Shown here piece after piece: positions 1 through 64,000 of a stretch of 64,000 nt of DNA. The first letter of the stretch is position 1. Each line of letters begins with the position of its first letter. The position numbers were made by a program, and so were the translations under genes. Where the stretch lies: assembly GCA_963666315.2 (NCBI GenBank), contig CAXXHG010000043.1, forward strand, positions 352,001 to 416,000, read 5' to 3'. This stretch comes from Candidatus Binatia bacterium (GTDB lineage Bacteria; Desulfobacterota; Binatia; Bin18). The notes beneath the pieces are model-generated. The model was not told where the DNA came from and made no database searches. It saw only the letters and a list, made by a program, of their open reading frames with translations.

Positions 1-247
1 TGATGGAATAATGGGCCGCCCGGTTGAAGGCAACTAAAAATGCAAACACGATGGCCAACGCAGTAAACATCAGCTTGGTCGGACTGGAGTGGTCGAGATC
101 AACGTCCGGCAGCAGGCCGCCAATGGTGCCGACTGCGGATAATGTCACGACCTCTTGGGGATCGCTCATCCCAGCCCCCAAGCACACCGTTGCCAGCAGG
201 CCGCTGCCAACGGCCGCGACGGCGAGATGGGTTTTAAAATTAGCCAT
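1..247 (-). CDS. Membrane-bound metal-dependent hydrolase (YdjM-like), 3' end beyond window
   Basis: Manual translation from ATG at 247: MANFKTHLAVAAVGSGLLAT...GTIGGLLPDVDLDHS. The TH...LPDxD motif and hydrophobic segments fit the family. Not in the ORF track. Confidence 0.75.
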   Translation of the reverse strand, partial: MANFKTHLAVAAVGSGLLATVCLGAGMSDPQEVVTLSAVGTIGGLLPDVDLDHSSPTKLMFTALAIVFAFLVAFNRAAHYSI

Positions 248-253
248 GCACTT

Positions 254-1366
254 CTACCAACCCTGTACTGCTGTTCTCCGTTCGCCTGAGGTGGACTCAT
301 GCGTGGATAGGCGAGACTGGGGAGAAGAGACTGGAGACTTTCGGCTATGGGTCAATCGGTCGATCACACTTGTAAGAAACTCCGCATACACGGCTGCTTC
401 AGGATAGCCTGGAGCGCGCTCCAGGCCGGACTCTTGCTTGGATATCTCAAAATTATAGACGCGCAGCAGCCAGAGCGCCTCGTACAAGACAAAGGTCTCT
501 GACTGGACGATCTCAGTCCCACTTGGACCATAGCCGTCAACAAAGGCGCGAAATAAAGCGGGTTCGTGGCTGAGCTGTCCGCGGCCATCCTTGGCTGTCC
601 AATACTTCATTTTCACAAAATCGAGTGGAGCTGCATCCACGACTGCATTATCCCAGTCAATGACGGCAGTGAGATGCCCATCCTGCACCAAAATATTGCC
701 TGGGGAAAAATCGTTATGGATAAGACAAGGAGAGTAGGGAGTACTAGACGGAATCGAGATCGTTCCCAGAGCAGCAGTCAGAGAACGGCTCAGTCGGCCT
801 TGAACATCCGCCACTTCCTTGTCCAGCGCGGCTCGAAAGCGATCAGGCCAGTGTGCCGGTATTTTTCCAAGAGCTAAAAAATCGGCATAGAATGCCTCAA
901 ACTGTACGCTATGGATGCCGGCGAGTGCCTGCCCGGCCAAAAAATACAGCTGCGGCGTCGGCTGGTTCCAGAGTGGCTCGCCGTCGATCCACTCGTACAC
1001 AAAATAGGGATGCGGTAGACACTGCCGGGTCCAGTCAAAAGCTAATCCGTGAGGCTCGATGCCATTCCCACTTTGGCCCACACCCTGTTTCTCAGTAAGG
1101 ATGTGAGCCAGCGCGGTTGCTTTTTCCTCATCATTTTTTTCCCAATTGTCTGGATCAAGCAGCCAGCTCATGAACACTTCTTTGACGAGGTCAGGTTCAT
1201 AGCGATAGACGTGTTCCTGGGTGCGTATGCGCAGACCATATAAATGATCTCCCACCTCGATTTTAAGAATGGTATTGATATTGCCTAACAACGTTGCACA
1301 TACGCGCAGTGGCTGATCTCCACTAATCGGGGCAAATATCTGTCTCAGCTGCTGCTCAGTAATCAT
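254..1366 (-). CDS. Aminoglycoside phosphotransferase (APH/choline kinase-like) family protein
   Basis: Brenner motif HNDFSPGNIL and VIDWD Mg-binding motif. Confidence 0.85.
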   Translation of the reverse strand: MITEQQLRQIFAPISGDQPLRVCATLLGNINTILKIEVGDHLYGLRIRTQEHVYRYEPDLVKEVFMSWLLDPDNWEKNDEEKATALAHILTEKQGVGQSGNGIEPHGLAFDWTRQCLPHPYFVYEWIDGEPLWNQPTPQLYFLAGQALAGIHSVQFEAFYADFLALGKIPAHWPDRFRAALDKEVADVQGRLSRSLTAALGTISIPSSTPYSPCLIHNDFSPGNILVQDGHLTAVIDWDNAVVDAAPLDFVKMKYWTAKDGRGQLSHEPALFRAFVDGYGPSGTEIVQSETFVLYEALWLLRVYNFEISKQESGLERAPGYPEAAVYAEFLTSVIDRLTHSRKSPVSSPQSRLSTHESTSGERRTAVQGW

Positions 1367-1449
1367 GAGTCTCCTAACGCGAGTCTCTCAACGAATCTCT
1401 ACACGGTGCTCCAAAGACCTGCTTAATCGGGTTTGTTTATCGGACTTGT

Positions 1450-2616
1450 TTAATCAGCAACGGCGGCCAGGACGAGATCCGACAAGCGTTGGAAACGATC
1501 CATGCTGTACGATTCTTCTAAGGCCCCGGAGGTCAGACAGACAAAGGTCACATCACGCTCTGGATCGATCCAGAACAAGGTAGAACCCGCTCCGACCCCT
1601 CCAAAGGTGCCAGGCGAGGCCATGCTGCCAAGATACGTGGGACAAATTCCTGTTCCTCGCATAAAGAAGCCGAGTCCGAGAAAAGCGGGAAACTCGTCCC
1701 AGCCACGCATCTCTCTGGCATAGTTCCACAGATCATTGGGCTGCAAGCCGGTATGGTTTGTTGCCGCCAAGCGGACAATGGCAGGTGATAAAATCCGTGC
1801 ACCATCCAGCTCTCCACCCCGGCGGAGCATTTCAGCAAAGCGGAAGAGATCGCTCGCTGTTGCCACCCCACCGCCGCCAGGAATCTCGGCATCTGCCTGG
1901 AGCAGGGTATTAAAGCCTTCGATTACTTCCGGCGGAAACAGTCCTTCGCGGCGGTCGCGGACAACAATGGGGACTTTTCGCGCCGCAAGATCGGACCGTA
2001 CGCCGAGGGCCGTATCTTTCATGCCTAGGGGGGTAAAAATATCATCTGCGAGTATTTGCCGCAGTGAACGCTCTTCCCGGTCAAGACGTCGCACCACTTC
2101 ACCCAACACGGAGTACGCCGTGATCGGGCTATAACTCACTGTCTCTCCGGGTCTGGCATCAAGCCCTTGGGCGCAGATAGCAGCGACGACTGCTTCAAGG
2201 TTGCCCAGCAGCTCCTGCGGGACGGGGGGGGGGAAACCGGCCGACATGCCTGCCGTATGGGTAAGGAGCTGAGCAATGGTGACACGGTGTTTTCCCTTGC
2301 TGGCAAACTCGGGAATGATTTCGGCAACCCGTGTAGTCAGTGTCAATTCGCCCCGATCAACACACGAAAAGATAGCGGTTGCTGTAATCGGCTTGGTGAC
2401 GGAGAACAGACAAAATACATCGTCCGTTCGCATAGTCCGCCCACTGGCCCGTTCGGCAAAACCAATCGCCTCATGCAGTCCTACCTTACCGCCCCGGGCG
2501 ACAATAACGACCGCCCCGTCGTATTGCTCCCGTTCAATATCGCTCTTGATGCTGGTAACGAGATGATCGATCCGCCTTGGGTCGAACCCACATTCTGAAG
2601 GGTGAACTGTTTCCAT
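1450..2616 (-). CDS. Serine hydrolase, beta-lactamase class C/esterase family
   Basis: SxxK (FSVTK), LLTHTAG, YS motif, C-terminal WIDPERD. Confidence 0.9.
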   Translation of the reverse strand: METVHPSECGFDPRRIDHLVTSIKSDIEREQYDGAVVIVARGGKVGLHEAIGFAERASGRTMRTDDVFCLFSVTKPITATAIFSCVDRGELTLTTRVAEIIPEFASKGKHRVTIAQLLTHTAGMSAGFPPPVPQELLGNLEAVVAAICAQGLDARPGETVSYSPITAYSVLGEVVRRLDREERSLRQILADDIFTPLGMKDTALGVRSDLAARKVPIVVRDRREGLFPPEVIEGFNTLLQADAEIPGGGGVATASDLFRFAEMLRRGGELDGARILSPAIVRLAATNHTGLQPNDLWNYAREMRGWDEFPAFLGLGFFMRGTGICPTYLGSMASPGTFGGVGAGSTLFWIDPERDVTFVCLTSGALEESYSMDRFQRLSDLVLAAVAD

Positions 2617-2830
2617 GCGCCTGCCCCCTTATGGGATACTGGTCAGGAGCATAGCGCTATGTATGCCAAGGAGTAAAGAGAAAGGTGGAACGGAGAAGGT
2701 GGAGAACCGCTTCTTACGATGATCCAGGCAGGCTTGTACGATAATTGCCGCCTTTGTGCAAAGATGGAGGCTCTTATACAGAGAGTCGTCACCTCTCTAT
2801 ACAGAACAGAGATGAAGACGGGGAGAGACA

Positions 2831-4765
2831 ATGGCTGACACAAAAATTGCCGCCTGTGGTTCATGGAAATCGCCCATTACCTCAGATCTCATTGTTGCTG
2901 GGACGGTGGGGTTGGGACAGGTCCGGCTGGACGGGGAAGATGTGTATTGGATTGAACAGCGTCCGACAGAAGGCGGACGGAATGTGGTGGTTCGGCGGAC
3001 GCCGGATGGCAAGATAACCGATAGAACTCCGTCGCCGTTTAATGCTCGGACACGAGTCCATGAGTACGGCGGCGGGGCGTATGTGGTACACCATGGGGTG
3101 ATCTATTTCTCCAATTTTGCGGACCAACGCGTGTACTGCCTGGTCGGGCAGGTAGAACCACAAGCACTGACGTCTGGGGCAGCGTTGCGCTATGCGGACG
3201 CTGTTGTAGATTCAAGTCGCAATCGCTTGATTTGCGTGCGCGAAGATCACCGCACTGAGGGGCAAGAAGCGCTGAATACGCTGGTGAGTATTGACCTGAC
3301 GAATGGGGAAGAGACCGTCTTGGTTGCTGGGAATGATTTCTACTCAAACCCACGCCTGAGCCCTGATGGCTCACAGCTCGCCTGGCTGACCTGGAAACAT
3401 CCGAATATGCCGTGGGATGGCACAGAGCTATGGGTTGGTAAAATCCAGGCCGATGGTGCACTAGCCGAAATTACTTATATTGCTGGTGGGGACACAGAAT
3501 CTGTCTTTCAGCCGGAATGGTCTCCTTTTGGTATTTTGTATTTTATCTCTGACCGCTCCGGCTGGTGGAATCTGTACCGGCTGCGTAACGGCAATATTGA
3601 GGCATTGTGTGAAAAAGACGCCGACTTCGGCCGCGCCCAGTGGGTGTTTGGCATGGGGACGTATGCCTTTGCGTCAGCCAGCCAGATCATCTGTACCTAC
3701 ACTGAAAACGGCACCTGGTATATGGCTAGCCTCGATCCTGGGACACTCAAATTCGACCCTATTGCACTGCCGTATACCGAATTAGGTGATGTCCACATTC
3801 AATCAGGAAACGCCTTCTTCCTGGCTGGATCGCCGACCGAACCGATTTCTATCGTCCGGCTGGATCTGGAAAAACAGCACGCGATTGTCCTGCGTCGCTC
3901 CAGTGAGCTCACTCTTGCGCCAGGCTGTCTCTCCGCACCTCAAGCGGTCGAGTTCCCGACTGAGCACGGCCGGACTGCCTACGGGCTTTTTTACCCGCCG
4001 CAGAATACTGACTTTTCGGCGCCGGCAGATGAACGCCCACCGCTGGTAGTGAAAAGTCATGGCGGGCCGACGGCGGCCGCTCAGACTGCTTGTGATCTGC
4101 GTATCCAATACTGGACGAGTCGTGGGTTTGCCGTCCTCGATGTGAACTATGGTGGCAGTAGTGGCTATGGCCGTGCCTATCGGCAACGTCTGAACGGACA
4201 GTGGGGCATTGTTGATGTTGACGACTGTGTGAACGGTGCACACTTCCTTGTCGAGTGCGGCGATGTGGATGGCACGCGTCTCGCCATCACCGGGGGCAGT
4301 GCTGGGGGATATACGACGTTATGTGCGCTGACTTTCCGTGACACTTTTCAGGCTGGGGCGAGTCATTATGGTATTAGCGATCTTGAAGCCCTGGCCCACG
4401 ATACGCACAAGTTTGAATCTCACTATGAAGAAAGCCTCGTCGGCCCATACCCGGAACGACAAGACCTGTACCGGGAGCGTTCCCCCATTCACTTTACGCA
4501 TCAGCTCTCCTGTCCATTGATTATCTTTCAAGGCTTGGGAGATAAGATTGTACCACCCAACCAGGCAGAGCTTATGGTCTCCGCGCTGCGTGCAAAAGGG
4601 CTAGCGGTCGCCTATGTGCCGTTTGAGGGTGAACAGCATGGTTTTCGCAAAGCGGAAAATATCAAACGTGCGCTCGATGGCGAGCTATATTTTTACTCTC
4701 GAATCTTTAATTTTACGCTTGCTGATGCAGTTGAACCTGTCGCGATTGAAAATCTGCCAGATTGA
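2831..4765 (+). CDS. S9 family peptidase (prolyl oligopeptidase/acylaminoacyl peptidase)
   Basis: HGGPT, GGSAGG nucleophile, DKIVPP, EQHGF; N-terminal propeller. Confidence 0.92.
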
Positions 4766-4845
4766 AAAACGGTACACTCTTTCAAACCGGCTTGCGTTGG
4801 TCTATTGGCACAGAAAGGCTTTTCACACAAGGAGGCAGCGCGATG

Positions 4846-6399
4846 TTACCTCCTCAACGGCTTTTCCAACGGCATAATCCACTCTGCGTGCCCCCACCAA
4901 GGATACGCGACCTGGGTGAGATCAACTGCTGGGTCAATAAGATACTGTGCTTCGCGTCCATTCAGCGCAGCGGTGATCCGTGCACGAATCTCAACATTGC
5001 CATAGCCGTCCAGCTGTAGTCGCTGTTCCAAGTAATGGGCCAGCTGCACAATCATATGCGGGCGAGAGAGCATGTGGATCAGTTGTATCCGCGTCAGGTA
5101 CCGGCGGGGGTTGAGTTCCCATTCGCTTCCGGTTGTAGGGTCAGTTACTACAAAAAAGCCTTCGGCCTCTTTTTGACGCAGCATCATATGCCAGGCAAAA
5201 TTATGCCCTTCCTCCGTCCAGTGGACATTGCCCGGAATCATAAAATGGCGAAAGGGCAGAAGGAGTTGAATTGCAACCCAAAGGCCGAGGAAAACGAGGG
5301 TCGCTTGCTGAAGACCGGTCAAACGTATTAAGGGGGGCGCTTGCGCCTGTGGCACTGGTGCCCGTGGCGCTGGTTTTTTCTGAAACGGCTCATCAAGATG
5401 ATACGCCATGACTCCGACGCCGAGCGCACCGATACCCGCTCGCACCCAGGAGAACTGCCAGGTAATTGCCCCGCTCAAGAGACCAAGTAGGCTGCCAAAA
5501 GTCAGACGCTGAACCCGGCGAGAGTAGCCCCTTTGGACATCGTGTAGAACCCGGCGTGGCCAGTCGGGTGCGAAGAATATGGGCGTGGCGGCAATCATCA
5601 GCCAGGCGAAAATACCAACCCCGAACATGCGCACATTCGTAAAGTGAAAAAACAGTGCCACCGCATAACAAAATACGCGCGTACGACGGTTGAGCAGAAA
5701 AAAGACTGCGGTCAGATCAAACAGCAACGATCCATACGTCATGCCCCAGACGACACTCTCGTAGTTGAAAAGTGGACCGATGACGGGGATCGCCGCCCGT
5801 TCGGCCAGCCAGGTGCGGAGCGGCTCGCCTTGCAGCCAGTCGGCATTGATCTTGGCTAAGCCGCCAAAGAAATATGGGACGCCAATTTGAAATCGCAGCA
5901 GCCACAGCGCCCAGGCGGGAACCGTGTTGCTGCGTCTGTCCGATTTACGCAAGACATCGAGTGAAAAGGTGCACTGCGCTGGTACAAAGATCATGAGAAA
6001 AGAGAGTAGGCAGACCAGGTAGAGGTGATTGATATACAGCGCCTTCTCTAACAGAAACAGATACGTCCAAAGAAGAAAGAAGAGGCTTGCACTCAGCCGA
6101 TAAAAAAGTCCGCAGGCCGCACACGCCGCGAGCAGTCCCAGAGCATAGATGTGGAGGGTCATCCACTCTACCGGCCAGGGATGAACAAAATCAAACGGCC
6201 AGTACGTGAAATAAAACTCTTTATCTGAGTAATATAGGCCGACCATATTCTTGTGGGTGAACTCGGAGGCCTCCCAGACCATGATGGCGTAGAAAACGAT
6301 TCGAAAGTAAACGAGGCTAGCGGCATCTACAGGAGTGAAGAGTGCCGTTACGATCCGTTGGTGGCGCGGTTGTTGATTGGAGCGTGAGTTACTTTGCAT
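4846..6399 (-). CDS. HTTM domain / vitamin K-dependent gamma-carboxylase-like membrane protein
   Basis: LYINHLYL, YFFGGLAKINADWLQG, WTEEGHNFAWHMML, LNGR..QYLIDPAVDL. Confidence 0.88.
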   Translation of the reverse strand: MQSNSRSNQQPRHQRIVTALFTPVDAASLVYFRIVFYAIMVWEASEFTHKNMVGLYYSDKEFYFTYWPFDFVHPWPVEWMTLHIYALGLLAACAACGLFYRLSASLFFLLWTYLFLLEKALYINHLYLVCLLSFLMIFVPAQCTFSLDVLRKSDRRSNTVPAWALWLLRFQIGVPYFFGGLAKINADWLQGEPLRTWLAERAAIPVIGPLFNYESVVWGMTYGSLLFDLTAVFFLLNRRTRVFCYAVALFFHFTNVRMFGVGIFAWLMIAATPIFFAPDWPRRVLHDVQRGYSRRVQRLTFGSLLGLLSGAITWQFSWVRAGIGALGVGVMAYHLDEPFQKKPAPRAPVPQAQAPPLIRLTGLQQATLVFLGLWVAIQLLLPFRHFMIPGNVHWTEEGHNFAWHMMLRQKEAEGFFVVTDPTTGSEWELNPRRYLTRIQLIHMLSRPHMIVQLAHYLEQRLQLDGYGNVEIRARITAALNGREAQYLIDPAVDLTQVAYPWWGHAEWIMPLEKPLRR

Positions 6400-6480
6400 G
6401 AGGAAGTGGATCGTCCTCCGACTGGCTCAGGACGATCGAGAGCAGAGACAGGCAGGTATCTAGGTGCGGAACGCCGTTTC

Positions 6481-7296
6481 CTATTTCAGGATGAATTCAA
6501 CCACTGCCCCACCACTCCCGTATAAGGGTCCGTACGCGTGGACGTTTGCGCTCTTGAACGTGCCGCCCAGTGCGCCCAACACCCAGGCCGCATGCTTAAA
6601 GCCCATGTCTGCCTTGCCTTGGGTGGCAAAACCGGGAAGTGCCGCATCTAGCCCTTTGACATCCCCGCTCGTCATGAGCTTGAGAATCTTTTTATTCCAG
6701 CGGTCGTATTTGGGCGCAGCGATTTTATCTTTCGCAATATCAATGACGCCACGAAAGAATGCACCCGAAAAATTCCCTACCCCAACAACGGCTACACGCT
6801 TCTTCTGTTTACTGGCTTGGGCTGCAGCCGTGCGGCCGAGTTTCTCGGTCAGAGCAAAGTCGTGATACAGATTGTTTGAAGCCAGGACCATGGGAATCTT
6901 GCCGCCTGGATTGAGAAAGTTGGTTGCTACAATAGTCCCTGTATCAATGGGAAAACTGTCATAATTGACGGCTTTCGACTTGACCCCGATTTTGCTCGTT
7001 GCCGTCACACACGCGTTTGCCAGCTTGGTGTCAATCTTGAGGTCGTAGGGCAGCTCGCCGTATTCATGCCAATTTTCGTCAACGTGCAGCCCGGCCACGC
7101 GTGGCCGCGTCTGCCACAGTTGGTCTAAGACCGCGATCCACTGGGTCGAATACAGCAGGATCACATGTGGTTTTGATGCGACGAGCGCCTCGCCTGCGGC
7201 TTCCATGCCCGCAGCGATCTTGCCCCAGGGTTTGTTGTCACGTCTGACATACGGGAGCGGCGAGCCCGGCACCAAAAAGGCGGAAACTACAGCCAT
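6481..7296 (-). CDS. amnA: 2-aminophenol 1,6-dioxygenase alpha subunit (LigB-type extradiol family, non-catalytic)
   Basis: Start reassigned to MAVVSAFLVPGSPLP (271 aa); YSTQW.AVLDQLWQ and FPIDTGTI motifs; directly follows the beta subunit. Confidence 0.85.
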   Translation of the reverse strand: MAVVSAFLVPGSPLPYVRRDNKPWGKIAAGMEAAGEALVASKPHVILLYSTQWIAVLDQLWQTRPRVAGLHVDENWHEYGELPYDLKIDTKLANACVTATSKIGVKSKAVNYDSFPIDTGTIVATNFLNPGGKIPMVLASNNLYHDFALTEKLGRTAAAQASKQKKRVAVVGVGNFSGAFFRGVIDIAKDKIAAPKYDRWNKKILKLMTSGDVKGLDAALPGFATQGKADMGFKHAAWVLGALGGTFKSANVHAYGPLYGSGGAVVEFILK

Positions 7297-7319
7297 CGTA
7301 TCGCCCTTCAAGTATGCGG

Positions 7320-8282
<963 letters not shown>

Positions 8283-8296
8283 TCAGAAACTGCTTC

Positions 8297-9763
8297 TTAC
8301 AGCTTGAGACATACGTTGCGCAATTCAGTGTAAAATTCGAGCGAATGGGCGCCACCTTCGCGCCCAATACCGGATTGTTTTGCACCGCCAAAGGGTGTAC
8401 GCAGGTCGCGTAAAAACCAACAGTTTACCCAAGTAATCCCCACATGCACCTGGCGTGCAACCCGGTGGGCTCGCGCCGCGTTTTGAGTCCAAATGGAGGT
8501 CGCTAAGCCATACGGTGTGTCATTGGCCAAACGAACGGCTTCGTCTTCAGTGTCAAACGGTTGCACGTGGCAACATGGACCAAAGATTTCTTCTCGCACA
8601 ACAGCCGAACTTTCCGCTAGCCCGGTCCAGATCGTTGGTTCGACCCACGCCCCGCCGGCATAGGCAGCAGGCATATCAGGAATCCCGCCCCCGGTGACGA
8701 TTGTTGCGCCGTCGTCTTTGGCCTTTTCGTAATACGAGAGTACTTTGCGGCGATGCTCCAAACTAATCAATGGTCCCATAGTGGTGGATTTTTCATGCGG
8801 GTCGCCAAGCGTGAGCGACTCTGCTTGCGCTTGTAAGGCTGCTAGAAAATTATCAAAGATGGGCCGCTCAACATACACTCGTTCTGTGCCCAGGCACACC
8901 TGGCCGGTATTGGCAAAACAGGCCCGGCCTATGCCTTCGATGGTCGCGTCAAGATCGCAGTCGGCAAAGATGATAGCCGGGTTCTTGCCGCCGAGTTCAA
9001 ACGAGACGTCGCGTACGCCGACTGCCGCGTTCTTCATAATGGCTACGCCCGTGATTGTCTCGCCAGTAAAGGTAATCGCATCAACGCCGGGATGACTGAC
9101 CAGAAATTCCCCTGCCGAGTGAGGACCAAAGCCATGTACGACATTATAGACACCTTTTGGCACGCCGGCTTCATTCATCACCTCACCAAGCAGTGTGGCT
9201 GTACTCGGCGTTTCCTCCGAGGGTTTGACCACAACTGCGTTGCCGCATGCTAAGGCCGGCCCAACCTTCCAGGTCATGAGTAACAGTGGCAGGTTCCACG
9301 GGCACACAACGGCCACCACGCCTTTCGGGACGCGCAGGCTATAATTAATGGCGCCCGTCCCATCCGGCGTTGGTGTGTCAAAATACTCACCAGAGACATT
9401 CTTGACGACATCGGCAAAGATGCGGAAGTTGGCCGCACCACGCGGAATGTCAATATGGGAAGCCAAGCTGACCGGCTTGCCCGTGTCTGCGACCTCGGCT
9501 TCAAGGAATTGGTCGAAGCGCTGCTCGATGCCTGTGGCAACGGCGTACAATATTTGTGTCCGCTCTGCGAGCGCCATATTGCGCCAGGGTCCGCTGAGTG
9601 CCGCGTTGGCCGCTTGCACGGCTGCATGCACGTCAGCTTGGTTGGCCTCACTCACTCGGCTGATCAACGCATTATCTATCGGTCGGCGATTCTCGAAAGT
9701 TTTGCCGCTCGTCCCCTCGGTGTAAGCACCATCGATGAAGTGCTGAGTTGTGCGCTCGCTCAT
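8297..9763 (-). CDS. amnC: 2-aminomuconic/2-hydroxymuconic semialdehyde dehydrogenase
   Basis: ALDH motifs PWNLP, FELGGKN, GQVCLG, EEIFGP, WFLRDLRTPFGG; adjacent to amnBA. Confidence 0.85.
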   Translation of the reverse strand: MSERTTQHFIDGAYTEGTSGKTFENRRPIDNALISRVSEANQADVHAAVQAANAALSGPWRNMALAERTQILYAVATGIEQRFDQFLEAEVADTGKPVSLASHIDIPRGAANFRIFADVVKNVSGEYFDTPTPDGTGAINYSLRVPKGVVAVVCPWNLPLLLMTWKVGPALACGNAVVVKPSEETPSTATLLGEVMNEAGVPKGVYNVVHGFGPHSAGEFLVSHPGVDAITFTGETITGVAIMKNAAVGVRDVSFELGGKNPAIIFADCDLDATIEGIGRACFANTGQVCLGTERVYVERPIFDNFLAALQAQAESLTLGDPHEKSTTMGPLISLEHRRKVLSYYEKAKDDGATIVTGGGIPDMPAAYAGGAWVEPTIWTGLAESSAVVREEIFGPCCHVQPFDTEDEAVRLANDTPYGLATSIWTQNAARAHRVARQVHVGITWVNCWFLRDLRTPFGGAKQSGIGREGGAHSLEFYTELRNVCLKL

Positions 9764-9848
9764 GTGCTGAAGCCCTTGTCCGACTCCTGAGTGACCTTGA
9801 TAGAGTGCCGCCAGTCAGGCCTGAATGTATACCACACAATAGACCAGA

Positions 9849-10510
9849 TCAGTCATCTACCGAGATAATTTTTTTACGGATCGAATATTTGACCAGACCC
9901 GGCAGCGTATGAATATCGAGCTTTTTCATCAGATTGTGCCGATGCGTTTCCACCGTACGCGGGCTGGCGGTCAGTCGTTGGGCAATTGCTTTGCTGCTGA
10001 GGCCCTCGGTCAAGAGTTGTAAGACCTCGCGTTCTTTAGGCGTGAGTGGATCTTCTATGAGCCGGGCCGGACTGGATGGACGCTTGAGATACGATCGGAC
10101 GACTGAGCGAGAGATAGCCGGACTCAAATATATATTCCCAGACAATGCTGCTTCAACCGCATCGAGTAACTCTTTGCCCGCTCCTTGCTTGACCACATAG
10201 CCTGCGGCACCGGCCTCAAGGGCGCGGTTGACATAGGCTTCATCCGTATGGACAGATAGAACAAAGACCTGGACGCGTTCATGCTTTGCCCGAATGCGGC
10301 CTAGGGCTTCGTTGCCATTCATCCCTGGAATATTGAGGTCCATGACCACAATGTCAGGCCGTAGCGCGTCGGTTTTTCTATGGCTTCGTGGCCGCTTGCA
10401 GCCTCACCGATAACGGTGACGCCTTTGCGTTGGGACAGGATCGTCCGGCATTCCTGACGCACGACGCTATGGTCATCGACCAGGAGGACGTTTATGTTTT
10501 TCTCGCTCAC
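9849..10510 (-). pseudogene. NarL/LuxR-family response regulator, frameshifted
   Basis: Receiver N-terminus (LLVDDH) in 10319..10510 and the remainder plus HTH in 9849..10349. One A is missing in the A5 run near 10372-10376 (could be a homopolymer sequencing error). Confidence 0.8.
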
Positions 10511-12280
10511 TGCGGTGCTCCTGTTGTGTCACGAGCGGGTGGTGCTGGAACGCAAGATCGCGCACTTCATCAATTGCGTTCTCAAGGAGAGTATGGATCT
10601 GGGTCATAATTTCGTCATATTGCAGCGCTGTCGACAGGGTGCGCCGCTCTGCCAGCGCGTCCTCGAGACGCTGGTTGGTCTCCTGAAGTTTCTTTTCTGC
10701 TCGTTTCCGTTGGGTGATATCACGAGCAATCCCAACCAAACGGTAGACACGATCTGAGGCGTCGCGAATCGGAGCCAGTACCATTTGTGCAACCCGATGC
10801 CCTATGCCCCCTGCGGAAGATCGACTTCTTCCTCGTAGCGCAGAGCTTCTCCCGACTCAAGGCAGGCCGTGTAGCGCTCAGTGATGTGGCTTGCCGTCTC
10901 GGATGAAAAACACTCTGCGGGCGTTTTGCCGCGCACCTCTTCGCTAGAAAGGCCGGTTAGTGCCTGTTGGGGCGGATTGAATTCCTCATACACGAAGGTT
11001 CCATCTGCATTGACCCCAACCAGAAAGATAGGCTCTACCGTATTGTGAAATATGCCTGCATAGCGTGCTTCACTAGCCCGCAGCGCGTCTTCGGCCTGTC
11101 TGCTTTGAGTGATATCGCGAATAAAAGCAAACCCGAATGCTTCCCCTCCAAACTCGAAATAGTTCATCGAGACTTCGACAGGAAAGAGATGTCCGTTCTT
11201 CCTGCGATGGTGTGTCTCAATCACCAGAGTCTTCTGCTGCTGTACCTCCTGCCAGCGTTTCGACCACATCTCAGGAGAGTCGTCAGGGGCCAAGCTGAAA
11301 ATTCGCATAGACAGCAGCTCGGAATGGGAATAGCCATGCTGCTGACACAGAGTATCGTTCATAGCCAGAATGCGCCCTTGGATGTCAAAACGCAGCATAC
11401 CCTCTGCGGCGTTCTGGACGGCAAAACGGGTAAACTGGAGGTCACGTTCCATCTGTTTACGGGCGGTAATATCGGTGTGGGTGCCCACGATACGGAGGGG
11501 TTCTCCGGTTGCTGTCCGGGTCAGCACCTTACCCCGATCCAAGATCCACTTATACGTCCCATCCTTACACCGGAGGCGGTGCTCGCTGATATACTGCGCA
11601 GTCTTCCCCCCAAGATGAGTGTTGAGCAGGAGTAGGACGCGGTCTCGATCGGCAGGGTGAATACGCGTTTCCCACGCACTGTAGCTAGCCTCAAGTTCAT
11701 CCTCTGCATACCCGAGCATGGTCTTCCAGCGCTTGGAGAAGAAAAGGCTGTTTGCTTTTTGGTCCCAATCCCAGACACCGTCATCATTTCCGGCAAGCGC
11801 ATACTGCCAGCGTTGTTCGCTGTCCTGGAGTTGCTTTTCTATCCGCTTGCGCTCCGTGATGTTTTGGGCAGTGCCCAAGACGACTTTGACCGCACCAACA
11901 GGAGTGCGGCTGAAGACGGTCTCCCGACTCTGTAACCAGCGCCATTCCCCATCTGCATGACGCATCCGATACTCATACTCCCGGACTTCCCCATCGGCCA
12001 TGTCTCTCAGTTGCTCGTGCTTTGTAGTCCCGAGCATGTCATCCGGATGGAGCAATCGGGCTGCCATCTCTGACCCCATCAGCGCAATGTCTTCAGGTGT
12101 ATAACCGAGGATCGCGCTGACCTGCTTGTTGACATACACGTTGCGCTGCTTGGTGTAATCACACAGATACAAAATCATTGGGATTGTATCCGCGATTTTT
12201 TCGATAAAATATTGCCTCTCTCTTAAGGCTTCTTCCGCCTCTTTCGTATCCGTAATATCGGTGAGGAATTCCCGTCGGAG
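10473..12280 (-). pseudogene. Multi-PAS sensor kinase remnant (no kinase domain)
   Basis: Four PAS/PAC repeats (LHPDD, WDWD, DITxRK). The frame extends upstream of 12178 (TDITDTKEAEEAL). An 8-bp insertion near 10800-10807 creates a stop. HisKA/HATPase are absent. Confidence 0.75.
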
Positions 12281-12739
12281 TTGAAAACGGCTGCACGTAA
12301 GAAAGGCTGTGTTCTACGCACTGCCCGTCTCTTCACGGTCTTGCTGGTTCACCTCATAGAAAATACTCTAATGTTCGTTGCGCTTTCGGTGTGAGCGCGC
12401 TCAAGAGTTCTCTTTCGTCCAAGTCAGATGCCGCTGTCTGCTCAGTGGCAGAGATGTCGGCCTGCCTCAGTGTTGCGCCGATGTTCCGCAGGATCGATTC
12501 TAAAAACTGGATGCGAGTTCGGAGCTCCTCTTCCGTCTCTCTCGTCATATAGTTGCTCCAGTTGCTCTTGGCTAGGCTTGGTATAGGGGTGCTGTCTCGC
12601 TCGAACGAATTGGGCTGACGAGGAGAGCAGACACGCTCCAGGTGAAGCGCTCCTATTAGCCTGCTGAAAATAGAGTGTCGTACTATTCATCTCGCCTGAG
12701 GGAAACCGGGGCTATCCCGTGCCCGCATGAACCGAGATG

Positions 12740-13125
12740 CGCGCGTGCTCTTGGGGCTGACTAGTCAGAACAGTACGGATATAGGCGAGCAAGGCATCAA
12801 AGGGAAACGGTTTGATCAAGGCGGAGGCAATATGAGGTTCAATAGCAAGGGAAAGAGTCAGACGGGTCGGCGCACCTGTGACGAGAATAATTGGTAATTG
12901 GGGATAACGCTAGATAACGTTAGTAATGAATTCGACCTGGCGATTTCCTGGCATGTTGATGTCACTGATGAGCAGGGTGTACAAGCCTGTGTGGAGGAGG
13001 GCGGTGGCCTGGGTGACATTTGACGAGCTGTCGCACGCATAGCCATGGCTGTGCAAGAGCGCTGTCGTAGAGAGACAAAACATCTCGTCGTCATCAACAA
13101 GGAGCAGCCGATCATGTGTATGCAT
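12740..13125 (-). pseudogene. Response regulator receiver domain with internal stop
   Basis: MHTHDRLLLVDDD...ISDINMPG...NVI*RYPQLPIILVTG...LIKPF; in-frame TAG at 12910-12912; end coordinate approximate. Confidence 0.7.
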
Positions 13126-13293
13126 GCCTCTGCCTGCAATTCCTGCAATCACACTGCCCGATTGTGCTGTGATGAGTAAAGGAGAAGCTTGCGTGGGATT
13201 GCGGATGTCTGCTGAAAATTACACGCACAGAGATATTTTTTGTCTTTTTGGGAAATTCAAAAAGACAGCTCGCAGGACCGACAATGCGGGTTC

Positions 13294-14853
13294 CTACGGT
13301 CGAATGGTATATGTACGCGGGCCGGAGTGTTGGGTGAGCTGAGGCTGAATCCACTCCACCCAATCACACAGCACTGGACGTGTCTGCCTAGGGTCAATGA
13401 GGTCGTGGACGGCGAATCCTTCTGCACGCGTATAGGCTGAACGCTTACTTGCAAGCTGCTCTTCGATCTCGCGCCTCTTGGCTTCTGGATCTGGGGCAGC
13501 GGCGATCTCGCGCCGATAGGCGATGGCGACGCCGCCTTCAAGCGGCAGTGCTCCGCTCTCTGCTGACGGCCAAGCAAAGACCATCCCGGCAGGACCAAAA
13601 TGGGCGGCTCCAGCAACGCCATACACCTTTCTGACGATCACTGAGACCCAGGGGACGGTGGACTGCATAATAGCAAAAAGGGTGGCTGTCCCGTACCGGA
13701 TTGTTGCCGTTTGTTCGGCTTCTGGTCCAATCATAAATCCGGGTTCGTCAACGAGGCTCACAATCGGTAAATGAAAGGTGTCACACAGGTCAACGTGGCG
13801 CTTCACTTTTTGTGCGCCATGTGCGGTCATGGCTCCCGCATACCACTGCGGATCGTTGGCCAGGATGCCGACAGATTGGCCGTTCAGCCGAGCGAGTCCG
13901 GTAATTTGGGAAGGCCCATAGAGTGGGGCAATCTCAAAAAACGATTCCTGGTCGACAATACATTCAATGAGGCGGCGCATAGAGTAGGCACGCCGCCGGT
14001 TGCGCGGGATAATCTTCAGTAACTCATCCTCTTGTCGTTTCGGATCATCTTGGCAGGCGTGCACAGGGGCCGCCTCCCACACATTGGTCGGCAGATAGCT
14101 TAAGAACTGCTGAATCTGTGCAAACACACCTAACTCATCATCCGCGATATTGTCCACCACTCCGCTCCGGAGATGAATATGCGGGCCACCCAGCTCTTCC
14201 TTTGTAATAGGCTGTCCGAAGGCGCGCTCAACCAGCGCAGGGCCGCCTATCATGACCTGGGAGGAGTTTTTCGTCATAACCGAGAAGTGAGAGGCGACTA
14301 AACGTGCAGCTGGGAGGCCGGCTACTGCCCCCACGGCGGCAGACGCAACAGGTACCATAGACATCGCCTGCATAATCGACAGAAAGCGTGGCGGTGTGTT
14401 GACGGATTCAGTACTGCCGGTGGTTTCGCCCTTCTTGTTCCCGCGCGGGACACTGCCTCCTCCACCCTCGAGAAAACGGATCAAAGGAAAACGATAGCGA
14501 CACGCCAACTCTTCTGCCCATACGCTCTTGCGAAAGCCAGCCGGGGAGGGCGACCCACCCTTTAGGGTGAAATCTTCTCCACCCACAACGCAGGGTCGTG
14601 CATTGATTTTGGCAAAACCGACAACATAATTGGCTGGCGTAAACGAGCCCAGTTCTCCTTGCTCATCAGTTTCGGAGTAGCCGGCAATGGAACCCTGTTC
14701 ACGAAAAGAGTCAGGGTCAACTAACTGATCGACGCGTTCGCGGATGGTGAGTCGTCCCCTGTCGTGGTGCTTGGCGATGGCATCCGGACCGCCAAGTTCG
14801 CGTGCCAATTGTTTGCGTTGCGTGATGCCTGCGACTTCCTTTTCCCAGCTCAT
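13294..14853 (-). CDS. Acyl-CoA carboxylase carboxyltransferase (beta) subunit
   Basis: Start reassigned to MSWEKEV; DFTLKGGS, EELGG, LVDEPGFMIG, IDPRQTR. Confidence 0.88.
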   Translation of the reverse strand: MSWEKEVAGITQRKQLARELGGPDAIAKHHDRGRLTIRERVDQLVDPDSFREQGSIAGYSETDEQGELGSFTPANYVVGFAKINARPCVVGGEDFTLKGGSPSPAGFRKSVWAEELACRYRFPLIRFLEGGGGSVPRGNKKGETTGSTESVNTPPRFLSIMQAMSMVPVASAAVGAVAGLPAARLVASHFSVMTKNSSQVMIGGPALVERAFGQPITKEELGGPHIHLRSGVVDNIADDELGVFAQIQQFLSYLPTNVWEAAPVHACQDDPKRQEDELLKIIPRNRRRAYSMRRLIECIVDQESFFEIAPLYGPSQITGLARLNGQSVGILANDPQWYAGAMTAHGAQKVKRHVDLCDTFHLPIVSLVDEPGFMIGPEAEQTATIRYGTATLFAIMQSTVPWVSVIVRKVYGVAGAAHFGPAGMVFAWPSAESGALPLEGGVAIAYRREIAAAPDPEAKRREIEEQLASKRSAYTRAEGFAVHDLIDPRQTRPVLCDWVEWIQPQLTQHSGPRTYTIRP

Positions 14854-14906
14854 AGGTTGTGTTCTTTCACGTTGCTCTCGAACAGCAGTCGTCCCCAGAT
14901 ACTGAT

Positions 14907-15521
14907 CTACTGCATTGGCGAAAATGCTGCAGGCAGAACAATTTTGCTTTCCTGCCTGATGAGAAACTCTCCGATAGTAGGCGGCCAATCTGACAGGTGG
15001 GCGGCTTCTGCTCGGATACGCGCGCGCTCTTCTAAACTGACGTAAGGCCATATATGGACAAACTTGTTGAGTTCGCCCAGGCCGCTATACCAGCAGGCGG
15101 CAAGCGGGGAGAGTTGGGTGCGCTGAGGAATGGCTTTTGCCCATTGTTCCAGGATGGTCGGTAGGCTGCCTGGCCGACACATATAGGTTCGAATCTCGTA
15201 GATCGGTCCAAGCTGGTGTTTTACCAGCGGGTCCATAAAAGCTGCAGGCAGGAAGATTTCGGACTCCATATGCTCGATGAACTTGCCTATCGGCGGTGGC
15301 CATTTCCCGCTTTTTATGGCTTGGCTGCGTGCGTCAGTCCGGTGCTGTAAGCTTTCATACGGCCAGACGTGGATGATCTGGTTAAGCGGGCCGATCTCGG
15401 TATGCCAGAAGGCTCCCAGCGCGGAGAACGGCTCGCGCTGAGGGAGTGCCTCGGCAAAGCGTTGTTCACATTCGGCCAACGTGCCTGGTTTCAAGCGGTA
15501 GGTACGTACTTCATAAATCAT
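14907..15521 (-). CDS. NIPSNAP family protein (two domains)
   Basis: Tandem IYEvRTY...HvWPY.SL..R repeats; start MIYEVRTY. Confidence 0.9.
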   Translation of the reverse strand: MIYEVRTYRLKPGTLAECEQRFAEALPQREPFSALGAFWHTEIGPLNQIIHVWPYESLQHRTDARSQAIKSGKWPPPIGKFIEHMESEIFLPAAFMDPLVKHQLGPIYEIRTYMCRPGSLPTILEQWAKAIPQRTQLSPLAACWYSGLGELNKFVHIWPYVSLEERARIRAEAAHLSDWPPTIGEFLIRQESKIVLPAAFSPMQ

Positions 15522-15578
15522 GGTCGCCCTCCTTTGACCTTGTCCCCACAACGAACCCCATTGTGACTTGTGTATGAT

Positions 15579-16562
15579 TCACGGTTGCGGCGGTGGGGCA
15601 AGTGCACATTCGTCAAGGGCCCGCCGCAGGGCAGCACGGTCAAAGCCCTTGCCGATAAAGACCACATGCTCGGGCGGTTCGGGTAATAGATCTAGCCATT
15701 CCATGTCGAACTCTCCCGCCACATACTGGAACATCCACTGCTCATCAGAGTCCGTAAGCCGCACAAACCCCTTTGCTCGCCACACTGTGTCCGGCAAAGA
15801 ACGCATCATCTGTTCGAATCTTTCTCGTACGAGTGGAGCTTCACATAAATACGTCAAGGTGTGAAAATGGTCGTGAACCGGAGCCTGACGCCGCGAGGCG
15901 CTCGCCTGGGAGGCGCTCGGCTGCGAGATCTCGCCTGCCCGGTTGAGGAGACGAGCGTAGTCGGTCTCCGCACGTTCAGTCCGGATAATCTCCGCGCGCG
16001 GATTGAGCTGACGAATCTGTTCCTCTAATCGAGCCAAAGTTTGCTCGTCAGCCAAATCACGCTTGTTCAGCAAAACCACGTCTGCCAGCACAGTCTGTTG
16101 CCGAATACCCGAGTGGACCTCTTCGGACAACCGGTTGAAGTTGACCGGATCAAGGACGGCAATCAGTGAGGCGAGCCGGACGAGAGGTAAAACTTCTTCT
16201 TTGGTGGCTTGATCAATGAGTTCGACCGGATCTGCCAACCCAGTTGCTTCAATGAAGATCACGTCCGGCTTCAACGCTACCACGTCTTGGAGCGCGAGTC
16301 CCAGCGTTCCTCCAATGGTGCAGCAAATACAGCCGTTGGTCATCTCTCGAATGGAATAGCCTTGACCACGCAGCAGCTCACCGTCGATGCTGACCTCACC
16401 GTACTCATTCATCATCACGGCGGGCTTAAGCCCTTGGACAAGGCAATAATCCAGCAGGAGCTGGAGGAGCGTCGTCTTTCCACTGCCAAGAAAACCGGAA
16501 ATCAAGTGAACGGGAATACGCTCCGCATCAGCGAAGACCAGGCGCTCTTTCGGCTCATTCAT
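15579..16562 (-). CDS. CobW/COG0523 family metallochaperone GTPase
   Basis: GFLGSGKTT, GCICC, EATGLADP, NKRD, WRAKG C-terminal domain. Confidence 0.92.
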   Translation of the reverse strand: MNEPKERLVFADAERIPVHLISGFLGSGKTTLLQLLLDYCLVQGLKPAVMMNEYGEVSIDGELLRGQGYSIREMTNGCICCTIGGTLGLALQDVVALKPDVIFIEATGLADPVELIDQATKEEVLPLVRLASLIAVLDPVNFNRLSEEVHSGIRQQTVLADVVLLNKRDLADEQTLARLEEQIRQLNPRAEIIRTERAETDYARLLNRAGEISQPSASQASASRRQAPVHDHFHTLTYLCEAPLVRERFEQMMRSLPDTVWRAKGFVRLTDSDEQWMFQYVAGEFDMEWLDLLPEPPEHVVFIGKGFDRAALRRALDECALAPPPQP

Positions 16563-16595
16563 ACCGTCAACAGTATTCCAGGATTCACTGTCAGG

Positions 16596-16710
16596 GGGAA
16601 GGGAGGTAGGGGAGAATTACCTCCCTTCCCAGGTCCAGACGCAGAAAGGAGGGGAACCCGTCTGGACCAAACTACGACATGGACTGGGACGGACTACACG
16701 CCAGTCCATG
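16596..16710 (-). ncRNA. Candidate structured RNA: three consecutive hairpins, two with C-rich loops
   Basis: Perfect stems 16596-16608/16618-16630, 16632-16641/16659-16668 and 16678-16687/16701-16710; loop TTCCCCTCCTTT on the minus strand. Confidence 0.45.
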
Positions 16711-16751
16711 CAGCATAAACGCGGTCATTTCGTCGGCCATCTCCTCGGCTG

Positions 16752-17116
16752 ATGGTCATTATTATTCGAACAGTTAGCGGCCAGCTTTCGCTTGGCGATC
16801 TGACCTTTCTGGCAGGCTCGTTTAGTCGCCTGCAAACCTTGCGCCAGGACATTTTGAACCGCTTTACCTATGTGGCTGACGGAGCCCTCTATTTACGTGA
16901 TTTGTTTGACTTCTTCGAACTCCAACCCCGAGTGACCTGACCCGCGGCAAGGCCGCCGTCCTGATCTCGCACCGCTTTTCCACTGTGCGGATGGCTGACC
17001 GGATTCTCGTTCTAGAGAACGGGCAGACGCTGGAAATGGGGACACATGATGAACTGCTTGCTCAGGCCGGTCGCTACGCAGAGCTGTTCAATTTACAGGC
17101 CGTAGGCTATCGTTAA
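16752..17116 (+). pseudogene. ABC transporter (permease+ATPase) remnant with large internal deletion
   Basis: Membrane-domain fragment GQLSLGDLTFLAGSF...LFDFFELQP joined out of frame to the C-terminus LISHRFSTVRMADRILVLENG...GTHDELL...YAELF. Confidence 0.8.
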
Positions 17117-17140
17117 AGAGCTACAACCGCAGACCGCGCT

Positions 17141-17548
17141 TCAGCGGGATTTTGAGCGCCATTCTTCATACAGGCGCTCAAAATTATCTTTTTGGCTTTT
17201 GGGCATTTGCAGGTAGAGCTCGTAGTTGCGCCGGATTCGATCTTTTTCTGCGTTAGGCAGCCTCTGCCATTTTTTATACTTATCTTCGAGGCTGCGCTGC
17301 TCGGTGGGAGACAGCTGGCGAAAGCGCTGGTAGTTCTCAAGCGCTCGTGAGCGTTCGTCCTGGGATAATTCGTCCCAGTTGCGGATAAGAATCTGAGGCC
17401 GTTCTTGGGCCAAGGTTCCGCTGCTCAGAACCACGATCGCTCCAAGGACGAGGGCTATTTTTCCAAAAGCGACAGGACGCACCACAAATCTCTTCTTTCC
17501 CGCTCTGCTAGCTATGCTGGCTTGCTCCTCCAACTCTGGAGGTCTCAA
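17141..17548 (-). CDS. DUF3106-like exported helical-repeat protein
   Basis: Signal-like segment, then repeats W..LS..E+..L...Y..W; third gene of the ECF operon; true start uncertain. Confidence 0.7.
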   Translation of the reverse strand: MRPPELEEQASIASRAGKKRFVVRPVAFGKIALVLGAIVVLSSGTLAQERPQILIRNWDELSQDERSRALENYQRFRQLSPTEQRSLEDKYKKWQRLPNAEKDRIRRNYELYLQMPKSQKDNFERLYEEWRSKSR

Positions 17549-18197
17549 GAACAGACCCTAAATGTTGTAATTGTTCCATCTTTTTCAAAAGCTGGTAATG
17601 CATGAAAAAATTTGCATCCTCGCGCAGTGCGGAGGGAATATCCAGCCCACCGGGCCCCCCTCCCCTCCCTTCCATATAGGCAAAAGTCGGAATCTCATCA
17701 AAGTACGAAAATTTGTCGAGGCTGGCAAGAATCGCATAGTCAATAAAGAACTGAGGCTCTTGCTGCACTTGGACCGGGATGTTCGGACGTACTATCGGGC
17801 TTAGATGAGTGGCGCGTTGTGAAATAAACGAGCCGGAGAAGAAGTAGCCGGCAACAATCAGCAGACTTGCAGCGGCAGCAACAGCAGATCCGATCTGCCA
17901 GTTCGTCAACCACTCAAACTCCGCTATATGCCACCACTGGCTCGCCCGTTCGTCCAGAATCTCGGGCTCGCGTCTTCCTTCCTGCTCGAGACTTTTCCAA
18001 AATGTCGCAGCAAAATCCGGCGATGGGGAGACGCGTTCCAAGCTGGCCAACGCTTCATCAACAACACATCCAAGCTGGGCGCTCTCTTGTGTACAGGCCA
18101 TGCAGCTACGAAGATGCGCAGCGATCTGTACGCGTTTCGATGCGGAGAGTTCACTATCTCTGTAGGCAACAAGATCTTCTTGTAGAAGATGGCTCAT
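17508..18197 (-). CDS. Anti-sigma factor (zf-HC2 zinc finger, single TM)
   Basis: HLRSCMAC motif, TM segment, overlaps the sigma stop codon (ATGA). Confidence 0.85.
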   Translation of the reverse strand: MSHLLQEDLVAYRDSELSASKRVQIAAHLRSCMACTQESAQLGCVVDEALASLERVSPSPDFAATFWKSLEQEGRREPEILDERASQWWHIAEFEWLTNWQIGSAVAAAASLLIVAGYFFSGSFISQRATHLSPIVRPNIPVQVQQEPQFFIDYAILASLDKFSYFDEIPTFAYMEGRGGGPGGLDIPSALREDANFFMHYQLLKKMEQLQHLGSVLETSRVGGASQHS

Positions 18198-18805
18198 GAT
18201 GTGTTCAGTATATCCTTGAGTCCAACTCGGAGACTTTGCGTAGCTCGAAAAACGAGGCTTTTCACTGCTTTCTCAGTACAGTCGAGCACGCCTGCCACCT
18301 CTTGATATGATAGCCCTTCGAGCCGGCTCAACAACAGGGCGGTCCGCTGCGAGTCCGGAATGCAGCCAAGAATATCTTGTATTCTATCCGCCGTCTCCTT
18401 AGCTACCAAGAGTTTGTCCCCCGGCCAGCCCTTTTGGTCCGGGAGTGCGCGTGGGGGGGCTTCGTCTTCACCGTCATAAGGCTGGTCTAGCGTATCAATA
18501 CTGACACGATATTCCCCTCTCCGTACCTCGTTTAAGCAGTGATTATTGGCAATCTTAAACAACCAAGTCGAAAACTTTGCTTGAGGCTCATACCGCTCCT
18601 GCCAGCGATACACCTGCAAAAACACATCCTGCGCAATCTCCTCGGCACGGGCGCGATTGCCAAGAAAGCGAAAAGCAAAATTTACCACGGACGCAGCGTG
18701 TTTGTTAAACAGTTGCTGAAACGCACCCTCCTCCCCATTCTGGAAGCGAAGCATGAGCTGCACGTCAGGATCGTCGTTTGGCGAGCGCCTCTCTTTCTGT
18801 TTCAT
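18194..18805 (-). CDS. ECF sigma-70 factor
   Basis: Start reassigned to MKQKERR; AEEIAQDVF, FSTWLFKIANN, LSYQEVA..L....KAVKSLVFRA. Confidence 0.92.
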   Translation of the reverse strand: MKQKERRSPNDDPDVQLMLRFQNGEEGAFQQLFNKHAASVVNFAFRFLGNRARAEEIAQDVFLQVYRWQERYEPQAKFSTWLFKIANNHCLNEVRRGEYRVSIDTLDQPYDGEDEAPPRALPDQKGWPGDKLLVAKETADRIQDILGCIPDSQRTALLLSRLEGLSYQEVAGVLDCTEKAVKSLVFRATQSLRVGLKDILNTS

Positions 18806-18983
18806 TGAACACTTCGCAACCCAAAAAGTCTCAGCAGGAGGCGCTCCTCTTCGGCCCTCTGTGTCTCGATCAAGCGTGATCAGCATATAGAGGTGAATAG
18901 AGAAAATGAAGTAGAGGCAAGGGATAAGGGGGATTGCCACAAGGCATTGGAGGCGCTGGGGGGAGAAAAATAGGAGCGCGTAT

Positions 18984-20615
18984 ATGCAGCCTTTTTTTGA
19001 GGAATCTCTGACGGAACATTTGGCCCGCATCGAGCATTATATGCGGGGGTGTGAGTTACTTGATTTTCCCCGCGAGGAAAGTTCCTTGCGAACCGAGCTT
19101 GCCGCATTTTTGCGCGACCACGAGACGGCCGTCGTGCAGGAATGGGTTGCCCTTATTGCCCAGACCTTTCCCATTGCGATGGAACAGGTTCCCGAAGTTA
19201 GGAACGACATGGGGGCCGCCCTCCGGCGCTGGGCCCAGCATATCGAGAACCCGGAGGATACGCAGACCTATGAGTATCTGCGCCAACATGCCCGGCAAGG
19301 ATTTATCTCACTTTTTCCTGCCTCCCGTTTTCTTGCCAGCCAGATGAAAATCCGTCTGCTCATTGTTGAACGTTTACGTGGGGCATATGCCAAAAATCGG
19401 AAAAAGTTAGTCGCGTTGCTCACCTTGCTGGATCAAGAATTCTATGAGCGTATTCTGCATATCACTGACTTTTTCGTTGAAGCACGGGAAGAGGCACTAC
19501 GAGACGAAGAAGAGCGTCATCGCAAAATAGTTGATTATTCTCCAGCCCCGATTTTTCAGATTAGCGGTCAGGACGGCACAATTCAGCGGGCTAATAAAGA
19601 GGCTGAAAAAGTGACGAGAATGTCACAGACAGAGCTTGCCGGAAAGGCAATCTGGGACCTGCATCCACCGGAGGAGAGAGAGCAAGTCCGGCAACTCTAT
19701 CACGAGACCTTAAAGCAAGGATATCTGGGCTGGGAGGATCTGCGCTTGCTGACAAAGAACGCGGAGGGCGTTGTTCCGGTGTCGGTCTATTTTGGCGCTC
19801 TTGAGCATCGCGGAGAAAAAACAATTCAAGGAATTTATGTTGATATCTCTGTTCGACGCCAGTTAGAAAGCCAGCTCATTCAGTCAGAGAAAATGGCGGC
19901 TATTGGACAGCTCGCGGCTGGGATTGCGCACGAAATTCGCAATCCACTCGGCATCATTCGTAATGCGTTATATGACCTTGGTCAGATCACAGACGCAACG
20001 AACCCAGATATTCAGGAAGATCTGCACATTGCCAAAGGAGAAATTACCCGTGCGCAGGAAATTATCACTAACCTCCTAGAGTTCTCCCGCGAGAGCGGGA
20101 CCGACATGGAAGAGGTTAGCCTGGATGATCTGCTAGGGAAAACGCTCCAGCTCATGCGCAAATATTTGGAGACACACAACGTCCAGGTCGTGACGCACTT
20201 TGGCGATGTCGGCAGCTGTCTGACCAACCAAAATGCCCTGCGTCAAGTCTTTCTGAACCTCATTACCAACGCGGTCCAAGCCATGCCTGACGGAGGCGAG
20301 CTGCGCTTATACACCAAACGGAACGCCCAGAATCATGTGTCGATTGAATTCAGTGACACAGGCGTCGGTATTCCAGAGCACCAGCTGAACAGCATCTTCA
20401 ATCCCTTTTTTACGACAAAAGAGCCCGGACAGGGTACCGGACTTGGTCTATCCATCGTCCATTCAGTGATTAAGCGCTACCAAGGCAATATCTCTGTTCA
20501 AAGCAATGTGAATCACGGCACGACGTTTCTGATAGAGCTTCCCTGTCCATGTGCCAACGAATCGTCCGTTTTTGAAAATTCAGCCCCGGACATAACACCG
20601 CCGGTGCTCTCTTAG
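18984..20615 (+). CDS. Sensor histidine kinase (RsbR-N/globin-like helical N-domain, PAS, HisKA, HATPase)
   Basis: AHEIRNPL, NLITNA, DTGVGI, PFFTTK, GTGLGL. Confidence 0.9.
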   Translation: MQPFFEESLTEHLARIEHYMRGCELLDFPREESSLRTELAAFLRDHETAVVQEWVALIAQTFPIAMEQVPEVRNDMGAALRRWAQHIENPEDTQTYEYLRQHARQGFISLFPASRFLASQMKIRLLIVERLRGAYAKNRKKLVALLTLLDQEFYERILHITDFFVEAREEALRDEEERHRKIVDYSPAPIFQISGQDGTIQRANKEAEKVTRMSQTELAGKAIWDLHPPEEREQVRQLYHETLKQGYLGWEDLRLLTKNAEGVVPVSVYFGALEHRGEKTIQGIYVDISVRRQLESQLIQSEKMAAIGQLAAGIAHEIRNPLGIIRNALYDLGQITDATNPDIQEDLHIAKGEITRAQEIITNLLEFSRESGTDMEEVSLDDLLGKTLQLMRKYLETHNVQVVTHFGDVGSCLTNQNALRQVFLNLITNAVQAMPDGGELRLYTKRNAQNHVSIEFSDTGVGIPEHQLNSIFNPFFTTKEPGQGTGLGLSIVHSVIKRYQGNISVQSNVNHGTTFLIELPCPCANESSVFENSAPDITPPVLS

Positions 20616-20639
20616 GTAGCGCTTATCGAGACTGCTCGT

Positions 20640-22001
20640 ATGCAGGGACACATCCTCCTCGTCGAAGACGAAAGCAATATGGCCAAGATGCAGGCAAAGA
20701 TCCTGCATCGCAAAGGCTACACGGTAGAGGCTGTTTGTAATGGGCAAGAGGCGCTACGCCTGCTCGATCAGACGAATTTTGACGTCGTCATCACCGACCT
20801 CAAGATGCCGGTCATGGACGGCATGCAACTCCTGCATGAGATGCGCGCACGCGCCTGCGAGTGTCCGGTCATTGTGCTGACCGGACACGGCACGATTGAA
20901 AGCGCTGTCGAAGCCATGCAGCGCGGGGCCACCGATTATCTGACCAAACCCTGCAACCCGGACGAGCTGTTACTCAAGGTCGAGAAGCTGGTCGAAACAC
21001 GCCGCCTGCGCCGGGAGCTTGCCCAGTTACGGCGCGAGGTCAAGAGCTATAAACGCTTCGGTGAACTCATCGGACAGAGCGCGCCGATGCGTCGCCTATA
21101 TACCACGATAGGCGCGGTTAGTGGCAACAAAAGTACCGTGCTGGTGACGGGGGAGAGTGGTACCGGAAAAGAATTGGTCGCCCGGACCATTCACCTGAAA
21201 GGCCCGCGGGCAGAGCAACCATTTCTTGCCATCAATTGTGGCGCGATGTCAGAAACCCTGCTCGACAGCCAGCTCTTTGGCCATAAGCGAGGCGCGTTTA
21301 CCGGAGCGATCGCAGACAATGACGGCATCTTTCAAGCTGCCAGTGGCGGCACCCTCTTTCTCGACGAAATTGCGGAGATCCCACTCGCCCTGCAGGTCAA
21401 ATTCCTGCGTGTCATTCAAGAGCGGGAGGTCACGCCTTTAGGCGTGAGCCATCCGGTCAAGGTTGATGTACGGATCATTGCTGCGAGTAATACGGATCTC
21501 GAAGAAGCGGTTGCTCTTGGAACGTTTCGTAAAGACCTATTCTATCGTCTGAATGTCGTCCCGATTCATCTTCCGCCGCTGCGGGAGCGACGCGACGACA
21601 TTCCGCTCCTGGTCGATCACCTTATTGCCGGGTTCAGCACGGAGTATAAAGTCGAACCTAAACGACTGACAGCCGATGCCCTGAACAAGCTTGTTGCCTA
21701 TCCCTGGCCGGGCAATATTCGAGAGTTACAAAATGTGATCGAGCGCATGTTCGCGTTGAGTCATAGTCAGGAGACTACGCTGGCCGATCTCCCGGATCCC
21801 ATTGCCGGGTTCGAGATGCCAGCGTCTCATTTTGATGCCTGGGCTGACCTGCCTTCCCTAGAGTCTATGGAAAAGTCACTCATATCAACCGCCCTACGTC
21901 GGGGACACGGTAATAAAAACGAAGCCGCCCGCCTGCTCGATATTGACCGCCAGCGGCTGTATCGGAAGATTGAAAAATATCGTCTTGATTCTGCAGGATA
22001 G
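20640..22001 (+). CDS. Sigma-54-dependent response regulator (NtrC family)
   Basis: Receiver, [27 protein letters not shown], Fis HTH. Confidence 0.93.
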
Positions 22002-22240
22002 GCGATCATAAGGATAGGTGATCGCCCTGCCCCCTCACACAACGATGATGCCTATACTCCAAGACATGCCAAAGTCGGCGTAATGGTTATTCCCTAGATG
22101 CCCCGCCAAGCTGCGAGAATACGTATGGCCCGTCAGGTATGGTCGCCACCTTCGCCCCGGACGGGAGCTCGTTGCAAAAGGTAAGGAAACGGAGAGCACA
22201 CAGGAGTTGCTCTTTCACACAAGCGGAGAGTCCGGGGTGG

Positions 22241-23770
22241 TCACGCAATCTCAACCTGATCAGGTTTTTCGGCTTCGTCACTGTCTCCTGATCGGAACTG
22301 TCTCTTATCCAGGTCATACGCCTGCATCTTTCTGTAGAGCGTTTTCACATCAACGCCACACACATTTGCCGTCAGTCCGATTGTTCCCCCACATGCCTCA
22401 AGCTGTTGCGCGAGATAAAACTTTTCTTGTTCTGCAAGCCACTGACGAAGCGGAAGGGATGTAGGCCCATTGGGCTGCCCATTGCCCACCAGTGCAGCCC
22501 GCCGGTCAGGCAAGTCAACGTTTTCAATTACTTTCCCGCTGGACAGAACGATTGCCCGCTCTAAGATATTCTGCATTTCCCGCACATTGCCCGGCCAGGC
22601 ATGCTGCATAAGCTGATCCATAGCGTGTCGTGAAACACTCCGAATCCCTCTTTGGAGGGCCACTTGATGGTGCTGCAGGAAATCCTGGACAAGCAAAGGG
22701 ACATCCTCACGCCGTTGCCGCAAGGGGATGAGCTGAATCGGCACCACGTTAATACGGTAGTAGAAATCTCCTCGCATCTCGCCTGGTTCAACCAGTTGTG
22801 CAAGCGGGATATTACTCGCTGCAATGACGCGCATATCGATTTGCACACGCTTCGTTGAGCCGAGGCGCTGAACTTTTTGATCCTGTAAGACGAGAAGAAG
22901 TTTTGCGTGCATGGCCAATGGAATACTCTCGACCTCATCGAGAAAAAGCGTTCCTCTATGCGCGAGTTCAATCTTCCCTGGGCGGGATTGGTCTGCTCCG
23001 GTAAAAGCGCCCCGTTCGTACCCAAAGAGCTCGCTCTCAAGCAAGGTTTCCGGAACGCCGGCACAATTAATAGGAATAAACGGCCCGCTGCGCTGCGCGC
23101 TTTGCTGGTGGATAGCGCTGGCAACAAGCTCTTTTCCCGTCCTGGTTTCGCCCTCGACCAGAACGGTCACATCAGTCCCCGCAACCAGGCGGATGACCTC
23201 AAACACCCGGTGCATCTCCGGAGTCTTACTCAGCATGCCGCCAAATTCGTAGCGGTCTTTCAGAATCCGTCTGAGGTGTCGGATCTCAGTAAAGGCGCGC
23301 GCTTTCTCTAACACTCCTCGGGTCGATTCCTGAATCGCGGCGGCACGAAATGGCTTGACAATATAGTCGGTTGCGCTGAGTTTGAGGACCTCGACCGCAT
23401 TTTCGATCCCTGCGTGTCCGGTAATCACCACCACAGGAACATCAGGATAGAGTTCTTGGATACGTTTAGTCAGTTCGACACCACTCAATCCCGGGAGTTT
23501 GATATCCGTAACAACGAGATCGATATCCTTGGCTTTGAGGCGCTCAAGCGCGTCTTCCGCCGTCGCTACAGGAGAGACGGTATAGCCACTCAGGACATAC
23601 AGACGCTCAATCTGTTCGCGAATGAGTTCGTCATCATCAACGACAAGGATATGAGGAATGGGCTCCGGAAGCGAAACGTCCGGTTGCTCTCCCACGCGTC
23701 TTTTTGATCGCTCAGAAGCGGCCCGGGGCCTCTCGCCCACAGTTCCCCTTTTAAATCTCTCTACTGTCAT
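22241..23770 (-). CDS. Sigma-54-dependent response regulator (NtrC family), Walker A variant
   Basis: Receiver, GETRTGKE (G to R), GAFTGA, FLDEV, WPGNVRE, HTH. Confidence 0.85.
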   Translation of the reverse strand: MTVERFKRGTVGERPRAASERSKRRVGEQPDVSLPEPIPHILVVDDDELIREQIERLYVLSGYTVSPVATAEDALERLKAKDIDLVVTDIKLPGLSGVELTKRIQELYPDVPVVVITGHAGIENAVEVLKLSATDYIVKPFRAAAIQESTRGVLEKARAFTEIRHLRRILKDRYEFGGMLSKTPEMHRVFEVIRLVAGTDVTVLVEGETRTGKELVASAIHQQSAQRSGPFIPINCAGVPETLLESELFGYERGAFTGADQSRPGKIELAHRGTLFLDEVESIPLAMHAKLLLVLQDQKVQRLGSTKRVQIDMRVIAASNIPLAQLVEPGEMRGDFYYRINVVPIQLIPLRQRREDVPLLVQDFLQHHQVALQRGIRSVSRHAMDQLMQHAWPGNVREMQNILERAIVLSSGKVIENVDLPDRRAALVGNGQPNGPTSLPLRQWLAEQEKFYLAQQLEACGGTIGLTANVCGVDVKTLYRKMQAYDLDKRQFRSGDSDEAEKPDQVEIA

Positions 23771-24879
23771 AAGGATCTCCGTTTTCTCCAGAAACTGCTC
23801 GAAAGCGCATTTTTAAGAGGCCCTGTTTCGGGCTTTTTCGATAGAAAGAGAGCTTGCCGCCGTACTGCTGTAGCAGCTCGTCGACAAGCACGAGGCTCAG
23901 GCCAATCTGATAGCCATTAATCCGGACAAAGGGCTGTAGTTCCCATTCTTCATCGAGCCCCAGCGGTGTCTGCGCACAGCAGTCGAAGCTGAGTGTAATT
24001 TCCTGGTGTGAAGACACGCGACGTGCTGCAACCGCTATCGGTATGTTCCCCGCCTCCGAAAAAAGCGCACTGCAAAATGCAAGACTGCGTTCAAGAGCCT
24101 TGCCGAATTGTCGCCAGTTGAGCCAGAGCGGGAGCGGATCGACTCGAGGTCGAACCACAATCAAGACACCCTTTTGTGTCCACTCTCGTTCCAAACGCTG
24201 TACCGTCTCGTCAAGAACGACGAACAAGTCTTCCGAAGAGCGTTGGATCTCTGGCGGACAAAAGTATTCCTGCGTCTCTCGAAGAAGCCGACTGGTGCGC
24301 TCAATCGCGTGTGCCACAATCTGCCCCTCAACTGGGTCGGACATAGTCATACTCAAGAGATCGACCCCCATCCCAATGCCTTACAGACTATTTTGTAGCT
24401 CGTGCGTCAGTCCATCGATCATTGCCGCCGTCGTCTGGCTCCATGTATCTTTCTCACCAGCCCGTCCTTTTTTGAGATCAGAAATATCCGTATAGACGCT
24501 CAGCACACCGCCCGACTTCCCATACAGGGCGCTGTATTGTGGATATCTCACGGAGCCAAATGGCCTGACGTTGTCCGTTGGGGAAAAAACGATAATCACA
24601 TCCAGCCCGCTTAAGACCGCGAAGCAATTCTCTCCGAGAGGCGGTAAAAATGGAACGATCTTGAGGATGAATCCGATCAGTCCACGCCGTCACGGTAGCT
24701 CCTTCACCTGTGACCACAGCAAACAATTGCCGGGCTTGGGGGTTCAGCATTGCTGTATCTTTTCCCAAATCCCATATCGCTGCGGCACAGGGGAGGAGAT
24801 CGAGCAGATCAAGATCAATATGTGGAGAGCCCGAAAGGGGCGTAAGAGCATTGTCCGCAACGGAGTGTTGGTGTCTCAT
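23751..24879 (-). pseudogene. PAS sensor kinase-like gene, frameshift plus nonsense
   Basis: PAS (WTDRIHPQD), frameshift near 24535, H-box THELQNSL*GIGMG with TAA at 24381, degenerate HATPase. Confidence 0.72.
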
Positions 24880-25134
24880 CAGAAATCCGCTCCAGTCACC
24901 CTGGTCTGGAAAACGGGGGCAGTATGTCGCATAGAGATGCCTCTCGTCTCGCGCTTGCACTGAGAGCTCCGGCTGTATCGTCTTCTATTCCGAATATCGG
25001 TCACCTCTCCCCGATCTTAATGATGGCGGCCCGTATTGTGCCCGAAAATTCCTCAGACATTATTCAAGCGGACTGCAAACGGACCAATGGAAAGAAAAGA
25101 AAGAAAGAGCGAGCGGGCAAATGGGGAGGATGAG

Positions 25135-25280
25135 AGGACGAGGGGAGGGAAATCGCCCTACAGGCTGGACCGGGGTCGAAGAAACCCTGGCAAAACGGGA
25201 AAGGCAAAAGCCAAGGAAAGCGTGCCCCTCAACACACAGGATAAGGGGCGGCGCCTTAATACACAAGACAAGAGGCGTGC
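25135..25280 (-). ncRNA. Candidate multi-hairpin RNA downstream of the sulfatase-like gene
   Basis: Four short hairpins on the minus strand with loops CTTGTCTTGTGTATTA, TATCCTGTGTGTTG, a short loop and TTTCCCTCCCC. Confidence 0.3.
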
Positions 25281-25298
25281 AGGACTACTGGGGCACAC

Positions 25299-26276
25299 TT
25301 AACGCAACTGACCTTCAACAAACGGCACTTCGTAGACCTTCTCATGGTTGATAGGTCCGTGCCCAAAATACCCTTCCTCACCAAACAGCTCGCCGTGGTC
25401 TGCGGTTATGGTGATATAGGTATTCGGCGGCACGGCATCGAAAAGCCGTTCAAAGACACCGTCAAGATAGCGTACGGCATGCACCTGGCGCTCGCGTAAG
25501 AGGTCGAGTTTGTCTTGATCGAAGAACCGACCACTGTCCGCCTCGGTCTCAATCAGCTTGCCGCCAACCATTCCATCATCGAAATGTTTAAACACTCCAT
25601 GCACGCCATGAATTTTCGGCCATTCGTCGCTCGGCTCGCCGGGCAGAGCATAGGGATAATGGGTCTCTCCGACATTGAGCAAATAGAACGATGGGCGGTC
25701 CCCAGAGAAGGTCAACCGATCGACCATTGCAGCCATATCGTTATGCGTTGGCATAAGGGTAAAGGTGTCGAAATCCTTATTGATCAGCGTAGCTGGATTC
25801 AGCACTGGAAGGGAGACCATGGCATGGGTCCGATAGCCGAGTTTCCATTTCAAAAACGTGGGCAAAAAGAGTTGCGGAACGAAGCTTTTAAACTCAACCT
25901 TCTCTGCCCCCAGACGCTCTCGAAACTTGAGAAAGTCTTGCTTGTAATATTCGGAAGCATAGACTTGCTTTGGACTCGAATGTGGCAGCAACCCCATGAG
26001 CAAATTGTAGTGCGAAGGAGCCGTCCACGACGCATAGCTCCAGCAGCGCTGCACCTCACCCAGGGCACTGACCGTTTTCGGAGCCGCAGCCATAAAGGCA
26101 TCATAGCGACAACTATCGAGGATCACGATGATATAGTTGTTCGTGCCTTGAGGCTGAGGTAGGGCTTGCAGCGCTACGCTCTGGATCGTCCGGGCCACGG
26201 CGTCCTGCCGCGTCTCGGCAGACTGGGGCGAGGTCATAGACGTTTCCCGCTTGAAGATCCGGTCCAAAATGCCCAT
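25299..26276 (-). CDS. Sulfatase-like/alkaline phosphatase superfamily metalloenzyme
   Basis: ILDSCRYD, WTAPSH (Thr at the nucleophile position), ETHYPY, TADHGELFGE..YFGHG, VPF. Confidence 0.82.
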   Translation of the reverse strand: MGILDRIFKRETSMTSPQSAETRQDAVARTIQSVALQALPQPQGTNNYIIVILDSCRYDAFMAAAPKTVSALGEVQRCWSYASWTAPSHYNLLMGLLPHSSPKQVYASEYYKQDFLKFRERLGAEKVEFKSFVPQLFLPTFLKWKLGYRTHAMVSLPVLNPATLINKDFDTFTLMPTHNDMAAMVDRLTFSGDRPSFYLLNVGETHYPYALPGEPSDEWPKIHGVHGVFKHFDDGMVGGKLIETEADSGRFFDQDKLDLLRERQVHAVRYLDGVFERLFDAVPPNTYITITADHGELFGEEGYFGHGPINHEKVYEVPFVEGQLR

Positions 26277-26340
26277 GCCTATCTCTCTCTATCGTTATGG
26301 CTACGCAACACTGCCAATTCTTCTGGGGAGACTAGCGTCC

Positions 26341-27744
26341 CTAGAGCCGCAAGATATGGGGATCACCAAAGTTCTGGAAGGCATTCCGGCAGTCAACGAT
26401 CAACGGACTGTGTTTGACGATCAGGTCGGCATCAAAAGCCGCGTGGTCAGTCAGCATGATAACGCAATCCGCCCAGGCCAGCACTTCGGGAGTCAGCTCG
26501 ACCGCGTGCAGCTCCATGCCACTGACTTCCACCTGCGGAACGTACGGGTCGGCATACTGTAAGGTCGCGCCTTTCTCATGGAGTATATGTAGCACTTCGA
26601 GCGCAGGAGATTCGCGCACATCATTCACATCGCGCTTATATGCCACCCCGAGGGCCAAGAGTTTTGCGCCGCGCAGGCTTTGGCATTTTTCATTCAGCAC
26701 ATCGGCAATCCGGCCCACCGTAAAGGCCGGCATTTGGCTATTAATCTGGCAAGCGAGTTCGATGAGTCTCGGCTCGACCCCGTTCATTTTCGCCTTCCAG
26801 GTCAGATAATGGGGATCAATAGGGATACAATGCCCTCCCAAGCCGGGTCCGGGATAGAAGGCCATAAAACCGAACGGTTTTGTCTTTGCCGCTGCAATGA
26901 CTTCCCAGACGTTAATGTCGAACGTAAGGCAGAGTTGCGCCATTTCATTGGCGAGTGCGATATTCACGCTCCGAAACGTGTTCTCCAGCAGCTTGACCAT
27001 CTCGGCCGTGCCCGGAGAGGAGACCGGCACGAGCTGTTCAATAAACTGCTGATACAGCAGGACCGCCAATTCGGTACACTGCGGGGTGATCCCCCCGACA
27101 ACTTTGGGAATCGTCCGGGTCATATACAACGCGTTCCCGGGATCGACCCGCTCAGGGGAAAACGCGAGAAAGAAGTCTGTCCCGACTTGCATGCCGGAGC
27201 GTTCAAGGATCGGCAGCACCACTTCCTGGGTGGTGCCTGGATAGGTCGTACTTTCCAAAATAATCAATTGCCCGGGCCGCAGATGGGTGCGCACCGCTTC
27301 TACGGCGGCAATAATATACGAGAGATCCGGGTCGCGGGTTTTCCGCAGCGGCGTCGGCACACAGATACTCACCGCATCCAGGGCTTCAATCGCAACAAGA
27401 GACTGGGTGGCCCGCAGCCGCTCCTGTCTGACGAGCTGCCCCATATCGGCACTGGGCACATCTAAGACATACGAGTGCCCGGCATTGACCGCCTCGACCT
27501 TCTTCGCGTCGATGTCGATCCCCGTTACCTGAAAGCCCTCCGTCGCCATCTCCAGGGCTAAAGGCAGTCCCACATACCCCAATCCCATCACACCCAGCTG
27601 CGCAGAACGATCACGGATCTTCTGTTTGAGCCTCGCTCCATCCTGTGACTGCGTGTGACCGAGGTCTTTCACATCATGCTCCTTTGCCCTCCCTACCATC
27701 GCACTCTCTGATTGAATACGGTCTTTCGACAACACATGTCTCAC
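26341..27744 (-). CDS. Nucleotide-sugar (UDP-GlcNAc/UDP-glucose-type) 6-dehydrogenase
   Basis: GLGYVG, CVPTP, ESTTYPG, SPER, GGHCIP, AYK.DV.D.RESP; start uncertain. Confidence 0.92.
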   Translation of the reverse strand: MRHVLSKDRIQSESAMVGRAKEHDVKDLGHTQSQDGARLKQKIRDRSAQLGVMGLGYVGLPLALEMATEGFQVTGIDIDAKKVEAVNAGHSYVLDVPSADMGQLVRQERLRATQSLVAIEALDAVSICVPTPLRKTRDPDLSYIIAAVEAVRTHLRPGQLIILESTTYPGTTQEVVLPILERSGMQVGTDFFLAFSPERVDPGNALYMTRTIPKVVGGITPQCTELAVLLYQQFIEQLVPVSSPGTAEMVKLLENTFRSVNIALANEMAQLCLTFDINVWEVIAAAKTKPFGFMAFYPGPGLGGHCIPIDPHYLTWKAKMNGVEPRLIELACQINSQMPAFTVGRIADVLNEKCQSLRGAKLLALGVAYKRDVNDVRESPALEVLHILHEKGATLQYADPYVPQVEVSGMELHAVELTPEVLAWADCVIMLTDHAAFDADLIVKHSPLIVDCRNAFQNFGDPHILRL

Positions 27745-27919
27745 CTCTCCTCACTTGTACAAATGCTTCCGCCGAGAGGCATGGCAGGCATCCGGTTTCC
27801 GACGGGTTCCGATCACCCGTCTAGACCGGCTACATTCTTTACCCTCTCGTTAATCACAGCCAGAAAAAACTCGTAATGGAGGGCTATGCCCCGATCCTAC
27901 GAGGCCTCAAGGGAAGTTC

Positions 27920-28537
27920 TCAATGATCTCTCACACGGGCCATATTTGCTATAATACAGGCAGTCGTTGCCGTTTCTTCAGCTAAGTCAATCACATCGAC
28001 CGCTTCCTGAATCGTTTCGCCAAACGAGACAACACCATGCTGCTCCAAGACTAGCATTCGCGTGTTTTTATCACTAGCCGCGAGCGTCCTTTCTACGGCC
28101 GCTGCAAGTTCTCGTGTCCCAGAAGATGCGAGCGGAACGACGGGAGATCGACCGAGTCGCATTTCAGCCGTCACAGTAACCAGCGGTATTTCCTCGCCTC
28201 GTACTGCAAAACTCACGCAGTGCGGCGGGTGCAAGTGCGCAATCGCTCTAATTTCCAGGTGTGTAGCGTAAATAGCCACGTGCATGAGCGTTTCCTCTGA
28301 GGGCAGGTATTGATCAGGACCAGCAATTTTATTCCCCTTAATGTCTACAGTCACACATGTATCAACGCTGATTTCCCGCAACGATATCTGGCTTGGAGTA
28401 ATCAGGAATGTTGCCGAATCCCCAATTCGAGCGCTGATGTTTCCGCCTGTCCCAGACACCAGCCGCCTATGATATGAGAGCTGGCAGTAGCGGACCAGCT
28501 CTTCTCTCAGAGCCTGATCACTTATCATAGTCTCCAC
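27920..28537 (-). CDS. Class II aldolase/adducin family protein
   Basis: GGNISAR, ITPS, PSEE..MH, HLHPPH, QHG. Confidence 0.88.
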   Translation of the reverse strand: METMISDQALREELVRYCQLSYHRRLVSGTGGNISARIGDSATFLITPSQISLREISVDTCVTVDIKGNKIAGPDQYLPSEETLMHVAIYATHLEIRAIAHLHPPHCVSFAVRGEEIPLVTVTAEMRLGRSPVVPLASSGTRELAAAVERTLAASDKNTRMLVLEQHGVVSFGETIQEAVDVIDLAEETATTACIIANMARVRDH

Positions 28538-28629
28538 TTTCCCCTACGCATTCGCTACGATTTCGTATGTGCTGCCCTGCGGCCGCCAACGACGCTTCCT
28601 TCTACCCCTGCAAGCTGGGCGGGAAGGAT

Positions 28630-28740
28630 TCGTCCACGAAGAAATCGTCCATAAAACAGTAGATTACGGTCATCTGGTCCTCTATGGTGTCGAGCATGGG
28701 TCGTCGTCCTTTGATGGCAGCCGGGCCGGCTCACGTAATC
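28630..28740 (-). mobile_element. Possible IS982-family transposase N-terminal remnant
   Basis: ATG at 28697 gives MLDTIEDQMTVIYCFMDDFF, resembling IS982 transposase starts (IYCxxDD); similarity ends after about 20 aa. Confidence 0.35.
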
Positions 28741-28945
28741 CTACACACTGCTTCTGGACTGACGACCCTTCTCGGTCAGCTCAGGACTGTGGTTGACCGA
28801 GCCGTTTAAGCGCAAGGTTACGTCTAAGGCAGAAAGGCGAAATTTTCACTGCAACACAGTTATACTCGGCAACCAGTGGATGCTCAAGCAGGATCTGCAG
28901 GATTTGCATCTGGTAGAGTACATACCGAAACACAGGAAAAACAAA

Positions 28946-29432
28946 ATGACAATGACTGTTGACATCTTCCATCCAGCCCAAGAACATGTCCGACTGCGTC
29001 AGACCGTTCGAGACTTCGTCAAAGAACACGTTGAACCCCAGGCATTAGAGCATGATCAGCACGAACGTTTCAATCTTTCCCTCTTCCGCCAGCTTGGCGA
29101 GCTGGGCCTGCTCGGGATTACCGTGCCAGAAAAATTTGGGGGAGCACGCATGGATGCGGTCGCTGCCGTGATCGCCGCCGAAGAGATCTCGGCTTCTGAT
29201 CCTGGTTTCTGCCTAGCCTATCTGGCGCATGCTATACTATTCGTCAATAACTTCTGTCGCAATGCCAACGACATCCAACCGACCCATGCGCCCGAAACTG
29301 ACCTGTGCTAAATACGTGGTCGAACGTTTATGGCGGGATGCCAAACTTCTTGAAATCGGAGGCGGCACGCTCGAAGCCCATCAAAAGAATATTACGAAGG
29401 ATTTAACCCGCCACATGGAACTCATTCGGTAA
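28946..29432 (+). pseudogene. Acyl-CoA (isovaleryl-CoA-like) dehydrogenase with internal deletion
   Basis: N-terminus LGELGLLGITVPEKFGG...LAYLAH joined out of frame to C-terminus VERLWRDAKLLEIGGGT; middle domains missing. Confidence 0.85.
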
Positions 29433-29442
29433 GGAAAGTATT

Positions 29443-29622
29443 ATGCGCAACCTATGGGACTGGATTATGATAGGCCTGATGCTGGCAGTCATTTGTTTTT
29501 GTCTGCTCGACGTCTGGAGCTCTCCGGCCCCCCTCCGCTGTGTCGTCGGCATCGGAGGGGCGATTGTCGTTATTTTTCTCAAAATGAACGCACTCAAGCA
29601 GGTACGGGAGGCAAAATCATAA
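29443..29622 (+). CDS. Small two-TM hypothetical protein (59 aa)
   Basis: AAGGA RBS, then MRNLWDWIMIGLMLAVICFCLLDVWSSPAPLRCVVGIGGAIVVIFLKMNALKQVREAKS; fills the gap before gspH. Confidence 0.5.
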   Translation: MRNLWDWIMIGLMLAVICFCLLDVWSSPAPLRCVVGIGGAIVVIFLKMNALKQVREAKS

Positions 29623-29630
29623 AATCCACT

Positions 29631-30176
29631 ATGCACCGCGCCCACAGGAAAGAAACACACCCAGCTGCGGCGCAACGGCCACGCGGAGCGTCCTCCAGGC
29701 AGGGCTTCACTTTTATTGAACTCATCCTTGTTCTCGTCATCGTGAGCATTGCCTTCTCCATTGTCGCGCCTGCCATTGGCAACCGCCTCAGCAGTGGAGA
29801 CCCCAAACGGACGGCGCTCCAACTGCGCTCGACAATGGAGCTGTTGCGTATTCGAGCACTCATAGAGGGGAAAGAGCAGCTTCTCATCGTTGACCCGCAG
29901 GGTAATCAGTATTGGCTCGAATCTGCCGGCCACACACCGGCACAGGACGAAGGGGAGCAGGACGAGGTACACCGGGTGCCGTCAGGCGGAGGCGAACTGT
30001 CGGCACGGGGTATTTGGGTTCGCGACAACGGCGAGGTCGAGTTCCGTTTTTATCCGGGCGGCATGAATTCCGGCGGAGATATTTTTATAGAGCAACGCCG
30101 CGGGCTTCATCTTATTACGTATACCGTTCACTTGAATCCTCTGCTTGGTACGGCAACGATCCAGTACGGTGAATAG
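29631..30176 (+). CDS. gspH: Type II secretion minor pseudopilin H
   Basis: Prepilin site QG/FTFIELILVLVIV; FRFYPGG.NSGG. Confidence 0.82.
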   Translation: MHRAHRKETHPAAAQRPRGASSRQGFTFIELILVLVIVSIAFSIVAPAIGNRLSSGDPKRTALQLRSTMELLRIRALIEGKEQLLIVDPQGNQYWLESAGHTPAQDEGEQDEVHRVPSGGGELSARGIWVRDNGEVEFRFYPGGMNSGGDIFIEQRRGLHLITYTVHLNPLLGTATIQYGE

Positions 30177-30189
30177 CCGGCCTGTGAAA

Positions 30190-30708
30190 ATGTCTTCAGC
30201 AAAGAAAACGTATCTTCTGTCGGTCTTGCCGTTTGCCGATAGTGCCATGTGGCAGCGTACCTCCGAGCGCACTTCCGAGACAGAGGAAAAGGGGTTTAGC
30301 CTGCTAGAGGTCATTATCGCACTGGCGATCTTAGCCATTGGCCTTGTCACACTGCTTGAACTCTTTGCCGGCAGCTTGCGTCTAACCGGAAAAGCTACGC
30401 AGCGCACCCTAGCGGTTATTCATGCCCAGAACGTGATGGACAGCTTCTTTGCCCAAGACTTTCTCGAAGATGGAGAAGACAGCGGAGAGCTACCGGATGG
30501 TTATTTTTGGCAGGCAAATGTGCAAGAAATATTTCCAGATGAGGAAGGGGAGGGCTCTGCAACAGTATCGCCGGACAATCGTCGCACGGACTTTCATCTC
30601 ATGGAGATCGAAGTACGTATTGGCTGGGAAGAGGGTGAGAGGCAACGCAGCTTTGTCCTGCGCTCCATGCGCGCGCTCCTGGACAGTCCAATGAATACCC
30701 TGAGGTAA
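30190..30708 (+). CDS. gspI: Type II secretion minor pseudopilin I
   Basis: KG/FSLLEVIIALAIL; start uncertain (30190 or 30247). Confidence 0.8.
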   Translation: MSSAKKTYLLSVLPFADSAMWQRTSERTSETEEKGFSLLEVIIALAILAIGLVTLLELFAGSLRLTGKATQRTLAVIHAQNVMDSFFAQDFLEDGEDSGELPDGYFWQANVQEIFPDEEGEGSATVSPDNRRTDFHLMEIEVRIGWEEGERQRSFVLRSMRALLDSPMNTLR

Positions 30709-30722
30709 GGCGAGGAATACAC

Positions 30723-31388
30723 ATGTCCCACCCGCGCGGCTTTACGCTGCTCGAACTCATCATCAGCCTCACCCTCATGAGTGCGGTGATCGTAGGTGTG
30801 TATGCCACACTCAGCCTTGGTACAGACGCATCCGAACGTGGTGAAGCACGGAGTATTGAAAACCAGCGGGTCCGGGCGGCGCTCTCGCTGATTGCCCGCC
30901 AACTGAAGTCCGCCTACCCACTGCTCCTCCAGACTGAGGGGGATACCTCTGTTTATTTCTTTGGCGAGTCGGATGAGCTGCATTTCATTGCTTCGTCGAA
31001 TCGGCCAGAGATTGGCGGATTGGAAAAAGTCTCCTATTTCATCAGGGAAGAGGATGGCCGACGCAGTCTCTGGATGCGCGTTTCCGCGCCCATACTGCCA
31101 GCAGACTTAGTGGAGGATCGCGAAGGCGGTTTACTCCAAGAAGCCGAGGTGTTGCCCGATATTGACGAGTTAGTGTGGGAATATTTCGGGGCGCAGCAAA
31201 CCGAGAAGGAATGGCAGAATCACTGGAGCGGCAAAGAGATGCGGAAACTGCCGCAAGCCATCCGGCTGTCGTGGCGGACGCAGGTCGGGACTCTGCCCAG
31301 TGAGTGGCATATTGAGGTACCGATTCATGTCCAATTTCCACATCAGGGCCGCACAGCCCCTCGAAGGCGTCGCGAGCCCAGAATATAG
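30723..31388 (+). CDS. gspJ: Type II secretion minor pseudopilin J
   Basis: RG/FTLLELIISL; W...W.....LPQAIR. Confidence 0.82.
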   Translation: MSHPRGFTLLELIISLTLMSAVIVGVYATLSLGTDASERGEARSIENQRVRAALSLIARQLKSAYPLLLQTEGDTSVYFFGESDELHFIASSNRPEIGGLEKVSYFIREEDGRRSLWMRVSAPILPADLVEDREGGLLQEAEVLPDIDELVWEYFGAQQTEKEWQNHWSGKEMRKLPQAIRLSWRTQVGTLPSEWHIEVPIHVQFPHQGRTAPRRRREPRI

Positions 31389-31392
31389 ATCA

Positions 31393-32418
31393 ATGAATAA
31401 CGAACGTGGTGTTATCCTGCTGGTTGTTGTCTGGTCGCTCATGGTGCTGATGGTCATCGCACTTGAACTCGGTCGTACGGCCCGTGTGGAGGGGATTAGT
31501 ACGGATGTGTATCAACAAGAGGCCAAAACCTACTATCTGGCAATGGCGGGACTCAACCGCGCACTCCATCAGCTTGTTCGTACCGGACACCGGGGTCAAG
31601 CGCGGCAGAAGCGAGGCCAAGACAGAGACGGAGGCGGTGGGCAACTTGACCCAAATGAGCAGGGTCCGCAGGAGTGTCCGGATGCCTGGCTTCTTGGCGA
31701 TGGTCAATGGAAAAGCGAATCTTTTGGTGAGGGCGGCTACCAGGTCCGCGTGAGCGACGAAAGCGGGAAGATCAATATTAATCAAGTAGATGAGATTATT
31801 TTACGCCAGACCTTCACCAATATTCTTCTGGACTACGATCCGGACTTTGGGGATGCGCTTGCCGATGCGATCCTCGACTGGCGCGATCCAGACGACTTAG
31901 AACGTCTCAATGGGGTCGAAAGTGACTACTATTTAGCCCAAGACATTCCTTATCCAGCCAAGAACGGACCGTTCGATGTCATTGATGAGCTGCTGCTGAT
32001 TCGCGATGTTACCCAAGACCTCTTCTACGATACCCTGAGGGAAGTGTTCACCGTGTATGGCACTGCACGGGCCGGCAATATGGCTAATCTGATGACTGCC
32101 GGTCCGGGGGTAATCATGGCAAATCAGGGTGTCGATGCGGAAACCGCCGAAGAAATGGTGAGCCAAAGGCAGGAAAACTGCGGGGAAGGTTTCTTAGACG
32201 GCACTGTCGCACGTGGCACCCTCCCAACGATTTTCACCATCGAAAGCGTCGGCTACCTGAACACCGGACGTATCACTCGCAGGCTGTCGGGGGTTGTCCA
32301 ACGCACAGGCGGTCAGTCATTCCGCATGCTGCGCTGGCAAGATCGTCTCCCTTCACCCGAACTCCCTATCAAAATCGACGACCAAGGATCAGGGGATGAC
32401 GTATATGAGGACTTCTAA
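31393..32418 (+). CDS. gspK: Type II secretion minor pseudopilin K
   Basis: ERG/VILLVVVW, DESGKININ, DAILDWRDPD, ELLLIRDV. Confidence 0.88.
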   Translation: MNNERGVILLVVVWSLMVLMVIALELGRTARVEGISTDVYQQEAKTYYLAMAGLNRALHQLVRTGHRGQARQKRGQDRDGGGGQLDPNEQGPQECPDAWLLGDGQWKSESFGEGGYQVRVSDESGKININQVDEIILRQTFTNILLDYDPDFGDALADAILDWRDPDDLERLNGVESDYYLAQDIPYPAKNGPFDVIDELLLIRDVTQDLFYDTLREVFTVYGTARAGNMANLMTAGPGVIMANQGVDAETAEEMVSQRQENCGEGFLDGTVARGTLPTIFTIESVGYLNTGRITRRLSGVVQRTGGQSFRMLRWQDRLPSPELPIKIDDQGSGDDVYEDF

Positions 32419-32480
32419 TCACGCCTCGTCATACGAGCGTGAACAGCGCCGTTGTGTCCTTTTCACGCCCAGAGTCCCAT

Positions 32481-32717
32481 TCACTTCTCCTCATCGCCCA
32501 TTTCAGTTTCGAGTAGCTCTTCTTGTTCTTCGAGGCGCACCTGCAGCGTACTCAGCGCTTCAAACACCGCGCCCACGGCCTCCTGAAAATCGTCCTCAGT
32601 GCTGACGCTCCCAGCTGCCACGCGTTCCTCACAATCCCGACTCACGTCTGAAATAGACAGCTTGGCTGATTTCACCAACCCTATCCATTGACCAATAATA
32701 GCAAGGGCATCTTCCAT
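32481..32717 (-). CDS. Small acidic hypothetical protein (78 aa)
   Basis: GGAG RBS before MEDALAIIGQW; helical E/D-rich sequence; divergent from the thiolase. Confidence 0.55.
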   Translation of the reverse strand: MEDALAIIGQWIGLVKSAKLSISDVSRDCEERVAAGSVSTEDDFQEAVGAVFEALSTLQVRLEEQEELLETEMGDEEK

Positions 32718-32793
32718 CCGGCCTGTCTCCTTTCTGTCACACTCATCCCCTGGTAGACTATGCAGCCTAACACCTACAGGAAAGGAGACTCGT

Positions 32794-33996
32794 ATGCGAC
32801 AGGTTGCCGTTGTCGGCGCGGGGATGACCCGCTTTGGAAAACATATGGATCGGAGCATGAAAGACTTGGCCCGAGAGGCAATTGAAAATGCCCTGCAGGC
32901 GGCCGGAGTCGAAAAAAACGCCATTGAGGCGGCAGCCGTAGGAAACGCGGTTGCCGGCTTGATCACGGGACAAGAGTGCATCCGTGGTCAGGTCGTACTG
33001 CGCGAACTTGGGATAGGCGGCATTCCTGTGATCAACACCGAGAATGCGTGTGCGAGTTCCTCCACAGCCTTCCATCTCGCCTGGCTCTACGTGGCGTCTG
33101 GCATGTACGACATGGTCCTCGCCCTCGGCATGGAAAAGCTTTTTCATGCCGATAAGAAGCGCACCTTCCAGGCCATAGGTAGCGCAATCGACGTCGAGCA
33201 AGCCGAATCATTTGCCCGGGAGATGAGCGGCGAGCAGAGTGCTGGAGCTGGCAAGTCCCGTAGCGTGTTTATGGATTACTACGCCAACCTCGCTCGTCAG
33301 CATATGGATCGCTACGGTACCACCCAAGAACAATTCGCCCGCATTGCGGCCAAGAACCACACCAACGGCAGCCTCAACCCGCACGCCCAGTATCAAACCC
33401 GCCGCTCCGTAGAAGATGTCTTGTCGGCTCCACTGATCGCCGCGCCCCTGACGCGAATGATGTGTTCTCCGATTGGAGATGGAGCTGCGGCCGTACTCGT
33501 TACGACGGCAGAGAAAGCACGCCAGTTGACGACAAGGCTCGTCTTTGTCAAAGCCTCCAGCTTGGGTTCCAGCAAAGAACACGACCCGGACACCCCTGGC
33601 ATCGTCCCCTCGGTCGCGCACAAAGCGTACGAGCAAGCGGGTGTCGGTCCTCACGACCTGCATGTCGTTGAGGTCCACGACGCCACCGCGCCGGCTGAAC
33701 TACTCATCTACGAAGAGCTGAACCTGTGCCAGCCAGGTGACGGCGGCAAATTAATTGATGACGGAGTAACACAGATCGGCGGCCGTTGTCCTGTCAACCC
33801 GAGCGGCGGTCTGCTGGCCAAAGGACACCCCGTCGGAGCAACTGGAGTTGCCCAGATCTGCGAAATTTACTGGCAGCTTCGGGGTGAAGCCGCACAGCGT
33901 CAGGTTTCCGGAGCAAAAGTTGGACTCACCGAGAACGGGGGCGGTGTCCTAGGAGGGGAAAACGCAGCGGCGTCAATCCATGTTTTTACAGTCTAA
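32794..33996 (+). CDS. Thiolase family protein (SCP2/lipid-transfer type)
   Basis: ENACASSS, CSPIGDGAAA, EVHDA, VNPSGGLLAKGHPVGATG. Confidence 0.92.
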   Translation: MRQVAVVGAGMTRFGKHMDRSMKDLAREAIENALQAAGVEKNAIEAAAVGNAVAGLITGQECIRGQVVLRELGIGGIPVINTENACASSSTAFHLAWLYVASGMYDMVLALGMEKLFHADKKRTFQAIGSAIDVEQAESFAREMSGEQSAGAGKSRSVFMDYYANLARQHMDRYGTTQEQFARIAAKNHTNGSLNPHAQYQTRRSVEDVLSAPLIAAPLTRMMCSPIGDGAAAVLVTTAEKARQLTTRLVFVKASSLGSSKEHDPDTPGIVPSVAHKAYEQAGVGPHDLHVVEVHDATAPAELLIYEELNLCQPGDGGKLIDDGVTQIGGRCPVNPSGGLLAKGHPVGATGVAQICEIYWQLRGEAAQRQVSGAKVGLTENGGGVLGGENAAASIHVFTV

Positions 33997-34007
33997 TACA
34001 TACAACG

Positions 34008-34113
34008 GAAAAAGGCCCGCAGGAAAAAGGAGGGGAAACCTGCGAGCCTTAAAACATCATCCGGCTGGGGAAATCCTGACGATGAGGACTTAAACGACTT
34101 GATCAAGCCCGCA
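34008..34113 (-). ncRNA. Candidate sRNA (about 105 nt) with C-rich hairpin loops and intrinsic terminator
   Basis: Stems 34055-34064/34075-34084 and 34012-34023/34039-34050 (G-U pairs only on the minus strand), U-tract after the last stem, upstream sigma70 promoter. Confidence 0.55.
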
Positions 34114-34119
34114 AGCACA

Positions 34120-34148
34120 AATATACCAGAGATTGGGCTGTTTTACAA
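34120..34148 (-). promoter_or_regulatory. Sigma70-type promoter for the candidate sRNA
   Basis: TTGTAA-17 bp-TATATT with extended TG. Confidence 0.55.
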
Positions 34149-34233
34149 GATAAGTTGGTCTGAATTATTTTGTTTCAACTTATAAGTTCCATTTATTTTT
34201 CCATCGTTGCAGCGAGGAGCGCAGAATCCCTGC

Positions 34234-34261
34234 TTGCTCTCCATCTTCATCCGGCTATGAT
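34234..34261 (+). promoter_or_regulatory. Probable original tRNA-Arg promoter
   Basis: TTGCTC-16 bp-TATGAT about 20 bp upstream of the tRNA 5'-half copy. Confidence 0.45.
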
Positions 34262-34278
34262 GCGAAGACACTGTTCAG

Positions 34279-34321
34279 CGTGCCCTCGTAGCTCAGGAGG
34301 ATAGAGCACCGGATTCCTAAT
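34279..34321 (+). repeat. att site: 5' half of tRNA-Arg(CCT), direct repeat of 45735-45777
   Basis: 43-bp identity CGTGCCCTCGTAGCTCAGGAGGATAGAGCACCGGATTCCTAAT, ending just past the anticodon loop. Confidence 0.92.
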
Positions 34322-34880
34322 ACTATAACTGCCCGTTACATGGAGTGATATCAAGTAGTAAAGTAGCATACAGAGCGTACTCACCGTTGCGTTTCTGCCT
34401 TCCTGCTATCTCCTGATATCACTCCATATCTCCCGTTATACCATCTGTTTGGGCACCCCCTTGGGCACAACTGTCTGCGCCAATAACGTGTGATTGAGGC
34501 GTGGCGGTACCTATTGACCTAAGGGGGTCAGGAAGTCCGGTCACGTCAAAAGCGGCATTGGCCTGGATTTGCCCATGGGTATGCCCTAACTGGGAGACGG
34601 TGCCGTCAACACGGCAGACCTGCACGCCACCCTAGGCCAGCTACATTCCTACGCTCAGCTAATTGCAGATCGTTGCGTAGTCAGACTTCATTGCGACGCG
34701 GAAGACCAGCCTCAGCAGAGCTTCTAAAAATCCGACCTGGAATTGGTTTGTGAACCCGACGTAGACAGTGAATCACGCAAGTGCACGCAGGGGGCTTTCC
34801 TCATGAACTGGTTTGTATTGCGAATCGATGCAGGACCTTGGTAAGGAAAACTTATGCAACGTCTCGTGTTCGTGCTGTAG

Positions 34881-35330
34881 GTGCCCCTGTTGGTACTCGT
34901 CGTGGGGTTCGCCCAAACAGGGACCTGGGAGCAGTTAGGCTCGAGCTTCGTTGCGGAAGGCTCCGGGGATTACCTGGGGCATTCTGTCGCAATCTCCTCC
35001 GACGGAAATCGTGTGGTTCTGGGAGGACAATACAACGACGGTGCAGGACACAACGCTGGCCATGTTCGAGTGTTCCAGTATGGCGGAACGAATTGGAGCC
35101 AACTTGGCGAAGATCTTGACGGCGAAGCGACAGAAGACCAATTCGGGTACGCAGTTGATCTGTCGTCAACATGGGGTCTCGATACTGGTCTTGCTGCTGG
35201 CGTTGTTCTCATTGGGTGCCGCGGCCGCGTGGGCTCAGTCGGCAGGCTGGACCCAAGTAGGAGACACTTTTGTCGAAGAAGCATGGACGGGTACCCAGCG
35301 GTCTCATCCATCGAGACTGTTCTGATATAT
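34881..35330 (+). pseudogene. FG-GAP-repeat surface protein fragment(s)
   Basis: WEQLG.....GDYLGHSVAISSDGNRVV.G, WSQLGEDLDGE...DQFGYAVDLS. Confidence 0.65.
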
Positions 35331-35479
35331 CGCTTTGATGAGTTATGGCGAAACGATATGGCCGCCTGAAGTCGTCAATCGGCGCGGCCACATTGTCTGC
35401 GTGTTTGTTTGGACGGCGCTTGGCATCGATGATGTTCCTCATACGGCTCAAACGTGGAGCGGTCCTGATCTTCCATGGG

Positions 35480-35761
35480 GCGACGCTGATTTACAATGAT
35501 GATATTGTGGAAACTGATCAGGATGTGCCGGTAACGATCCCAGAGGCAGACTTGCTTGCCAATGGTACGGATGTGCACGGAGATAGCCTGAATATTACTG
35601 CAATCGACAAAGCAGTGAAGGGGAGAATCCGTATCAGCGGAAACGGGATCATAAACTTCATGACTGGTCGGCGTTTCTCCGGTGACGGATCCTTTCAATA
35701 CACGATTGATGCTGGCAACGGTGGAACCGATACGGCCACCGTGACGATGTCGAGTCCTTAA
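35480..35761 (+). pseudogene. Cadherin-like/Ig-like (Big_9 type) domain fragment
   Basis: DD.VET.QD.PVTI...LLAN..D..GD.L, F.G..SF.YTI...NGGTDTATVT. Confidence 0.6.
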
Positions 35762-35779
35762 AAAGAAGGAGGAGGTATT

Positions 35780-37039
35780 ATGCGGCCAACGTCATGGGCG
35801 GGAAAAGTAGCCGGCCTTTTTAGCGCTATTTTCGCTGGGATGTGTCTGGCTGCAGCGTTTAGCTATGCGGGAGATAAAGCAGGTATTTCTCAGCCTTTAG
35901 CTGGCTTTTCCGGTCTGCAGCTCGGCTTGTACGAGGCCGGGCTAGAGGAGTTCGAGCGACACTTTCGCGCTCGGGATGGGCTTGGGCCACAATTTAATGA
36001 AAACCCGTGCCATTCTTGCCAAGATGAAGGAGGTATTTCTCAACCTTTAGCTGGCCTTTCCACTCAGCAGCTCGGCTTGTACGAGGCCGGGCTAGAGGAG
36101 TTTGAGCGACGCTTTCGCCGTCAGGATGGGCTTGGGCCGCAATTTAATGGCAACTCGTGCCATTTCTGCCATCGTCAGCCGTCCGTTGGCGGCTCAGGTC
36201 CTCGCTATCGGAGTAATTTCAACTTTGCGCATGGTAGCGATCTGCTCGAACTCGAAGGAGGACCGCTGCTCCAAGTGAAAGCCATCCGTGGGGAACCAAG
36301 AGAACTTATTCCAGCCGCAGCAACAAATTTCTCGCTGCGCAAAGTTCCTCCGCTCCACGGCCTGGGCTTGGCGGAGGCCATTCCAGACAGTCAAATAGAA
36401 GCCGTCGCCACCCAAAACGGTGGAAAAAGTGTCCTCACTGAAGACGGCCATATGCAGCGTTTTGGTTCACAAAATCAGGTCGTTAGCCTCAAACAGTTTG
36501 TCATGGGTGGATTTGCTCGGGAACTTGGCATTACGGAAGACGAAAATCCTGAGATCTCTCAATCTATAGAGAACGTTCTCAACTTTATCCGCTTTCTGGC
36601 TCCACCTCTACGCGGAGAAATAAACGAAGACGTTCTGCGTGGCGAAGAAGTCTTCACACAGATTGGATGCGCTGACTGCCACACGCCTTCATTTACGACT
36701 GCGCCAGGCCCGTTCACCACGGCTAGCGGTGAGGTCGTCGATGTCACGGCTATGCAAAATAAGACGATCATGCCGTATTCAGACTTCCTCCTCCACGACT
36801 TGGGTCTAGGGCTCGACGACGGCGTCCCGTTGCACGGGGGATCTAGCGCAGAATATCGAACCATACCGTTGTGGGGACTCCGCTTCCGCAAAAACAAGCT
36901 GATGCATGATGCCCGAGCAGCCAATTTCCGTCAGATGCTGCTCTTTCATGGAGGTGAGGCAGCGGTAGCGAGAGATGAAGCGATGAGTCTTCCGCGTGAA
37001 GACAGCCAGGCTTTAGAGAAATTTTTAAAGTCGCTCTGA
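35780..37039 (+). CDS. Secreted di-heme oxidoreductase (DHOR/thiol oxidoreductase) family protein
   Basis: Signal peptide, DGLGPQFN, CHFCH, GCADCH, PYSDFLLHDLG, RTIPLWG, MHDARA, HGGEA; strong RBS GGAGGAGG. Confidence 0.85.
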   Translation: MRPTSWAGKVAGLFSAIFAGMCLAAAFSYAGDKAGISQPLAGFSGLQLGLYEAGLEEFERHFRARDGLGPQFNENPCHSCQDEGGISQPLAGLSTQQLGLYEAGLEEFERRFRRQDGLGPQFNGNSCHFCHRQPSVGGSGPRYRSNFNFAHGSDLLELEGGPLLQVKAIRGEPRELIPAAATNFSLRKVPPLHGLGLAEAIPDSQIEAVATQNGGKSVLTEDGHMQRFGSQNQVVSLKQFVMGGFARELGITEDENPEISQSIENVLNFIRFLAPPLRGEINEDVLRGEEVFTQIGCADCHTPSFTTAPGPFTTASGEVVDVTAMQNKTIMPYSDFLLHDLGLGLDDGVPLHGGSSAEYRTIPLWGLRFRKNKLMHDARAANFRQMLLFHGGEAAVARDEAMSLPREDSQALEKFLKSL

Positions 37040-37360
37040 ATACTAGCTAGCCCATCGGCAACCTGTATGAGGGTCATATCGACGAACCTTAGACCAAAAT
37101 TCGATATGGTCATTTGACCCTCCCTGGATATTTGCTCATCACGAAGACGTTTTTTCTTAATGATCGGGTGCACATGAGGACTACGAAAGGTTTTTCCTCT
37201 TGCCGATGTGTACCCATTGTCATTCAACCATTCTGCTATCTGTTTAAATGTCCAACCCTTGCCTCGAAAGTCTGATACCGGATCGTAAAGAAATTGTTGG
37301 TAATTGGAGTAGAGCGCGACCCATAGAGTTGATGTGCGCAGATTTACGTCGAAGGTTAAA
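37040..37360 (-). pseudogene. Recombinase-domain (serine recombinase associated) fragment
   Basis: GWTFKQIAEWLNDNGYTSARGKTF...V..I motif; no N-terminus. Confidence 0.55.
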
Positions 37361-37480
37361 ATTGAGCCGAGTCATAATAGTCGATTCACCGCTGTCCTGG
37401 ATCGCTTTCTTCCGCACTGGCAGCAGCGGCGGGACGAGCTGAATCGTTTGCCAGTCCGGCATGAGGAGTGGGGATATTAA
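37361..37480 (+). pseudogene. M48/YgjP-like metallopeptidase C-terminal fragment
   Basis: IEPSHNSRFTAVLDRFLPHWQQRRDELNRLPVRHEEWGY*, matching the region after HExxH in this family. Confidence 0.6.
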
Positions 37481-37677
37481 GTGCGAGCGGCTGGCCATGG
37501 CGTGACGGATAGCGGGAGCGAGTGGCGTTATTGAAACGCGGGGACGGTTCTGACGAAAAGACAGGGTCTCATAACGTCGTGATAGGCCCACACCATAATT
37601 ATTCGAGCTGGGGCGGTTTTGTTGCCGGCGATGAGAACGATGATTCAGAACCTGCAGGAAATTCTTGAGTAGAAGTC

Positions 37678-38403
37678 TTAGTCCCGCCCTGCCTCAATAA
37701 TCTTCTCAGCTAATCCAATCGGATTGGTAAAAATCGCCTCATGGCTGCCCGGCATTTGGACCAGCCGATACAGACCCAAGCGATTTGACATACGTGGATG
37801 CCAGCCCCACTCGCCCGGTGGCAAAGCGATATCTTCGGTACAGTTCAGAAAACTCTTGGGGATGTCTGATGCGTAGAACTTCTTCATGTCGAGCTTGTCG
37901 CGATAGGGCTGGTACGGCTCAGGCGAGAGACGTTCGTAGGCGGATTTGGCGAGTGCTAAATCCGCATCATTAATAAAAGCGTCGCGCCAAATCGGGAACG
38001 GCAATACGATCGTATAATCGTTCGACTCTTTTACTAGCTCATCAAAAAGCTCGTGATAGTGAGATGGAACTTCATCCATCAGACTATTGCCATCCTCACA
38101 CACAAACGCATTCCAAAAGACGAGACGCTTGATCCGTTCCGGGATGGCAGGCGCTACCTGAGAGATAAGGGTGCCACCAAAGCTGTGGCCGACAAGGACA
38201 ATATCTCTCAAGTCTTCTTTAACAATGAAATCAATAATCGACTGCGTACACTGGGCGTGATTGACATTTTTGTCCACGCCTTTGCCATGCCCGGCGATGG
38301 TCGGACCAAAAGCGGTATGGCCTTTCCCTTCCAAATGCGCGATCACCGGCTCCCAGGCCGACCCATCGTGCCATGCACCGTGGACCAAGACAAATAGAGA
38401 CAT
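37678..38403 (-). CDS. Alpha/beta hydrolase (salicylate esterase-like)
   Basis: LVHGAWH, GHSFGG, EDIAL, GSHE. Confidence 0.9.
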   Translation of the reverse strand: MSLFVLVHGAWHDGSAWEPVIAHLEGKGHTAFGPTIAGHGKGVDKNVNHAQCTQSIIDFIVKEDLRDIVLVGHSFGGTLISQVAPAIPERIKRLVFWNAFVCEDGNSLMDEVPSHYHELFDELVKESNDYTIVLPFPIWRDAFINDADLALAKSAYERLSPEPYQPYRDKLDMKKFYASDIPKSFLNCTEDIALPPGEWGWHPRMSNRLGLYRLVQMPGSHEAIFTNPIGLAEKIIEAGRD

Positions 38404-38586
38404 AGCTATCCTCCTGGGTGCTTTCGTATGACATGCCGATGGGAACTGTCAATGCATCGCCCCCGGCTTCTCCCACCCCAATCAGGATGAGAACAGTGTA
38501 CTGCAGTTCGGTACGTCAGTATCCGGAGGATCACTCAATGTTGCCTCCGGCATAACTTCTTCGGTTAGCGGCGGCAGTGGGAGAAA

Positions 38587-38834
38587 ATGCAGGAAGAAGC
38601 CTCGGCTGTTGACTTCAGCCCTGGTTCCCTCGACCTGTTGGCTGGCTCGGTCGGCAACGACGATGACCGGGCGATACTCGACGAAGAACAATTGCAGGCT
38701 GAAGAGGACGCGCAGTTCGAGGCTGCTTCTGCTGCCACGATGGGACCGATTGAGGATTTGTCGGCCAAGCAATTGTTTGAGCGCGAGCAGCAACTGCTCC
38801 AGGAAATGACAGATATTGCGGAGCCGCCCGCGAG
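38587..38834 (+). pseudogene. Fragment resembling DISARM SNF2 helicase DrmD
   Basis: LDLL.G....DDDRA.L.EEQL.AEEDAQ.EAASAAT...LFEREQQLL.EMT.IAE; recognised from memory only. Confidence 0.4.
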
Positions 38835-38836
38835 GC

Positions 38837-39571
38837 CTAATCCAGTCCCTGCAGATTCTCAAGAATATCCGCCGGCTCTAGGCGAATGGCATAATTCGCG
38901 TCCACATGAGCAAGCTTGATAGTCCGATCTGTACCAATGACGTAGGTCCCGGGTATCGGGAGCTGCCAGACGGCGCCGCCATTATGATCGGGTAGCTTAA
39001 TTCCTAATGCCGCGTACGCTGTTTGAAGCTCATCAACGAGCCGAAATGCGAGTCCGAATTGCTTGGCCACAGTGTTGCCCACGTCGCTGAGGACCTCAAA
39101 CTTGAGGCCAGTCCTCTCTGCAATGGTGAGCGAGTTATCTGGTGTTTGCGGAGAAATGGCAACCAACGAGGCACCCTTAGCTAGTATCTCCGGCAGATGT
39201 TTTTGGTAAGCCTGCAACTGCGGGTTACAGTACGGTCACCACGCGCCTCTATAAAAGGCGACCACGACGAGCCCTGTGACCAAGAGGTCGGAAAGCGAAA
39301 CGGACTCTTCGCGGACATTGGGTAAGCTGAAATCGGGCGTCGTGTCTCCCACCTTCAAGGCTGTTTTTGCGATGCCGGACTTTACCTGGTCTTCTGTTGT
39401 TCGCACTACAACACCAAGAACTTCTTTGGGTAACTTGGGCAGCATTTCTTTCTGAAATGCTGCAATTTGTTGTTTGAGCTCGCTATCGGGCCCAGTCCGC
39501 GGGACCTTTTTGGTGCAGAACTCAATCATATCCGTAACAATCCCCGCGCCGGGTTCCATTTGACCGCTCAT
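38837..39571 (-). CDS. Peroxiredoxin-like (AhpC/TSA) selenoprotein, UxxC, read through UGA at 39236-39238
   Basis: ORFs 39236..39571 and 38837..39217 are in frame: FYRGAW-UGA-PYCNPQLQAYQ; the family motif is FYRGxWCPYC; hairpin follows the UGA; selA/selC are in the window. Confidence 0.72.
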
Positions 39572-39599
39572 AGAAATACACCTTTCCGAAAAGAATGAC

Positions 39600-40596
39600 T
39601 GCAGCTCCGCGAGCTTTGCCGTTTGCGTAGGCGGGTCAGGTTGCTTGCTCCCCGGGCTCTTTTTTACCGATGGGGCTGTCGGTTTCGGAGGAGTTGTGCG
39701 CGATACGGAAGGGACAAAGGCGGACGATGGGCGCGGTTCAGGAACATCACCACTCTCTCCTGGTAGGTTAGTTGGCTGAGGCGGCGTTTCATCTGTTACA
39801 TCAGAGGACTTTCCTTTGATTCGGCTACGGTTGACCGCTTGGAAGGAGGCGGTGGGTCAGGCAGGAGTGGGACTGGCTCCTTTGTCTCCCGCTTCGCTGT
39901 CTCTTTATGCTGGACGGGGAGTTGTCCTTCTCCTTCCTTCGGATTGTCTAATTCAGAAGAAGCGTCTGAGGGCGGATCGGGTGGTATAGCGGACAAATCC
40001 TTCGGAATGCCAACAAAGGAAGAATCCTGCTTTGTAAGTCGTTGCCTCTGCACTCCTCCCTCATGAACTGGTGTCCATCCAACGTAGCCTACTACGGCAA
40101 GGGCGAGGAGTCCGGCAGCGCACATGCGTGCATAACGCCAACGGCTCTGAGGTGCTTCAAAGAGCTGTGTCGGAAGTACGATTTTATTGCTCTGGGGCTT
40201 TTTGGTTACATCCGCTTCGAGAAATTGCTCCGATGGAAGGGATGCTGCTGTTAACTTTGTCTCTTCGTCCTGTACGGTTTCTGGGGTAGGGGGTTCTTGC
40301 GAAGGCTCTCGCGATGCTTCCTGATCTTGCTGCGCTCTTTCAATAGGGTCTGTCGTCCCGACAGTGTCGAGTCCTCCCTCGGTGCTGAAGTCGTCATCAA
40401 GCTCTTCGAGCACATTCTTTGCCCTTCCCATTTCTACAGAGAGATCAAAGAGCTTCTGACGGATTTCGACGTGGTGAGAATCAAGAGCGAGTACTGCCCG
40501 GTACTCAGCCTCAGCCTCTTCCAGTCTACCCTCCTGCCTGAGACGCTCACCGTTCTGAATGTGATTAATTAGGGGATCACTCTCCTGGTTTGTCAT
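39600..40596 (-). pseudogene. TPR-containing, single-TM, Pro-rich protein, frameshifted/truncated
   Basis: N-terminal TPR-like helix pair (G.LEEAEAEYRAVLALD), TM, Pro-rich linker that continues in another frame past the stop at 39796. Confidence 0.5.
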
Positions 40597-40864
40597 GGTG
40601 TTTTTGCTGAGTATTCCACGAAGTTATCTAAGGAAATGGCTCTTCATTCGCCCCGCGACATAATCCCGTCTCCCCGTATTCCATTTCCTATTTTTGCGTG
40701 TATCGGTATCGCAGAAACTGGGGCCGTGCAAGAGAAACGCCCTGCCAGACTTCCATAATCGATTGTAGGTAAGCCCCAGGCTAGATATCGACCCGGTTCC
40801 GGGTCCATTTCATCTGACCCCAGCACTGTTTTGCACCCTTCACATCACCGACCTGTCGAACAAA

Positions 40865-41270
40865 GTGGCTTTGATGAACGGGACCGAAGTCGATGTGGTG
40901 CCCCTACCCTCCCTATACCGGCGGCTTGGTCCGGACGATGTGCGCCCTTTGTATCCGTTTGCACGTGATTTTGTTCTTCAGCTCCGTCTTGAAAAGGAGC
41001 TGCACGAGGACTGTCGCGTAGAGACCACGTTCCGATGGATACCGTTGACAGGCGGCAGCTTTAATGTCAGTCCGATGACCGCAAGAGCGCGTTACTCGAT
41101 CCTGCGCATACGCGGAACGCTGTTCGATGTTTTTACGATTCTTCTGCTGTTGACTGGAAGCTAGGATTAATCGACAAGGTCTTGTTCTGCCCTAATCGCG
41201 ACACACTATTTGTGAGACGAGGCAAGCAGAAGTACTGTACCCCTCGCTGCACACAGCACGCGGCAGGCCC
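40865..41270 (+). pseudogene. CGNR-like zinc finger protein remnant
   Basis: CPNRDTLFVRRGKQKYCTPRC after stops/frameshift. Confidence 0.4.
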
Positions 41271-41525
41271 ACGCGATTTCCAGGCCGCAGCCTGGGGGGG
41301 AATGGAGAGGACAACCCGATGTCCCGTAACCCCCAGAGAATCAAGGCTTTTCGCCTATTTTCGGCGGGTTACGAAACTCATAGTGTGGGTATTGGTAAAC
41401 AGCAATTGTTCACCGTCGAACGCGCAGAAGTCAGTGAGCGTTCCACCGTTGTCGATGTTAATGAGTCTTCCCACGGATTGTCTTCCTATTGAGAGACGAA
41501 ATGTACGCCTTGGCTACAAGGCGCG

Positions 41526-42335
41526 TTATGCGCTTTCAATGTCGTCGTAATCTCCATGGCGCCCTTTGCCACTGCTGAACCGCGCGGCGCCAGCGAGGCC
41601 TTCGGTCTCGACGATGTCGATGCTATTTCCCCATTCGGTACGCAGTGCATCGGCGACCGGCAAGCCATGCTGCCGATAGACCGAGCGACGGTCTGCTCGC
41701 ACGCATTCCTGCGGAAAGCGTGCAATCTCGTGGGCGAGTGCCTCGGCCGACTCTCGCGAGCTACCGTCAGCGACCACCTGTTCGCAGGCGCCGATGCGCA
41801 GACACTCGTCAGATGGGACTTTCCGTCCGGTCATGATGATTTCGAGCGCACGTCCCTGGCCGACCAGTCGGGGCAGGCGCACGGTACCGCCGTCGAGCAG
41901 GGGAACCCCCCAGCGTCGACAGTAGACACCAAAATAGGCGCTCTGTTCCATCACGCGGATATCGCACCACAACGCCAGCTCGAAGCCGCCCGCGACGGCC
42001 GGGCCCGCCACCGCAGCAATCACCGGTTTCGACAAGTCAAGCCGTGTCGGTCCTATGGCACCGCGTGGCGGCTTACTTCCATCCGCCGGAAAGTCGAGTT
42101 CACGGAGCGGTTTTGCGCTCCCTTTGAGCGCGCTCGCATACTTCAGATCCCATCCGGCGCAGAACGCACCGCCTTCCCCCCAGAGAACGGCCACGCTGGA
42201 ATCCGGATCAGCATCGAAACGCTCGAATGCCTCCACCAATGCATCCGCACTGTCAGGGTCCATTGCGTTGCGGGCTTCGAAGCGGCTGTGAATTACTGTC
42301 GTCACTGCACCATTTCTTTCAATGCGTACACTCAT
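41526..42335 (-). CDS. Enoyl-CoA hydratase/crotonase family protein
   Basis: RNAMD, FCAGWDL, AVAGGFELALWCD; start MSVRIER. Confidence 0.92.
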   Translation of the reverse strand: MSVRIERNGAVTTVIHSRFEARNAMDPDSADALVEAFERFDADPDSSVAVLWGEGGAFCAGWDLKYASALKGSAKPLRELDFPADGSKPPRGAIGPTRLDLSKPVIAAVAGPAVAGGFELALWCDIRVMEQSAYFGVYCRRWGVPLLDGGTVRLPRLVGQGRALEIIMTGRKVPSDECLRIGACEQVVADGSSRESAEALAHEIARFPQECVRADRRSVYRQHGLPVADALRTEWGNSIDIVETEGLAGAARFSSGKGRHGDYDDIESA

Positions 42336-42466
42336 CTCGATCTCCTTAATCGTTCGGGCTGGCCAGAAGAGGCACGGGGGGTGCTTGTCGAATTGGGTAT
42401 CCAATACTCCAAGGAGGCTTTTGTTCAGGCCATTGGGAACAATGACTCTACCAAGCGTGTCTTATG

Positions 42467-43558
42467 CTACACAAGATATTTCGCTACTGCGTGCTCATCC
42501 CATGCGAGGCCTGTCCCCGGTGTGGAGGTGGGCAGAATCTTGCCAGCTTCAATAACAGTCGGTTCTTGGAGAAAGGGATCCGCCCAGTCCATATACTCCA
42601 GCCAATGCCGCGTTGGCGTTACTGCGAGCAAGTGAGCGCTGATTTCTGGGTAGAGATGTGACGAGATAGGAATGCCGCTGGGCCCAGCCAAGGCAATCGC
42701 TCGCAGCCAGCCTGAGACGCCGCCGATTTTATTTGCATCCGGCATGAGGAAGTCCCCAGCCCCGGCAGCGATTGCCTTGGCCATGTCATGCGGTCCCCAA
42801 AAGTTCTCTCCAAGCTGAATGGGCGTTTGAGTGGATTGGCGAATGAGGGCATAGCCTGCGTAATCGTCCGCGCGGGTGGGCTCTTCGATCCAACACAGCC
42901 CCTCACCGTCAAGTGCTTGGGCCCTTTGCATGGCCTCAGGAACGGACAAAGACTGATTGTAGTCCGACATCAAGGCGATGTTATCGGGAATCGCGTTGCG
43001 GACTGCGCGCACCACCTCAACATCTGTTTTTACATCCGGATAGCCCAGTCTGACTTTGATGGCTTTGAAGCCTGGCTCAACAAGCGCTCTCGCTTCATCG
43101 CCGGCTCGTTCGGCACCGATAATTCCCAAACCCGTACTGTTGTAAGCCGGAATCGGTTGGGCTTTTCCTCCAAGCAGCTGAACCAAAGGAAGTCCAGCTG
43201 CTTTTGCGCATGCATCCCAGGCCGCGCTATCGATACCGGCGGCTGCCATGGCAGTAAAACCCTGTGGGCCGAGCAAACGAAAGGCTCGTTGTAATTTTTC
43301 TTCTAGGGCGAGCGGGGCAACTACTTCACCGTTGATGAGGTCGCCCAGATTGTGCAGCAGCTTGACGAGAGGTTCAAGGACAAACGCGGCATAGCAGAAG
43401 ATATAGCCACAGCCGGTAATGCCTTCCTCCGTCTCAAGATCGACCAGTACAAGCGGGACCCGAGCGACTGATCCACCCCCCGTTTGTATTGGTCTCGTCA
43501 TGGGCAGGCTGAGTGCACGGGCACGTAAAGAACGGACTGTGAGGACATGCCTGGGCAT
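42467..43558 (-). CDS. Mandelate racemase-like enolase superfamily protein
   Basis: AIKVRLG, DYNQ, WIEEP, LGEN, PD..KIGGV, SSHL, HWLE. Confidence 0.88.
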   Translation of the reverse strand: MPRHVLTVRSLRARALSLPMTRPIQTGGGSVARVPLVLVDLETEEGITGCGYIFCYAAFVLEPLVKLLHNLGDLINGEVVAPLALEEKLQRAFRLLGPQGFTAMAAAGIDSAAWDACAKAAGLPLVQLLGGKAQPIPAYNSTGLGIIGAERAGDEARALVEPGFKAIKVRLGYPDVKTDVEVVRAVRNAIPDNIALMSDYNQSLSVPEAMQRAQALDGEGLCWIEEPTRADDYAGYALIRQSTQTPIQLGENFWGPHDMAKAIAAGAGDFLMPDANKIGGVSGWLRAIALAGPSGIPISSHLYPEISAHLLAVTPTRHWLEYMDWADPFLQEPTVIEAGKILPTSTPGTGLAWDEHAVAKYLV

Positions 43559-43760
43559 GGATTCCCCTCTCTCCCAGTGAGCAGGTGAATGCAGAGTATA
43601 GCCAATGCGCTGAGAGGGTCAAGCAGGAAGGCGAGAAGTTGCTTACTATCCAGGAAGTTGTTCCCTCGGTTATTGGGAGGGTAGCAGACAGTCCTCCGGA
43701 CCGTACCAAGGTTACTGCTGTGTCCAGTTTATTTTCTTGCATCATATGACCTCCCCGTTC

Positions 43761-43839
43761 TGACGTGTCATAGGACACATACTACTCTCAACAGTTATAC
43801 CCTTTACTAGTTGACAGTTCAAGAGTGTCACGGTACGCT
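43761..43839. promoter_or_regulatory. Overlapping divergent sigma70 promoters with TGACA/TGTCA operator-like repeats
   Basis: Plus: TTGACA(43811)-17-TACGCT. Minus: TTGAAC-17-TATAAC. Palindromes TGACA-N9-TGTCA (43812-43830) and GTGTC-ATAG-GACAC (43765-43778). Confidence 0.6.
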
Positions 43840-43847
43840 TCTCATGT

Positions 43848-44609
43848 GTGGAGGTCATCATAGTGAGACGCAGAGTATCACGGCCACTTGGAGGAATACT
43901 TGGCGCTGCGATCCGCGAAGCACGAGAGACAAGACGGTTGCGTCAAGATGACCTTGCAGCGGTTGCACGAGAGGTTGGACTTCCTTGGACACGGGTGACT
44001 GTGGCAGCCATCGAAATTGGTCGCCGCAGGCTCACTCTCGATGAATTTCTGCTACTACCTGCTGTTCTGAATTTCACCGAGCTGGCCGAGCTTTTTCCAA
44101 TGGACTCGTGGGTTGGCCTTACGAAGGAAACAAGCGTACACAGCACAGAGCTGAAATACATTCTCTCGGGGAAAGCCGGGAAAGGTCATCCCGGAAATTA
44201 TGACACGCCAGCGCAGCGTAAGCTCCAAAATGAATTCCCCAGACAACAGATAAGGGACATCGTTCAAGGGACAGTCATCCCAAAGGTTGTGGAAGTGATA
44301 CGACGCGTGTGGCCAGAGGTAGAAAGTGGCGGCAATGAGTTCCTTATTCAATGTGAGATGGAAGCCAAGAGGGATGCCGAGCAGAAGGCCGCACGAAGAT
44401 TGCACGTGTCGCCCTTTGAGGTCGCCCTGGCGGCGCAGAAGTTGTGGGGGCGTTCGTTGACGGCGGAACGAGACCGGCAGGTCGCGTTTCGAGAGACCGA
44501 CGCGGCGGCAACAGGCAGACGCCGTGCCATCAGGGGCCATGTGACGAGGTTACTTGTTGAAGAGATCAGGCCGCTGGTAACAGGTGCATGTGAGGCTGAC
44601 GAGGGGTAA
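43848..44609 (+). CDS. XRE-family HTH regulator of the integrative element
   Basis: IREARETRRLRQDDLA......WTRVTVAAIEIGRRRLTLDE; start may be GTG 43863. Confidence 0.8.
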   Translation: MEVIIVRRRVSRPLGGILGAAIREARETRRLRQDDLAAVAREVGLPWTRVTVAAIEIGRRRLTLDEFLLLPAVLNFTELAELFPMDSWVGLTKETSVHSTELKYILSGKAGKGHPGNYDTPAQRKLQNEFPRQQIRDIVQGTVIPKVVEVIRRVWPEVESGGNEFLIQCEMEAKRDAEQKAARRLHVSPFEVALAAQKLWGRSLTAERDRQVAFRETDAAATGRRRAIRGHVTRLLVEEIRPLVTGACEADEG

Positions 44610-44640
44610 ACAGGGAATCACAAGGCGCAGAGGACTAAAT

Positions 44641-45725
44641 ATGCCTAAATACAGATATGGCGCAGTCAGAGTGTATCGGCGTGGCAAGACTTGGTGGATC
44701 GATTATTACCATGATGGCAATCGTGTCCGCGAATCAGCGGACACGTGTGACAAAAGTGAGGCACGGCGTTTGTTGCAAGAGCGGATGGGGCAAATAGCCG
44801 AGGGACGCTATGGGGGTCCACGAGCGGATCGGGTAACTCTGGTGGACTTGGCAAGAGGTCTTCTCGACGATTACAAGACGAATGGAAGAAAGACTCTGAG
44901 TGACGTGAAAATCCGTATCAATCTGAATTTGTTTCCATTTTTTGGAAAGCGACGGCGAGCCCAATCACTTACATCCACCGATGTGCGTTCCTACATTTCA
45001 GAAAGACAGGTAACCGGGAGTTAGCCGCCCTGAAACGAATGTATAATCTCGCCCTTCAAGAGGCGATAATTAACAGGAAACCCTATATCCCTAGTCTTGA
45101 CGAAAACACGGCGAGAAAAGGCTTTTTCGAGAGGCATGAATTTCTGTCGATGTTGTCGAAGCTGCCCGAGTATCTACGACCATCCTTCATGTTCGCGTAT
45201 CAGTTCGGCTGGAGGATAAGAAGTGAGGTATTCCCACTACGCTGGGAGCAAATTGATCTGCATACCTGCACGGTCCGTTTGGAGGTAGGGATCACGAAAA
45301 GCAAAGATGGAAGACTTATATACCTGACAAACGAACTTCGTGCCGTGTTTAGTGCCTATTGGGAACAACATCTCAGGTCTTCCCCGGGGTGCCCCTGGGT
45401 TTTTCACCGTAGTGGTAAACGTATATTCACGTGCTACAAGGCATGGCACAGGGCTTGTCGGGAAGCCGGGCTGATTGATAGGATACCACACGATTTTAGG
45501 CGGACCGCTGTGAGGAATATGGTAAGGAGCGGAATCCCTGAGAGAGTGGCTATTCAAGTGGCCGGACACAAAACGCGGTCTGTGTCTGATCGGTATCATA
45601 TCGTATCGGATATCGACCTCCAGGAAGCAGCAACACGAATGGAATCGTGTAATTCACCAGTCTTGGACACAAATTTGGTCACAGGAACCCCGTTCGCGTT
45701 AGGGGAAACCAACGTAAGTCACTAA
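44641..45725 (+). pseudogene. Tyrosine recombinase/integrase, frameshifted by a short deletion
   Basis: Arm-binding N-terminus (WWIDYY..G.R.RES); break at ERQV/NRELAALKRM near 45012-45024; catalytic R (GWR), K, HDFRR, GHKT, Y (DRY). Confidence 0.88.
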
Positions 45726-45737
45726 TTTCATTAACGT

Positions 45738-45811
45738 GCCCTCGTAGCTCAGGAGGATAGAGCACCGGATTCCTAATCCGGGGGTCGTGCGTTCGAATCG
45801 CGCCGGGGGCA
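45738..45811 (+). tRNA. tRNA-Arg(CCT)
   Basis: Cloverleaf: acceptor GCCCTCG/CGGGGGC, anticodon arm CCGGA-TTCCTAA-TCCGG, T-arm GTGCG-TTCGAAT-CGCGC; CCA not encoded. Confidence 0.95.
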
Positions 45812-45922
45812 TGTCCTTTCTTTTCAATATCTTATGCAATTTCATAGGTTTTCCAGCTATCTAGAGCAACCCAGTTTGTTGTCCAGTTTGTCTCACCAGT
45901 CCGGTTTATCCAGCTATAACTA

Positions 45923-45956
45923 TGAAAAAGGGGCCTGGAAATCCAGGCCCTCTCTT
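45923..45956 (-). terminator. Intrinsic terminator after glmS
   Basis: GGGCCTGGA/TCCAGGCCC stem with a T-tract on the minus strand. Confidence 0.7.
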
Positions 45957-45998
45957 AATCCTGCTTTTGCTTGGATAAGTTGAATGTGAGCTACGCTG

Positions 45999-47828
45999 CT
46001 ATTCTACCGTTACACTTTTTGCCAGATTACGCGGCTGATCAACGTCGGTCCCACGGTAAATGGCAACATGATAGGCTAAGAGCTGGAGCGGGATGCTGAG
46101 CAGAATCGGCATGAGCAGGTGGTTGGTCTTCGGGACTTGGATGATCTCCCAGGCAATCTCTTCAAGCTCAGGAGAAGGAGCGTCGGTCAGTGCAATAACA
46201 CGTCCCCCCCGTGCCTCGACCTCTTTCATATTGCTCAGTGTTTTTTCGTACACGGGATCTTTTGGTATAAGTACGACAACGGGCATTTGCTCATCTATGA
46301 GCGCGATCGGACCGTGCTTCATCTCGCCGGCGGGGTAGCCCTCGGCGTGGATGTAGGAAATTTCCTTGAGTTTGAGTGCTCCCTCGAGCGCAATGGGATA
46401 ATTCACCCCCCGTCCGAGATACAAGAAATCGCTGGCATGGCCATATTTTTTGGCAATTTTTCCAATGGCTTTGGCCTTGGTCAGGGCCTCTTGGACAAGC
46501 GATGGTAGATTGACGATATCTTCGATGAGTTTGCGGCTTTGGTCTTTATTCAAGACACCCCGACGTTGGCCAAGATGTACGGCTAAGAGATAGAGCGCTG
46601 TCAGCTGGGTCGTAAACGCCTTGGTTGAGGCAACGCTGATCTCCGGTCCCGCGTGTGTATACATGACCATGTCAGCCTTGCGCGTAATGGACGAATCGAC
46701 CACGTTGCAGACGGTGAGGGTAGTGGCCCCTTTGGCTATGCCGGTTTCGAGTGCAGCCAGGGTATCCGCAGTCTCACCCGACTGGGACACGGCAAGCAGC
46801 AAGGTGTCTCTGTCGAGCGGGGTATGGCGATAGCGAAACTCGCTACCATAGTCCACTTCTGTCGGTAGGGCTGCCAGCTCTTCAAATAGGAATTTTCCGA
46901 CCAAACACGAATGCCAGGCTGTTCCACATGCGACTAGGGTCGCCCGTTTTACCGCATCGAGTAAGGGCAGATGCTGGTCGAGTTCGCCCAGAGTGATTTC
47001 GCCCGACTCCTCCAAGATACGGCCCCGCATGGTGTCGATAATAGCTTGCGGTTGTTCGTAGATTTCCTTGAGCAGAAAATGCTTATAGCCGCTTTTTTGA
47101 GCGGTAATGGGATCCCAGGTGATTTGCCGCGGGGCGCGCTCGATCGGCTGCCCAGAGAAATCTGAGATCGACACGTTTGTGCAACTTACCTCAGCCATCT
47201 CACCGTCGTCGAGAAATACGACCTGGCGCGTATAGTCGAGAAGCGCGGGTACATCGGAAGCAATAAAATTCTCACCTTTGCCTAAACCGATGACAATGGG
47301 TGTGGCATTTTTTGCTGTGAGAATGGTGCCAGGATTTTTCTCACTCAGGACGACGATGGCAAACGAGCCAGACAGATGTCGGAGAGCCGTCCGGGTGGCT
47401 TCTGAGAATGACATGCCTTCTTGGAGGTATTGATCAATCAGGTGCGAGATAACTTCGGTATCGGTCTCTGAGCTAAACGTCCGCCCTTTTTCCATCAAGG
47501 CATGCCGCAGGTCGAGATAGTTCTCGATAATGCCGTTATGGATCACGACAACGTCTCCGGCCCGATGCGGGTGGGCGTTCTCCTCAGACGGAGGGCCATG
47601 GGTTGCCCAGCGAGTATGGCCTATCCCAATGCAGCCAGGCAGAGGTTCTTCCTGCAACAGCTGATTGAGGTTGTTCAGCTTGCCCACCGCCCGGCGGATA
47701 GAAATGTGTCCATTTGTGAAAGCGGCGATGCCGGCGGAGTCATAGCCTCGATACTCGAGCCGCTTCAGCCCCTGAAAGAGTAGTGGGGCTGCTTCACGCT
47801 GACCAACATAACCCATGATGCCGCACAT
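45999..47828 (-). CDS. glmS: Glutamine--fructose-6-phosphate aminotransferase
   Basis: MCGI, LEYRGYDSAG, GHTRWATHG, SQSGETADT, PRNLAKSVTVE. Confidence 0.98.
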   Translation of the reverse strand: MCGIMGYVGQREAAPLLFQGLKRLEYRGYDSAGIAAFTNGHISIRRAVGKLNNLNQLLQEEPLPGCIGIGHTRWATHGPPSEENAHPHRAGDVVVIHNGIIENYLDLRHALMEKGRTFSSETDTEVISHLIDQYLQEGMSFSEATRTALRHLSGSFAIVVLSEKNPGTILTAKNATPIVIGLGKGENFIASDVPALLDYTRQVVFLDDGEMAEVSCTNVSISDFSGQPIERAPRQITWDPITAQKSGYKHFLLKEIYEQPQAIIDTMRGRILEESGEITLGELDQHLPLLDAVKRATLVACGTAWHSCLVGKFLFEELAALPTEVDYGSEFRYRHTPLDRDTLLLAVSQSGETADTLAALETGIAKGATTLTVCNVVDSSITRKADMVMYTHAGPEISVASTKAFTTQLTALYLLAVHLGQRRGVLNKDQSRKLIEDIVNLPSLVQEALTKAKAIGKIAKKYGHASDFLYLGRGVNYPIALEGALKLKEISYIHAEGYPAGEMKHGPIALIDEQMPVVVLIPKDPVYEKTLSNMKEVEARGGRVIALTDAPSPELEEIAWEIIQVPKTNHLLMPILLSIPLQLLAYHVAIYRGTDVDQPRNLAKSVTVE

Positions 47829-47885
47829 GATTGAGTCCTCTTCTGCGAAAGAATCGGGTGTGTGTTCTTACTGAGGGCAGCTGAA

Positions 47886-49316
47886 TTAGCTGTCCTGTTG
47901 TGATTCTTCTTTGGCGCGTTTGGCCGCCGTCCAGCCTGCACGTGTTTCTTCCTGACGCCGATTAAAGACAAGCGCCCCGGCTGGAACGTCGTGGCGGACC
48001 GTCGTGGCCGTGGCGATATAGACATCGTCGTTGATGGTAATCGGAGCGATCAAAGTCGTGTCCGAGCCGATCTGAACCCGATCCCCGATCTTGGTCTTAT
48101 GCTTACGGAAGCCGTCATAGTTGCAGGTGATGGTTCCCGCCCCTATATTGGTATCCTGGCCGACTTCGGTATCGCCGATATAGGCCAAGTGCTTCGCTTT
48201 TGTATGCTCGCCTATGGTAGATTTCTTGACTTCGACGAAATTCCCGATCTCCGCCCGTGGAGCCAGGAAGGCACTAGCGCGCATACGTGAAAACGGACCG
48301 GCCGAGGAATAATTGCTCAGCTCGCTGTCACGTAGGTCAACCGAGAAATAGATCTGGACATTATCCCCGATTGTACAATTTTCAATATACGCACTGCCGT
48401 CAATGCGGCAGTGTGATCCTATCGTCGTCTTGCCCTTGATATGGGTATTTGGACCAATGATCGTATCTTGGCCTATCGTGGCTTCGTCACTCAGGTATAC
48501 GGTCTGCGGGTCTTCAAATGTGACGCCAGCGTCCATCCACTGACGGCGGAGTTGTTCTTGGCGTGTTGTTTCCATACGAGCGAGCTCCTGTCGAGAGTTG
48601 ACGCCTTCGACTTCGTAAAAGTCTGGAGTGAGGACGACCCGAGTCGGGAGTCCGGCCTGGACGGCCGTCGCCACGATATCGGTCAAATAGTATTCACCTT
48701 GGGTGTTGGTCGGCTGCAGGCGGTCCAGGGCGGAAAAAAGAAAATCGGCGTGGACACAATAAATACCGGTATTGATTTCTTGGACGACAAGTTCTTGTTC
48801 CGATGCGTCACGGGCTTCAACAATCCGGTCCAGCTGTCCGTCTGCTTGCCGAATAACGCGCCCGTATTGAGCCGGATCTTCGAGCCGTGCGGTCAAGACT
48901 GACAGCGTGCTCTGCTGAGCCCGATGCTGTGCGACGAAGCGAGCCAGCGTTTGCGTCCTCAGGAGCGGGACGTCGCCGTAGACGATAAGAATATCACCCC
49001 GGAAGCTGTGAAACTGTTCCTGGGCCGCGCGCACGGCGTCTCCCGTGCCGCGCTGCTCGTGTTGGAGAGCGAAAAGAATATCGTCTCCGCCACAGACCTG
49101 CTGAACGACGTCGGCCTGATAACCGACCACCACCACAAGACGGCTCGCGTGGAGACGCTGGCTGGCCTGAATGACATGCGTGAGAAGCGGTTTCCCGGCC
49201 AAGCGATGCAGGACTTTGGCCTGGTTTGATCGCATGCGTGTGCCTTTGCCCGCAGCAAGAATAATAACCCCGAGTTGTGCTCTTGGTGGTGAGTTCGTCA
49301 CGTCAGTAGCGCTCAT
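47886..49316 (-). CDS. glmU: Bifunctional UDP-GlcNAc pyrophosphorylase/GlcN-1-P acetyltransferase
   Basis: LAAGKGTRM, YGDVP, EYYLTD, GNFVEVK, NYDG; hexapeptide repeats. Confidence 0.97.
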   Translation of the reverse strand: MSATDVTNSPPRAQLGVIILAAGKGTRMRSNQAKVLHRLAGKPLLTHVIQASQRLHASRLVVVVGYQADVVQQVCGGDDILFALQHEQRGTGDAVRAAQEQFHSFRGDILIVYGDVPLLRTQTLARFVAQHRAQQSTLSVLTARLEDPAQYGRVIRQADGQLDRIVEARDASEQELVVQEINTGIYCVHADFLFSALDRLQPTNTQGEYYLTDIVATAVQAGLPTRVVLTPDFYEVEGVNSRQELARMETTRQEQLRRQWMDAGVTFEDPQTVYLSDEATIGQDTIIGPNTHIKGKTTIGSHCRIDGSAYIENCTIGDNVQIYFSVDLRDSELSNYSSAGPFSRMRASAFLAPRAEIGNFVEVKKSTIGEHTKAKHLAYIGDTEVGQDTNIGAGTITCNYDGFRKHKTKIGDRVQIGSDTTLIAPITINDDVYIATATTVRHDVPAGALVFNRRQEETRAGWTAAKRAKEESQQDS

Positions 49317-49369
49317 CCCGAATGCATCCCTTATCTAGTGTACCGTCTAAAACGGCGAAATCGCAAAAA

Positions 49370-50476
49370 TTAATTATTGTTAGCCGCATGGAGCCGATCT
49401 GGGAGGTTTTCAAACCAGGGTAAGACCAGCGTTTCATTGATAGAGTAGGTATAGGCATGGCCCCAGTCCGGCAGCTCCGTATAGATGATGTTTGCAAACT
49501 CTTGTCCTTCTAAAAAGTCCCGTGCCATGCGGGCGGAAGATACCGGAAAAATAAAATCCTTGGCGCCGTGTACGATAAAAATCGGAAGTGCAGTTGCCCG
49601 TTTATAATCGAGTCGGGGGAGGAGGACGCCGGCAATGGGCGCAATACCGGCAAAGAGTTTTGGACAACTGATGCCGAGCGCGTACGAAAACGTACCGCCG
49701 TCAGAAAGCCCGCTGACCAAAATTCGGCTGGTGTTGACCGCATATTCGTCCATGACTTCTTCGAGCATGGCCAGGATAGAGCGGATATCCAGGCCGGGTT
49801 GCTGAATAGACCAGGTTTGGCCCAGCGACTTAGGCGAGAGGAGAATGAGTCCCTTGCTCTTGGCTATCCTCAGCCAGGTCAGCATATAATCGTCCCCTCG
49901 TCCATGACCACCGTGTAAGGTGACCACCAGCGGCCAGTGTTGGTCAGGGTCATAGTTCTCGGGAACATACAGCGAATATTCCGCATGTTTCTTGGTTTGG
50001 GGCCGATGCATGACGCCGGTCTGCACGCTGCTTCCTTCGACCGGCGTTTCTAGTTCCGCTAGACGAGGTAGATCCTCGGCAAGGAGCCAATACGGCTGAA
50101 TGGGTGCTAGCTCGGACCGCAGGTCATACAACAGATATTTGCCTAACGAAAACACACGCCGGCTCTGCATATAGGCAACAATAAAATTATGTGGAGAGCC
50201 GGTACGAAAGGATGTGTAGGCGTCTTCGAGATGTTCAAGGGCTTCGAGCCATTTTTTGTGAAACGCGTTTCGGTTCGGTGGGATCTCCAGTTTCTCAGTC
50301 TCGGAATTGATGGCGGAAAACAGATCTCCTACTTTCCCGACCAATTCTTCCTGATGCTCGTTGATTTTCCCAAGATGAATCTGTTCTTGGAGCGCTTCGA
50401 ACGTACGTAAGAACGACAGAATCTGCCCCGCATGCTGGGTAATAGTCTCTTGGTAATGGGTCTCAAGCGTCGCCAT
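49370..50476 (-). CDS. Phospholipase/carboxylesterase with helical N-terminal extension
   Basis: LHGGHG, GLSDGG, HGAKD, WGH; start MATLETH. Confidence 0.8.
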   Translation of the reverse strand: MATLETHYQETITQHAGQILSFLRTFEALQEQIHLGKINEHQEELVGKVGDLFSAINSETEKLEIPPNRNAFHKKWLEALEHLEDAYTSFRTGSPHNFIVAYMQSRRVFSLGKYLLYDLRSELAPIQPYWLLAEDLPRLAELETPVEGSSVQTGVMHRPQTKKHAEYSLYVPENYDPDQHWPLVVTLHGGHGRGDDYMLTWLRIAKSKGLILLSPKSLGQTWSIQQPGLDIRSILAMLEEVMDEYAVNTSRILVSGLSDGGTFSYALGISCPKLFAGIAPIAGVLLPRLDYKRATALPIFIVHGAKDFIFPVSSARMARDFLEGQEFANIIYTELPDWGHAYTYSINETLVLPWFENLPDRLHAANNN

Positions 50477-50564
50477 AGTCGGTCTCTTTCGATGCAGAGC
50501 GAAGCTAGCAGCTTGGCTTTTGCAGTTGCAAGGGGGAAGCCCGTATGCCAAGGTAAAGACGGGT

Positions 50565-51956
50565 ATGAAAACACCAGGAGCTGATCCCAAAGCCCTTCTT
50601 CGCACGCTCCCGTCCGTCGAAAAAATTCTGAGCGCTGCGGCCTTTCAGCCCATTCTGGCGCGTTACAATAGGACCTATACTACCGATGTCATACGCAACG
50701 TGCTGGCGACTGCGCGTCACGACATTCTGGCTGGAACAATTATCGACCAGGTGAATGAGAGAAACGTCGTCGAACGGGTGCATACAGTGCTCCGTCGCGA
50801 CGACCAGTCCCCGCTGCGTTCGGTCATCAATGCAACCGGGACGGTGCTGCATACGAATCTCGGCCGCGCGCTGCTGGCTAAGGATGCGCTGGATGAAATG
50901 GTCCGAGTCGGCTCAACACCGGTGACGCTGGAATACGACATAGCTAAGACCGGACGCGGCGACCGGGATGATGTCATTGAGGCCGACGTGCTTGCCCTGA
51001 CGGGCGCAGAAGCGGCGACTGTTGTGAACAATAATGCGGCGGCAGTCCTGCTTGTGCTCAATACGCTGGCGGAAGGCAAAGAGGGAATTGTGTCGCGCGG
51101 GGAGCTGATTGAGATTGGCGGTTCGTTTCGCATCCCGGATGTCATGCGCAAGAGCGGAGTTGTTCTGCGTGAAGTGGGAACGACTAATCGGACCCATCTC
51201 AAAGATTATGCTGGTGCGATTTCTGCTGAGACCGGCGTGTTGCTGAAAGTTCACACCAGCAACTACCGTATCATTGGTTTTACTGCAGAAGTCGGGTTGG
51301 AAGAACTGGTTGTCTTAGGCAGGGAACACAACATCCCAGTGATGGAAGACCTTGGTGCAGGCGCGCTCATTGATCTGTCGCAATATGGTCTCCCAAAAGA
51401 ACCCATAGTAGCTGAGCGGATTGCGAAAGGTGCGGACGTTGTCACCTTTAGTGGCGATAAGCTGCTCGGCGGGCCACAGGCCGGACTCATTGTTGGTTGC
51501 AAAGAATGGATCGATAAGATCAAGAAGAATCCACTCAAACGTGCCTTACGGCTTGGCAAACTGACCCTGGCCGCGCTGAGTGCAACCCTGCGGCTGTACC
51601 GTCGTTCGCCCGATCTGCTCCAGGCCTTGCCGACCTTGCGTTGGCTGACCCGGCCGATAGAAGACATGGAAGCGATTGCTGCGCAAGCCCTACCGTTGCT
51701 TCAGAAAACGCTTGGCGACGAATTCTCGATAGCGGCTGACGACGCTATGGCACAGATCGGCAGCGGTGCTCTGCCGGAAGAAGAACTGCCGAGTAAAGTT
51801 ATCGCCATTCGTCATCCACAACTGTCGGCTGAAAAAATAGCGACCCGTTTTCGAGACGCTGATCCACCCATCCTCGGCCGCATCCATGACGGGACGTTTT
51901 TGCTCGACCTGCGTGGGATTTTTGATGCAACTCAGCTCGTCCCACGTTCTTCCTGA
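50565..51956 (+). CDS. selA: L-seryl-tRNA(Sec) selenium transferase
   Basis: INATGTVLHTNLGRA, VSRGELIEIGGSFRIP, EVGTTNRT, FSGDKLLGGPQAG. Confidence 0.97.
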   Translation: MKTPGADPKALLRTLPSVEKILSAAAFQPILARYNRTYTTDVIRNVLATARHDILAGTIIDQVNERNVVERVHTVLRRDDQSPLRSVINATGTVLHTNLGRALLAKDALDEMVRVGSTPVTLEYDIAKTGRGDRDDVIEADVLALTGAEAATVVNNNAAAVLLVLNTLAEGKEGIVSRGELIEIGGSFRIPDVMRKSGVVLREVGTTNRTHLKDYAGAISAETGVLLKVHTSNYRIIGFTAEVGLEELVVLGREHNIPVMEDLGAGALIDLSQYGLPKEPIVAERIAKGADVVTFSGDKLLGGPQAGLIVGCKEWIDKIKKNPLKRALRLGKLTLAALSATLRLYRRSPDLLQALPTLRWLTRPIEDMEAIAAQALPLLQKTLGDEFSIAADDAMAQIGSGALPEEELPSKVIAIRHPQLSAEKIATRFRDADPPILGRIHDGTFLLDLRGIFDATQLVPRSS

Positions 51957-51981
51957 CGCTGCAAGCTGAAGCTGGAAGACT

Positions 51982-52077
51982 TGGCGGAGAAGAGATGGAG
52001 TCGAACCATCCGCGCAACGTTACGCCACGCAACTCGGTTTTGAAGACCGGTACAGCCACCGGGCCATATCCTTCTCC
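51982..52077 (-). tRNA. selC: tRNA-Sec(TCA)
   Basis: 8-bp acceptor stem GGAGAAGG/TCTTCTCC, anticodon loop CTTCAAA, long variable arm, T-arm GATGG-TTCGACT-CCATC, ends GCCA; convergent with selA. Confidence 0.93.
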
Positions 52078-52112
52078 GCATAATGAAATCAAGCATTTAG
52101 CATGTGGGCGAA

Positions 52113-53156
52113 TTAGCGTCCAGATCCGTTTGCCAACAATTTGCCAACAGATTGGCCCACGGATGTAGGACGAGGACCGTTCACGACGTTTTTGAGCGCT
52201 TCAAGGGAGGGTTTATTGTACCTGGCGAAGACCTTATCAGTGCGGTGGCCGGTTATCGCCTTGATATAGTCCCTATCCCACCCCTCTCCGACCTTTCTGG
52301 TGACAAAGGACCGGCGCACGTCATGGAAATGGACGTCTTCGAGACCTGCTCTTGCGACCGCGTTATTGAATGACGTCTGGATACTTTTGAACGGTACTCC
52401 TCTGAGGGACAAAAATACATGTTGATAGATTTCGGTCACTTTCCTTCTTTCACGGCGTAGGTCCAGGAAGATTTCTCGCAGGATATCGCTTATGGGAACC
52501 AAGCGTTTGCGGCTCGTTTTCGTGTCATCGCTCAGGAGTGTGATAATGTCATTCCTAAGATCGACCCGAGTCCAGGTCAGCCTAAGAATTTCACCCTTCC
52601 GCATCCCAGTTTCCCACGCACACAACAAGATTGGTTTCAGATGCTCTGCTGCTTGTTCGTAGAGACCAGCGTACTCTTCTTCTGTCAAGACTCGATCTCG
52701 CTCGTTATCCTCTCGAAACAATTCGACCGCTGGGAGTTTCTCTAAGATCCCCTCCTTCCAAGCCATACGCAAGATGTGCCGAAGTAATGCAAGCTTGCGG
52801 TTGCAAGTCGCTGGGCTTTGCAACCGCTCTGGATTCCTGCGGCATGGTGTCTTTCGGAGTTTTAGACCGAATTCCTTGATCCTTGCGTAGGTAATGTTCG
52901 CTAAGGGTAAAGGACCAAATTCCACATTGAGGAACTGCAACAATAATTCGTCGTCCCTGATTGTCTTTTTTCCAGCGGCCAGTTCCAAATATCTGCATCC
53001 CCAGCTATGGAACGTCATCCACTCGGTTCTCCCCCTGTCGAAGTCTACTCTGCGCTCATTCTCGCCTAGGAGGAGCTTTTTCTTGCTTCTCGCTCCTCGA
53101 AGATCTGTGCCCGCGGGAATCTTCCGATTCACCCCTTTCCAATCCTTGAACCGCAC
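52113..53156 (-). CDS. Tyrosine recombinase/integrase (N-terminus eroded)
   Basis: TCNRKLALLR, GMRKGEI, TK, FHDVRRS, TGH, ARY; frame continues upstream as WTTRYYVRFKDWKG. Confidence 0.85.
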   Translation of the reverse strand: MRFKDWKGVNRKIPAGTDLRGARSKKKLLLGENERRVDFDRGRTEWMTFHSWGCRYLELAAGKKTIRDDELLLQFLNVEFGPLPLANITYARIKEFGLKLRKTPCRRNPERLQSPATCNRKLALLRHILRMAWKEGILEKLPAVELFREDNERDRVLTEEEYAGLYEQAAEHLKPILLCAWETGMRKGEILRLTWTRVDLRNDIITLLSDDTKTSRKRLVPISDILREIFLDLRRERRKVTEIYQHVFLSLRGVPFKSIQTSFNNAVARAGLEDVHFHDVRRSFVTRKVGEGWDRDYIKAITGHRTDKVFARYNKPSLEALKNVVNGPRPTSVGQSVGKLLANGSGR

Positions 53157-53218
53157 GTAGTAGCGGGTCGTCCATATGGCGCTGTCGGAGCAGTTGTTGA
53201 TTTGCGGAGATTGGCTCG

Positions 53219-53452
53219 GTGATTCGACGGCAGGCCATCTTCTTGATGGGATTCCTACTCACCGATCTCGAAGGCGGCGGCATCTCGCTTGAAAGAATAC
53301 TCTCCAACTGTAAGAGGCTCGCACGACTACCCGACGATTTTGAAACGATGGAGTGGTTTACTCTTGAAATACGCGGGTACAGTACGAGGGATTTTCCAAG
53401 ATACACAAAAAAAACAAGAGAAATGCTGGACAGCTTCAATCACCAACCTTGA
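53219..53452 (+). pseudogene. AbiTii-like N-terminal domain fragment
   Basis: LL.DLE.....LERIL..CKRLARL.DD.E..EW..LEI.GY pattern, recognised from memory. Confidence 0.4.
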
Positions 53453-53630
53453 GGCAACTATCGAGGGGCACTTGATCTCACTAAAGAATTTGAAACCGCC
53501 CGACCAGTGCCTATCGCCGATAGCGGTTCTGCGACTGAGATTCGCGTGTGTACCTTGTGAAAGTGTGTCGTTCAAACAGTGAATGCCATACGCAGGGTAT
53601 CAGCCTTAACAATGTCGAGAGCAACTTTGA

Positions 53631-53777
53631 CTGCCTGACGCGCGCGCGGAGACTTTTGGCCTTACCCACATAGATGACGGTTCCGTCTTTATCCTTGAAT
53701 TTATACACCCCGGGACTTGTTGGTAGGGTTCCGAGCTTGGCTTCAAGCTCGGCACTGTGCAAAAAGGTATTATCCAC
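53631..53777 (-). pseudogene. uvrC: Excinuclease ABC subunit C, 5' fragment only
   Basis: [32 protein letters not shown], then unrelated sequence; GAGGA RBS before GTG 53777. Confidence 0.85.
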
Positions 53778-53983
53778 CCGAGTCCTCAAAATAATAAAGG
53801 CGACCACTCAGGCCGCCCTTATCGTTAGCTAGCTAGCCACTAAGCAAGATAGCTGTAGTCTATATCTGTCAATACGCCAAGAGCCATGTTTGGTCTCGTT
53901 GACCGCCCAGGGCAAACCCGCTAGATGAAGAGCTGCTATACGACTGAGTAGTGTGTCAGTTTGTGTAAGGAGAAACATTCAGT

Positions 53984-55363
53984 ATGGCTACGATGATCAC
54001 GGAGGAGTGCATCAATTGCGGTGCGTGTGAACCCGAATGCCCCAACACCGCTATCTATCAGGGTGCCGTTGAGTGGGAATTCAACGGGGAAGAGCACGCC
54101 GCAATATCCGAGGACCTTTTCTATATCGTTCCGCAAAAATGTACAGAATGTGTCGGTTTTTACGACGAGGAAGCGTGCCAGGCAGTCTGCCCGGTTGACT
54201 GCTGTCTGCCTGACCCGGACATTGTTGAGACGGAAGAGGTCCTGCTCGTACGCGCCAAAGAACTGCATCCCGAGCAAACGTTTGGCGACGACTTTCCGTC
54301 GCGATTCAAGGGTGCGGAAGCGCAAGCTACAGCGACTGCCCCGGTAGAAGCTGAGACTCCGGCGCCGGTGACAAATGGAGCCGCTAAACCCGCATCAGCT
54401 CCGCCTGCAGTCACTGCTCCTACGCTAGCACCCGTGGTGGCTGCTCCAGCAGTCGCCGCACCGACCCCAAAACCAGTCCCGCCTAAGAAAGTTGAAGAAA
54501 AGGTATTCGAAGGTGAGCTGGCCGGCAGTTATGCACAGGCCTTTACGCGCGTACAAGCCAAGCAGAATAACTCGATCATTGGGGTACTGCTCGCCGCAGC
54601 ACAGCCCATACTAGGCGCTTTGCCCCTCTCTACAAAGAAAGTCTTAGAGCGAGCTGTTGGGGATACACGTTATTTTAGCGTTGGAACCGCGACAGGCCTG
54701 AATGTCTTGCTTAATATGGTGCTGTATCCCATTATCTTGCTGGCCGTGTATACCACGGTCTTGGGTGGCGAACTGTTCAGCCAAGCAGGGAATAAATTCA
54801 TCTTTTGGGGCATCCTGATTGCCTCGGTAGAATCCATGATTCGCCTGCGTGAATCCTTCTTTCAAGGGATACCGATCGAAGAGACGCCACTGCGTGGGAC
54901 GTTTTACGGTCTGCCGCTTGCGCCGATCCTGGCTCCCTTTCTAGGGTCTTCCAGGGGGCGGACGCCTGATACAGGTGGTCAGCCTATTGAGGGCTATTAC
55001 ACATCAGAGTTTGATGACAAAACAGAGCGTGCGCGTCGATACGGGGAGCGATACGCTGTCGAGGAATATGGCAACGCGTATGTCCTACGCCTGGAACTCC
55101 CGCGGCGGATTCCTGTTTCCGCGGCGAAGCGTGAGATGGGTATTGGCGATGAGATGCCCGACTACGACTATGATTTGTCCCTGAAAAACGGCAGTTTCTT
55201 TGTGAAAGGCAGTGTCGCCGACCCTGACGTCCGAAAATTGGCCGCTGTGTCGTCCGCTTTTCCACCCGATTTTACTAAGCGGATCGATGTCGGTAAGTCT
55301 ATCGGGAGCTTCAAACATCGCTATAACGATAAGGTACTTGAAGTGGTGTTGTTCAAACGCTAA
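53984..55363 (+). CDS. YfhL-type 2x[4Fe-4S] ferredoxin fused to Pro/Ala linker, TM region and HSP20-like C-domain
   Basis: CINCGACEPECP and CTEC-x8-CQAVCP; two hydrophobic helices; C-terminal YVLRLELP...F.KRID...YNDKVLEVVLFK. Confidence 0.75.
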   Translation: MATMITEECINCGACEPECPNTAIYQGAVEWEFNGEEHAAISEDLFYIVPQKCTECVGFYDEEACQAVCPVDCCLPDPDIVETEEVLLVRAKELHPEQTFGDDFPSRFKGAEAQATATAPVEAETPAPVTNGAAKPASAPPAVTAPTLAPVVAAPAVAAPTPKPVPPKKVEEKVFEGELAGSYAQAFTRVQAKQNNSIIGVLLAAAQPILGALPLSTKKVLERAVGDTRYFSVGTATGLNVLLNMVLYPIILLAVYTTVLGGELFSQAGNKFIFWGILIASVESMIRLRESFFQGIPIEETPLRGTFYGLPLAPILAPFLGSSRGRTPDTGGQPIEGYYTSEFDDKTERARRYGERYAVEEYGNAYVLRLELPRRIPVSAAKREMGIGDEMPDYDYDLSLKNGSFFVKGSVADPDVRKLAAVSSAFPPDFTKRIDVGKSIGSFKHRYNDKVLEVVLFKR

Positions 55364-55627
55364 ACGTGCCGACGTATGGAGCGAGTGGAGCAGCCTCTTC
55401 AGAATGTCATGCAGAAGAGATGCTGCTTCGCTCCGCATCTATAATCCACCGACCTTCCCGCCGTTTCTGAGACTGAGTAAGTCTTGTTTTCTGTGCCTTG
55501 GACAACCGACTCCTTCGAGGTTGGGCTGTATAATTCTGACACCCGCGCAAGGACTTACAAGAACCTAGAGGTTCCAGAACAAAAGACAGCCAAATCCGAA
55601 CTCTCTACGCGAGAGGGAAACGCTAAA

Positions 55628-57022
55628 ATGGAGACAGCCGGACCGTCCACTCGGCAGACGAATCTTCCCCTACGCATGGTGATTGGCTACGGGGCAGGGA
55701 ACTTCGCTTTTGCCCTCCTTGGCCTTGTCGTTGCCGTAAATTTGCAATTTTTTTACACCGACTACGTAGGGCTCTCGGCAGGACTGGTGTCCTGGTCGTT
55801 ACTCTTGGCTCGCATGCTTGATGCGGTGACGGACCCCGTCATGGGCTACCTGTCTGACCGGTCACAGACACGACTCGGGCGTCGGCGCCCATATTTTTTA
55901 GGTGCTGCTCTCCCGTTGGGTGTTGCGTTTTACTTTCTCTTTGCACCCCCAGCTGTTGAGAACCCAGCCCAACATCAGACGTATCTACTTGTCTATCTGC
56001 TCACGACGTATACGCTGACCTATCTGATCTGGACGATTGGAGCCGTACCGTATTTTAGCTTAGGCGCGGAGTTGACGGACGACTATCAGGAACGGGTATA
56101 CGTCATTGCCGTGCGCGAAGCGTGGGCGCTGTGTGGGCTTTTGGCAGCGGCCATTCTGCCTGCCTACCTCATTTATTTGTATGGAGGACGCCAAGGCTAT
56201 GCCGCGATGGGTGGCATCCTGGGTGTCGGCACCTCGCTCTTTCTGATTATTGCGGCTCTGAGTGTACGCGAACGACCCGAGTTTCAAGGCCGCCCGCCGC
56301 TGCCGCCGTATCAAGGCTGGCGGGAGACGTTACGCAATCCCCACTTTCGACCTCTGCTTATCGCGTTTACGTGTAGTGCAATTGCGGGCGCGATTCCTGC
56401 AACACTGGTCATTTACGTATCGGTCTACATCATCGGCACGCCACCGTGGTGGACGGCTACGGTTCCCGCTTGGCTGCCGACCTGGTCCTATTATCTGTTA
56501 GTCTATTTTGCGAGTGGGATCTGCTCGCTCCCGGTCTGGAATTGGATTGCAAGTCGAGTGGGAAAGAAAGCTACATGGGGCATCTCCATTGTCTTGGCCG
56601 TGATTGTGAGTGTCGCCTGTTGGGGCCTCGCGCCGGGAGCGATAGGCTATTTTACCTGTATTCTCATCCTTGGAGGGATCGCCTTTGGGAACTATCTTGC
56701 CTTACCCGCCTCGATTGTGGCTGATTTGATTGACTATGATGAGGCACGCACAGGCCGCCGCCGTGAGGCGTCTTATTTTGCCATCTGGGCCTTTGCGACC
56801 AAGCTTGGCAATGCGATTACGGGCTTTGCCGCCTTGCAGGTCCTGGAGCACGTTGGCTATGTCCCCGGTGTCCCCCAAACCGAGCTGGTCAAGACATGGA
56901 TGCTCGGTATGTATTCGTGGTTCCCGGCTGCCTTTTATCTCCTGTCGGGATGGGCGCTCCTTCGTTTCCGTTTCAGCCAGGCTGATCTCGAAGCTGTGCA
57001 AAAGCAGCTCGGGAGGGTCTGA
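55628..57022 (+). CDS. MFS transporter, glycoside-pentoside-hexuronide (MelB) family
   Basis: DAVTDPVMGYLSD....RLGRRRPY, ELTDDYQER, AD.IDYDE..TG.RRE. Confidence 0.9.
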   Translation: METAGPSTRQTNLPLRMVIGYGAGNFAFALLGLVVAVNLQFFYTDYVGLSAGLVSWSLLLARMLDAVTDPVMGYLSDRSQTRLGRRRPYFLGAALPLGVAFYFLFAPPAVENPAQHQTYLLVYLLTTYTLTYLIWTIGAVPYFSLGAELTDDYQERVYVIAVREAWALCGLLAAAILPAYLIYLYGGRQGYAAMGGILGVGTSLFLIIAALSVRERPEFQGRPPLPPYQGWRETLRNPHFRPLLIAFTCSAIAGAIPATLVIYVSVYIIGTPPWWTATVPAWLPTWSYYLLVYFASGICSLPVWNWIASRVGKKATWGISIVLAVIVSVACWGLAPGAIGYFTCILILGGIAFGNYLALPASIVADLIDYDEARTGRRREASYFAIWAFATKLGNAITGFAALQVLEHVGYVPGVPQTELVKTWMLGMYSWFPAAFYLLSGWALLRFRFSQADLEAVQKQLGRV

Positions 57023-57107
57023 ATCAGGGCCTTGCTCAAGAGAGCCTGTCCTCGGAACGTTTGCAGAATGCTTGCAAAATTCCCATCCGCCCCATAAGCA
57101 ATGAACC

Positions 57108-60100
57108 ATGTCGCACAAGCGGGTCTTTGTCTCTGACTCACTTGCTGTTTTGCAAGAGGCGTGTATTTCCGCCATCCAAACGCTGAAGGCGGCTGACCCG
57201 CTCACTGCGCTGACCGTTATTGTCCCGAACGATCTTCTCGGAACCCAACTGAGCCAAGAGGTTGTCTGGGCCGGGGATGGATATATAGGGCTCCGGTTTG
57301 TGACGCTGGTTGATTTCGCTGCCGGCATTGCTGACGGCGCTTTGGCACAGGCAGGACAACAGCGTGTGTCCGATGTGGCAGCAGCGCGTATTGTGAGAAA
57401 TCTGATGCAGGCTATGCCTGGCACGGGGTTCCCGGAACTTGCCCAGCAGCCTCGGCTTCCGCAGTTCTTTGTGGAGACCATGACTGAGCTCAAACAGGCC
57501 GGCATCCGGCCGCATCAGCTGCAAACATTTGGCGCTCAGATTTCTCTCCAATCGACCATGTATCGAGACAAGATGCGCAATCTCTTTCACCTCTATGATC
57601 GCTATACGGACTTCTTGGCCGAACATCAGCTTGTCGATGACGCTGATCTGTTTACGCATGCTGCCCAAGGAGAGACCGTTATCTCTGACGGCCCGCTACT
57701 GTTGTATAGCTGTATCGCATTGACTGCACTGCAGCGTCGCCTTATCGAAATAGTTTTCAGACAGCGTGACGGGCTAATCTTTCTTCCGTGGAGACCGGGC
57801 TCAGCCTATGAATCTGTGACTCCTGTGTTGACGTGGCTTATGGGATTGGGGTTTCAGTATGCTGCTCTTGCACACTCGGAGACGCTGCCGCGAGACCTCG
57901 CTCGAGTTGCGACTCGACTCTTCGAGAGGACTTGGGAGCAGACGAAAACAAAGCCGAGCGCAGGAGAGCCGCACGACGCTCCTGCCTGCGCCGATTCTTC
58001 CGTCCACATTACTTCCGCGCCAGATCAAACACGGGAAGCGCGTGAAATTGCGCGTGCGATTTTTGGCCTCGTGCGAGAGCAAGACTATATCTTTGATGAG
58101 ATCGGCGTGTTTCTCAGAGAGCCTGCAACCTATGCTCCACTCCTGGTTGAGACGTTCGCCAGCCTGGGCATTCCGTACACGCTGGCGGATGGTCTTCCTC
58201 TACTCCAGACGCGAGCGGGGAAGGCCGTGCAGGCGCTGTGTCTGATCCTGGCTGAGGATTTTGCTCGGCAGCGGGTGTTTGAGTTTCTCTGGATTGTACG
58301 CGATTCTTTTCCCGCACCGCTTGGTGCAGCGGTGTCAGCTGCCGACCTCGCTCAGTGGGAAGCCTTGGCGGTGGAAGCCGGGATTGTGCGTGGGGCACAG
58401 GAGTGGCGCATTCGACTCGCTGCTCTTGAAGAAGACGATCAGCAGGGTGAACGTGGTCGAGAAGCGGACACGGGGCAAGTACAAGTCCTGTGCACTTTTA
58501 TCCGGTTCATGCAGCGCTTTCTTTCGGACGCAGCAGAAGTTCTCGTCCAGCAAACATGGACAGGCTGGATCGCGCATTTCCTTCAAGTATGCCGAAGCTA
58601 TGTGTCCTGGACCGCTGACGATATGCAAAGTGATGGTTTGCAAATAGAAGAAGCTCTCCGGGGCCAGGACTATCTTTTTCAGTCAAATGGAGCAGTCCAG
58701 ACCGAGGCGTGGGCCGACAGTGTGTGCGTCATCCTGTCACAAGTACGCCAGCGGCAAAACGTAGTGCATGCAGATGGCGTATTTCTGAGTGATCTGACGC
58801 AGGCCTGGGGCCGCCCTTTTCGGGCCGTCATCATCCCCGGACTCGTAGCAGAGTCGCTGGCAACGCAGCCGTACCGAGATCCCATCCTGCATGATGCAGA
58901 CCGACAACATCTGGCGGAGGTCCTGAGCACTGAAGTTCCGTTGCGCAGACAGCAAGTCGAGTACGAACAACTGCTCTTTACGCTTGCGACTCAAAGTGCG
59001 CAAGAGAGGTTACTCCTGACCTATCCACGCTCCGTAGGAGGGGCGTCGCAAAGCCCATCACTTTTACTTTTGCAGATCGTTAGTGCGCTGTGTGGTCGAC
59101 CGGCAGCGCTTGCAGACCTTGAAAAGAGAAGCCAGTGGGTGTCAAGCGATCCGCTGGACGGCATTTCCCCTCAACATGTGTTGGACACACTGGAGTTGCA
59201 TCTCGCATGTGTTGAGCGTGCGAAAAGCACAGGCAGCCCACAGCCTGTCGAATATGGCCTCCAGACGTTGCCCTTCTTCGCCCCTGCGGCTCGGGCGATG
59301 TTCCAACGCCTGGAGCTTCCACAACTGACGGCCTTTGACGGACTGATTGAGGCGGAGGCTGTCCAAACGACGCTACGGCAGCACCTCTTCCCGCACGGAC
59401 TGCGCTTGTCGGCCAGTGCCCTGGAGAGCTATGCCCGCTGTCCGTTTCGATATTTTTTGAGTGTGGTGCTTCATCTTACGCCCTTGGAACAGCCGGAACA
59501 TATTATGACCATCCTCCCGCGTGACCGAGGCGTGCTGCTGCACGACATCCTGCATGACTTTTTCTCACAACTCCGTACGGCAGATCGTCTCCCCTTGGCA
59601 ACTCAGGACTTGCCTGAGCTGCAAACACTCCTCAGACACGTATCTGAGGAACACTTTTCCCGTTTTGCTTGGAGACGACCGGTGGGACTGCCGTTGTTAT
59701 GGGAGATGGAACGCGAGCAGCTGTCACGTCGTCTACAGGCATTCCTCAAGCGGGACTATGGTGAAGTAGGTTTCTGCCCGGAAGCGTTTGAAGTGCAGTT
59801 CGGACTAGGAGATGAGGAGACAGCAAAGGTGGCTCCTCATTTTTTTCCTCCACAATCCATTCCTTTCACCCTCGATACGGGTGAAGACGTACAACTGCGT
59901 GGGCGTATCGACCGAGTCGATGTGTATCATGAGCGCAACTGCGCACGGATTCTCGACTACAAAACGGGCAAGGCTCCGTCCGGATGCTTTGCCGGCGGAA
60001 CTGCCTTACAACTGTCACTATACCTCTTTGCCGCGCAATACCTCCGGCCGGATCTCACCTGGGTTTCATCAGAATATACGAGTGTTGACGGCTCTGCCCA

Positions 60101-60335
60101 AACGCAGAAATCTGTATTCCCTCTAGCAACCTTGACTTCTACACTCGGAACACTGCGAACCATAGTCACACGTCTTGCCGAGGGGATCTCTTCCGGACAA
60201 TTTTTTTTGGCTCCTGACTCGTGTATGCCGTGTGCCTTTCCTCAGATCTGCGCGGCACACGGACTCAAGCGAGCTGGGGAGAAACTCCAGGACCAGCGGA
60301 CGGCCGCATGGCGCTGGATACGGACTCAAGCATGA
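57108..60335 (+). CDS. AddB-like inactive helicase with PD-(D/E)XK nuclease and Fe-S cysteines
   Basis: LSASALESYARCPFRYF, RG.LLHDIL, GRIDRVD, ILDYKTG, CMPCAFPQIC. Confidence 0.85.
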   Translation: MSHKRVFVSDSLAVLQEACISAIQTLKAADPLTALTVIVPNDLLGTQLSQEVVWAGDGYIGLRFVTLVDFAAGIADGALAQAGQQRVSDVAAARIVRNLMQAMPGTGFPELAQQPRLPQFFVETMTELKQAGIRPHQLQTFGAQISLQSTMYRDKMRNLFHLYDRYTDFLAEHQLVDDADLFTHAAQGETVISDGPLLLYSCIALTALQRRLIEIVFRQRDGLIFLPWRPGSAYESVTPVLTWLMGLGFQYAALAHSETLPRDLARVATRLFERTWEQTKTKPSAGEPHDAPACADSSVHITSAPDQTREAREIARAIFGLVREQDYIFDEIGVFLREPATYAPLLVETFASLGIPYTLADGLPLLQTRAGKAVQALCLILAEDFARQRVFEFLWIVRDSFPAPLGAAVSAADLAQWEALAVEAGIVRGAQEWRIRLAALEEDDQQGERGREADTGQVQVLCTFIRFMQRFLSDAAEVLVQQTWTGWIAHFLQVCRSYVSWTADDMQSDGLQIEEALRGQDYLFQSNGAVQTEAWADSVCVILSQVRQRQNVVHADGVFLSDLTQAWGRPFRAVIIPGLVAESLATQPYRDPILHDADRQHLAEVLSTEVPLRRQQVEYEQLLFTLATQSAQERLLLTYPRSVGGASQSPSLLLLQIVSALCGRPAALADLEKRSQWVSSDPLDGISPQHVLDTLELHLACVERAKSTGSPQPVEYGLQTLPFFAPAARAMFQRLELPQLTAFDGLIEAEAVQTTLRQHLFPHGLRLSASALESYARCPFRYFLSVVLHLTPLEQPEHIMTILPRDRGVLLHDILHDFFSQLRTADRLPLATQDLPELQTLLRHVSEEHFSRFAWRRPVGLPLLWEMEREQLSRRLQAFLKRDYGEVGFCPEAFEVQFGLGDEETAKVAPHFFPPQSIPFTLDTGEDVQLRGRIDRVDVYHERNCARILDYKTGKAPSGCFAGGTALQLSLYLFAAQYLRPDLTWVSSEYTSVDGSAQTQKSVFPLATLTSTLGTLRTIVTRLAEGISSGQFFLAPDSCMPCAFPQICAAHGLKRAGEKLQDQRTAAWRWIRTQA

Positions 60336-63300
60336 CCTCATCAGAGTCCCAAGCGTCTCATGATGAAACGACCCAGCGCGCTATTTTGTCCGATTTTCAG
60401 ACAACGTTCTTGCTTGAGGCGGGTGCGGGGACGGGCAAAACGCAGATGTTGTTGCAGCGCTTGCTCGCACTGCTACGGACCAGGCGTAGCTCCCTCGATC
60501 GGATTGCCATTATCACCTTTACGGACAAAGCGGCGACGGAGCTCCGGACGCGCCTACGGGCGGCAATTGAGTCAGCACTGGAGCGTCCTCTTGCTGAGGC
60601 GGAGCGGGACGCGTTGCAGACCGCGCTGCGCCAGCTTGATCGTGCCGTTGTGATGACCGTGCACGCTTTCTGTGCAGCGCTCTTGCGCGAACGGGCCCTT
60701 GAAGTCCGGCTCGATACGCATTTTGTGGTCCTTGACCAGGCGCGCGCAAGCGCGTTGCAGGACGAAGTTTGGAACGCATGGCTGGCCACAGAGTTCAATC
60801 CAGACTCGCACAACTCCCCGCTCTTACGCCAAGCCTTCCGCGCCGGCCTGACAATTTCCCATCTGGCGTCTTTACGGGATTTTCTGAGCGAAAATCGCGA
60901 CTGCCTAGTATGGCTGCCTGCGCCTGTTGCCTCTCCTTTCCCAACCTTTTGTCACTCTGTACAAGACGCTGTTGCTCGTCTCGCTGCCCTGCGCGGCTGC
61001 TGTCAGGACACTACGGACAAAGTCTGGGAGCAAATTACACTGCTAATTGATGCTGTTCCGACGGGTTATGAAGAGGAAGCGTGGGAGCGGTTCCTGATAC
61101 ACGGACTCAGACTCCAGCCGCGCAAAGGCAAAAAAGCAAACTGGCAACCTGCCTCCGCCCTCCAAGAAGCGCGCACCCTGCTGACACAGATGAAGGAGTC
61201 TTATCTCCAGGCCCGTTCGGCCTGGTTTCATAATCTCACGGTCGGACTCGCACATTGGATGGAAGGCTATCTTCAAGCCTATCGGGAAAAAAAGCAGCAG
61301 CACTGCAGCCTGGATTTTCTCGACCTGCTTGTCATCCTGCGTGACGTACTCAAGCAGAATTACGAGCTGCGGAGATATTTTCAACGCAAGTTCGACTTCC
61401 TCTTTGTTGACGAGGTTCAGGATACGGATCCTCTGCAAGCGGAAATCGTGTTTTTCCTTGCGGAAGACCAGCCACAAGCGGAGCACTGGACGCAGGTGAC
61501 GTTGCGTCCAGGGAAACTCTTCCTTGTCGGTGATCCGCAGCAGTCGATTTATCGCTTCCGTCGCGCTGATATCGACGTCTACCGAGTGGTCCGCTCGATT
61601 ATTGAGCGACAAGGATCCGTCCTATCGCTTTCGACGAATTTTCGGATGCGTGCTGCCCTTGTGGACTGGGTGAATGAGACGTTTGCGCGGATTCTGCGAG
61701 ATCCGCGGGACCTGCAAGATCCGCACGACGAGGGAGAAGACCAACCCAGCTATCGGCCTCTATTTGCTGCAAATGGGGAGGAAGCCGACAGGAAAGATCC
61801 CACGGTTTTCCTTTTGCAATATCCACACCGCCGGCCAAACGGACAATATAAGTGGGAGACACAGCAGGGCGCCGAAGCCCAGTGTGTTGCGCGATTTGTC
61901 CGTCACATAGTCGAGCAGCAGCCGCTGCTGACACAAACGGGACAGGCTCTTCGGTATGGGGATATTGCCCTGTTGTTCCGGACCAACCGGAGTGTGGAGG
62001 TCTATGCGGCAGCTTTGCGCGCAGCGCAGATTCCATATCGCAGTGTGCCTGCCCAGCAGAAAACGCCGAGTGTGGAGGGCGAAGAGCTTCGAGCCTGTGT
62101 CCGTACGCTGGAACACCCTGCGGATACAACCGCGCTCATAGCAACGCTGCGTTCCTCACTGTTCGGCTTTTCAGATGAGGAGCTAGCCCAGTTTATCTGC
62201 GCCGGCGGAAAATTCGATTATCTGCGTGGAGTCGTCCCCGCGCGTCTCCCTAGTGCAGACCGTTTCCATGCCGCCTTTGCGTTGCTGAGAATACTGCACG
62301 GCCAACAGTGTAGTGTCGGTATCGCTCCGCTTTTATCCGAGATCTATGCGAGAACTCCGGCATTACCTCTGCTGGCCTTGCATCAGGACGGAAAGCAACG
62401 CCGACTAGGCTTGCTCCAATTGGTCGAGGCAGGGTATGAACGCTTGGGTTCAGGCAAAAGCTCTCTAGCCGACCTGGAACGCTTGCTCGCGTATTCCTCA
62501 CGAGAGCAAGAACCCGGAGAGGAGCCGACCTCCCAAGATCGGCAAGACGGGCTCCACTTGCTGACGATCCATAAGGCCAAAGGGCTCGAGTTTCCGTTGG
62601 TGATTTTGGCGGAGCCGGAATCACAACAGAACCGGCTGTCCCGAACCGGCTTTGTCAGGCGCAAAAACACTCGCCTCGATCTGCAAATTGGTCCGCGTAG
62701 CCTAACCTGTACAACGCAAGGATGGCAGGTGGCTGAAGTCCAAGAACGCAGACGAGAGGCGGCTGAGGAGCGGCGCTTGTGGTATGTCGCGGCCACGCGT
62801 GCGCGGGAGTATGTGGGGATTCCTTTACAGGCAGCAATACGGGCAGGGACACCGAATAAAAAGGGTGAACGTGCTATTCTCGCAAAAGAGGCGCAGCGTT
62901 CATCCCACACTGTGATTGTTGACCTCAGCGATCAAGACATAGTGGCTGCTTCTGCTGCATATGCGTCCGTTGACGGGCCATCCGTTGACGAGTCTGGACG
63001 TCCGTCTTCTACTTTCCTATCCATTTTGGGGGCGGATAAACCGGCCCAGCCAGTACCGACACAGCCAGCATTTGATGTGCCGTACTCGGATCTGGCTTGG
63101 TTGACTGAACGACGCCGGCTGCTGGCGAAAGGGCGTCGGAAGGGTCACCCGCAAAGGAAAAAGATGATTCGTACGGAAATCTCTCCTTGGCAACCGACAG
63201 CCGTTGATCATGTGGTGCAACAGATGGCAGCGCGAGTCGGAAAGGATGGATTGTCCGGAGTGGAAGGGGATGGGTTTACTCAGAAACCGACCCATGCCAG

Positions 63301-63670
63301 CGGGTTATGGGAACGCGTCGCGTCTGCTCCCATATGGGCGCGAGTCCGAGCTGCTCGGAGATGTGTGACGAATGAGGTCTTTGCCCTCCGCTCGGGCGAG
63401 ATCGCACTCGAAGGTATGATTCCGCTTGCCTGGCTCGAAGACGAGAAATGGATCGTGGTATATTTTCATGAAGGTGAAATGCTCACCGCTGGCACAGGAC
63501 AGGCACGTGTGTGCGAAAAGCTTGGCCCCAGTGCATGGGCTCTGGAACAATTGACCCCGTTCCCGGTGCGCGAACTGATATTTTTTTTCATCAATCAACA
63601 GCCAGAGATTCGCATTGCTTGGAATACAGAGACGCGGACGTCTCTCCAGGGTCAGCTCTTTCGGGTGTGA
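60332..63670 (+). CDS. AddA-like UvrD-family helicase
   Basis: AGAGTGKT, ITFT.KAA.ELR.R, VDEVQD, VGDPQQSIYRFR, TIHKAKGLEF, YVAATRAR; ATGA overlap with the addB-like gene. Confidence 0.88.
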   Translation: MTSSESQASHDETTQRAILSDFQTTFLLEAGAGTGKTQMLLQRLLALLRTRRSSLDRIAIITFTDKAATELRTRLRAAIESALERPLAEAERDALQTALRQLDRAVVMTVHAFCAALLRERALEVRLDTHFVVLDQARASALQDEVWNAWLATEFNPDSHNSPLLRQAFRAGLTISHLASLRDFLSENRDCLVWLPAPVASPFPTFCHSVQDAVARLAALRGCCQDTTDKVWEQITLLIDAVPTGYEEEAWERFLIHGLRLQPRKGKKANWQPASALQEARTLLTQMKESYLQARSAWFHNLTVGLAHWMEGYLQAYREKKQQHCSLDFLDLLVILRDVLKQNYELRRYFQRKFDFLFVDEVQDTDPLQAEIVFFLAEDQPQAEHWTQVTLRPGKLFLVGDPQQSIYRFRRADIDVYRVVRSIIERQGSVLSLSTNFRMRAALVDWVNETFARILRDPRDLQDPHDEGEDQPSYRPLFAANGEEADRKDPTVFLLQYPHRRPNGQYKWETQQGAEAQCVARFVRHIVEQQPLLTQTGQALRYGDIALLFRTNRSVEVYAAALRAAQIPYRSVPAQQKTPSVEGEELRACVRTLEHPADTTALIATLRSSLFGFSDEELAQFICAGGKFDYLRGVVPARLPSADRFHAAFALLRILHGQQCSVGIAPLLSEIYARTPALPLLALHQDGKQRRLGLLQLVEAGYERLGSGKSSLADLERLLAYSSREQEPGEEPTSQDRQDGLHLLTIHKAKGLEFPLVILAEPESQQNRLSRTGFVRRKNTRLDLQIGPRSLTCTTQGWQVAEVQERRREAAEERRLWYVAATRAREYVGIPLQAAIRAGTPNKKGERAILAKEAQRSSHTVIVDLSDQDIVAASAAYASVDGPSVDESGRPSSTFLSILGADKPAQPVPTQPAFDVPYSDLAWLTERRRLLAKGRRKGHPQRKKMIRTEISPWQPTAVDHVVQQMAARVGKDGLSGVEGDGFTQKPTHASGLWERVASAPIWARVRAARRCVTNEVFALRSGEIALEGMIPLAWLEDEKWIVVYFHEGEMLTAGTGQARVCEKLGPSAWALEQLTPFPVRELIFFFINQQPEIRIAWNTETRTSLQGQLFRV

Positions 63671-63686
63671 CAACGCTGAGGGAAGG

Positions 63687-64000
63687 ATGAAAACTGTGCC
63701 TGCTGACGGGCCGCTTGTCGAGAAAGACTTTTATCTCAAGGAATTCGGGGACAAAAGTCTGCTTTTTGTGCTGCGCGTGGCTGATCTGGTCTCTCTCGAG
63801 GATCGCCGCAGCGTTGGAGATGTCCTCAGTACACTGGTTCGCAATGAAACGCGAACACTCCTTTTACTTGAAACGGATGGAACAGCGGAGCAGCAGCGAT
63901 GTATTGAAACCTTGTACCAGCAGTGCGCTCAAACGCTGAAGTCTACGCTTCCGACTCCCACCGTCTTGTCGCCTGAAGCTGACGACGATCAGCTGCTTAT
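63687..64000 (+). CDS. Partial CDS, possibly ArgA-like amino-acid acetyltransferase N-terminus
   Basis: MKTVPADGPLVEKDFYLKEFGDKSLLFVL..., open to the window end; RBS GAGGGAAGG. Confidence 0.45.
   Translation, partial: MKTVPADGPLVEKDFYLKEFGDKSLLFVLRVADLVSLEDRRSVGDVLSTLVRNETRTLLLLETDGTAEQQRCIETLYQQCAQTLKSTLPTPTVLSPEADDDQLL

Follow-up and report, generated by a model that had tools for sequence, protein, structure and literature searches.

Integrases prefer the 3' part of tRNA genes, and the usual explanation is that the target gene must stay connected to its own promoter. For the tyrosine-integrase element of Zhao and Williams, recombination is reported with the 5' part of a gene of tRNA type. 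Integrations on the 5' side are described as much less frequent than 3'-side integrations, and as rare in bacteria, in two reviews (PMC6563490, PMC8371274), in agreement with an initial annotation of the locus analyzed here that had called such cases uncommon, and the first of these reviews cites Zhao and Williams (2002) as a bacterial example of recombination on the 5' side. Our literature search for statistics on 5' fragments found no figures. In Archaea, the pTN3-like integrases and TKV-type elements of Thermococcales (Cossu et al., 2017; Krupovic and Bamford, 2008) are described as using the tRNA 5' half as attB; the recombinant tRNA gene follows that of the integrase, whose promoter is said to drive expression of the tRNA (PMC8371274). 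According to the same review, the pTN3 integrase comprises an int(N) moiety plus an int(C) moiety, its gene being split by integration, and elements of this type are associated with chromosomal inversions (PMC8371274). In the classification of Williams (2002), as quoted in PMC8371274 and PMC1635311, the symmetric sublocation has its crossover at the anticodon stem-loop, where the 7-nt anticodon loop with its palindromic stem resembles an overlap region between two core sites. The island signature used by Islander consists of a tDNA, a co-oriented fragment of one tDNA end and an integrase gene between them, over a length of 2-200 kb; its configuration filter explicitly allows a 5' fragment upstream or a 3' fragment downstream (PMC4383910). 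Here we describe a bacterial tRNA-Arg(CCT) locus with a 5' fragment upstream.

Island boundaries and relatives at the same site

The window is a stretch of 64,000 nt from a Candidatus Binatia bacterium (GCA_963666315.2, CAXXHG010000043.1:352001-416000). It contains a perfect 43-nt direct repeat on the plus strand, at 34279-34321 and 45735-45777 (spacing 11,456 bp), and the chance of a 43-nt match within 14 kb is negligible. The repeat begins 2 nt before the 5' end of tRNA-Arg(CCT) and extends to nt 41 of the tRNA, thus covering the 5' half, the anticodon loop and 3 nt more. The right copy is the element-borne 5' half (attR core) and forms part of an intact, working tRNA-Arg(CCT) gene at 45737-45812 (plus strand; ARAGORN; Rfam, 63 bits), the only one in the tRNA list of this genome. 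The left copy, a 2-nt leader followed by tRNA nt 1-41, is the orphan host 5' half (attL core) and was not called as a tRNA by ARAGORN or Rfam. The region between them, 34322-45734, is an 11.4-kb genomic island at the single tRNA-Arg(CCT) gene: there is a full tDNA, a co-oriented 5' fragment 11,456 bp upstream of it and an integrase ORF between the two, and the length falls within 2-200 kb. The integrase frame stops at 45725, 11 nt ahead of the tRNA and on the same strand. The orphan keeps the host upstream DNA, and the 5' part and upstream DNA of the working gene are element-borne. Three proposals of the initial annotation are borne out by these data: a 43-bp repeat from the 5' end of the tRNA through its anticodon loop, an element that leaves its target tRNA with two copies of the 5' half (which is also seen in the junctions of relatives), and an intact tRNA close behind the integrase stop codon, the gap being 11 nt.

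The orphan half had also been placed behind a native promoter. We found a promoter-like pair, TTGCTC-16 nt-TATGAT, at 34234-34261 (plus strand) in the native upstream region of the tRNA, which presumably served as its promoter and now stands ahead of the orphan half. The pair is not listed by the standard scan because it matches the sigma-70 consensus at only 8/12 positions; the distance from its end to the tRNA start is 19 nt both here and in the relative G024. In G024 the same upstream region directly precedes an intact, identical tRNA-Arg(CCT), from which we take the upstream region of the left copy to be of host origin. The initial annotation had suggested a search for the empty site in relatives. 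G024 provides this on the 5' side of the tRNA, where it has no island, but the site is not truly empty since the 3' side carries arm-type repeats of a canonical element. Two further relatives share this junction of orphan half and island, at an identical position: in G020 the orphan carries 5/43 substitutions and the tRNA itself is intact, and in G009 the orphan is perfect and the island end is divergent.

Attachment site architecture

Candidate arm-type integrase sites are found near both ends of the island. A tandem pair TTGGGCAC / TTGGGCAC with a 12-nt period lies at 34449-34468 (P arm, plus strand), and it matches the pair TTGGACAC / TTGGTCAC, also with a 12-nt period, at 45663-45682 in the 3' coding end of int (P' arm, plus strand). 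The Leu-CAA and Arg-ACG islands of the same genome show an equal left/right correspondence with different repeat sequences, and nearly all loci of the integrase family have element-specific tandem pairs at the same place, the 3' end of int. As judged from these repeats, the island would have a lambda-type attP, with arm-type sites that flank the core, match each other and are specific to the element. The 8-mer TTGGNCAC is not over-represented in the window (10 found vs. 8.5 expected), so the argument for arm sites rests on the paired and equally spaced arrangement. Just inside the left end, a 14-bp inverted repeat at 34340-34353 and 34414-34427 (plus strand) is a candidate hairpin or protein-binding site. 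It is kept in G020, shows one change on both sides in G009 and has a similar long counterpart in the Leu-CAA island; the fold z for the 183-nt stretch holding it is only -1.66 against shuffles. With Rfam at E values up to 1 the tRNA was the sole match, and neither the orphan half nor the hairpin matched any family.

At the right junction, the motif TAAGTCACTAATTTCATTAAC (45715-45735, plus strand) includes the int stop codon and is a degenerate version of TAAGTCATTGATTTCATTAC, the motif of the clade. On the opposite strand, the clade motif fits what we take to be the IHF consensus at all specified positions, and the copy in the window differs from it at two. The motif adjoins the tRNA in both orientation types, and it is probably an IHF-type bending site of attP and not a promoter. 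On the 3' side of the tRNA (45821-45891, plus strand) we found the reverse complement of the junction motif at 45821-45836 and a tandem CCAGTTTGT pair at 45871-45879 and 45883-45891. By comparison with 3'-side junctions elsewhere, this segment may be what is left of a second element of this family, one inserted canonically (on the 3' side).

Transcription of the tRNA

The arrangement suggests the following course of events. A lambda-type tyrosine integrase would have inserted the island in the anticodon-loop region of tRNA-Arg(CCT) in reversed orientation, the element attachment site being located immediately 3' of int. The 5' half that belonged to the host would be left, with the host upstream region, as an orphan at the far end of the island, and the working gene would be composed of the element's 5' half and the resident 3' half, 11 nt behind int. 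At the sequence level, this is supported by the 43-nt repeat, by the relative that retains the native upstream region, by arm-type repeats that match between the two island ends and by a geometry found throughout the family. The upstream DNA of the working tRNA gene is entirely element DNA, and element promoters may plausibly transcribe the tRNA. Its likeliest form would be the 3' end of an XRE-int-tRNA transcript, from which RNase P and other processing enzymes would cut the tRNA, as has been proposed for the archaeal pTN3-like elements; the host promoter would yield only a short, non-functional half-tRNA RNA. The XRE-type helix-turn-helix regulator gene at 43848-44609 (plus strand) is a 253-aa ORF with matches to PF01381 (9.2e-06) and PF13560 and a weak match to a HipB-type antitoxin in NCBIfam. 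In front of it, a promoter-like TTGACA-17 nt-TACGCT (43811-43839, plus strand), read from the sequence, is a candidate start of the transcript; it is unlisted by the promoter scan because the second hexamer matches at only 3/6 positions. A terminator-like hairpin inside int (45383-45399) would oppose read-through.

It is also conceivable, if rather unlikely, that the element brings a small tRNA promoter of its own, situated at the junction and overlapping with the int end, in which case one promoter was swapped for another and normal tRNA levels would be independent of int. An independent promoter just upstream of 45738 was what the initial annotation had named as able to overturn its reading, and the evidence on it is divided. 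An A/T-rich TAATTT box (45723-45728) ends 8 nt before the tRNA, several distant reversed relatives, such as L058 (TGTTATAAT, near-perfect), L062 and L036, have strong -10-like boxes 6-9 nt before theirs, and the family precedes single-copy tRNAs that must be well expressed. Against such a promoter, the consensus form of the clade's junction motif lacks a TAnnnT hexamer and no -35 partner was found. Sigma-70 consensus scans detected no convincing promoter before 45737 and, within 260 nt upstream of 12 element-restored tRNAs, no sigma-70-like site (at least 8/12) at a consistent place, compared with a conserved one at the native site; these scans discriminate little, as even the native pair scores under the standard threshold. 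We also considered the junction motif itself as the tRNA promoter and rejected it: the motif stands beside the tRNA 3' end in canonical elements as well, hence it belongs to attP.

Less probable still, and doubtful in our view, is that little or no tRNA is made from the gene behind the broken int and that this loss is nearly neutral, tRNA-Arg(UCU) reading AGG in its place. The lack of a recognizable promoter within 260 nt, the terminator-like hairpin, the presence of tRNA-Arg(TCT) and the small share of AGG among Arg codons (3.7%) all favor a silent gene. The state of the gene does not: the tRNA scores 63 bits in Rfam, is identical to that of G024 and is intact in G020, whereas the G020 orphan has accumulated its 5/43 substitutions. 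That the tRNA is kept while this orphan drifts argues for purifying selection on the working copy.

Survey of integrase orientation

We examined whether other integrases share this orientation, as the initial annotation had asked of the whole clade. This genome has 25 PF00589 matches, 10 of them within 255 bp of a tRNA; seven of these 10 integrases lie on the tRNA 5' side and are co-oriented with it (reversed) and three lie on the 3' side and are convergent. Perfect orphan 5' halves of 43, 47, 41, and 30 nt were found for Arg-CCT, Ser-TGA, Leu-CAA, and Arg-ACG, respectively. Among 17 further loci from the genus, nine integrases are co-oriented with a downstream tRNA, two are convergent and six have no tRNA. 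The family survey covered 80 loci from many phyla, among them Binatia-, Acidobacteriota-, Desulfobacterota-, Methylomirabilota-, and Nitrospirota-type genomes: 23 loci are reversed, 35 canonical, 17 without tRNA, four at a contig end and one of another kind. The reversed mode thus accounts for 23/58 tRNA-adjacent family loci and the canonical mode for 35/58, where the reversed class beyond this genome, G044 and G046 is defined by int-tRNA adjacency and orientation without mapped orphan halves. The unrelated genomes G044 (two cases) and G046 (one case) have orphan 5' halves upstream of the tRNA and on one contig with it; candidates in G045, G047, and G048 are ambiguous, being on other contigs or inseparable from the tRNA itself. 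Arg-CCT-adjacent relatives from other phyla are reversed in 10/10 cases. In the integrase tree the window's integrase falls in a clade of nine rows (SH-aLRT 95), all nine reversed, and the tree of 56 rows needs 7-13 orientation switches. Reversed insertion appears from this comparison to be the normal mode of the subclade, not an accident. The same family occurs in the same arrangement before single-copy tRNA-Leu(TAA), Arg(ACG), Ser(TGA), and SeC genes, which suggests that the reversed arrangement must allow ordinary tRNA supply.

A more speculative joint reading, which we rate as improbable, is that the family repeatedly flips its target orientation and that the reversed mode makes a host tRNA, including single-copy Leu(UAA), Arg(ACG), Ser(UGA), and SeC, the last cistron of an int operon, so that the host would depend on element transcription for this tRNA. 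The RNA 3' of int would then sense the integration state and set the stability of int mRNA. When the element is integrated, the RNA behind int would be a full tRNA that RNase P could cut; in the excised circle it would be a half tRNA followed by the conserved hairpin of the other arm. Such a sensor would be the mirror image of sib retroregulation in phage lambda.

Integrase and cargo of this copy

The integrase of the island is a pseudogene: an uninterrupted frame of ~360 aa is absent, and two ORFs lie in different frames on the plus strand. The N-terminal piece (44641-45024; PHROG_1, 1.7e-12; PF12167 below cut-off) comprises the arm-binding domain and the start of the core-binding domain and ends at a premature stop after a frameshift. 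The C-terminal catalytic piece starts at 45006 or 45039 and ends at 45725; for 45039-45725 the PF00589 match scores 61.5 bits (cut-off 27.1, E 1.1e-16) and the PHROG_1 integrase match has an E value of 3e-24. The two-frame state had been missed in the initial annotation. Alignments with intact 364- and 368-aa paralogues indicate a gap of ~6-7 residues at the joint, corresponding to an out-of-frame deletion that removed roughly 25 nt. The split sequence is identical in contigs of runs X1, X2, and X5, which come from three studies, and the integrase copy of G020 is also broken (two stop codons). In the alignment, GWRIRSE, TKSKDGR, HDFRR, GHKT, and DRYH of the catalytic piece stand at columns where the family is invariant or conserved. 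We take these columns to be the catalytic Arg, Lys, His-x-x-Arg, His/Trp, and Tyr, all of them present; with all catalytic residues kept, the inactivation may be recent.

The cargo region (34700-43800; Pfam, PHROGs, NCBIfam) contains fragments of FG-GAP, cadherin-like and di-haem oxidoreductase (DHOR) genes at 34881-37039 (Pfam) and, on the minus strand, an alpha/beta hydrolase (37678-38403), an AhpC/TSA gene broken into two ORFs (38837-39571; Pfam), a TPR protein (39796-40596), an enoyl-CoA hydratase (41526-42404), and an enolase-superfamily dehydratase (42467-43558), the hydrolase, TPR, hydratase and dehydratase genes being assigned by profile searches. Cargo segments have paralogues elsewhere in the genome and in the genus. 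Low-copy dispersed repeats of ~100 bp occur at cargo borders, in 2-6 copies and with no shared sequence. Searches of the 18-20 island ORFs against Pfam, PHROGs, and NCBIfam returned no excisionase/Xis family, although small or novel RDFs can be missed by them, and no phage or conjugation/transfer family; a prophage identity was rejected, as PHROGs shows no phage genes. Because int is frameshifted, cargo genes are broken and excision and transfer genes were not found, we regard this copy of the island as a decaying, probably immobile remnant. Against this reading, a paralogue integrase could act in trans.

The same evidence bears on the proposal of the initial annotation that integration and excision toggle the tRNA between host and element promoters and thereby tune AGG decoding. 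Integration does exchange the promoter region, and related elements have come and gone at the site (a divergent island in G009, none on the 5' side in G024). A reversible switch is nevertheless very unlikely, and it is unsupported because int is split (and carries two stop codons in G020), the AhpC gene is disrupted and the searches yielded neither an excisionase nor transfer genes. In addition, AGG is rare (2.4 per 1000 codons) in a genome that has a tRNA-Arg(TCT), the tRNA gene is intact in both states, and no contig in four runs joins across the island as an empty site or circle would, an observation of little weight since contigs drop rare forms.

The genome is a 47-contig metagenome assembly, 92% complete, with close copies of cargo segments elsewhere. 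Logan contigs of public runs end inside the tRNA and none bridges either junction under a 31-nt rule; record 16 of run X2 extends from 34292 into the island with 30 nt in the tRNA half, just below the rule. A mis-assembly of repeat and island, which the initial annotation had itself raised, is in spite of these features extremely improbable, given that the separately assembled G020 and G009 share the orphan-half/island junction, that island contigs from runs of three studies show no differences, and that the arm-type repeats, which match between the two ends, agree with a real att pair.

Discussion

We favor, with a probability of about 0.8, the reading that a lambda-type tyrosine integrase inserted this island in reversed orientation at the anticodon-loop region of tRNA-Arg(CCT), that the present copy is decayed, and that the tRNA is now presumably transcribed from element DNA. 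The "wrong way round" orientation is an uncommon arrangement that has already been described and that is routine for this integrase family, and the locus is an ordinary, decayed example of the 5'-side case. Its wider interest lies in the survey, which suggests that within one large integrase family the reversed mode is no rarity (23/58 overall, 10/10 for Arg-CCT and 7/10 in this genome) and that this family places integrases before essential single-copy tRNAs. If this is confirmed, the promoter argument for the 3' preference would be weaker than assumed, island finders that expect 3' fragments would miss many islands in these phyla, and tRNA expression in such genomes might partly depend on mobile-element promoters.

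Compared with canonical integration at the anticodon loop as it is described (PMC8371274, PMC1635311), the island shares the crossover at the anticodon stem-loop, the position of int beside the core and the restoration of an intact tRNA. It differs in that the identity block extends from the crossover to the 5' end and not to the 3' end; since the block reaches the 5' end, the original promoter is lost to the working gene. Islands that fit the Islander signature are termed "putatively active" in PMC4383910, whereas the integrase frame here is broken. As in the case of Zhao and Williams (2002) in its cited form, the element replaces the 5' part of a tRNA-type gene together with the upstream DNA; in contrast to that case, the mode is seen here across a subclade and many tRNA identities, and this copy has decayed. 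The target orientation is the same as that described for pTN3. The likeness is one of description, the sequences not having been compared, and we do not file the island as a member of that group. The pTN3-like elements, as described, are archaeal and differ in several respects: here the whole of int is upstream of the core, the split in the gene is due to a deletion and not to integration, and the attP has lambda-like arm repeats.

An Island Between Two Copies of the tRNA-Arg(CCT) 5′ Half

A repeat search found 43 nt repeated directly and without mismatch, at 34279-34321 and 45735-45777, and ARAGORN placed tRNA-Arg(CCT) at 45737-45812 (63 bits in Rfam). The repeat begins with a 2-nt leader and continues through tRNA nt 1-41, so that it takes in the 5′ half and the anticodon loop together with the next three bases. 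This confirms the initial annotation, which described a direct repeat running from the tRNA 5′ end through the anticodon loop; its two related observations also hold, since the intact tRNA lies on the same strand just past the integrase stop (11 nt from 45725) and a promoter-like pair (TTGCTC, 16 nt, TATGAT) can be read at 34234-34261 before the displaced, or orphan, half. The gene is the sole CCT gene in the 4.99-Mb, 47-contig genome (G000), which has one tRNA-Arg(TCT) gene. The island between the copies occupies 34322-45734 (11,413 bp) and carries near its right end an XRE-type regulator gene (43848-44609), followed by the integrase gene (from 44641) as its last gene. We refer to an integrase on the 5′ side of the tRNA and co-oriented with it as reversed, and to one on the 3′ side and convergent as canonical.

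The origin of the two copies was examined in relatives. In G024, the closest relative with usable sequence (flank ~92% identical), the matching upstream region, hexamer pair included, lies directly 5′ of an intact, identical tRNA-Arg(CCT). The DNA in front of the orphan at 34279 thus comes from the host, as does the orphan itself, the original 5′ half of the gene; all DNA upstream of the working tRNA belongs to the element. The site in G024 is not naked. Just downstream of the tRNA there are a reverse-complemented junction motif (see below) and tandem repeats like the arm-type pairs, pointing to a canonical element 3′ of the gene. A second relative, G020, shares the left end of the island at ~90% identity with an orphan half in the corresponding place; this orphan has substitutions at 5 of 43 positions and the working tRNA is unchanged, so the orphan is free to decay. 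In G009 a perfect orphan is followed by a clearly divergent yet related island end. The orphans and island ends of G020 and G009 indicate that related elements have occupied the site more than once in the species group. At ~34200-34215, G000 lacks ~225 bp between the thiolase terminator and the promoter-like pair that are present in G020 and G024 and partly in G009, and Logan contigs of three public sequencing runs (X1, X2, and X11) have variant forms at 34204-34224.

Anatomy of the Attachment Site

A tandem pair with a 12-nt period, TTGGACAC/TTGGTCAC, is located at 45663-45682 within the last 75 nt of the integrase gene, and a matching pair, TTGGGCAC/TTGGGCAC, also with a 12-nt period, at 34449-34468, 128-147 nt inside the left end. 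Their 8-mer is not enriched window-wide (10 found, 8.5 expected). The paired left/right arrangement recurs in the Leu-CAA and Arg-ACG islands of G000 with quite different repeat sequences, and nearly every locus of the family (integrases related to that of the window) has a tandem pair at the integrase end. We interpret the pairs at both island ends as putative arm-type sites for the integrase in a lambda-like attP. Between the right-hand pair and the tRNA is a junction motif of ~21 nt that includes the integrase stop codon (clade form TAAGTCATTGATTTCATTAC; the window copy is degenerate). It is present whatever the tRNA identity and is found reverse-complemented at the tRNA 3′ end in canonical elements, so it forms part of the attachment site. 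On its other strand the clade form fits the IHF-site consensus. Close to the left end, on its inner side, is a 14-bp inverted repeat (34340-34353/34414-34427).

Downstream of the tRNA, its 3′ flank (45821-45891) contains a reverse-complemented junction motif and two CCAGTTTGT repeats in tandem; glmS follows within 190 bp, and no integrase remains ahead of it. The stretch looks like the arm and signature of a canonical, 3′-side element of the same family. Beyond the window, 69 kb to the left (G000 contig C43, 328454-328512; 2955-3013 of locus L111), the 3′ part of tRNA-Arg(CCT), from the anticodon stem on, recurs with 13 nt of flank as a perfect inverted copy of 59 bp. In four relatives (G001, G012, G018, and G021), homologs of its outer flank are the genes after tRNA-Arg(CCT), and its inner flank is homologous to the glmS neighbor. 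Either the 69-kb segment would be inverted relative to these relatives, with one breakpoint in tRNA-Arg(CCT), or it was mis-oriented by the assembler between the two 59-bp inverted repeats. The island is unaffected in both cases, since all of it is to one side of the 59-bp repeat.

Reversed Integrases in This Genome and Genus

G000 has 25 PF00589 matches, 15 of them with no tRNA within 3 kb and 10 within 255 bp of a tRNA. Seven of these 10 precede the tRNA on its 5′ side in the same orientation (Arg-ACG, Arg-TCG, SeC, Ser-TGA, Arg-CCT, Leu-TAA, and Leu-CAA); the other three converge on it from the 3′ side (Met-CAT, Arg-ACG, and Leu-TAA). At four of the seven reversed sites there is a perfect orphan 5′ half, co-oriented with the tRNA: Arg-CCT (43 nt), Ser-TGA (47 nt, 4.4 kb upstream), Leu-CAA (41 nt, 8 kb upstream), and Arg-ACG (30 nt, 10.6 kb upstream); searches of G000 for SeC, Leu-TAA, and Arg-TCG halves gave none. 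In the genus, 7 of 28 genomes match the catalytic piece of the integrase (the C-terminal ORF, 45006/45039-45725) at E 1e-20 or better. Among 17 loci, the window's own excluded, a co-oriented tRNA comes right after the integrase in nine, a convergent one in two and none in six; at one of these six (L025) an orphan half comes after the integrase.

Several of these loci deserve description. A second reversed pair is present in the window on the minus strand (51982-53156), where an integrase ORF of 347 aa (52113-53156) is directly upstream of and co-oriented with tRNA-SeC (51982-52077). This integrase is only ~22% identical to the family's first sequence; the locus shares the junction motif and has a tandem GTTGGCAA pair at 52130-52148. 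On contig C24, locus L020 encodes an uninterrupted 412-aa integrase (949-2187), 64% identical to the window's catalytic piece, with Cys at the family's catalytic Tyr (DRCH vs. DRYH). It is followed after 11 nt by the sole tRNA-Leu(TAA) of the genome (2199-2286), on which a second, broken integrase converges from the 3′ side. Contig C37 (32600-41830; L025 and L029) has tandem reversed islands in the order intact 361-aa integrase, orphan Leu-CAA 5′ half, 8-kb island, integrase fragment and working tRNA. On contig C22 (32198-89275), tRNA-Arg(ACG) is flanked on both sides by islands whose integrases face it: a reversed 10.6-kb island with the 30-nt orphan on the 5′ side, and a canonical island of ~46 kb with a 45-nt 3′ fragment (98% identical) on the 3′ side.

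Orientation Across Phyla

A profile of five family members recovered 378 relatives from species-representative genomes, and geometry was determined for the best 80 (39-63% identity), from MAGs labeled Binatia, Acidobacteriota, Desulfobacterota/Deltaproteobacteria, Methylomirabilota, Nitrospirota, Gemmatimonadota, and others. Among these best 80 of 378, a co-oriented tRNA follows the integrase within 400 bp in 23 and a convergent one in 35; 17 have no tRNA, four end too early and one has a tRNA elsewhere. In the same set Arg-CCT is always reversed (10/10) and Phe-GAA always canonical (12/12), and both modes are seen for Leu-TAA, Met, and Asp. The tree had 56 rows, 51 of the 58 tRNA-adjacent loci plus five rows from G000 and G009; seven loci with internal stops or short sequence were left out (L034, L062, L074, L079, L086, L087, and L099). 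Nine rows, all reversed, form the clade that contains the window's integrase (SH-aLRT 95). Over the whole tree the orientation label requires 13 changes, at least seven of them forced by well-supported branches; shuffled labels gave a mean of 18.3 changes, and 3 of 500 shuffles were as low as 13. The question whether the clade always targets 5′ halves thus has a clear answer: the window's subclade is uniformly reversed, as is the Arg-CCT lineage across phyla, and the wider family often switches. Frequent switching would fit a crossover in the symmetric anticodon stem-loop, going by the description of that sublocation in PMC8371274.

Five genomes (G044-G048) were searched for tRNA fragments to check that adjacency reflects real reversed integration. 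In Binatia-labeled G044 (C9, 95037-129105), two co-oriented Arg-CCT 5′ halves are found 29 and 34 kb upstream of the integrase-adjacent tRNA on one contig, and Deltaproteobacteria-labeled G046 has one co-oriented 5′ half 5.6 kb upstream; G045, G047, and G048 gave ambiguous results. The two orphans before one tRNA in G044 make a tandem array of reversed islands.

The Window's Island Is Probably an Immobile Remnant

The integrase gene is in two frames (44641-45024 and 45006/45039-45725). Compared with intact paralogs of 364 and 368 aa, the joint is ~6-7 core-binding-domain residues short, an out-of-frame deletion of ~25 nt; all catalytic residues are present in alignments with the family. Logan contigs from runs of three studies carry the identical split sequence (X1, 43484-45764; X2, 43257-45764; X5, 44169-45704, with one 1-nt gap elsewhere), so the break is not one assembler's slip. 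The orthologous integrase of G020 has two stop codons, and its match begins only at residue 53 of the 228-aa query.

The cargo, metabolic in character, is broken in places. An AhpC/TSA gene now spans two ORFs, a di-haem oxidoreductase domain is reduced to its C-terminal third, and there are FG-GAP and cadherin-like fragments; alpha/beta hydrolase, enoyl-CoA hydratase, and enolase-superfamily dehydratase genes are apparently whole. No phage, conjugation or excisionase families were found among the island ORFs with Pfam, PHROGs, and NCBIfam. The flanking genes for thiolase (400 aa) and glmS (609 aa) are uninterrupted, so the assembly as a whole is not prone to such breaks. Judged from these sequences, this copy is a remnant in decay and is probably immobile. 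Within the cargo, the dehydratase segment 42443-43616 is 97% identical to C1:36793-37966 of the same genome and the broken AhpC (38843-39493) is 81% identical to C26:7370-8020. Several cargo borders coincide with dispersed ~100-bp repeats of low copy number (2-6), at 34557-34697, 35285-35481, 37361-37483, 41293-41390, and 43619-43702. Two tandem 150-bp units, 88% identical (35872-36171), lie inside the 419-aa ORF with the di-haem oxidoreductase C-terminus, and an X11 contig has a form skipping 150 bases (35880-36031), equal to one unit.

The proposal that integration and excision act as a switch on AGG decoding is unsupported for this copy. To be reversible, a switch would require a functional integrase and, as a rule, an excisionase; this copy has neither, and the tRNA gene is intact in both states. 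AGG is rare (2.4 per 1000 codons, 3.7% of Arg codons, in 1120 long ORFs) and tRNA-Arg(TCT) is available. The family also precedes single-copy tRNAs such as Leu(TAA), Arg(ACG), and Ser(TGA), where a tRNA-starving configuration would presumably not be tolerated; a switch is unlikely as a general function of the family.

Expression of the Restored tRNA

Bacterial tRNA genes require an upstream promoter. A standard scan of the plus strand from 43500 to 45737 found no sigma-70-like site. In a laxer scan (at least 8 of 12), the native pair ends 19 nt before the tRNA start in G024 and before the window's orphan alike, and the 260 nt upstream of 12 element-restored tRNAs gave scattered hits at differing places. 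The gap between integrase stop and tRNA in the window's subclade is only 11-13 nt, too short to hold a terminator or a further promoter outside coding sequence. The simplest interpretation is that the tRNA would be processed from an XRE-int-tRNA transcript, and a good candidate promoter (TTGACA, 17 nt, TACGCT) can be read at 43811-43839 before the XRE gene. We give such co-transcription a probability of a little over one half. Evidence against it includes a terminator-like hairpin inside the integrase gene, an A/T-rich box (TAATTT) ending 8 nt before the tRNA, and near-consensus -10 boxes at the junction in some distant reversed relatives. A promoter of the element's own at the integrase/tRNA junction would be a markedly less probable driver of tRNA-Arg(CCT). 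The junction motif itself is rejected as the promoter, as it also stands at the tRNA's 3′ end in canonical elements.

Relation to Known Systems

Integration into the 5′ half is of a known kind, and the window's locus is a new, decayed member. PMC6563490 calls recombination with the 5′-distal part considerably rarer, with Zhao and Williams (2002) cited for bacteria alongside several archaeal cases, and the Islander algorithm, as outlined in PMC4383910, explicitly takes a 5′ fragment upstream. The scale of the reversed mode in this integrase family may be new. A parallel to the proposed co-transcription is provided by the pTN3-like elements of Thermococcales, in which the tRNA behind the integrase is said to be expressed from the integrase promoter, an arrangement rarely met in bacteria according to PMC8371274.

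Follow-up and report, generated by a model that had tools for sequence, protein, structure and literature searches.

Within the 64,000-nucleotide stretch of DNA analysed here (the window), two tyrosine integrase genes read toward a tRNA gene on their own strand, one at tRNA-Arg and one at tRNA-Sec, and a similar 19-mer lies just before each tRNA. This raises the question of what kind of element ends in this way and what the shared motif is for. In our assessment both junctions are probably the integrase-proximal ends of decayed genomic islands in a minority polarity, and the motif a protein-binding site in an attP arm; the islands would sit upstream of tRNA-Arg and tRNA-Sec because insertion took place in the rarer, already described polarity, in which the front half of the tRNA is exchanged.

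Two integrases and their junctions

The features of the two junctions are as follows:
44641-45725, + strand: tyrosine integrase of the Arg island, with a frameshift near 45020
44641-45024 and 45039-45725, + strand: N-terminal arm-binding part and catalytic part of the Arg integrase (open reading frames, Pfam)
45663-45682, + strand: integrase-side arm-type pair TTGGACAC-N4-TTGGTCAC, within the integrase 3' coding end
45715-45733, + strand: shared motif TAAGTCACTAATTTCATTA, containing the stop codon of the Arg integrase (45723-45725)
45738-45811, + strand: tRNA-Arg(CCT) (ARAGORN, Rfam), its 5' half to the anticodon loop supplied by the element, its 3' half native
51986-52077, - strand: tRNA-Sec(TCA) (ARAGORN, Rfam), adjoining selA (50520-51956)
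52099-52081, - strand: shared motif TAAATGCTTGATTTCATTA, non-coding at the Sec junction
52113-53156, - strand: tyrosine integrase of the Sec side, with no start codon where its homologues of about 385 amino acids begin
52130-52148, - strand: arm-type pair GTTGGCAA-N3-GTTGGCAA, in the 3' coding end of the Sec-side integrase

Neither integrase gene seems intact. On the Arg side, model positions 1-128 (with one internal TAG) and 130-368 are matched in two different frames, and the Sec-side integrase is probably inactive, given the missing start codon. The catalytic domain (PF00589) scores 85.8 bits on the Sec side and 61.3 bits on the Arg side (cut-off 27.1), and the N-terminal arm-binding domain gives a weak match to PF12167. 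The catalytic pattern R..H-x-x-R..H..Y is present: the alignment headed by the Sec-side protein shows no variation at R186, R281, H304 and Y313 and hardly any at K213 and H278, and the Arg-side integrase aligns through its HDFRR and GHKT..RY segments. The two proteins share 27% identity over 199 amino acids, in agreement with an earlier note on this DNA, which had called them quite divergent.

The two 19-mers that the earlier note had pointed out are indeed present, TAAGTCACTAATTTCATTA ending 4 nt before the mature 5' end of tRNA-Arg(CCT) and TAAATGCTTGATTTCATTA 3 nt before that of tRNA-Sec. With up to one mismatch, the pattern TAANNNNYTRATTTCATTA matches the window twice, at precisely these two junctions, and two matches were reached in 0 of 100 dinucleotide shuffles; a chance match as the origin of the motif was rejected. 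A role of its leading TAA as the integrase stop codon was rejected for both sides from the stop positions, the Arg-side stop being the second TAA of the motif (45723-45725) and the Sec-side stop (52115-52113) lying upstream of it. The paired TTGG-containing repeats of the same note are likewise real (TTGGACAC/TTGGTCAC at 45663/45675 on the + strand, GTTGGCAA twice at 52148/52137 on the - strand). Read as its reverse complement, the Arg-side motif is two mismatches away from the IHF consensus, and the Sec-side motif (AATCAAGCATTTA) fits it perfectly. The common attP design that had been proposed thus finds its predicted components at both junctions, putative arm-type repeats in pairs and an IHF-consensus site beside the tRNA.

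The Arg island and the remnant at tRNA-Sec

At tRNA-Arg(CCT) both ends of the element can be mapped:
34279-34321, + strand: displaced 5' half of tRNA-Arg(CCT), from -3 to the anticodon loop; far junction, B-O-P' type
34449-34468, + strand: far-arm arm-type pair TTGGGCAC-N4-TTGGGCAC, about 130-145 nt from the crossover
34322-44640, no strand assigned: cargo region of the island (Pfam scans)

The displaced half is a perfect direct repeat of 45735-45777 (43/43 identical); the sequence upstream of it differs from that of the element-side copy and is presumably native. The island measures 11.4 kb, with the tRNA-Arg junction as its integrase-proximal end. The TTGGNCAC pairs at 34449/34461 and 45663/45675 are the sole two such pairs in the 5-Mb genome, and arm pairs at both ends together with the displaced 5' half indicate that the element supplies the 5' half of tRNA-Arg and the DNA upstream of it. 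For Arg, the displaced half at 34279-34321 shows what the earlier note had supposed, namely that the element provides the 5' part of the tRNA. The island accordingly has the arrangement on which Islander-type searches rely (an intact tDNA and a direct displaced fragment, with the integrase at 44641-45725 between them), in the reversed polarity in which the fragment is the 5' end and lies upstream of the gene, and it carries the same arm-type repeats in both arms, as lambda-like sites do. Its cargo comprises fragments of a cadherin-like protein and of a di-haem oxidoreductase, an alpha/beta hydrolase, AhpC/TSA in two open reading frames, a TPR protein, an enoyl-CoA hydratase, an enzyme of the MR/MLE enolase family and an HTH regulator (43848-44609), all identified by Pfam.

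No clean empty site for the Arg island was found among the sister genomes. In these, 9-23 kb separate the thiolase-like flank gene (window 32794-33996) from tRNA-Arg(CCT), an interval of unrelated genes that contains no integrase, and in the nearest relative the flank and the 5'-fragment region sit on a 2.6-kb contig without any tRNA detected by ARAGORN. The joint 34321-45778 was absent from the contigs of four DNA runs compared with 33600-53550; those of the organism had a depth of only 2-6 and were broken at the tRNA repeat, and the absence of the joint speaks neither for nor against mobility.

Beyond the Sec-side integrase there is gene debris, identified by Pfam scans:
53219-53452, + strand: AbiTii-like piece
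53511-53807, - strand: GIY-YIG-like piece

No displaced tRNA-Sec fragment was found in the window or elsewhere in the genome, so that the Islander-type arrangement is not seen for the Sec element, and there is no second GTTGGCAA pair in the window; the one other such pair genome-wide lies on contig C22, beside a related integrase of 3' polarity. The Sec element's distal end could not be located, as the sister-genome loci retrieved share nothing beyond 52080, their homology ending at 52077-52080. With neither a displaced fragment nor a second arm pair, its polarity is read from homologues and sister genomes. Among eight sister-genome tRNA-Sec loci none has an integrase, and seven have a conserved upstream region unlike that of the window. 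The same junction at tRNA-Sec or tRNA-Ser(TGA) recurs in six close homologues (L001, L109, L111, L113, L114 and L120; 63-68% identity); two further homologue contigs (L108, L110) reach the start of one of these tRNAs and then end, and the locus of another (L112) has no tRNA. These comparisons suggest that the Sec element is a remnant in the 5'-fragment polarity.

The arrangement and its motif across the integrase family

In this genome, seven integrases lead into the 5' end of a tRNA encoded on their own strand, and six displaced tRNA 5' fragments are present. A second island, on contig C22 at Arg-ACG, has a TTTCTACTC pair at each end. Targets within the genome are Arg-ACG, Arg-TCG, Leu-TAA, Leu-CAA, Leu-CAG, Ser-TGA and a Met fragment, Arg-ACG and Leu-TAA being single-copy tRNAs; among homologues, those of the Arg-CCT type having been collected from 151 genomes of the class, searched in all six frames, the same arrangement is found at Thr, Asp, Ser and Leu tRNAs. 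The bias toward tRNAs for rare or recoded codons that the earlier note had inferred from AGG and UGA does not hold across these targets. On the family tree, from which L009 and the C22 region were omitted, each having been scored on another integrase within its locus, polarity changed at least 12 times among 79 labelled sequences, with 10 changes forced by well-supported branches, so that there were at least 10-12 switches. Both window integrases fall in clades mixed with members of 3' polarity, and one well-supported clade at tRNA-Thr(TGT) contains both polarities (L004, L022).

The motif follows the family in both polarities. A perfect IHF consensus is found at 8 of 33 5' junctions and one within a single mismatch at 13 of 33, compared to 0 and 1 of 42 native tRNA upstream regions and to 0.2% and 3.3% of shuffles, and the 3'-polarity junctions of related integrases reach 11 of 57 and 29 of 57 (the latter vs. 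2.5% of shuffles), the junction sequences being mutually related, so that the counts of 33 and 57 overstate their independence. At the 3'-polarity junctions the motif keeps the same distance as at 5' junctions and always the orientation from integrase to tRNA, and in the same genome it also precedes tRNA 3' fragments on contigs C19, C32 and C38. It is non-coding in the Sec lineage and has its synonymous positions fixed where codons overlap it. The motif is a general feature of the attachment sites of this integrase family, most likely bound by a host IHF-like protein; IHF-alpha-like and IHF-beta-like proteins are encoded in the genome, with scores of 106.9 and 105.1 bits that stay under the equivalog cut-offs of 120 bits. 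It can thus not serve as a signature of 5' capture, as the earlier note had it, and the 3'-end junctions and varied targets amount to what that note had itself named as speaking against its proposal, a generic IHF site with no bias in tRNA type.

Proposed integration at the tRNA front half and its relation to known systems

According to the explanation we favor, lambda-type tyrosine integrases would recombine in the anticodon-loop region of the tRNA, with an attP that would run from the integrase 3' end and its two arm-type repeats over the IHF-consensus site and 3-4 nt into the tRNA from position 1 to the anticodon loop, followed by a second arm with two more arm-type repeats. Integration would exchange the front half of the tRNA and everything upstream for element DNA, and push the native front half with its upstream region to the far end of the island. 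With the crossover outside the integrase gene, integration would neither split nor alter it. The 19-mer would act at the DNA level as a protein-binding site of the attP arm, kept family-wide whichever end of the tRNA faces the integrase. We infer that the rebuilt tRNA would be transcribed from element DNA, either by read-through from the integrase gene or from a weak internal promoter; a scan found no consensus sigma-70 promoter upstream of either tRNA in element DNA.

The motif could instead be mainly an element-borne promoter and leader of the rebuilt tRNA, a reading that we consider unlikely. TAAGTN would then act as a -10 hexamer situated some 20 nt ahead of the tRNA, with TTGATTTCATTA as the start region and AU-rich pre-tRNA leader. 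Since single-copy tRNAs (Arg-ACG, Leu-TAA) are among the targets, a 5'-polarity element must bring a promoter, and in the Sec/Ser lineage TGGACN or TAGACN, 17 nt and TAAGTG, TAAGCG or TAAATG are kept in all six distinct junctions with a spacer of varying sequence. The same layout (TGGACT-17-TAAGCG) precedes tRNA-Sec in 7 of 8 sister-genome loci, and TTGACA-18-TAAGTA precedes tRNA-Leu(CAG) in 17 of 20 loci of the genus, including this genome, two others having TATGAA there. However, the motif also abuts the 3' end of opposite-strand tRNAs in the same orientation (29/57) and precedes 3' fragments, where it cannot drive a tRNA; moreover, the final T normally expected is missing from the hexamers, no promoter emerges from the consensus scan, and no comparable -35 element is seen in junctions of the Arg-CCT type. 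At 5' junctions the motif may have a dual role as attP site and promoter. Conservation merely as code for the C-terminal residues of the integrase and its stop codon would fit the Arg-CCT-type subfamily and many 3'-polarity relatives, in which the reading frame ends at the TGA or TAA of the motif (..LSH*, CTA AGT CAT TGA), but it is very improbable given that the stop lies upstream of a non-coding motif in the Sec lineage, that the motif on contig C22 lies about 180 nt past the stop, and that third-codon positions (xTA, AGT, xxT) are fixed where the protein would tolerate change.

We give almost no credence to the view of the earlier note, a distinct and undescribed class of elements that captures tRNAs for rare or recoded codons under its own transcription unit. 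It agrees with the two cases in the window, which decode AGG and UGA, with the use of tRNA-Sec or tRNA-Ser(TGA) by the close Sec-type lineage and with the position of the tRNA downstream of the integrase on the same strand; against it, major tRNAs are among the targets of the same arrangement, both integrases belong to mixed-polarity clades, and islands with 5' tDNA fragments are already catalogued in Table 1 of PMC4383910, so that an undescribed system is not supported.

Beyond the favored explanation, it is tempting to speculate, although we think it doubtful, that the family readily changes between the 3' and the 5' polarity at the anticodon stem-loop, which is symmetric, that its 5' members seize upstream control of host tRNAs, including single-copy ones, with the host then depending on element DNA, and that the genus-wide region upstream of tRNA-Sec (TGGACT-17-TAAGCGCTGAGG) may be a relic of an element arm, as it resembles the TGGACN-17-TAAGTGCTTGATT of the mobile lineage. 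If true, such dependence would explain why integrase 3' ends and arm remnants persist after the islands have decayed.

The islands of the window are thus real but of an ordinary type, and not a new kind of system. For annotation, they show that genuine islands, with ends that can be mapped precisely, can be signalled by an integrase located upstream of a tRNA, and that a single MAG can hold many 5'-fragment islands. With close integrases of both polarities sharing the same layout of arms and IHF-like site, the family lends itself well, as a natural system, to studying the determinants of polarity and the continued expression of a tRNA whose promoter has been exchanged.

The attP of phage lambda combines arm-type Int sites, IHF sites and a core. 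The sites described here likewise carry pairs of arm-type direct repeats in each arm, at about 60-145 bp from the core, with a putative IHF site located between these repeats and the core, and they go with an integrase that has a predicted N-terminal arm-binding domain; unlike in lambda, the anticodon stem-loop of a tRNA forms the core and one of the arms falls within the integrase 3' coding end. The enterobacterial selC gene (tRNA-Sec) is an integration hot spot with integrase-bearing elements at its 3' side; the Sec element shares the attachment site with these but lies at the 5' side. Recombination involving the 5'-distal part of tRNAs is known but infrequent (PMC6563490, section 7), and Table 1 of PMC4383910, a source that also describes a configuration filter for such islands, records a 5' tDNA fragment for 159 of the 3919 islands in Islander. 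As far as the sections cited describe them, 5'-fragment islands of the Islander/TIGER kind resemble ours in having a tyrosine integrase, an intact tDNA with a displaced direct-repeat fragment upstream and a crossover centred on the anticodon loop; this genome differs in being unusually rich in them, with at least seven junctions and six displaced fragments, and in that its 5'-fragment islands stem from an integrase family of mixed polarity. Integrase genes extending across attP, as in Mx8 and SSV, are noted as a known exception in PMC4383910; here too att-site sequences overlap the integrase coding region, but the overlap with its last codons is limited to the arm sites, with the IHF-like site added in one subfamily.

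The two integrase–tRNA junctions

Two tyrosine integrase genes in the window lie on the same strand as the adjoining tRNA gene and are oriented toward its 5' end. Between integrase and tRNA lies a shared 19-nt motif (45715-45733, + strand, and 52099-52081, - strand), which ends 4 nt (Arg) and 3 nt (Sec) before the mature tRNA.

Features at the two junctions
43848-44609, +: HTH regulator gene, upstream of the Arg-side integrase
44641-45725, +: tyrosine integrase gene, Arg side, broken by a frameshift near 45020
45663 and 45675: Arg-side octamer pair TTGGACAC / TTGGTCAC, direct, 12 nt apart
45738-45811, +: tRNA-Arg(CCT)
between tRNA-Arg(CCT) and selA, -: glmS, glmU and an alpha/beta hydrolase gene
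50520-51956, +: selA
52077-51986, -: tRNA-Sec
starts 52148 and 52137, -: Sec-side octamer pair GTTGGCAA, direct, 11 nt apart
53156-52113, -: tyrosine integrase gene, Sec side

The 19-mers and the paired TTGG repeats described in the earlier note are real, the latter being the octamer pairs listed here. The degenerate motif pattern has no further match in the window, and two matches were obtained in 0 of 100 shuffles. The two integrases share 27% identity over 199 aligned aa.

An 11.4-kb island has one of its ends at the Arg junction; its polarity is reversed in that the element supplies the 5' part of the tRNA. When the tRNA region was compared with the window by BLAST, 34279-34321 proved to be a perfect 43-nt copy of 45735-45777, a repeat that spans from 3 nt before tRNA-Arg(CCT) to the anticodon loop; unlike DNA precedes this copy and island DNA comes after it. 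The 4.99-Mb genome contains just two TTGGNCAC-N4-TTGGNCAC pairs, at 34449 and 45663. They represent both arms of a single attP, that at 45663 within the integrase 3' end and that at 34449 ~130-145 nt beyond the crossover. Since the tRNA 5' half is repeated and arm pairs are present at both ends, this half was element-borne. Integration thus joined the element's tRNA 5' half, together with its upstream element DNA, to the native 3' half, and moved the native 5' half of tRNA-Arg(CCT) with its own upstream region 11.4 kb away.

The island cargo comprises a di-haem oxidoreductase fragment, a cadherin-like fragment and a split AhpC/TSA gene, as well as genes for a hydrolase, an enoyl-CoA hydratase and an enolase-family enzyme. 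Because the cargo is partly broken, the island is old and probably immobile. The AhpC/TSA peroxiredoxin gene (38837-39571, - strand) consists of two ORFs, 39236-39571 and 38837-39217, apparently through a frameshift. Outside the window, positions 31-76 of tRNA-Arg(CCT), its 3' part, recur as an inverted copy of 46 nt at C43:328467-328512, 69 kb from the gene (C numbers denote contigs of this genome).

The Sec-side remnant and related loci

A remnant of an element similar in kind to the Arg island lies at the Sec junction. Its integrase is without a start codon at the position where the ~385-aa homologues begin, and only gene debris lies beyond it; neither a displaced tRNA-Sec fragment nor a second Sec-side arm pair at a distal element end was found in the window or the genome. 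Six homologues of the integrase (63-68% identity) form a same-strand junction with tRNA-Sec (loci L001, L114) or tRNA-Ser(TGA) (L109, L111, L113, L120), the contigs of L108 and L110 end just inside the start of one of these tRNAs, and L112 has no tRNA. Integrases are absent from all eight sister-genome loci with tRNA-Sec, seven of which have in common a conserved upstream region unlike that of our genome, and nucleotide homology to the sister genomes ends at 52077-52080, the tRNA-Sec 5' end. The 5' polarity proposed in the earlier note holds at the Arg side, by the displaced 43-nt repeat, and is supported at the Sec side by these comparisons.

Several further observations concern this lineage. 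The metagenome contigs L112 and L113 carry near-identical integrase genes and common downstream DNA as far as CGTGCTAAGT, past which L113 continues into tRNA-Ser(TGA) and L112 into unrelated sequence; the breakpoint falls within the motif. Three sister genomes (G007, G015 and G005; L104-L106) possess a partial or full second tRNA-Sec copy 1.4-9.3 kb upstream of the tRNA-Sec 5' end, with ~25 nt of upstream sequence in common and no integrase left, and these copies may be older 5'-polarity remnants. The sole other GTTGGCAA pair in the genome (C22:78508) stands beside an integrase that is ~45% identical to the Sec-side enzyme and faces the 3' end of tRNA-Arg(ACG); one arm-site sequence is thus common to both polarities.

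The genome has 28 integrase-domain hits. Four are directed at a tRNA 3' end, and seven run into the 5' end of a tRNA on their own strand. Since the latter include Arg-ACG, Arg-TCG, Ser-TGA, Leu-TAA and Leu-CAA besides Arg-CCT and Sec, the suspected preference for tRNAs of rare or recoded codons is not borne out. Displaced 5' fragments (Arg-CCT, Arg-ACG, Ser-TGA, Leu-CAA, Leu-CAG, Met) are present besides many ordinary 3' fragments. The Arg-ACG island on C22 has the same anatomy, with a TTTCTACTC pair at both ends, and tRNAs Arg-ACG and Leu-TAA are single-copy in this genome. The Leu-TAA integrase, on C24, is intact. The displaced 5' fragment of the C22 island (C22:89229-89272) is a chimera, in which positions 1-27 correspond to tRNA-Arg(ACG) and the anticodon arm to tRNA-Arg(TCG). 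A simple anticodon-loop crossover does not explain this arm, and the chimera may be the trace of an integrated element that was adapted to the other Arg tRNA. The locus C5:80139-80553 is arranged like an attP: the remains of an integrase 3' end stand there with the motif and the 5' half alone of tRNA-Met, and GAGATAAG-type repeats come next. The intact tRNA-Met, on C15, differs from this locus in its upstream DNA, and there is no integrase within 1.5 kb of it. C37:32643-41827 is a tandem array at tRNA-Leu(CAA) with two integrases, one intact and directed into a 36-nt 5' fragment at 33760, the other decayed and directed into the intact tRNA at 41742; the same motif precedes both.

Nature of the shared motif

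The reverse complement of the motif matches the IHF consensus, WATCAANNNNTTR, perfectly at the Sec side and with two mismatches at the Arg side. Of the 33 non-redundant 5' junctions, 8 match the consensus perfectly and 13 have at most one mismatch, with the match invariably 20-23 nt ahead of the tRNA; among 42 native tRNA upstream regions used as controls, the corresponding counts are 0 and 1 (shuffles 0.2% and 3.3%). Junctions at which the integrase faces the tRNA 3' end carry it as well (perfect in 11/57, at most one mismatch in 29/57; shuffles 2.5%), with its orientation to the integrase unchanged and the tRNA boundary 15-20 nt away (41 nt in L031, which is among the 11 perfect matches). 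The motif is therefore not tied to 5' junctions, as had been supposed. It is also found elsewhere in the genome:

Further occurrences of the motif
C19 and C32: before tRNA-Thr 3' fragments
C38: before an opposite-strand tRNA-Ala fragment
tRNA-Leu(TAA): at a 3'-polarity integrase
C43: within a DnaA-box-like repeat cluster

The last of these, TAAGTATTTGATTT at C43:315680, ~36 kb before the window start, is embedded in TTATCCACA-like and TTATCCATAGG repeats, which resemble DnaA boxes by their consensus; because of this resemblance the cluster may represent a replication origin with an IHF-type site.

Transcription of the rebuilt tRNA must come from the 5'-polarity element, and at 5' junctions the motif's left half may also serve as a -10-like element, as suggested by conserved TAAG-type layouts before tRNAs: TGGACN-17 nt-TAAG(T/C)G is kept with a variable spacer sequence in the Sec/Ser lineage (6/6 distinct junctions), TGGACT-17-TAAGCG precedes tRNA-Sec in 7/8 sister-genome loci, and TTGACA-18-TAAGTA is found in the genus at tRNA-Leu(CAG) (17/20 loci, including that of our genome). 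However, a promoter consensus scan found none at either junction, and the occurrence of the motif at tRNA 3'-end junctions rules out a promoter as its general role. In one subfamily the motif includes the integrase stop codon; the motif is non-coding in the Sec lineage and synonymous positions are fixed where it overlaps codons, so that the constraint acts on the DNA. Genes for an IHF-alpha-like (C32:165730-165996) and an IHF-beta-like protein (C12:17215-17487) are present; either product has its best score with its own type, below the curated cut-offs. We lean moderately toward reading the motif as an IHF-type accessory site in the attP arm. A third HU/IHF-like gene (C43:79634-79903, outside the window) lies ~1 kb from an integrase gene (C43:78117-78599).

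Polarity in the integrase family and known systems

The wider integrase family mixes both polarities. Within 80 genome loci encoding Sec-side integrase relatives, a same-strand tRNA lies at most 100 nt from the stop codon in 11, an opposite-strand tRNA within 130 nt in 44, and a tRNA is absent or distant in 25, in some owing to a contig end. Of 151 genomes in the class, 51 contain relatives of the Arg-side integrase, with the same mix. A FastTree phylogeny of 120 sequences (leaving out rows <250 aa, L009, the C22 region, L108, L110, L112 and L113) bears polarity labels on 79 rows (56 3', 23 5') and implies at least 12 changes of polarity, 10 of them forced by well-supported branches, support being local SH-like only. 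Label shuffles gave a mean of 20 changes, and 0/500 were as low as the observed tree. Because 5'-polarity queries seeded the sample, these proportions cannot be read as population frequencies.

The attP design put forward in the earlier note stands, with arm pairs and an IHF-consensus site by the tRNA. The attP of lambda is laid out as arm, IHF and core sites, and the junctions of this integrase family show arm pairs, a putative IHF site and the tRNA core in the same order. The idea of an undescribed system gives way to published counts: in the account of PMC4383910, islands defined by a tDNA and a displaced fragment comprise 3760 of the 3'-fragment and 159 of the 5'-fragment type, and PMC6563490 treats recombination at the 5'-distal tRNA region as an established, infrequent event. 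Since 5'-fragment islands have thus already been counted there and the attP layout is lambda-like, the loci described here, in a MAG whose closest named relative is a Candidatus Binatia bacterium with 92% SelA identity, are new members of a known, uncommon kind, the 5'-fragment tDNA islands.
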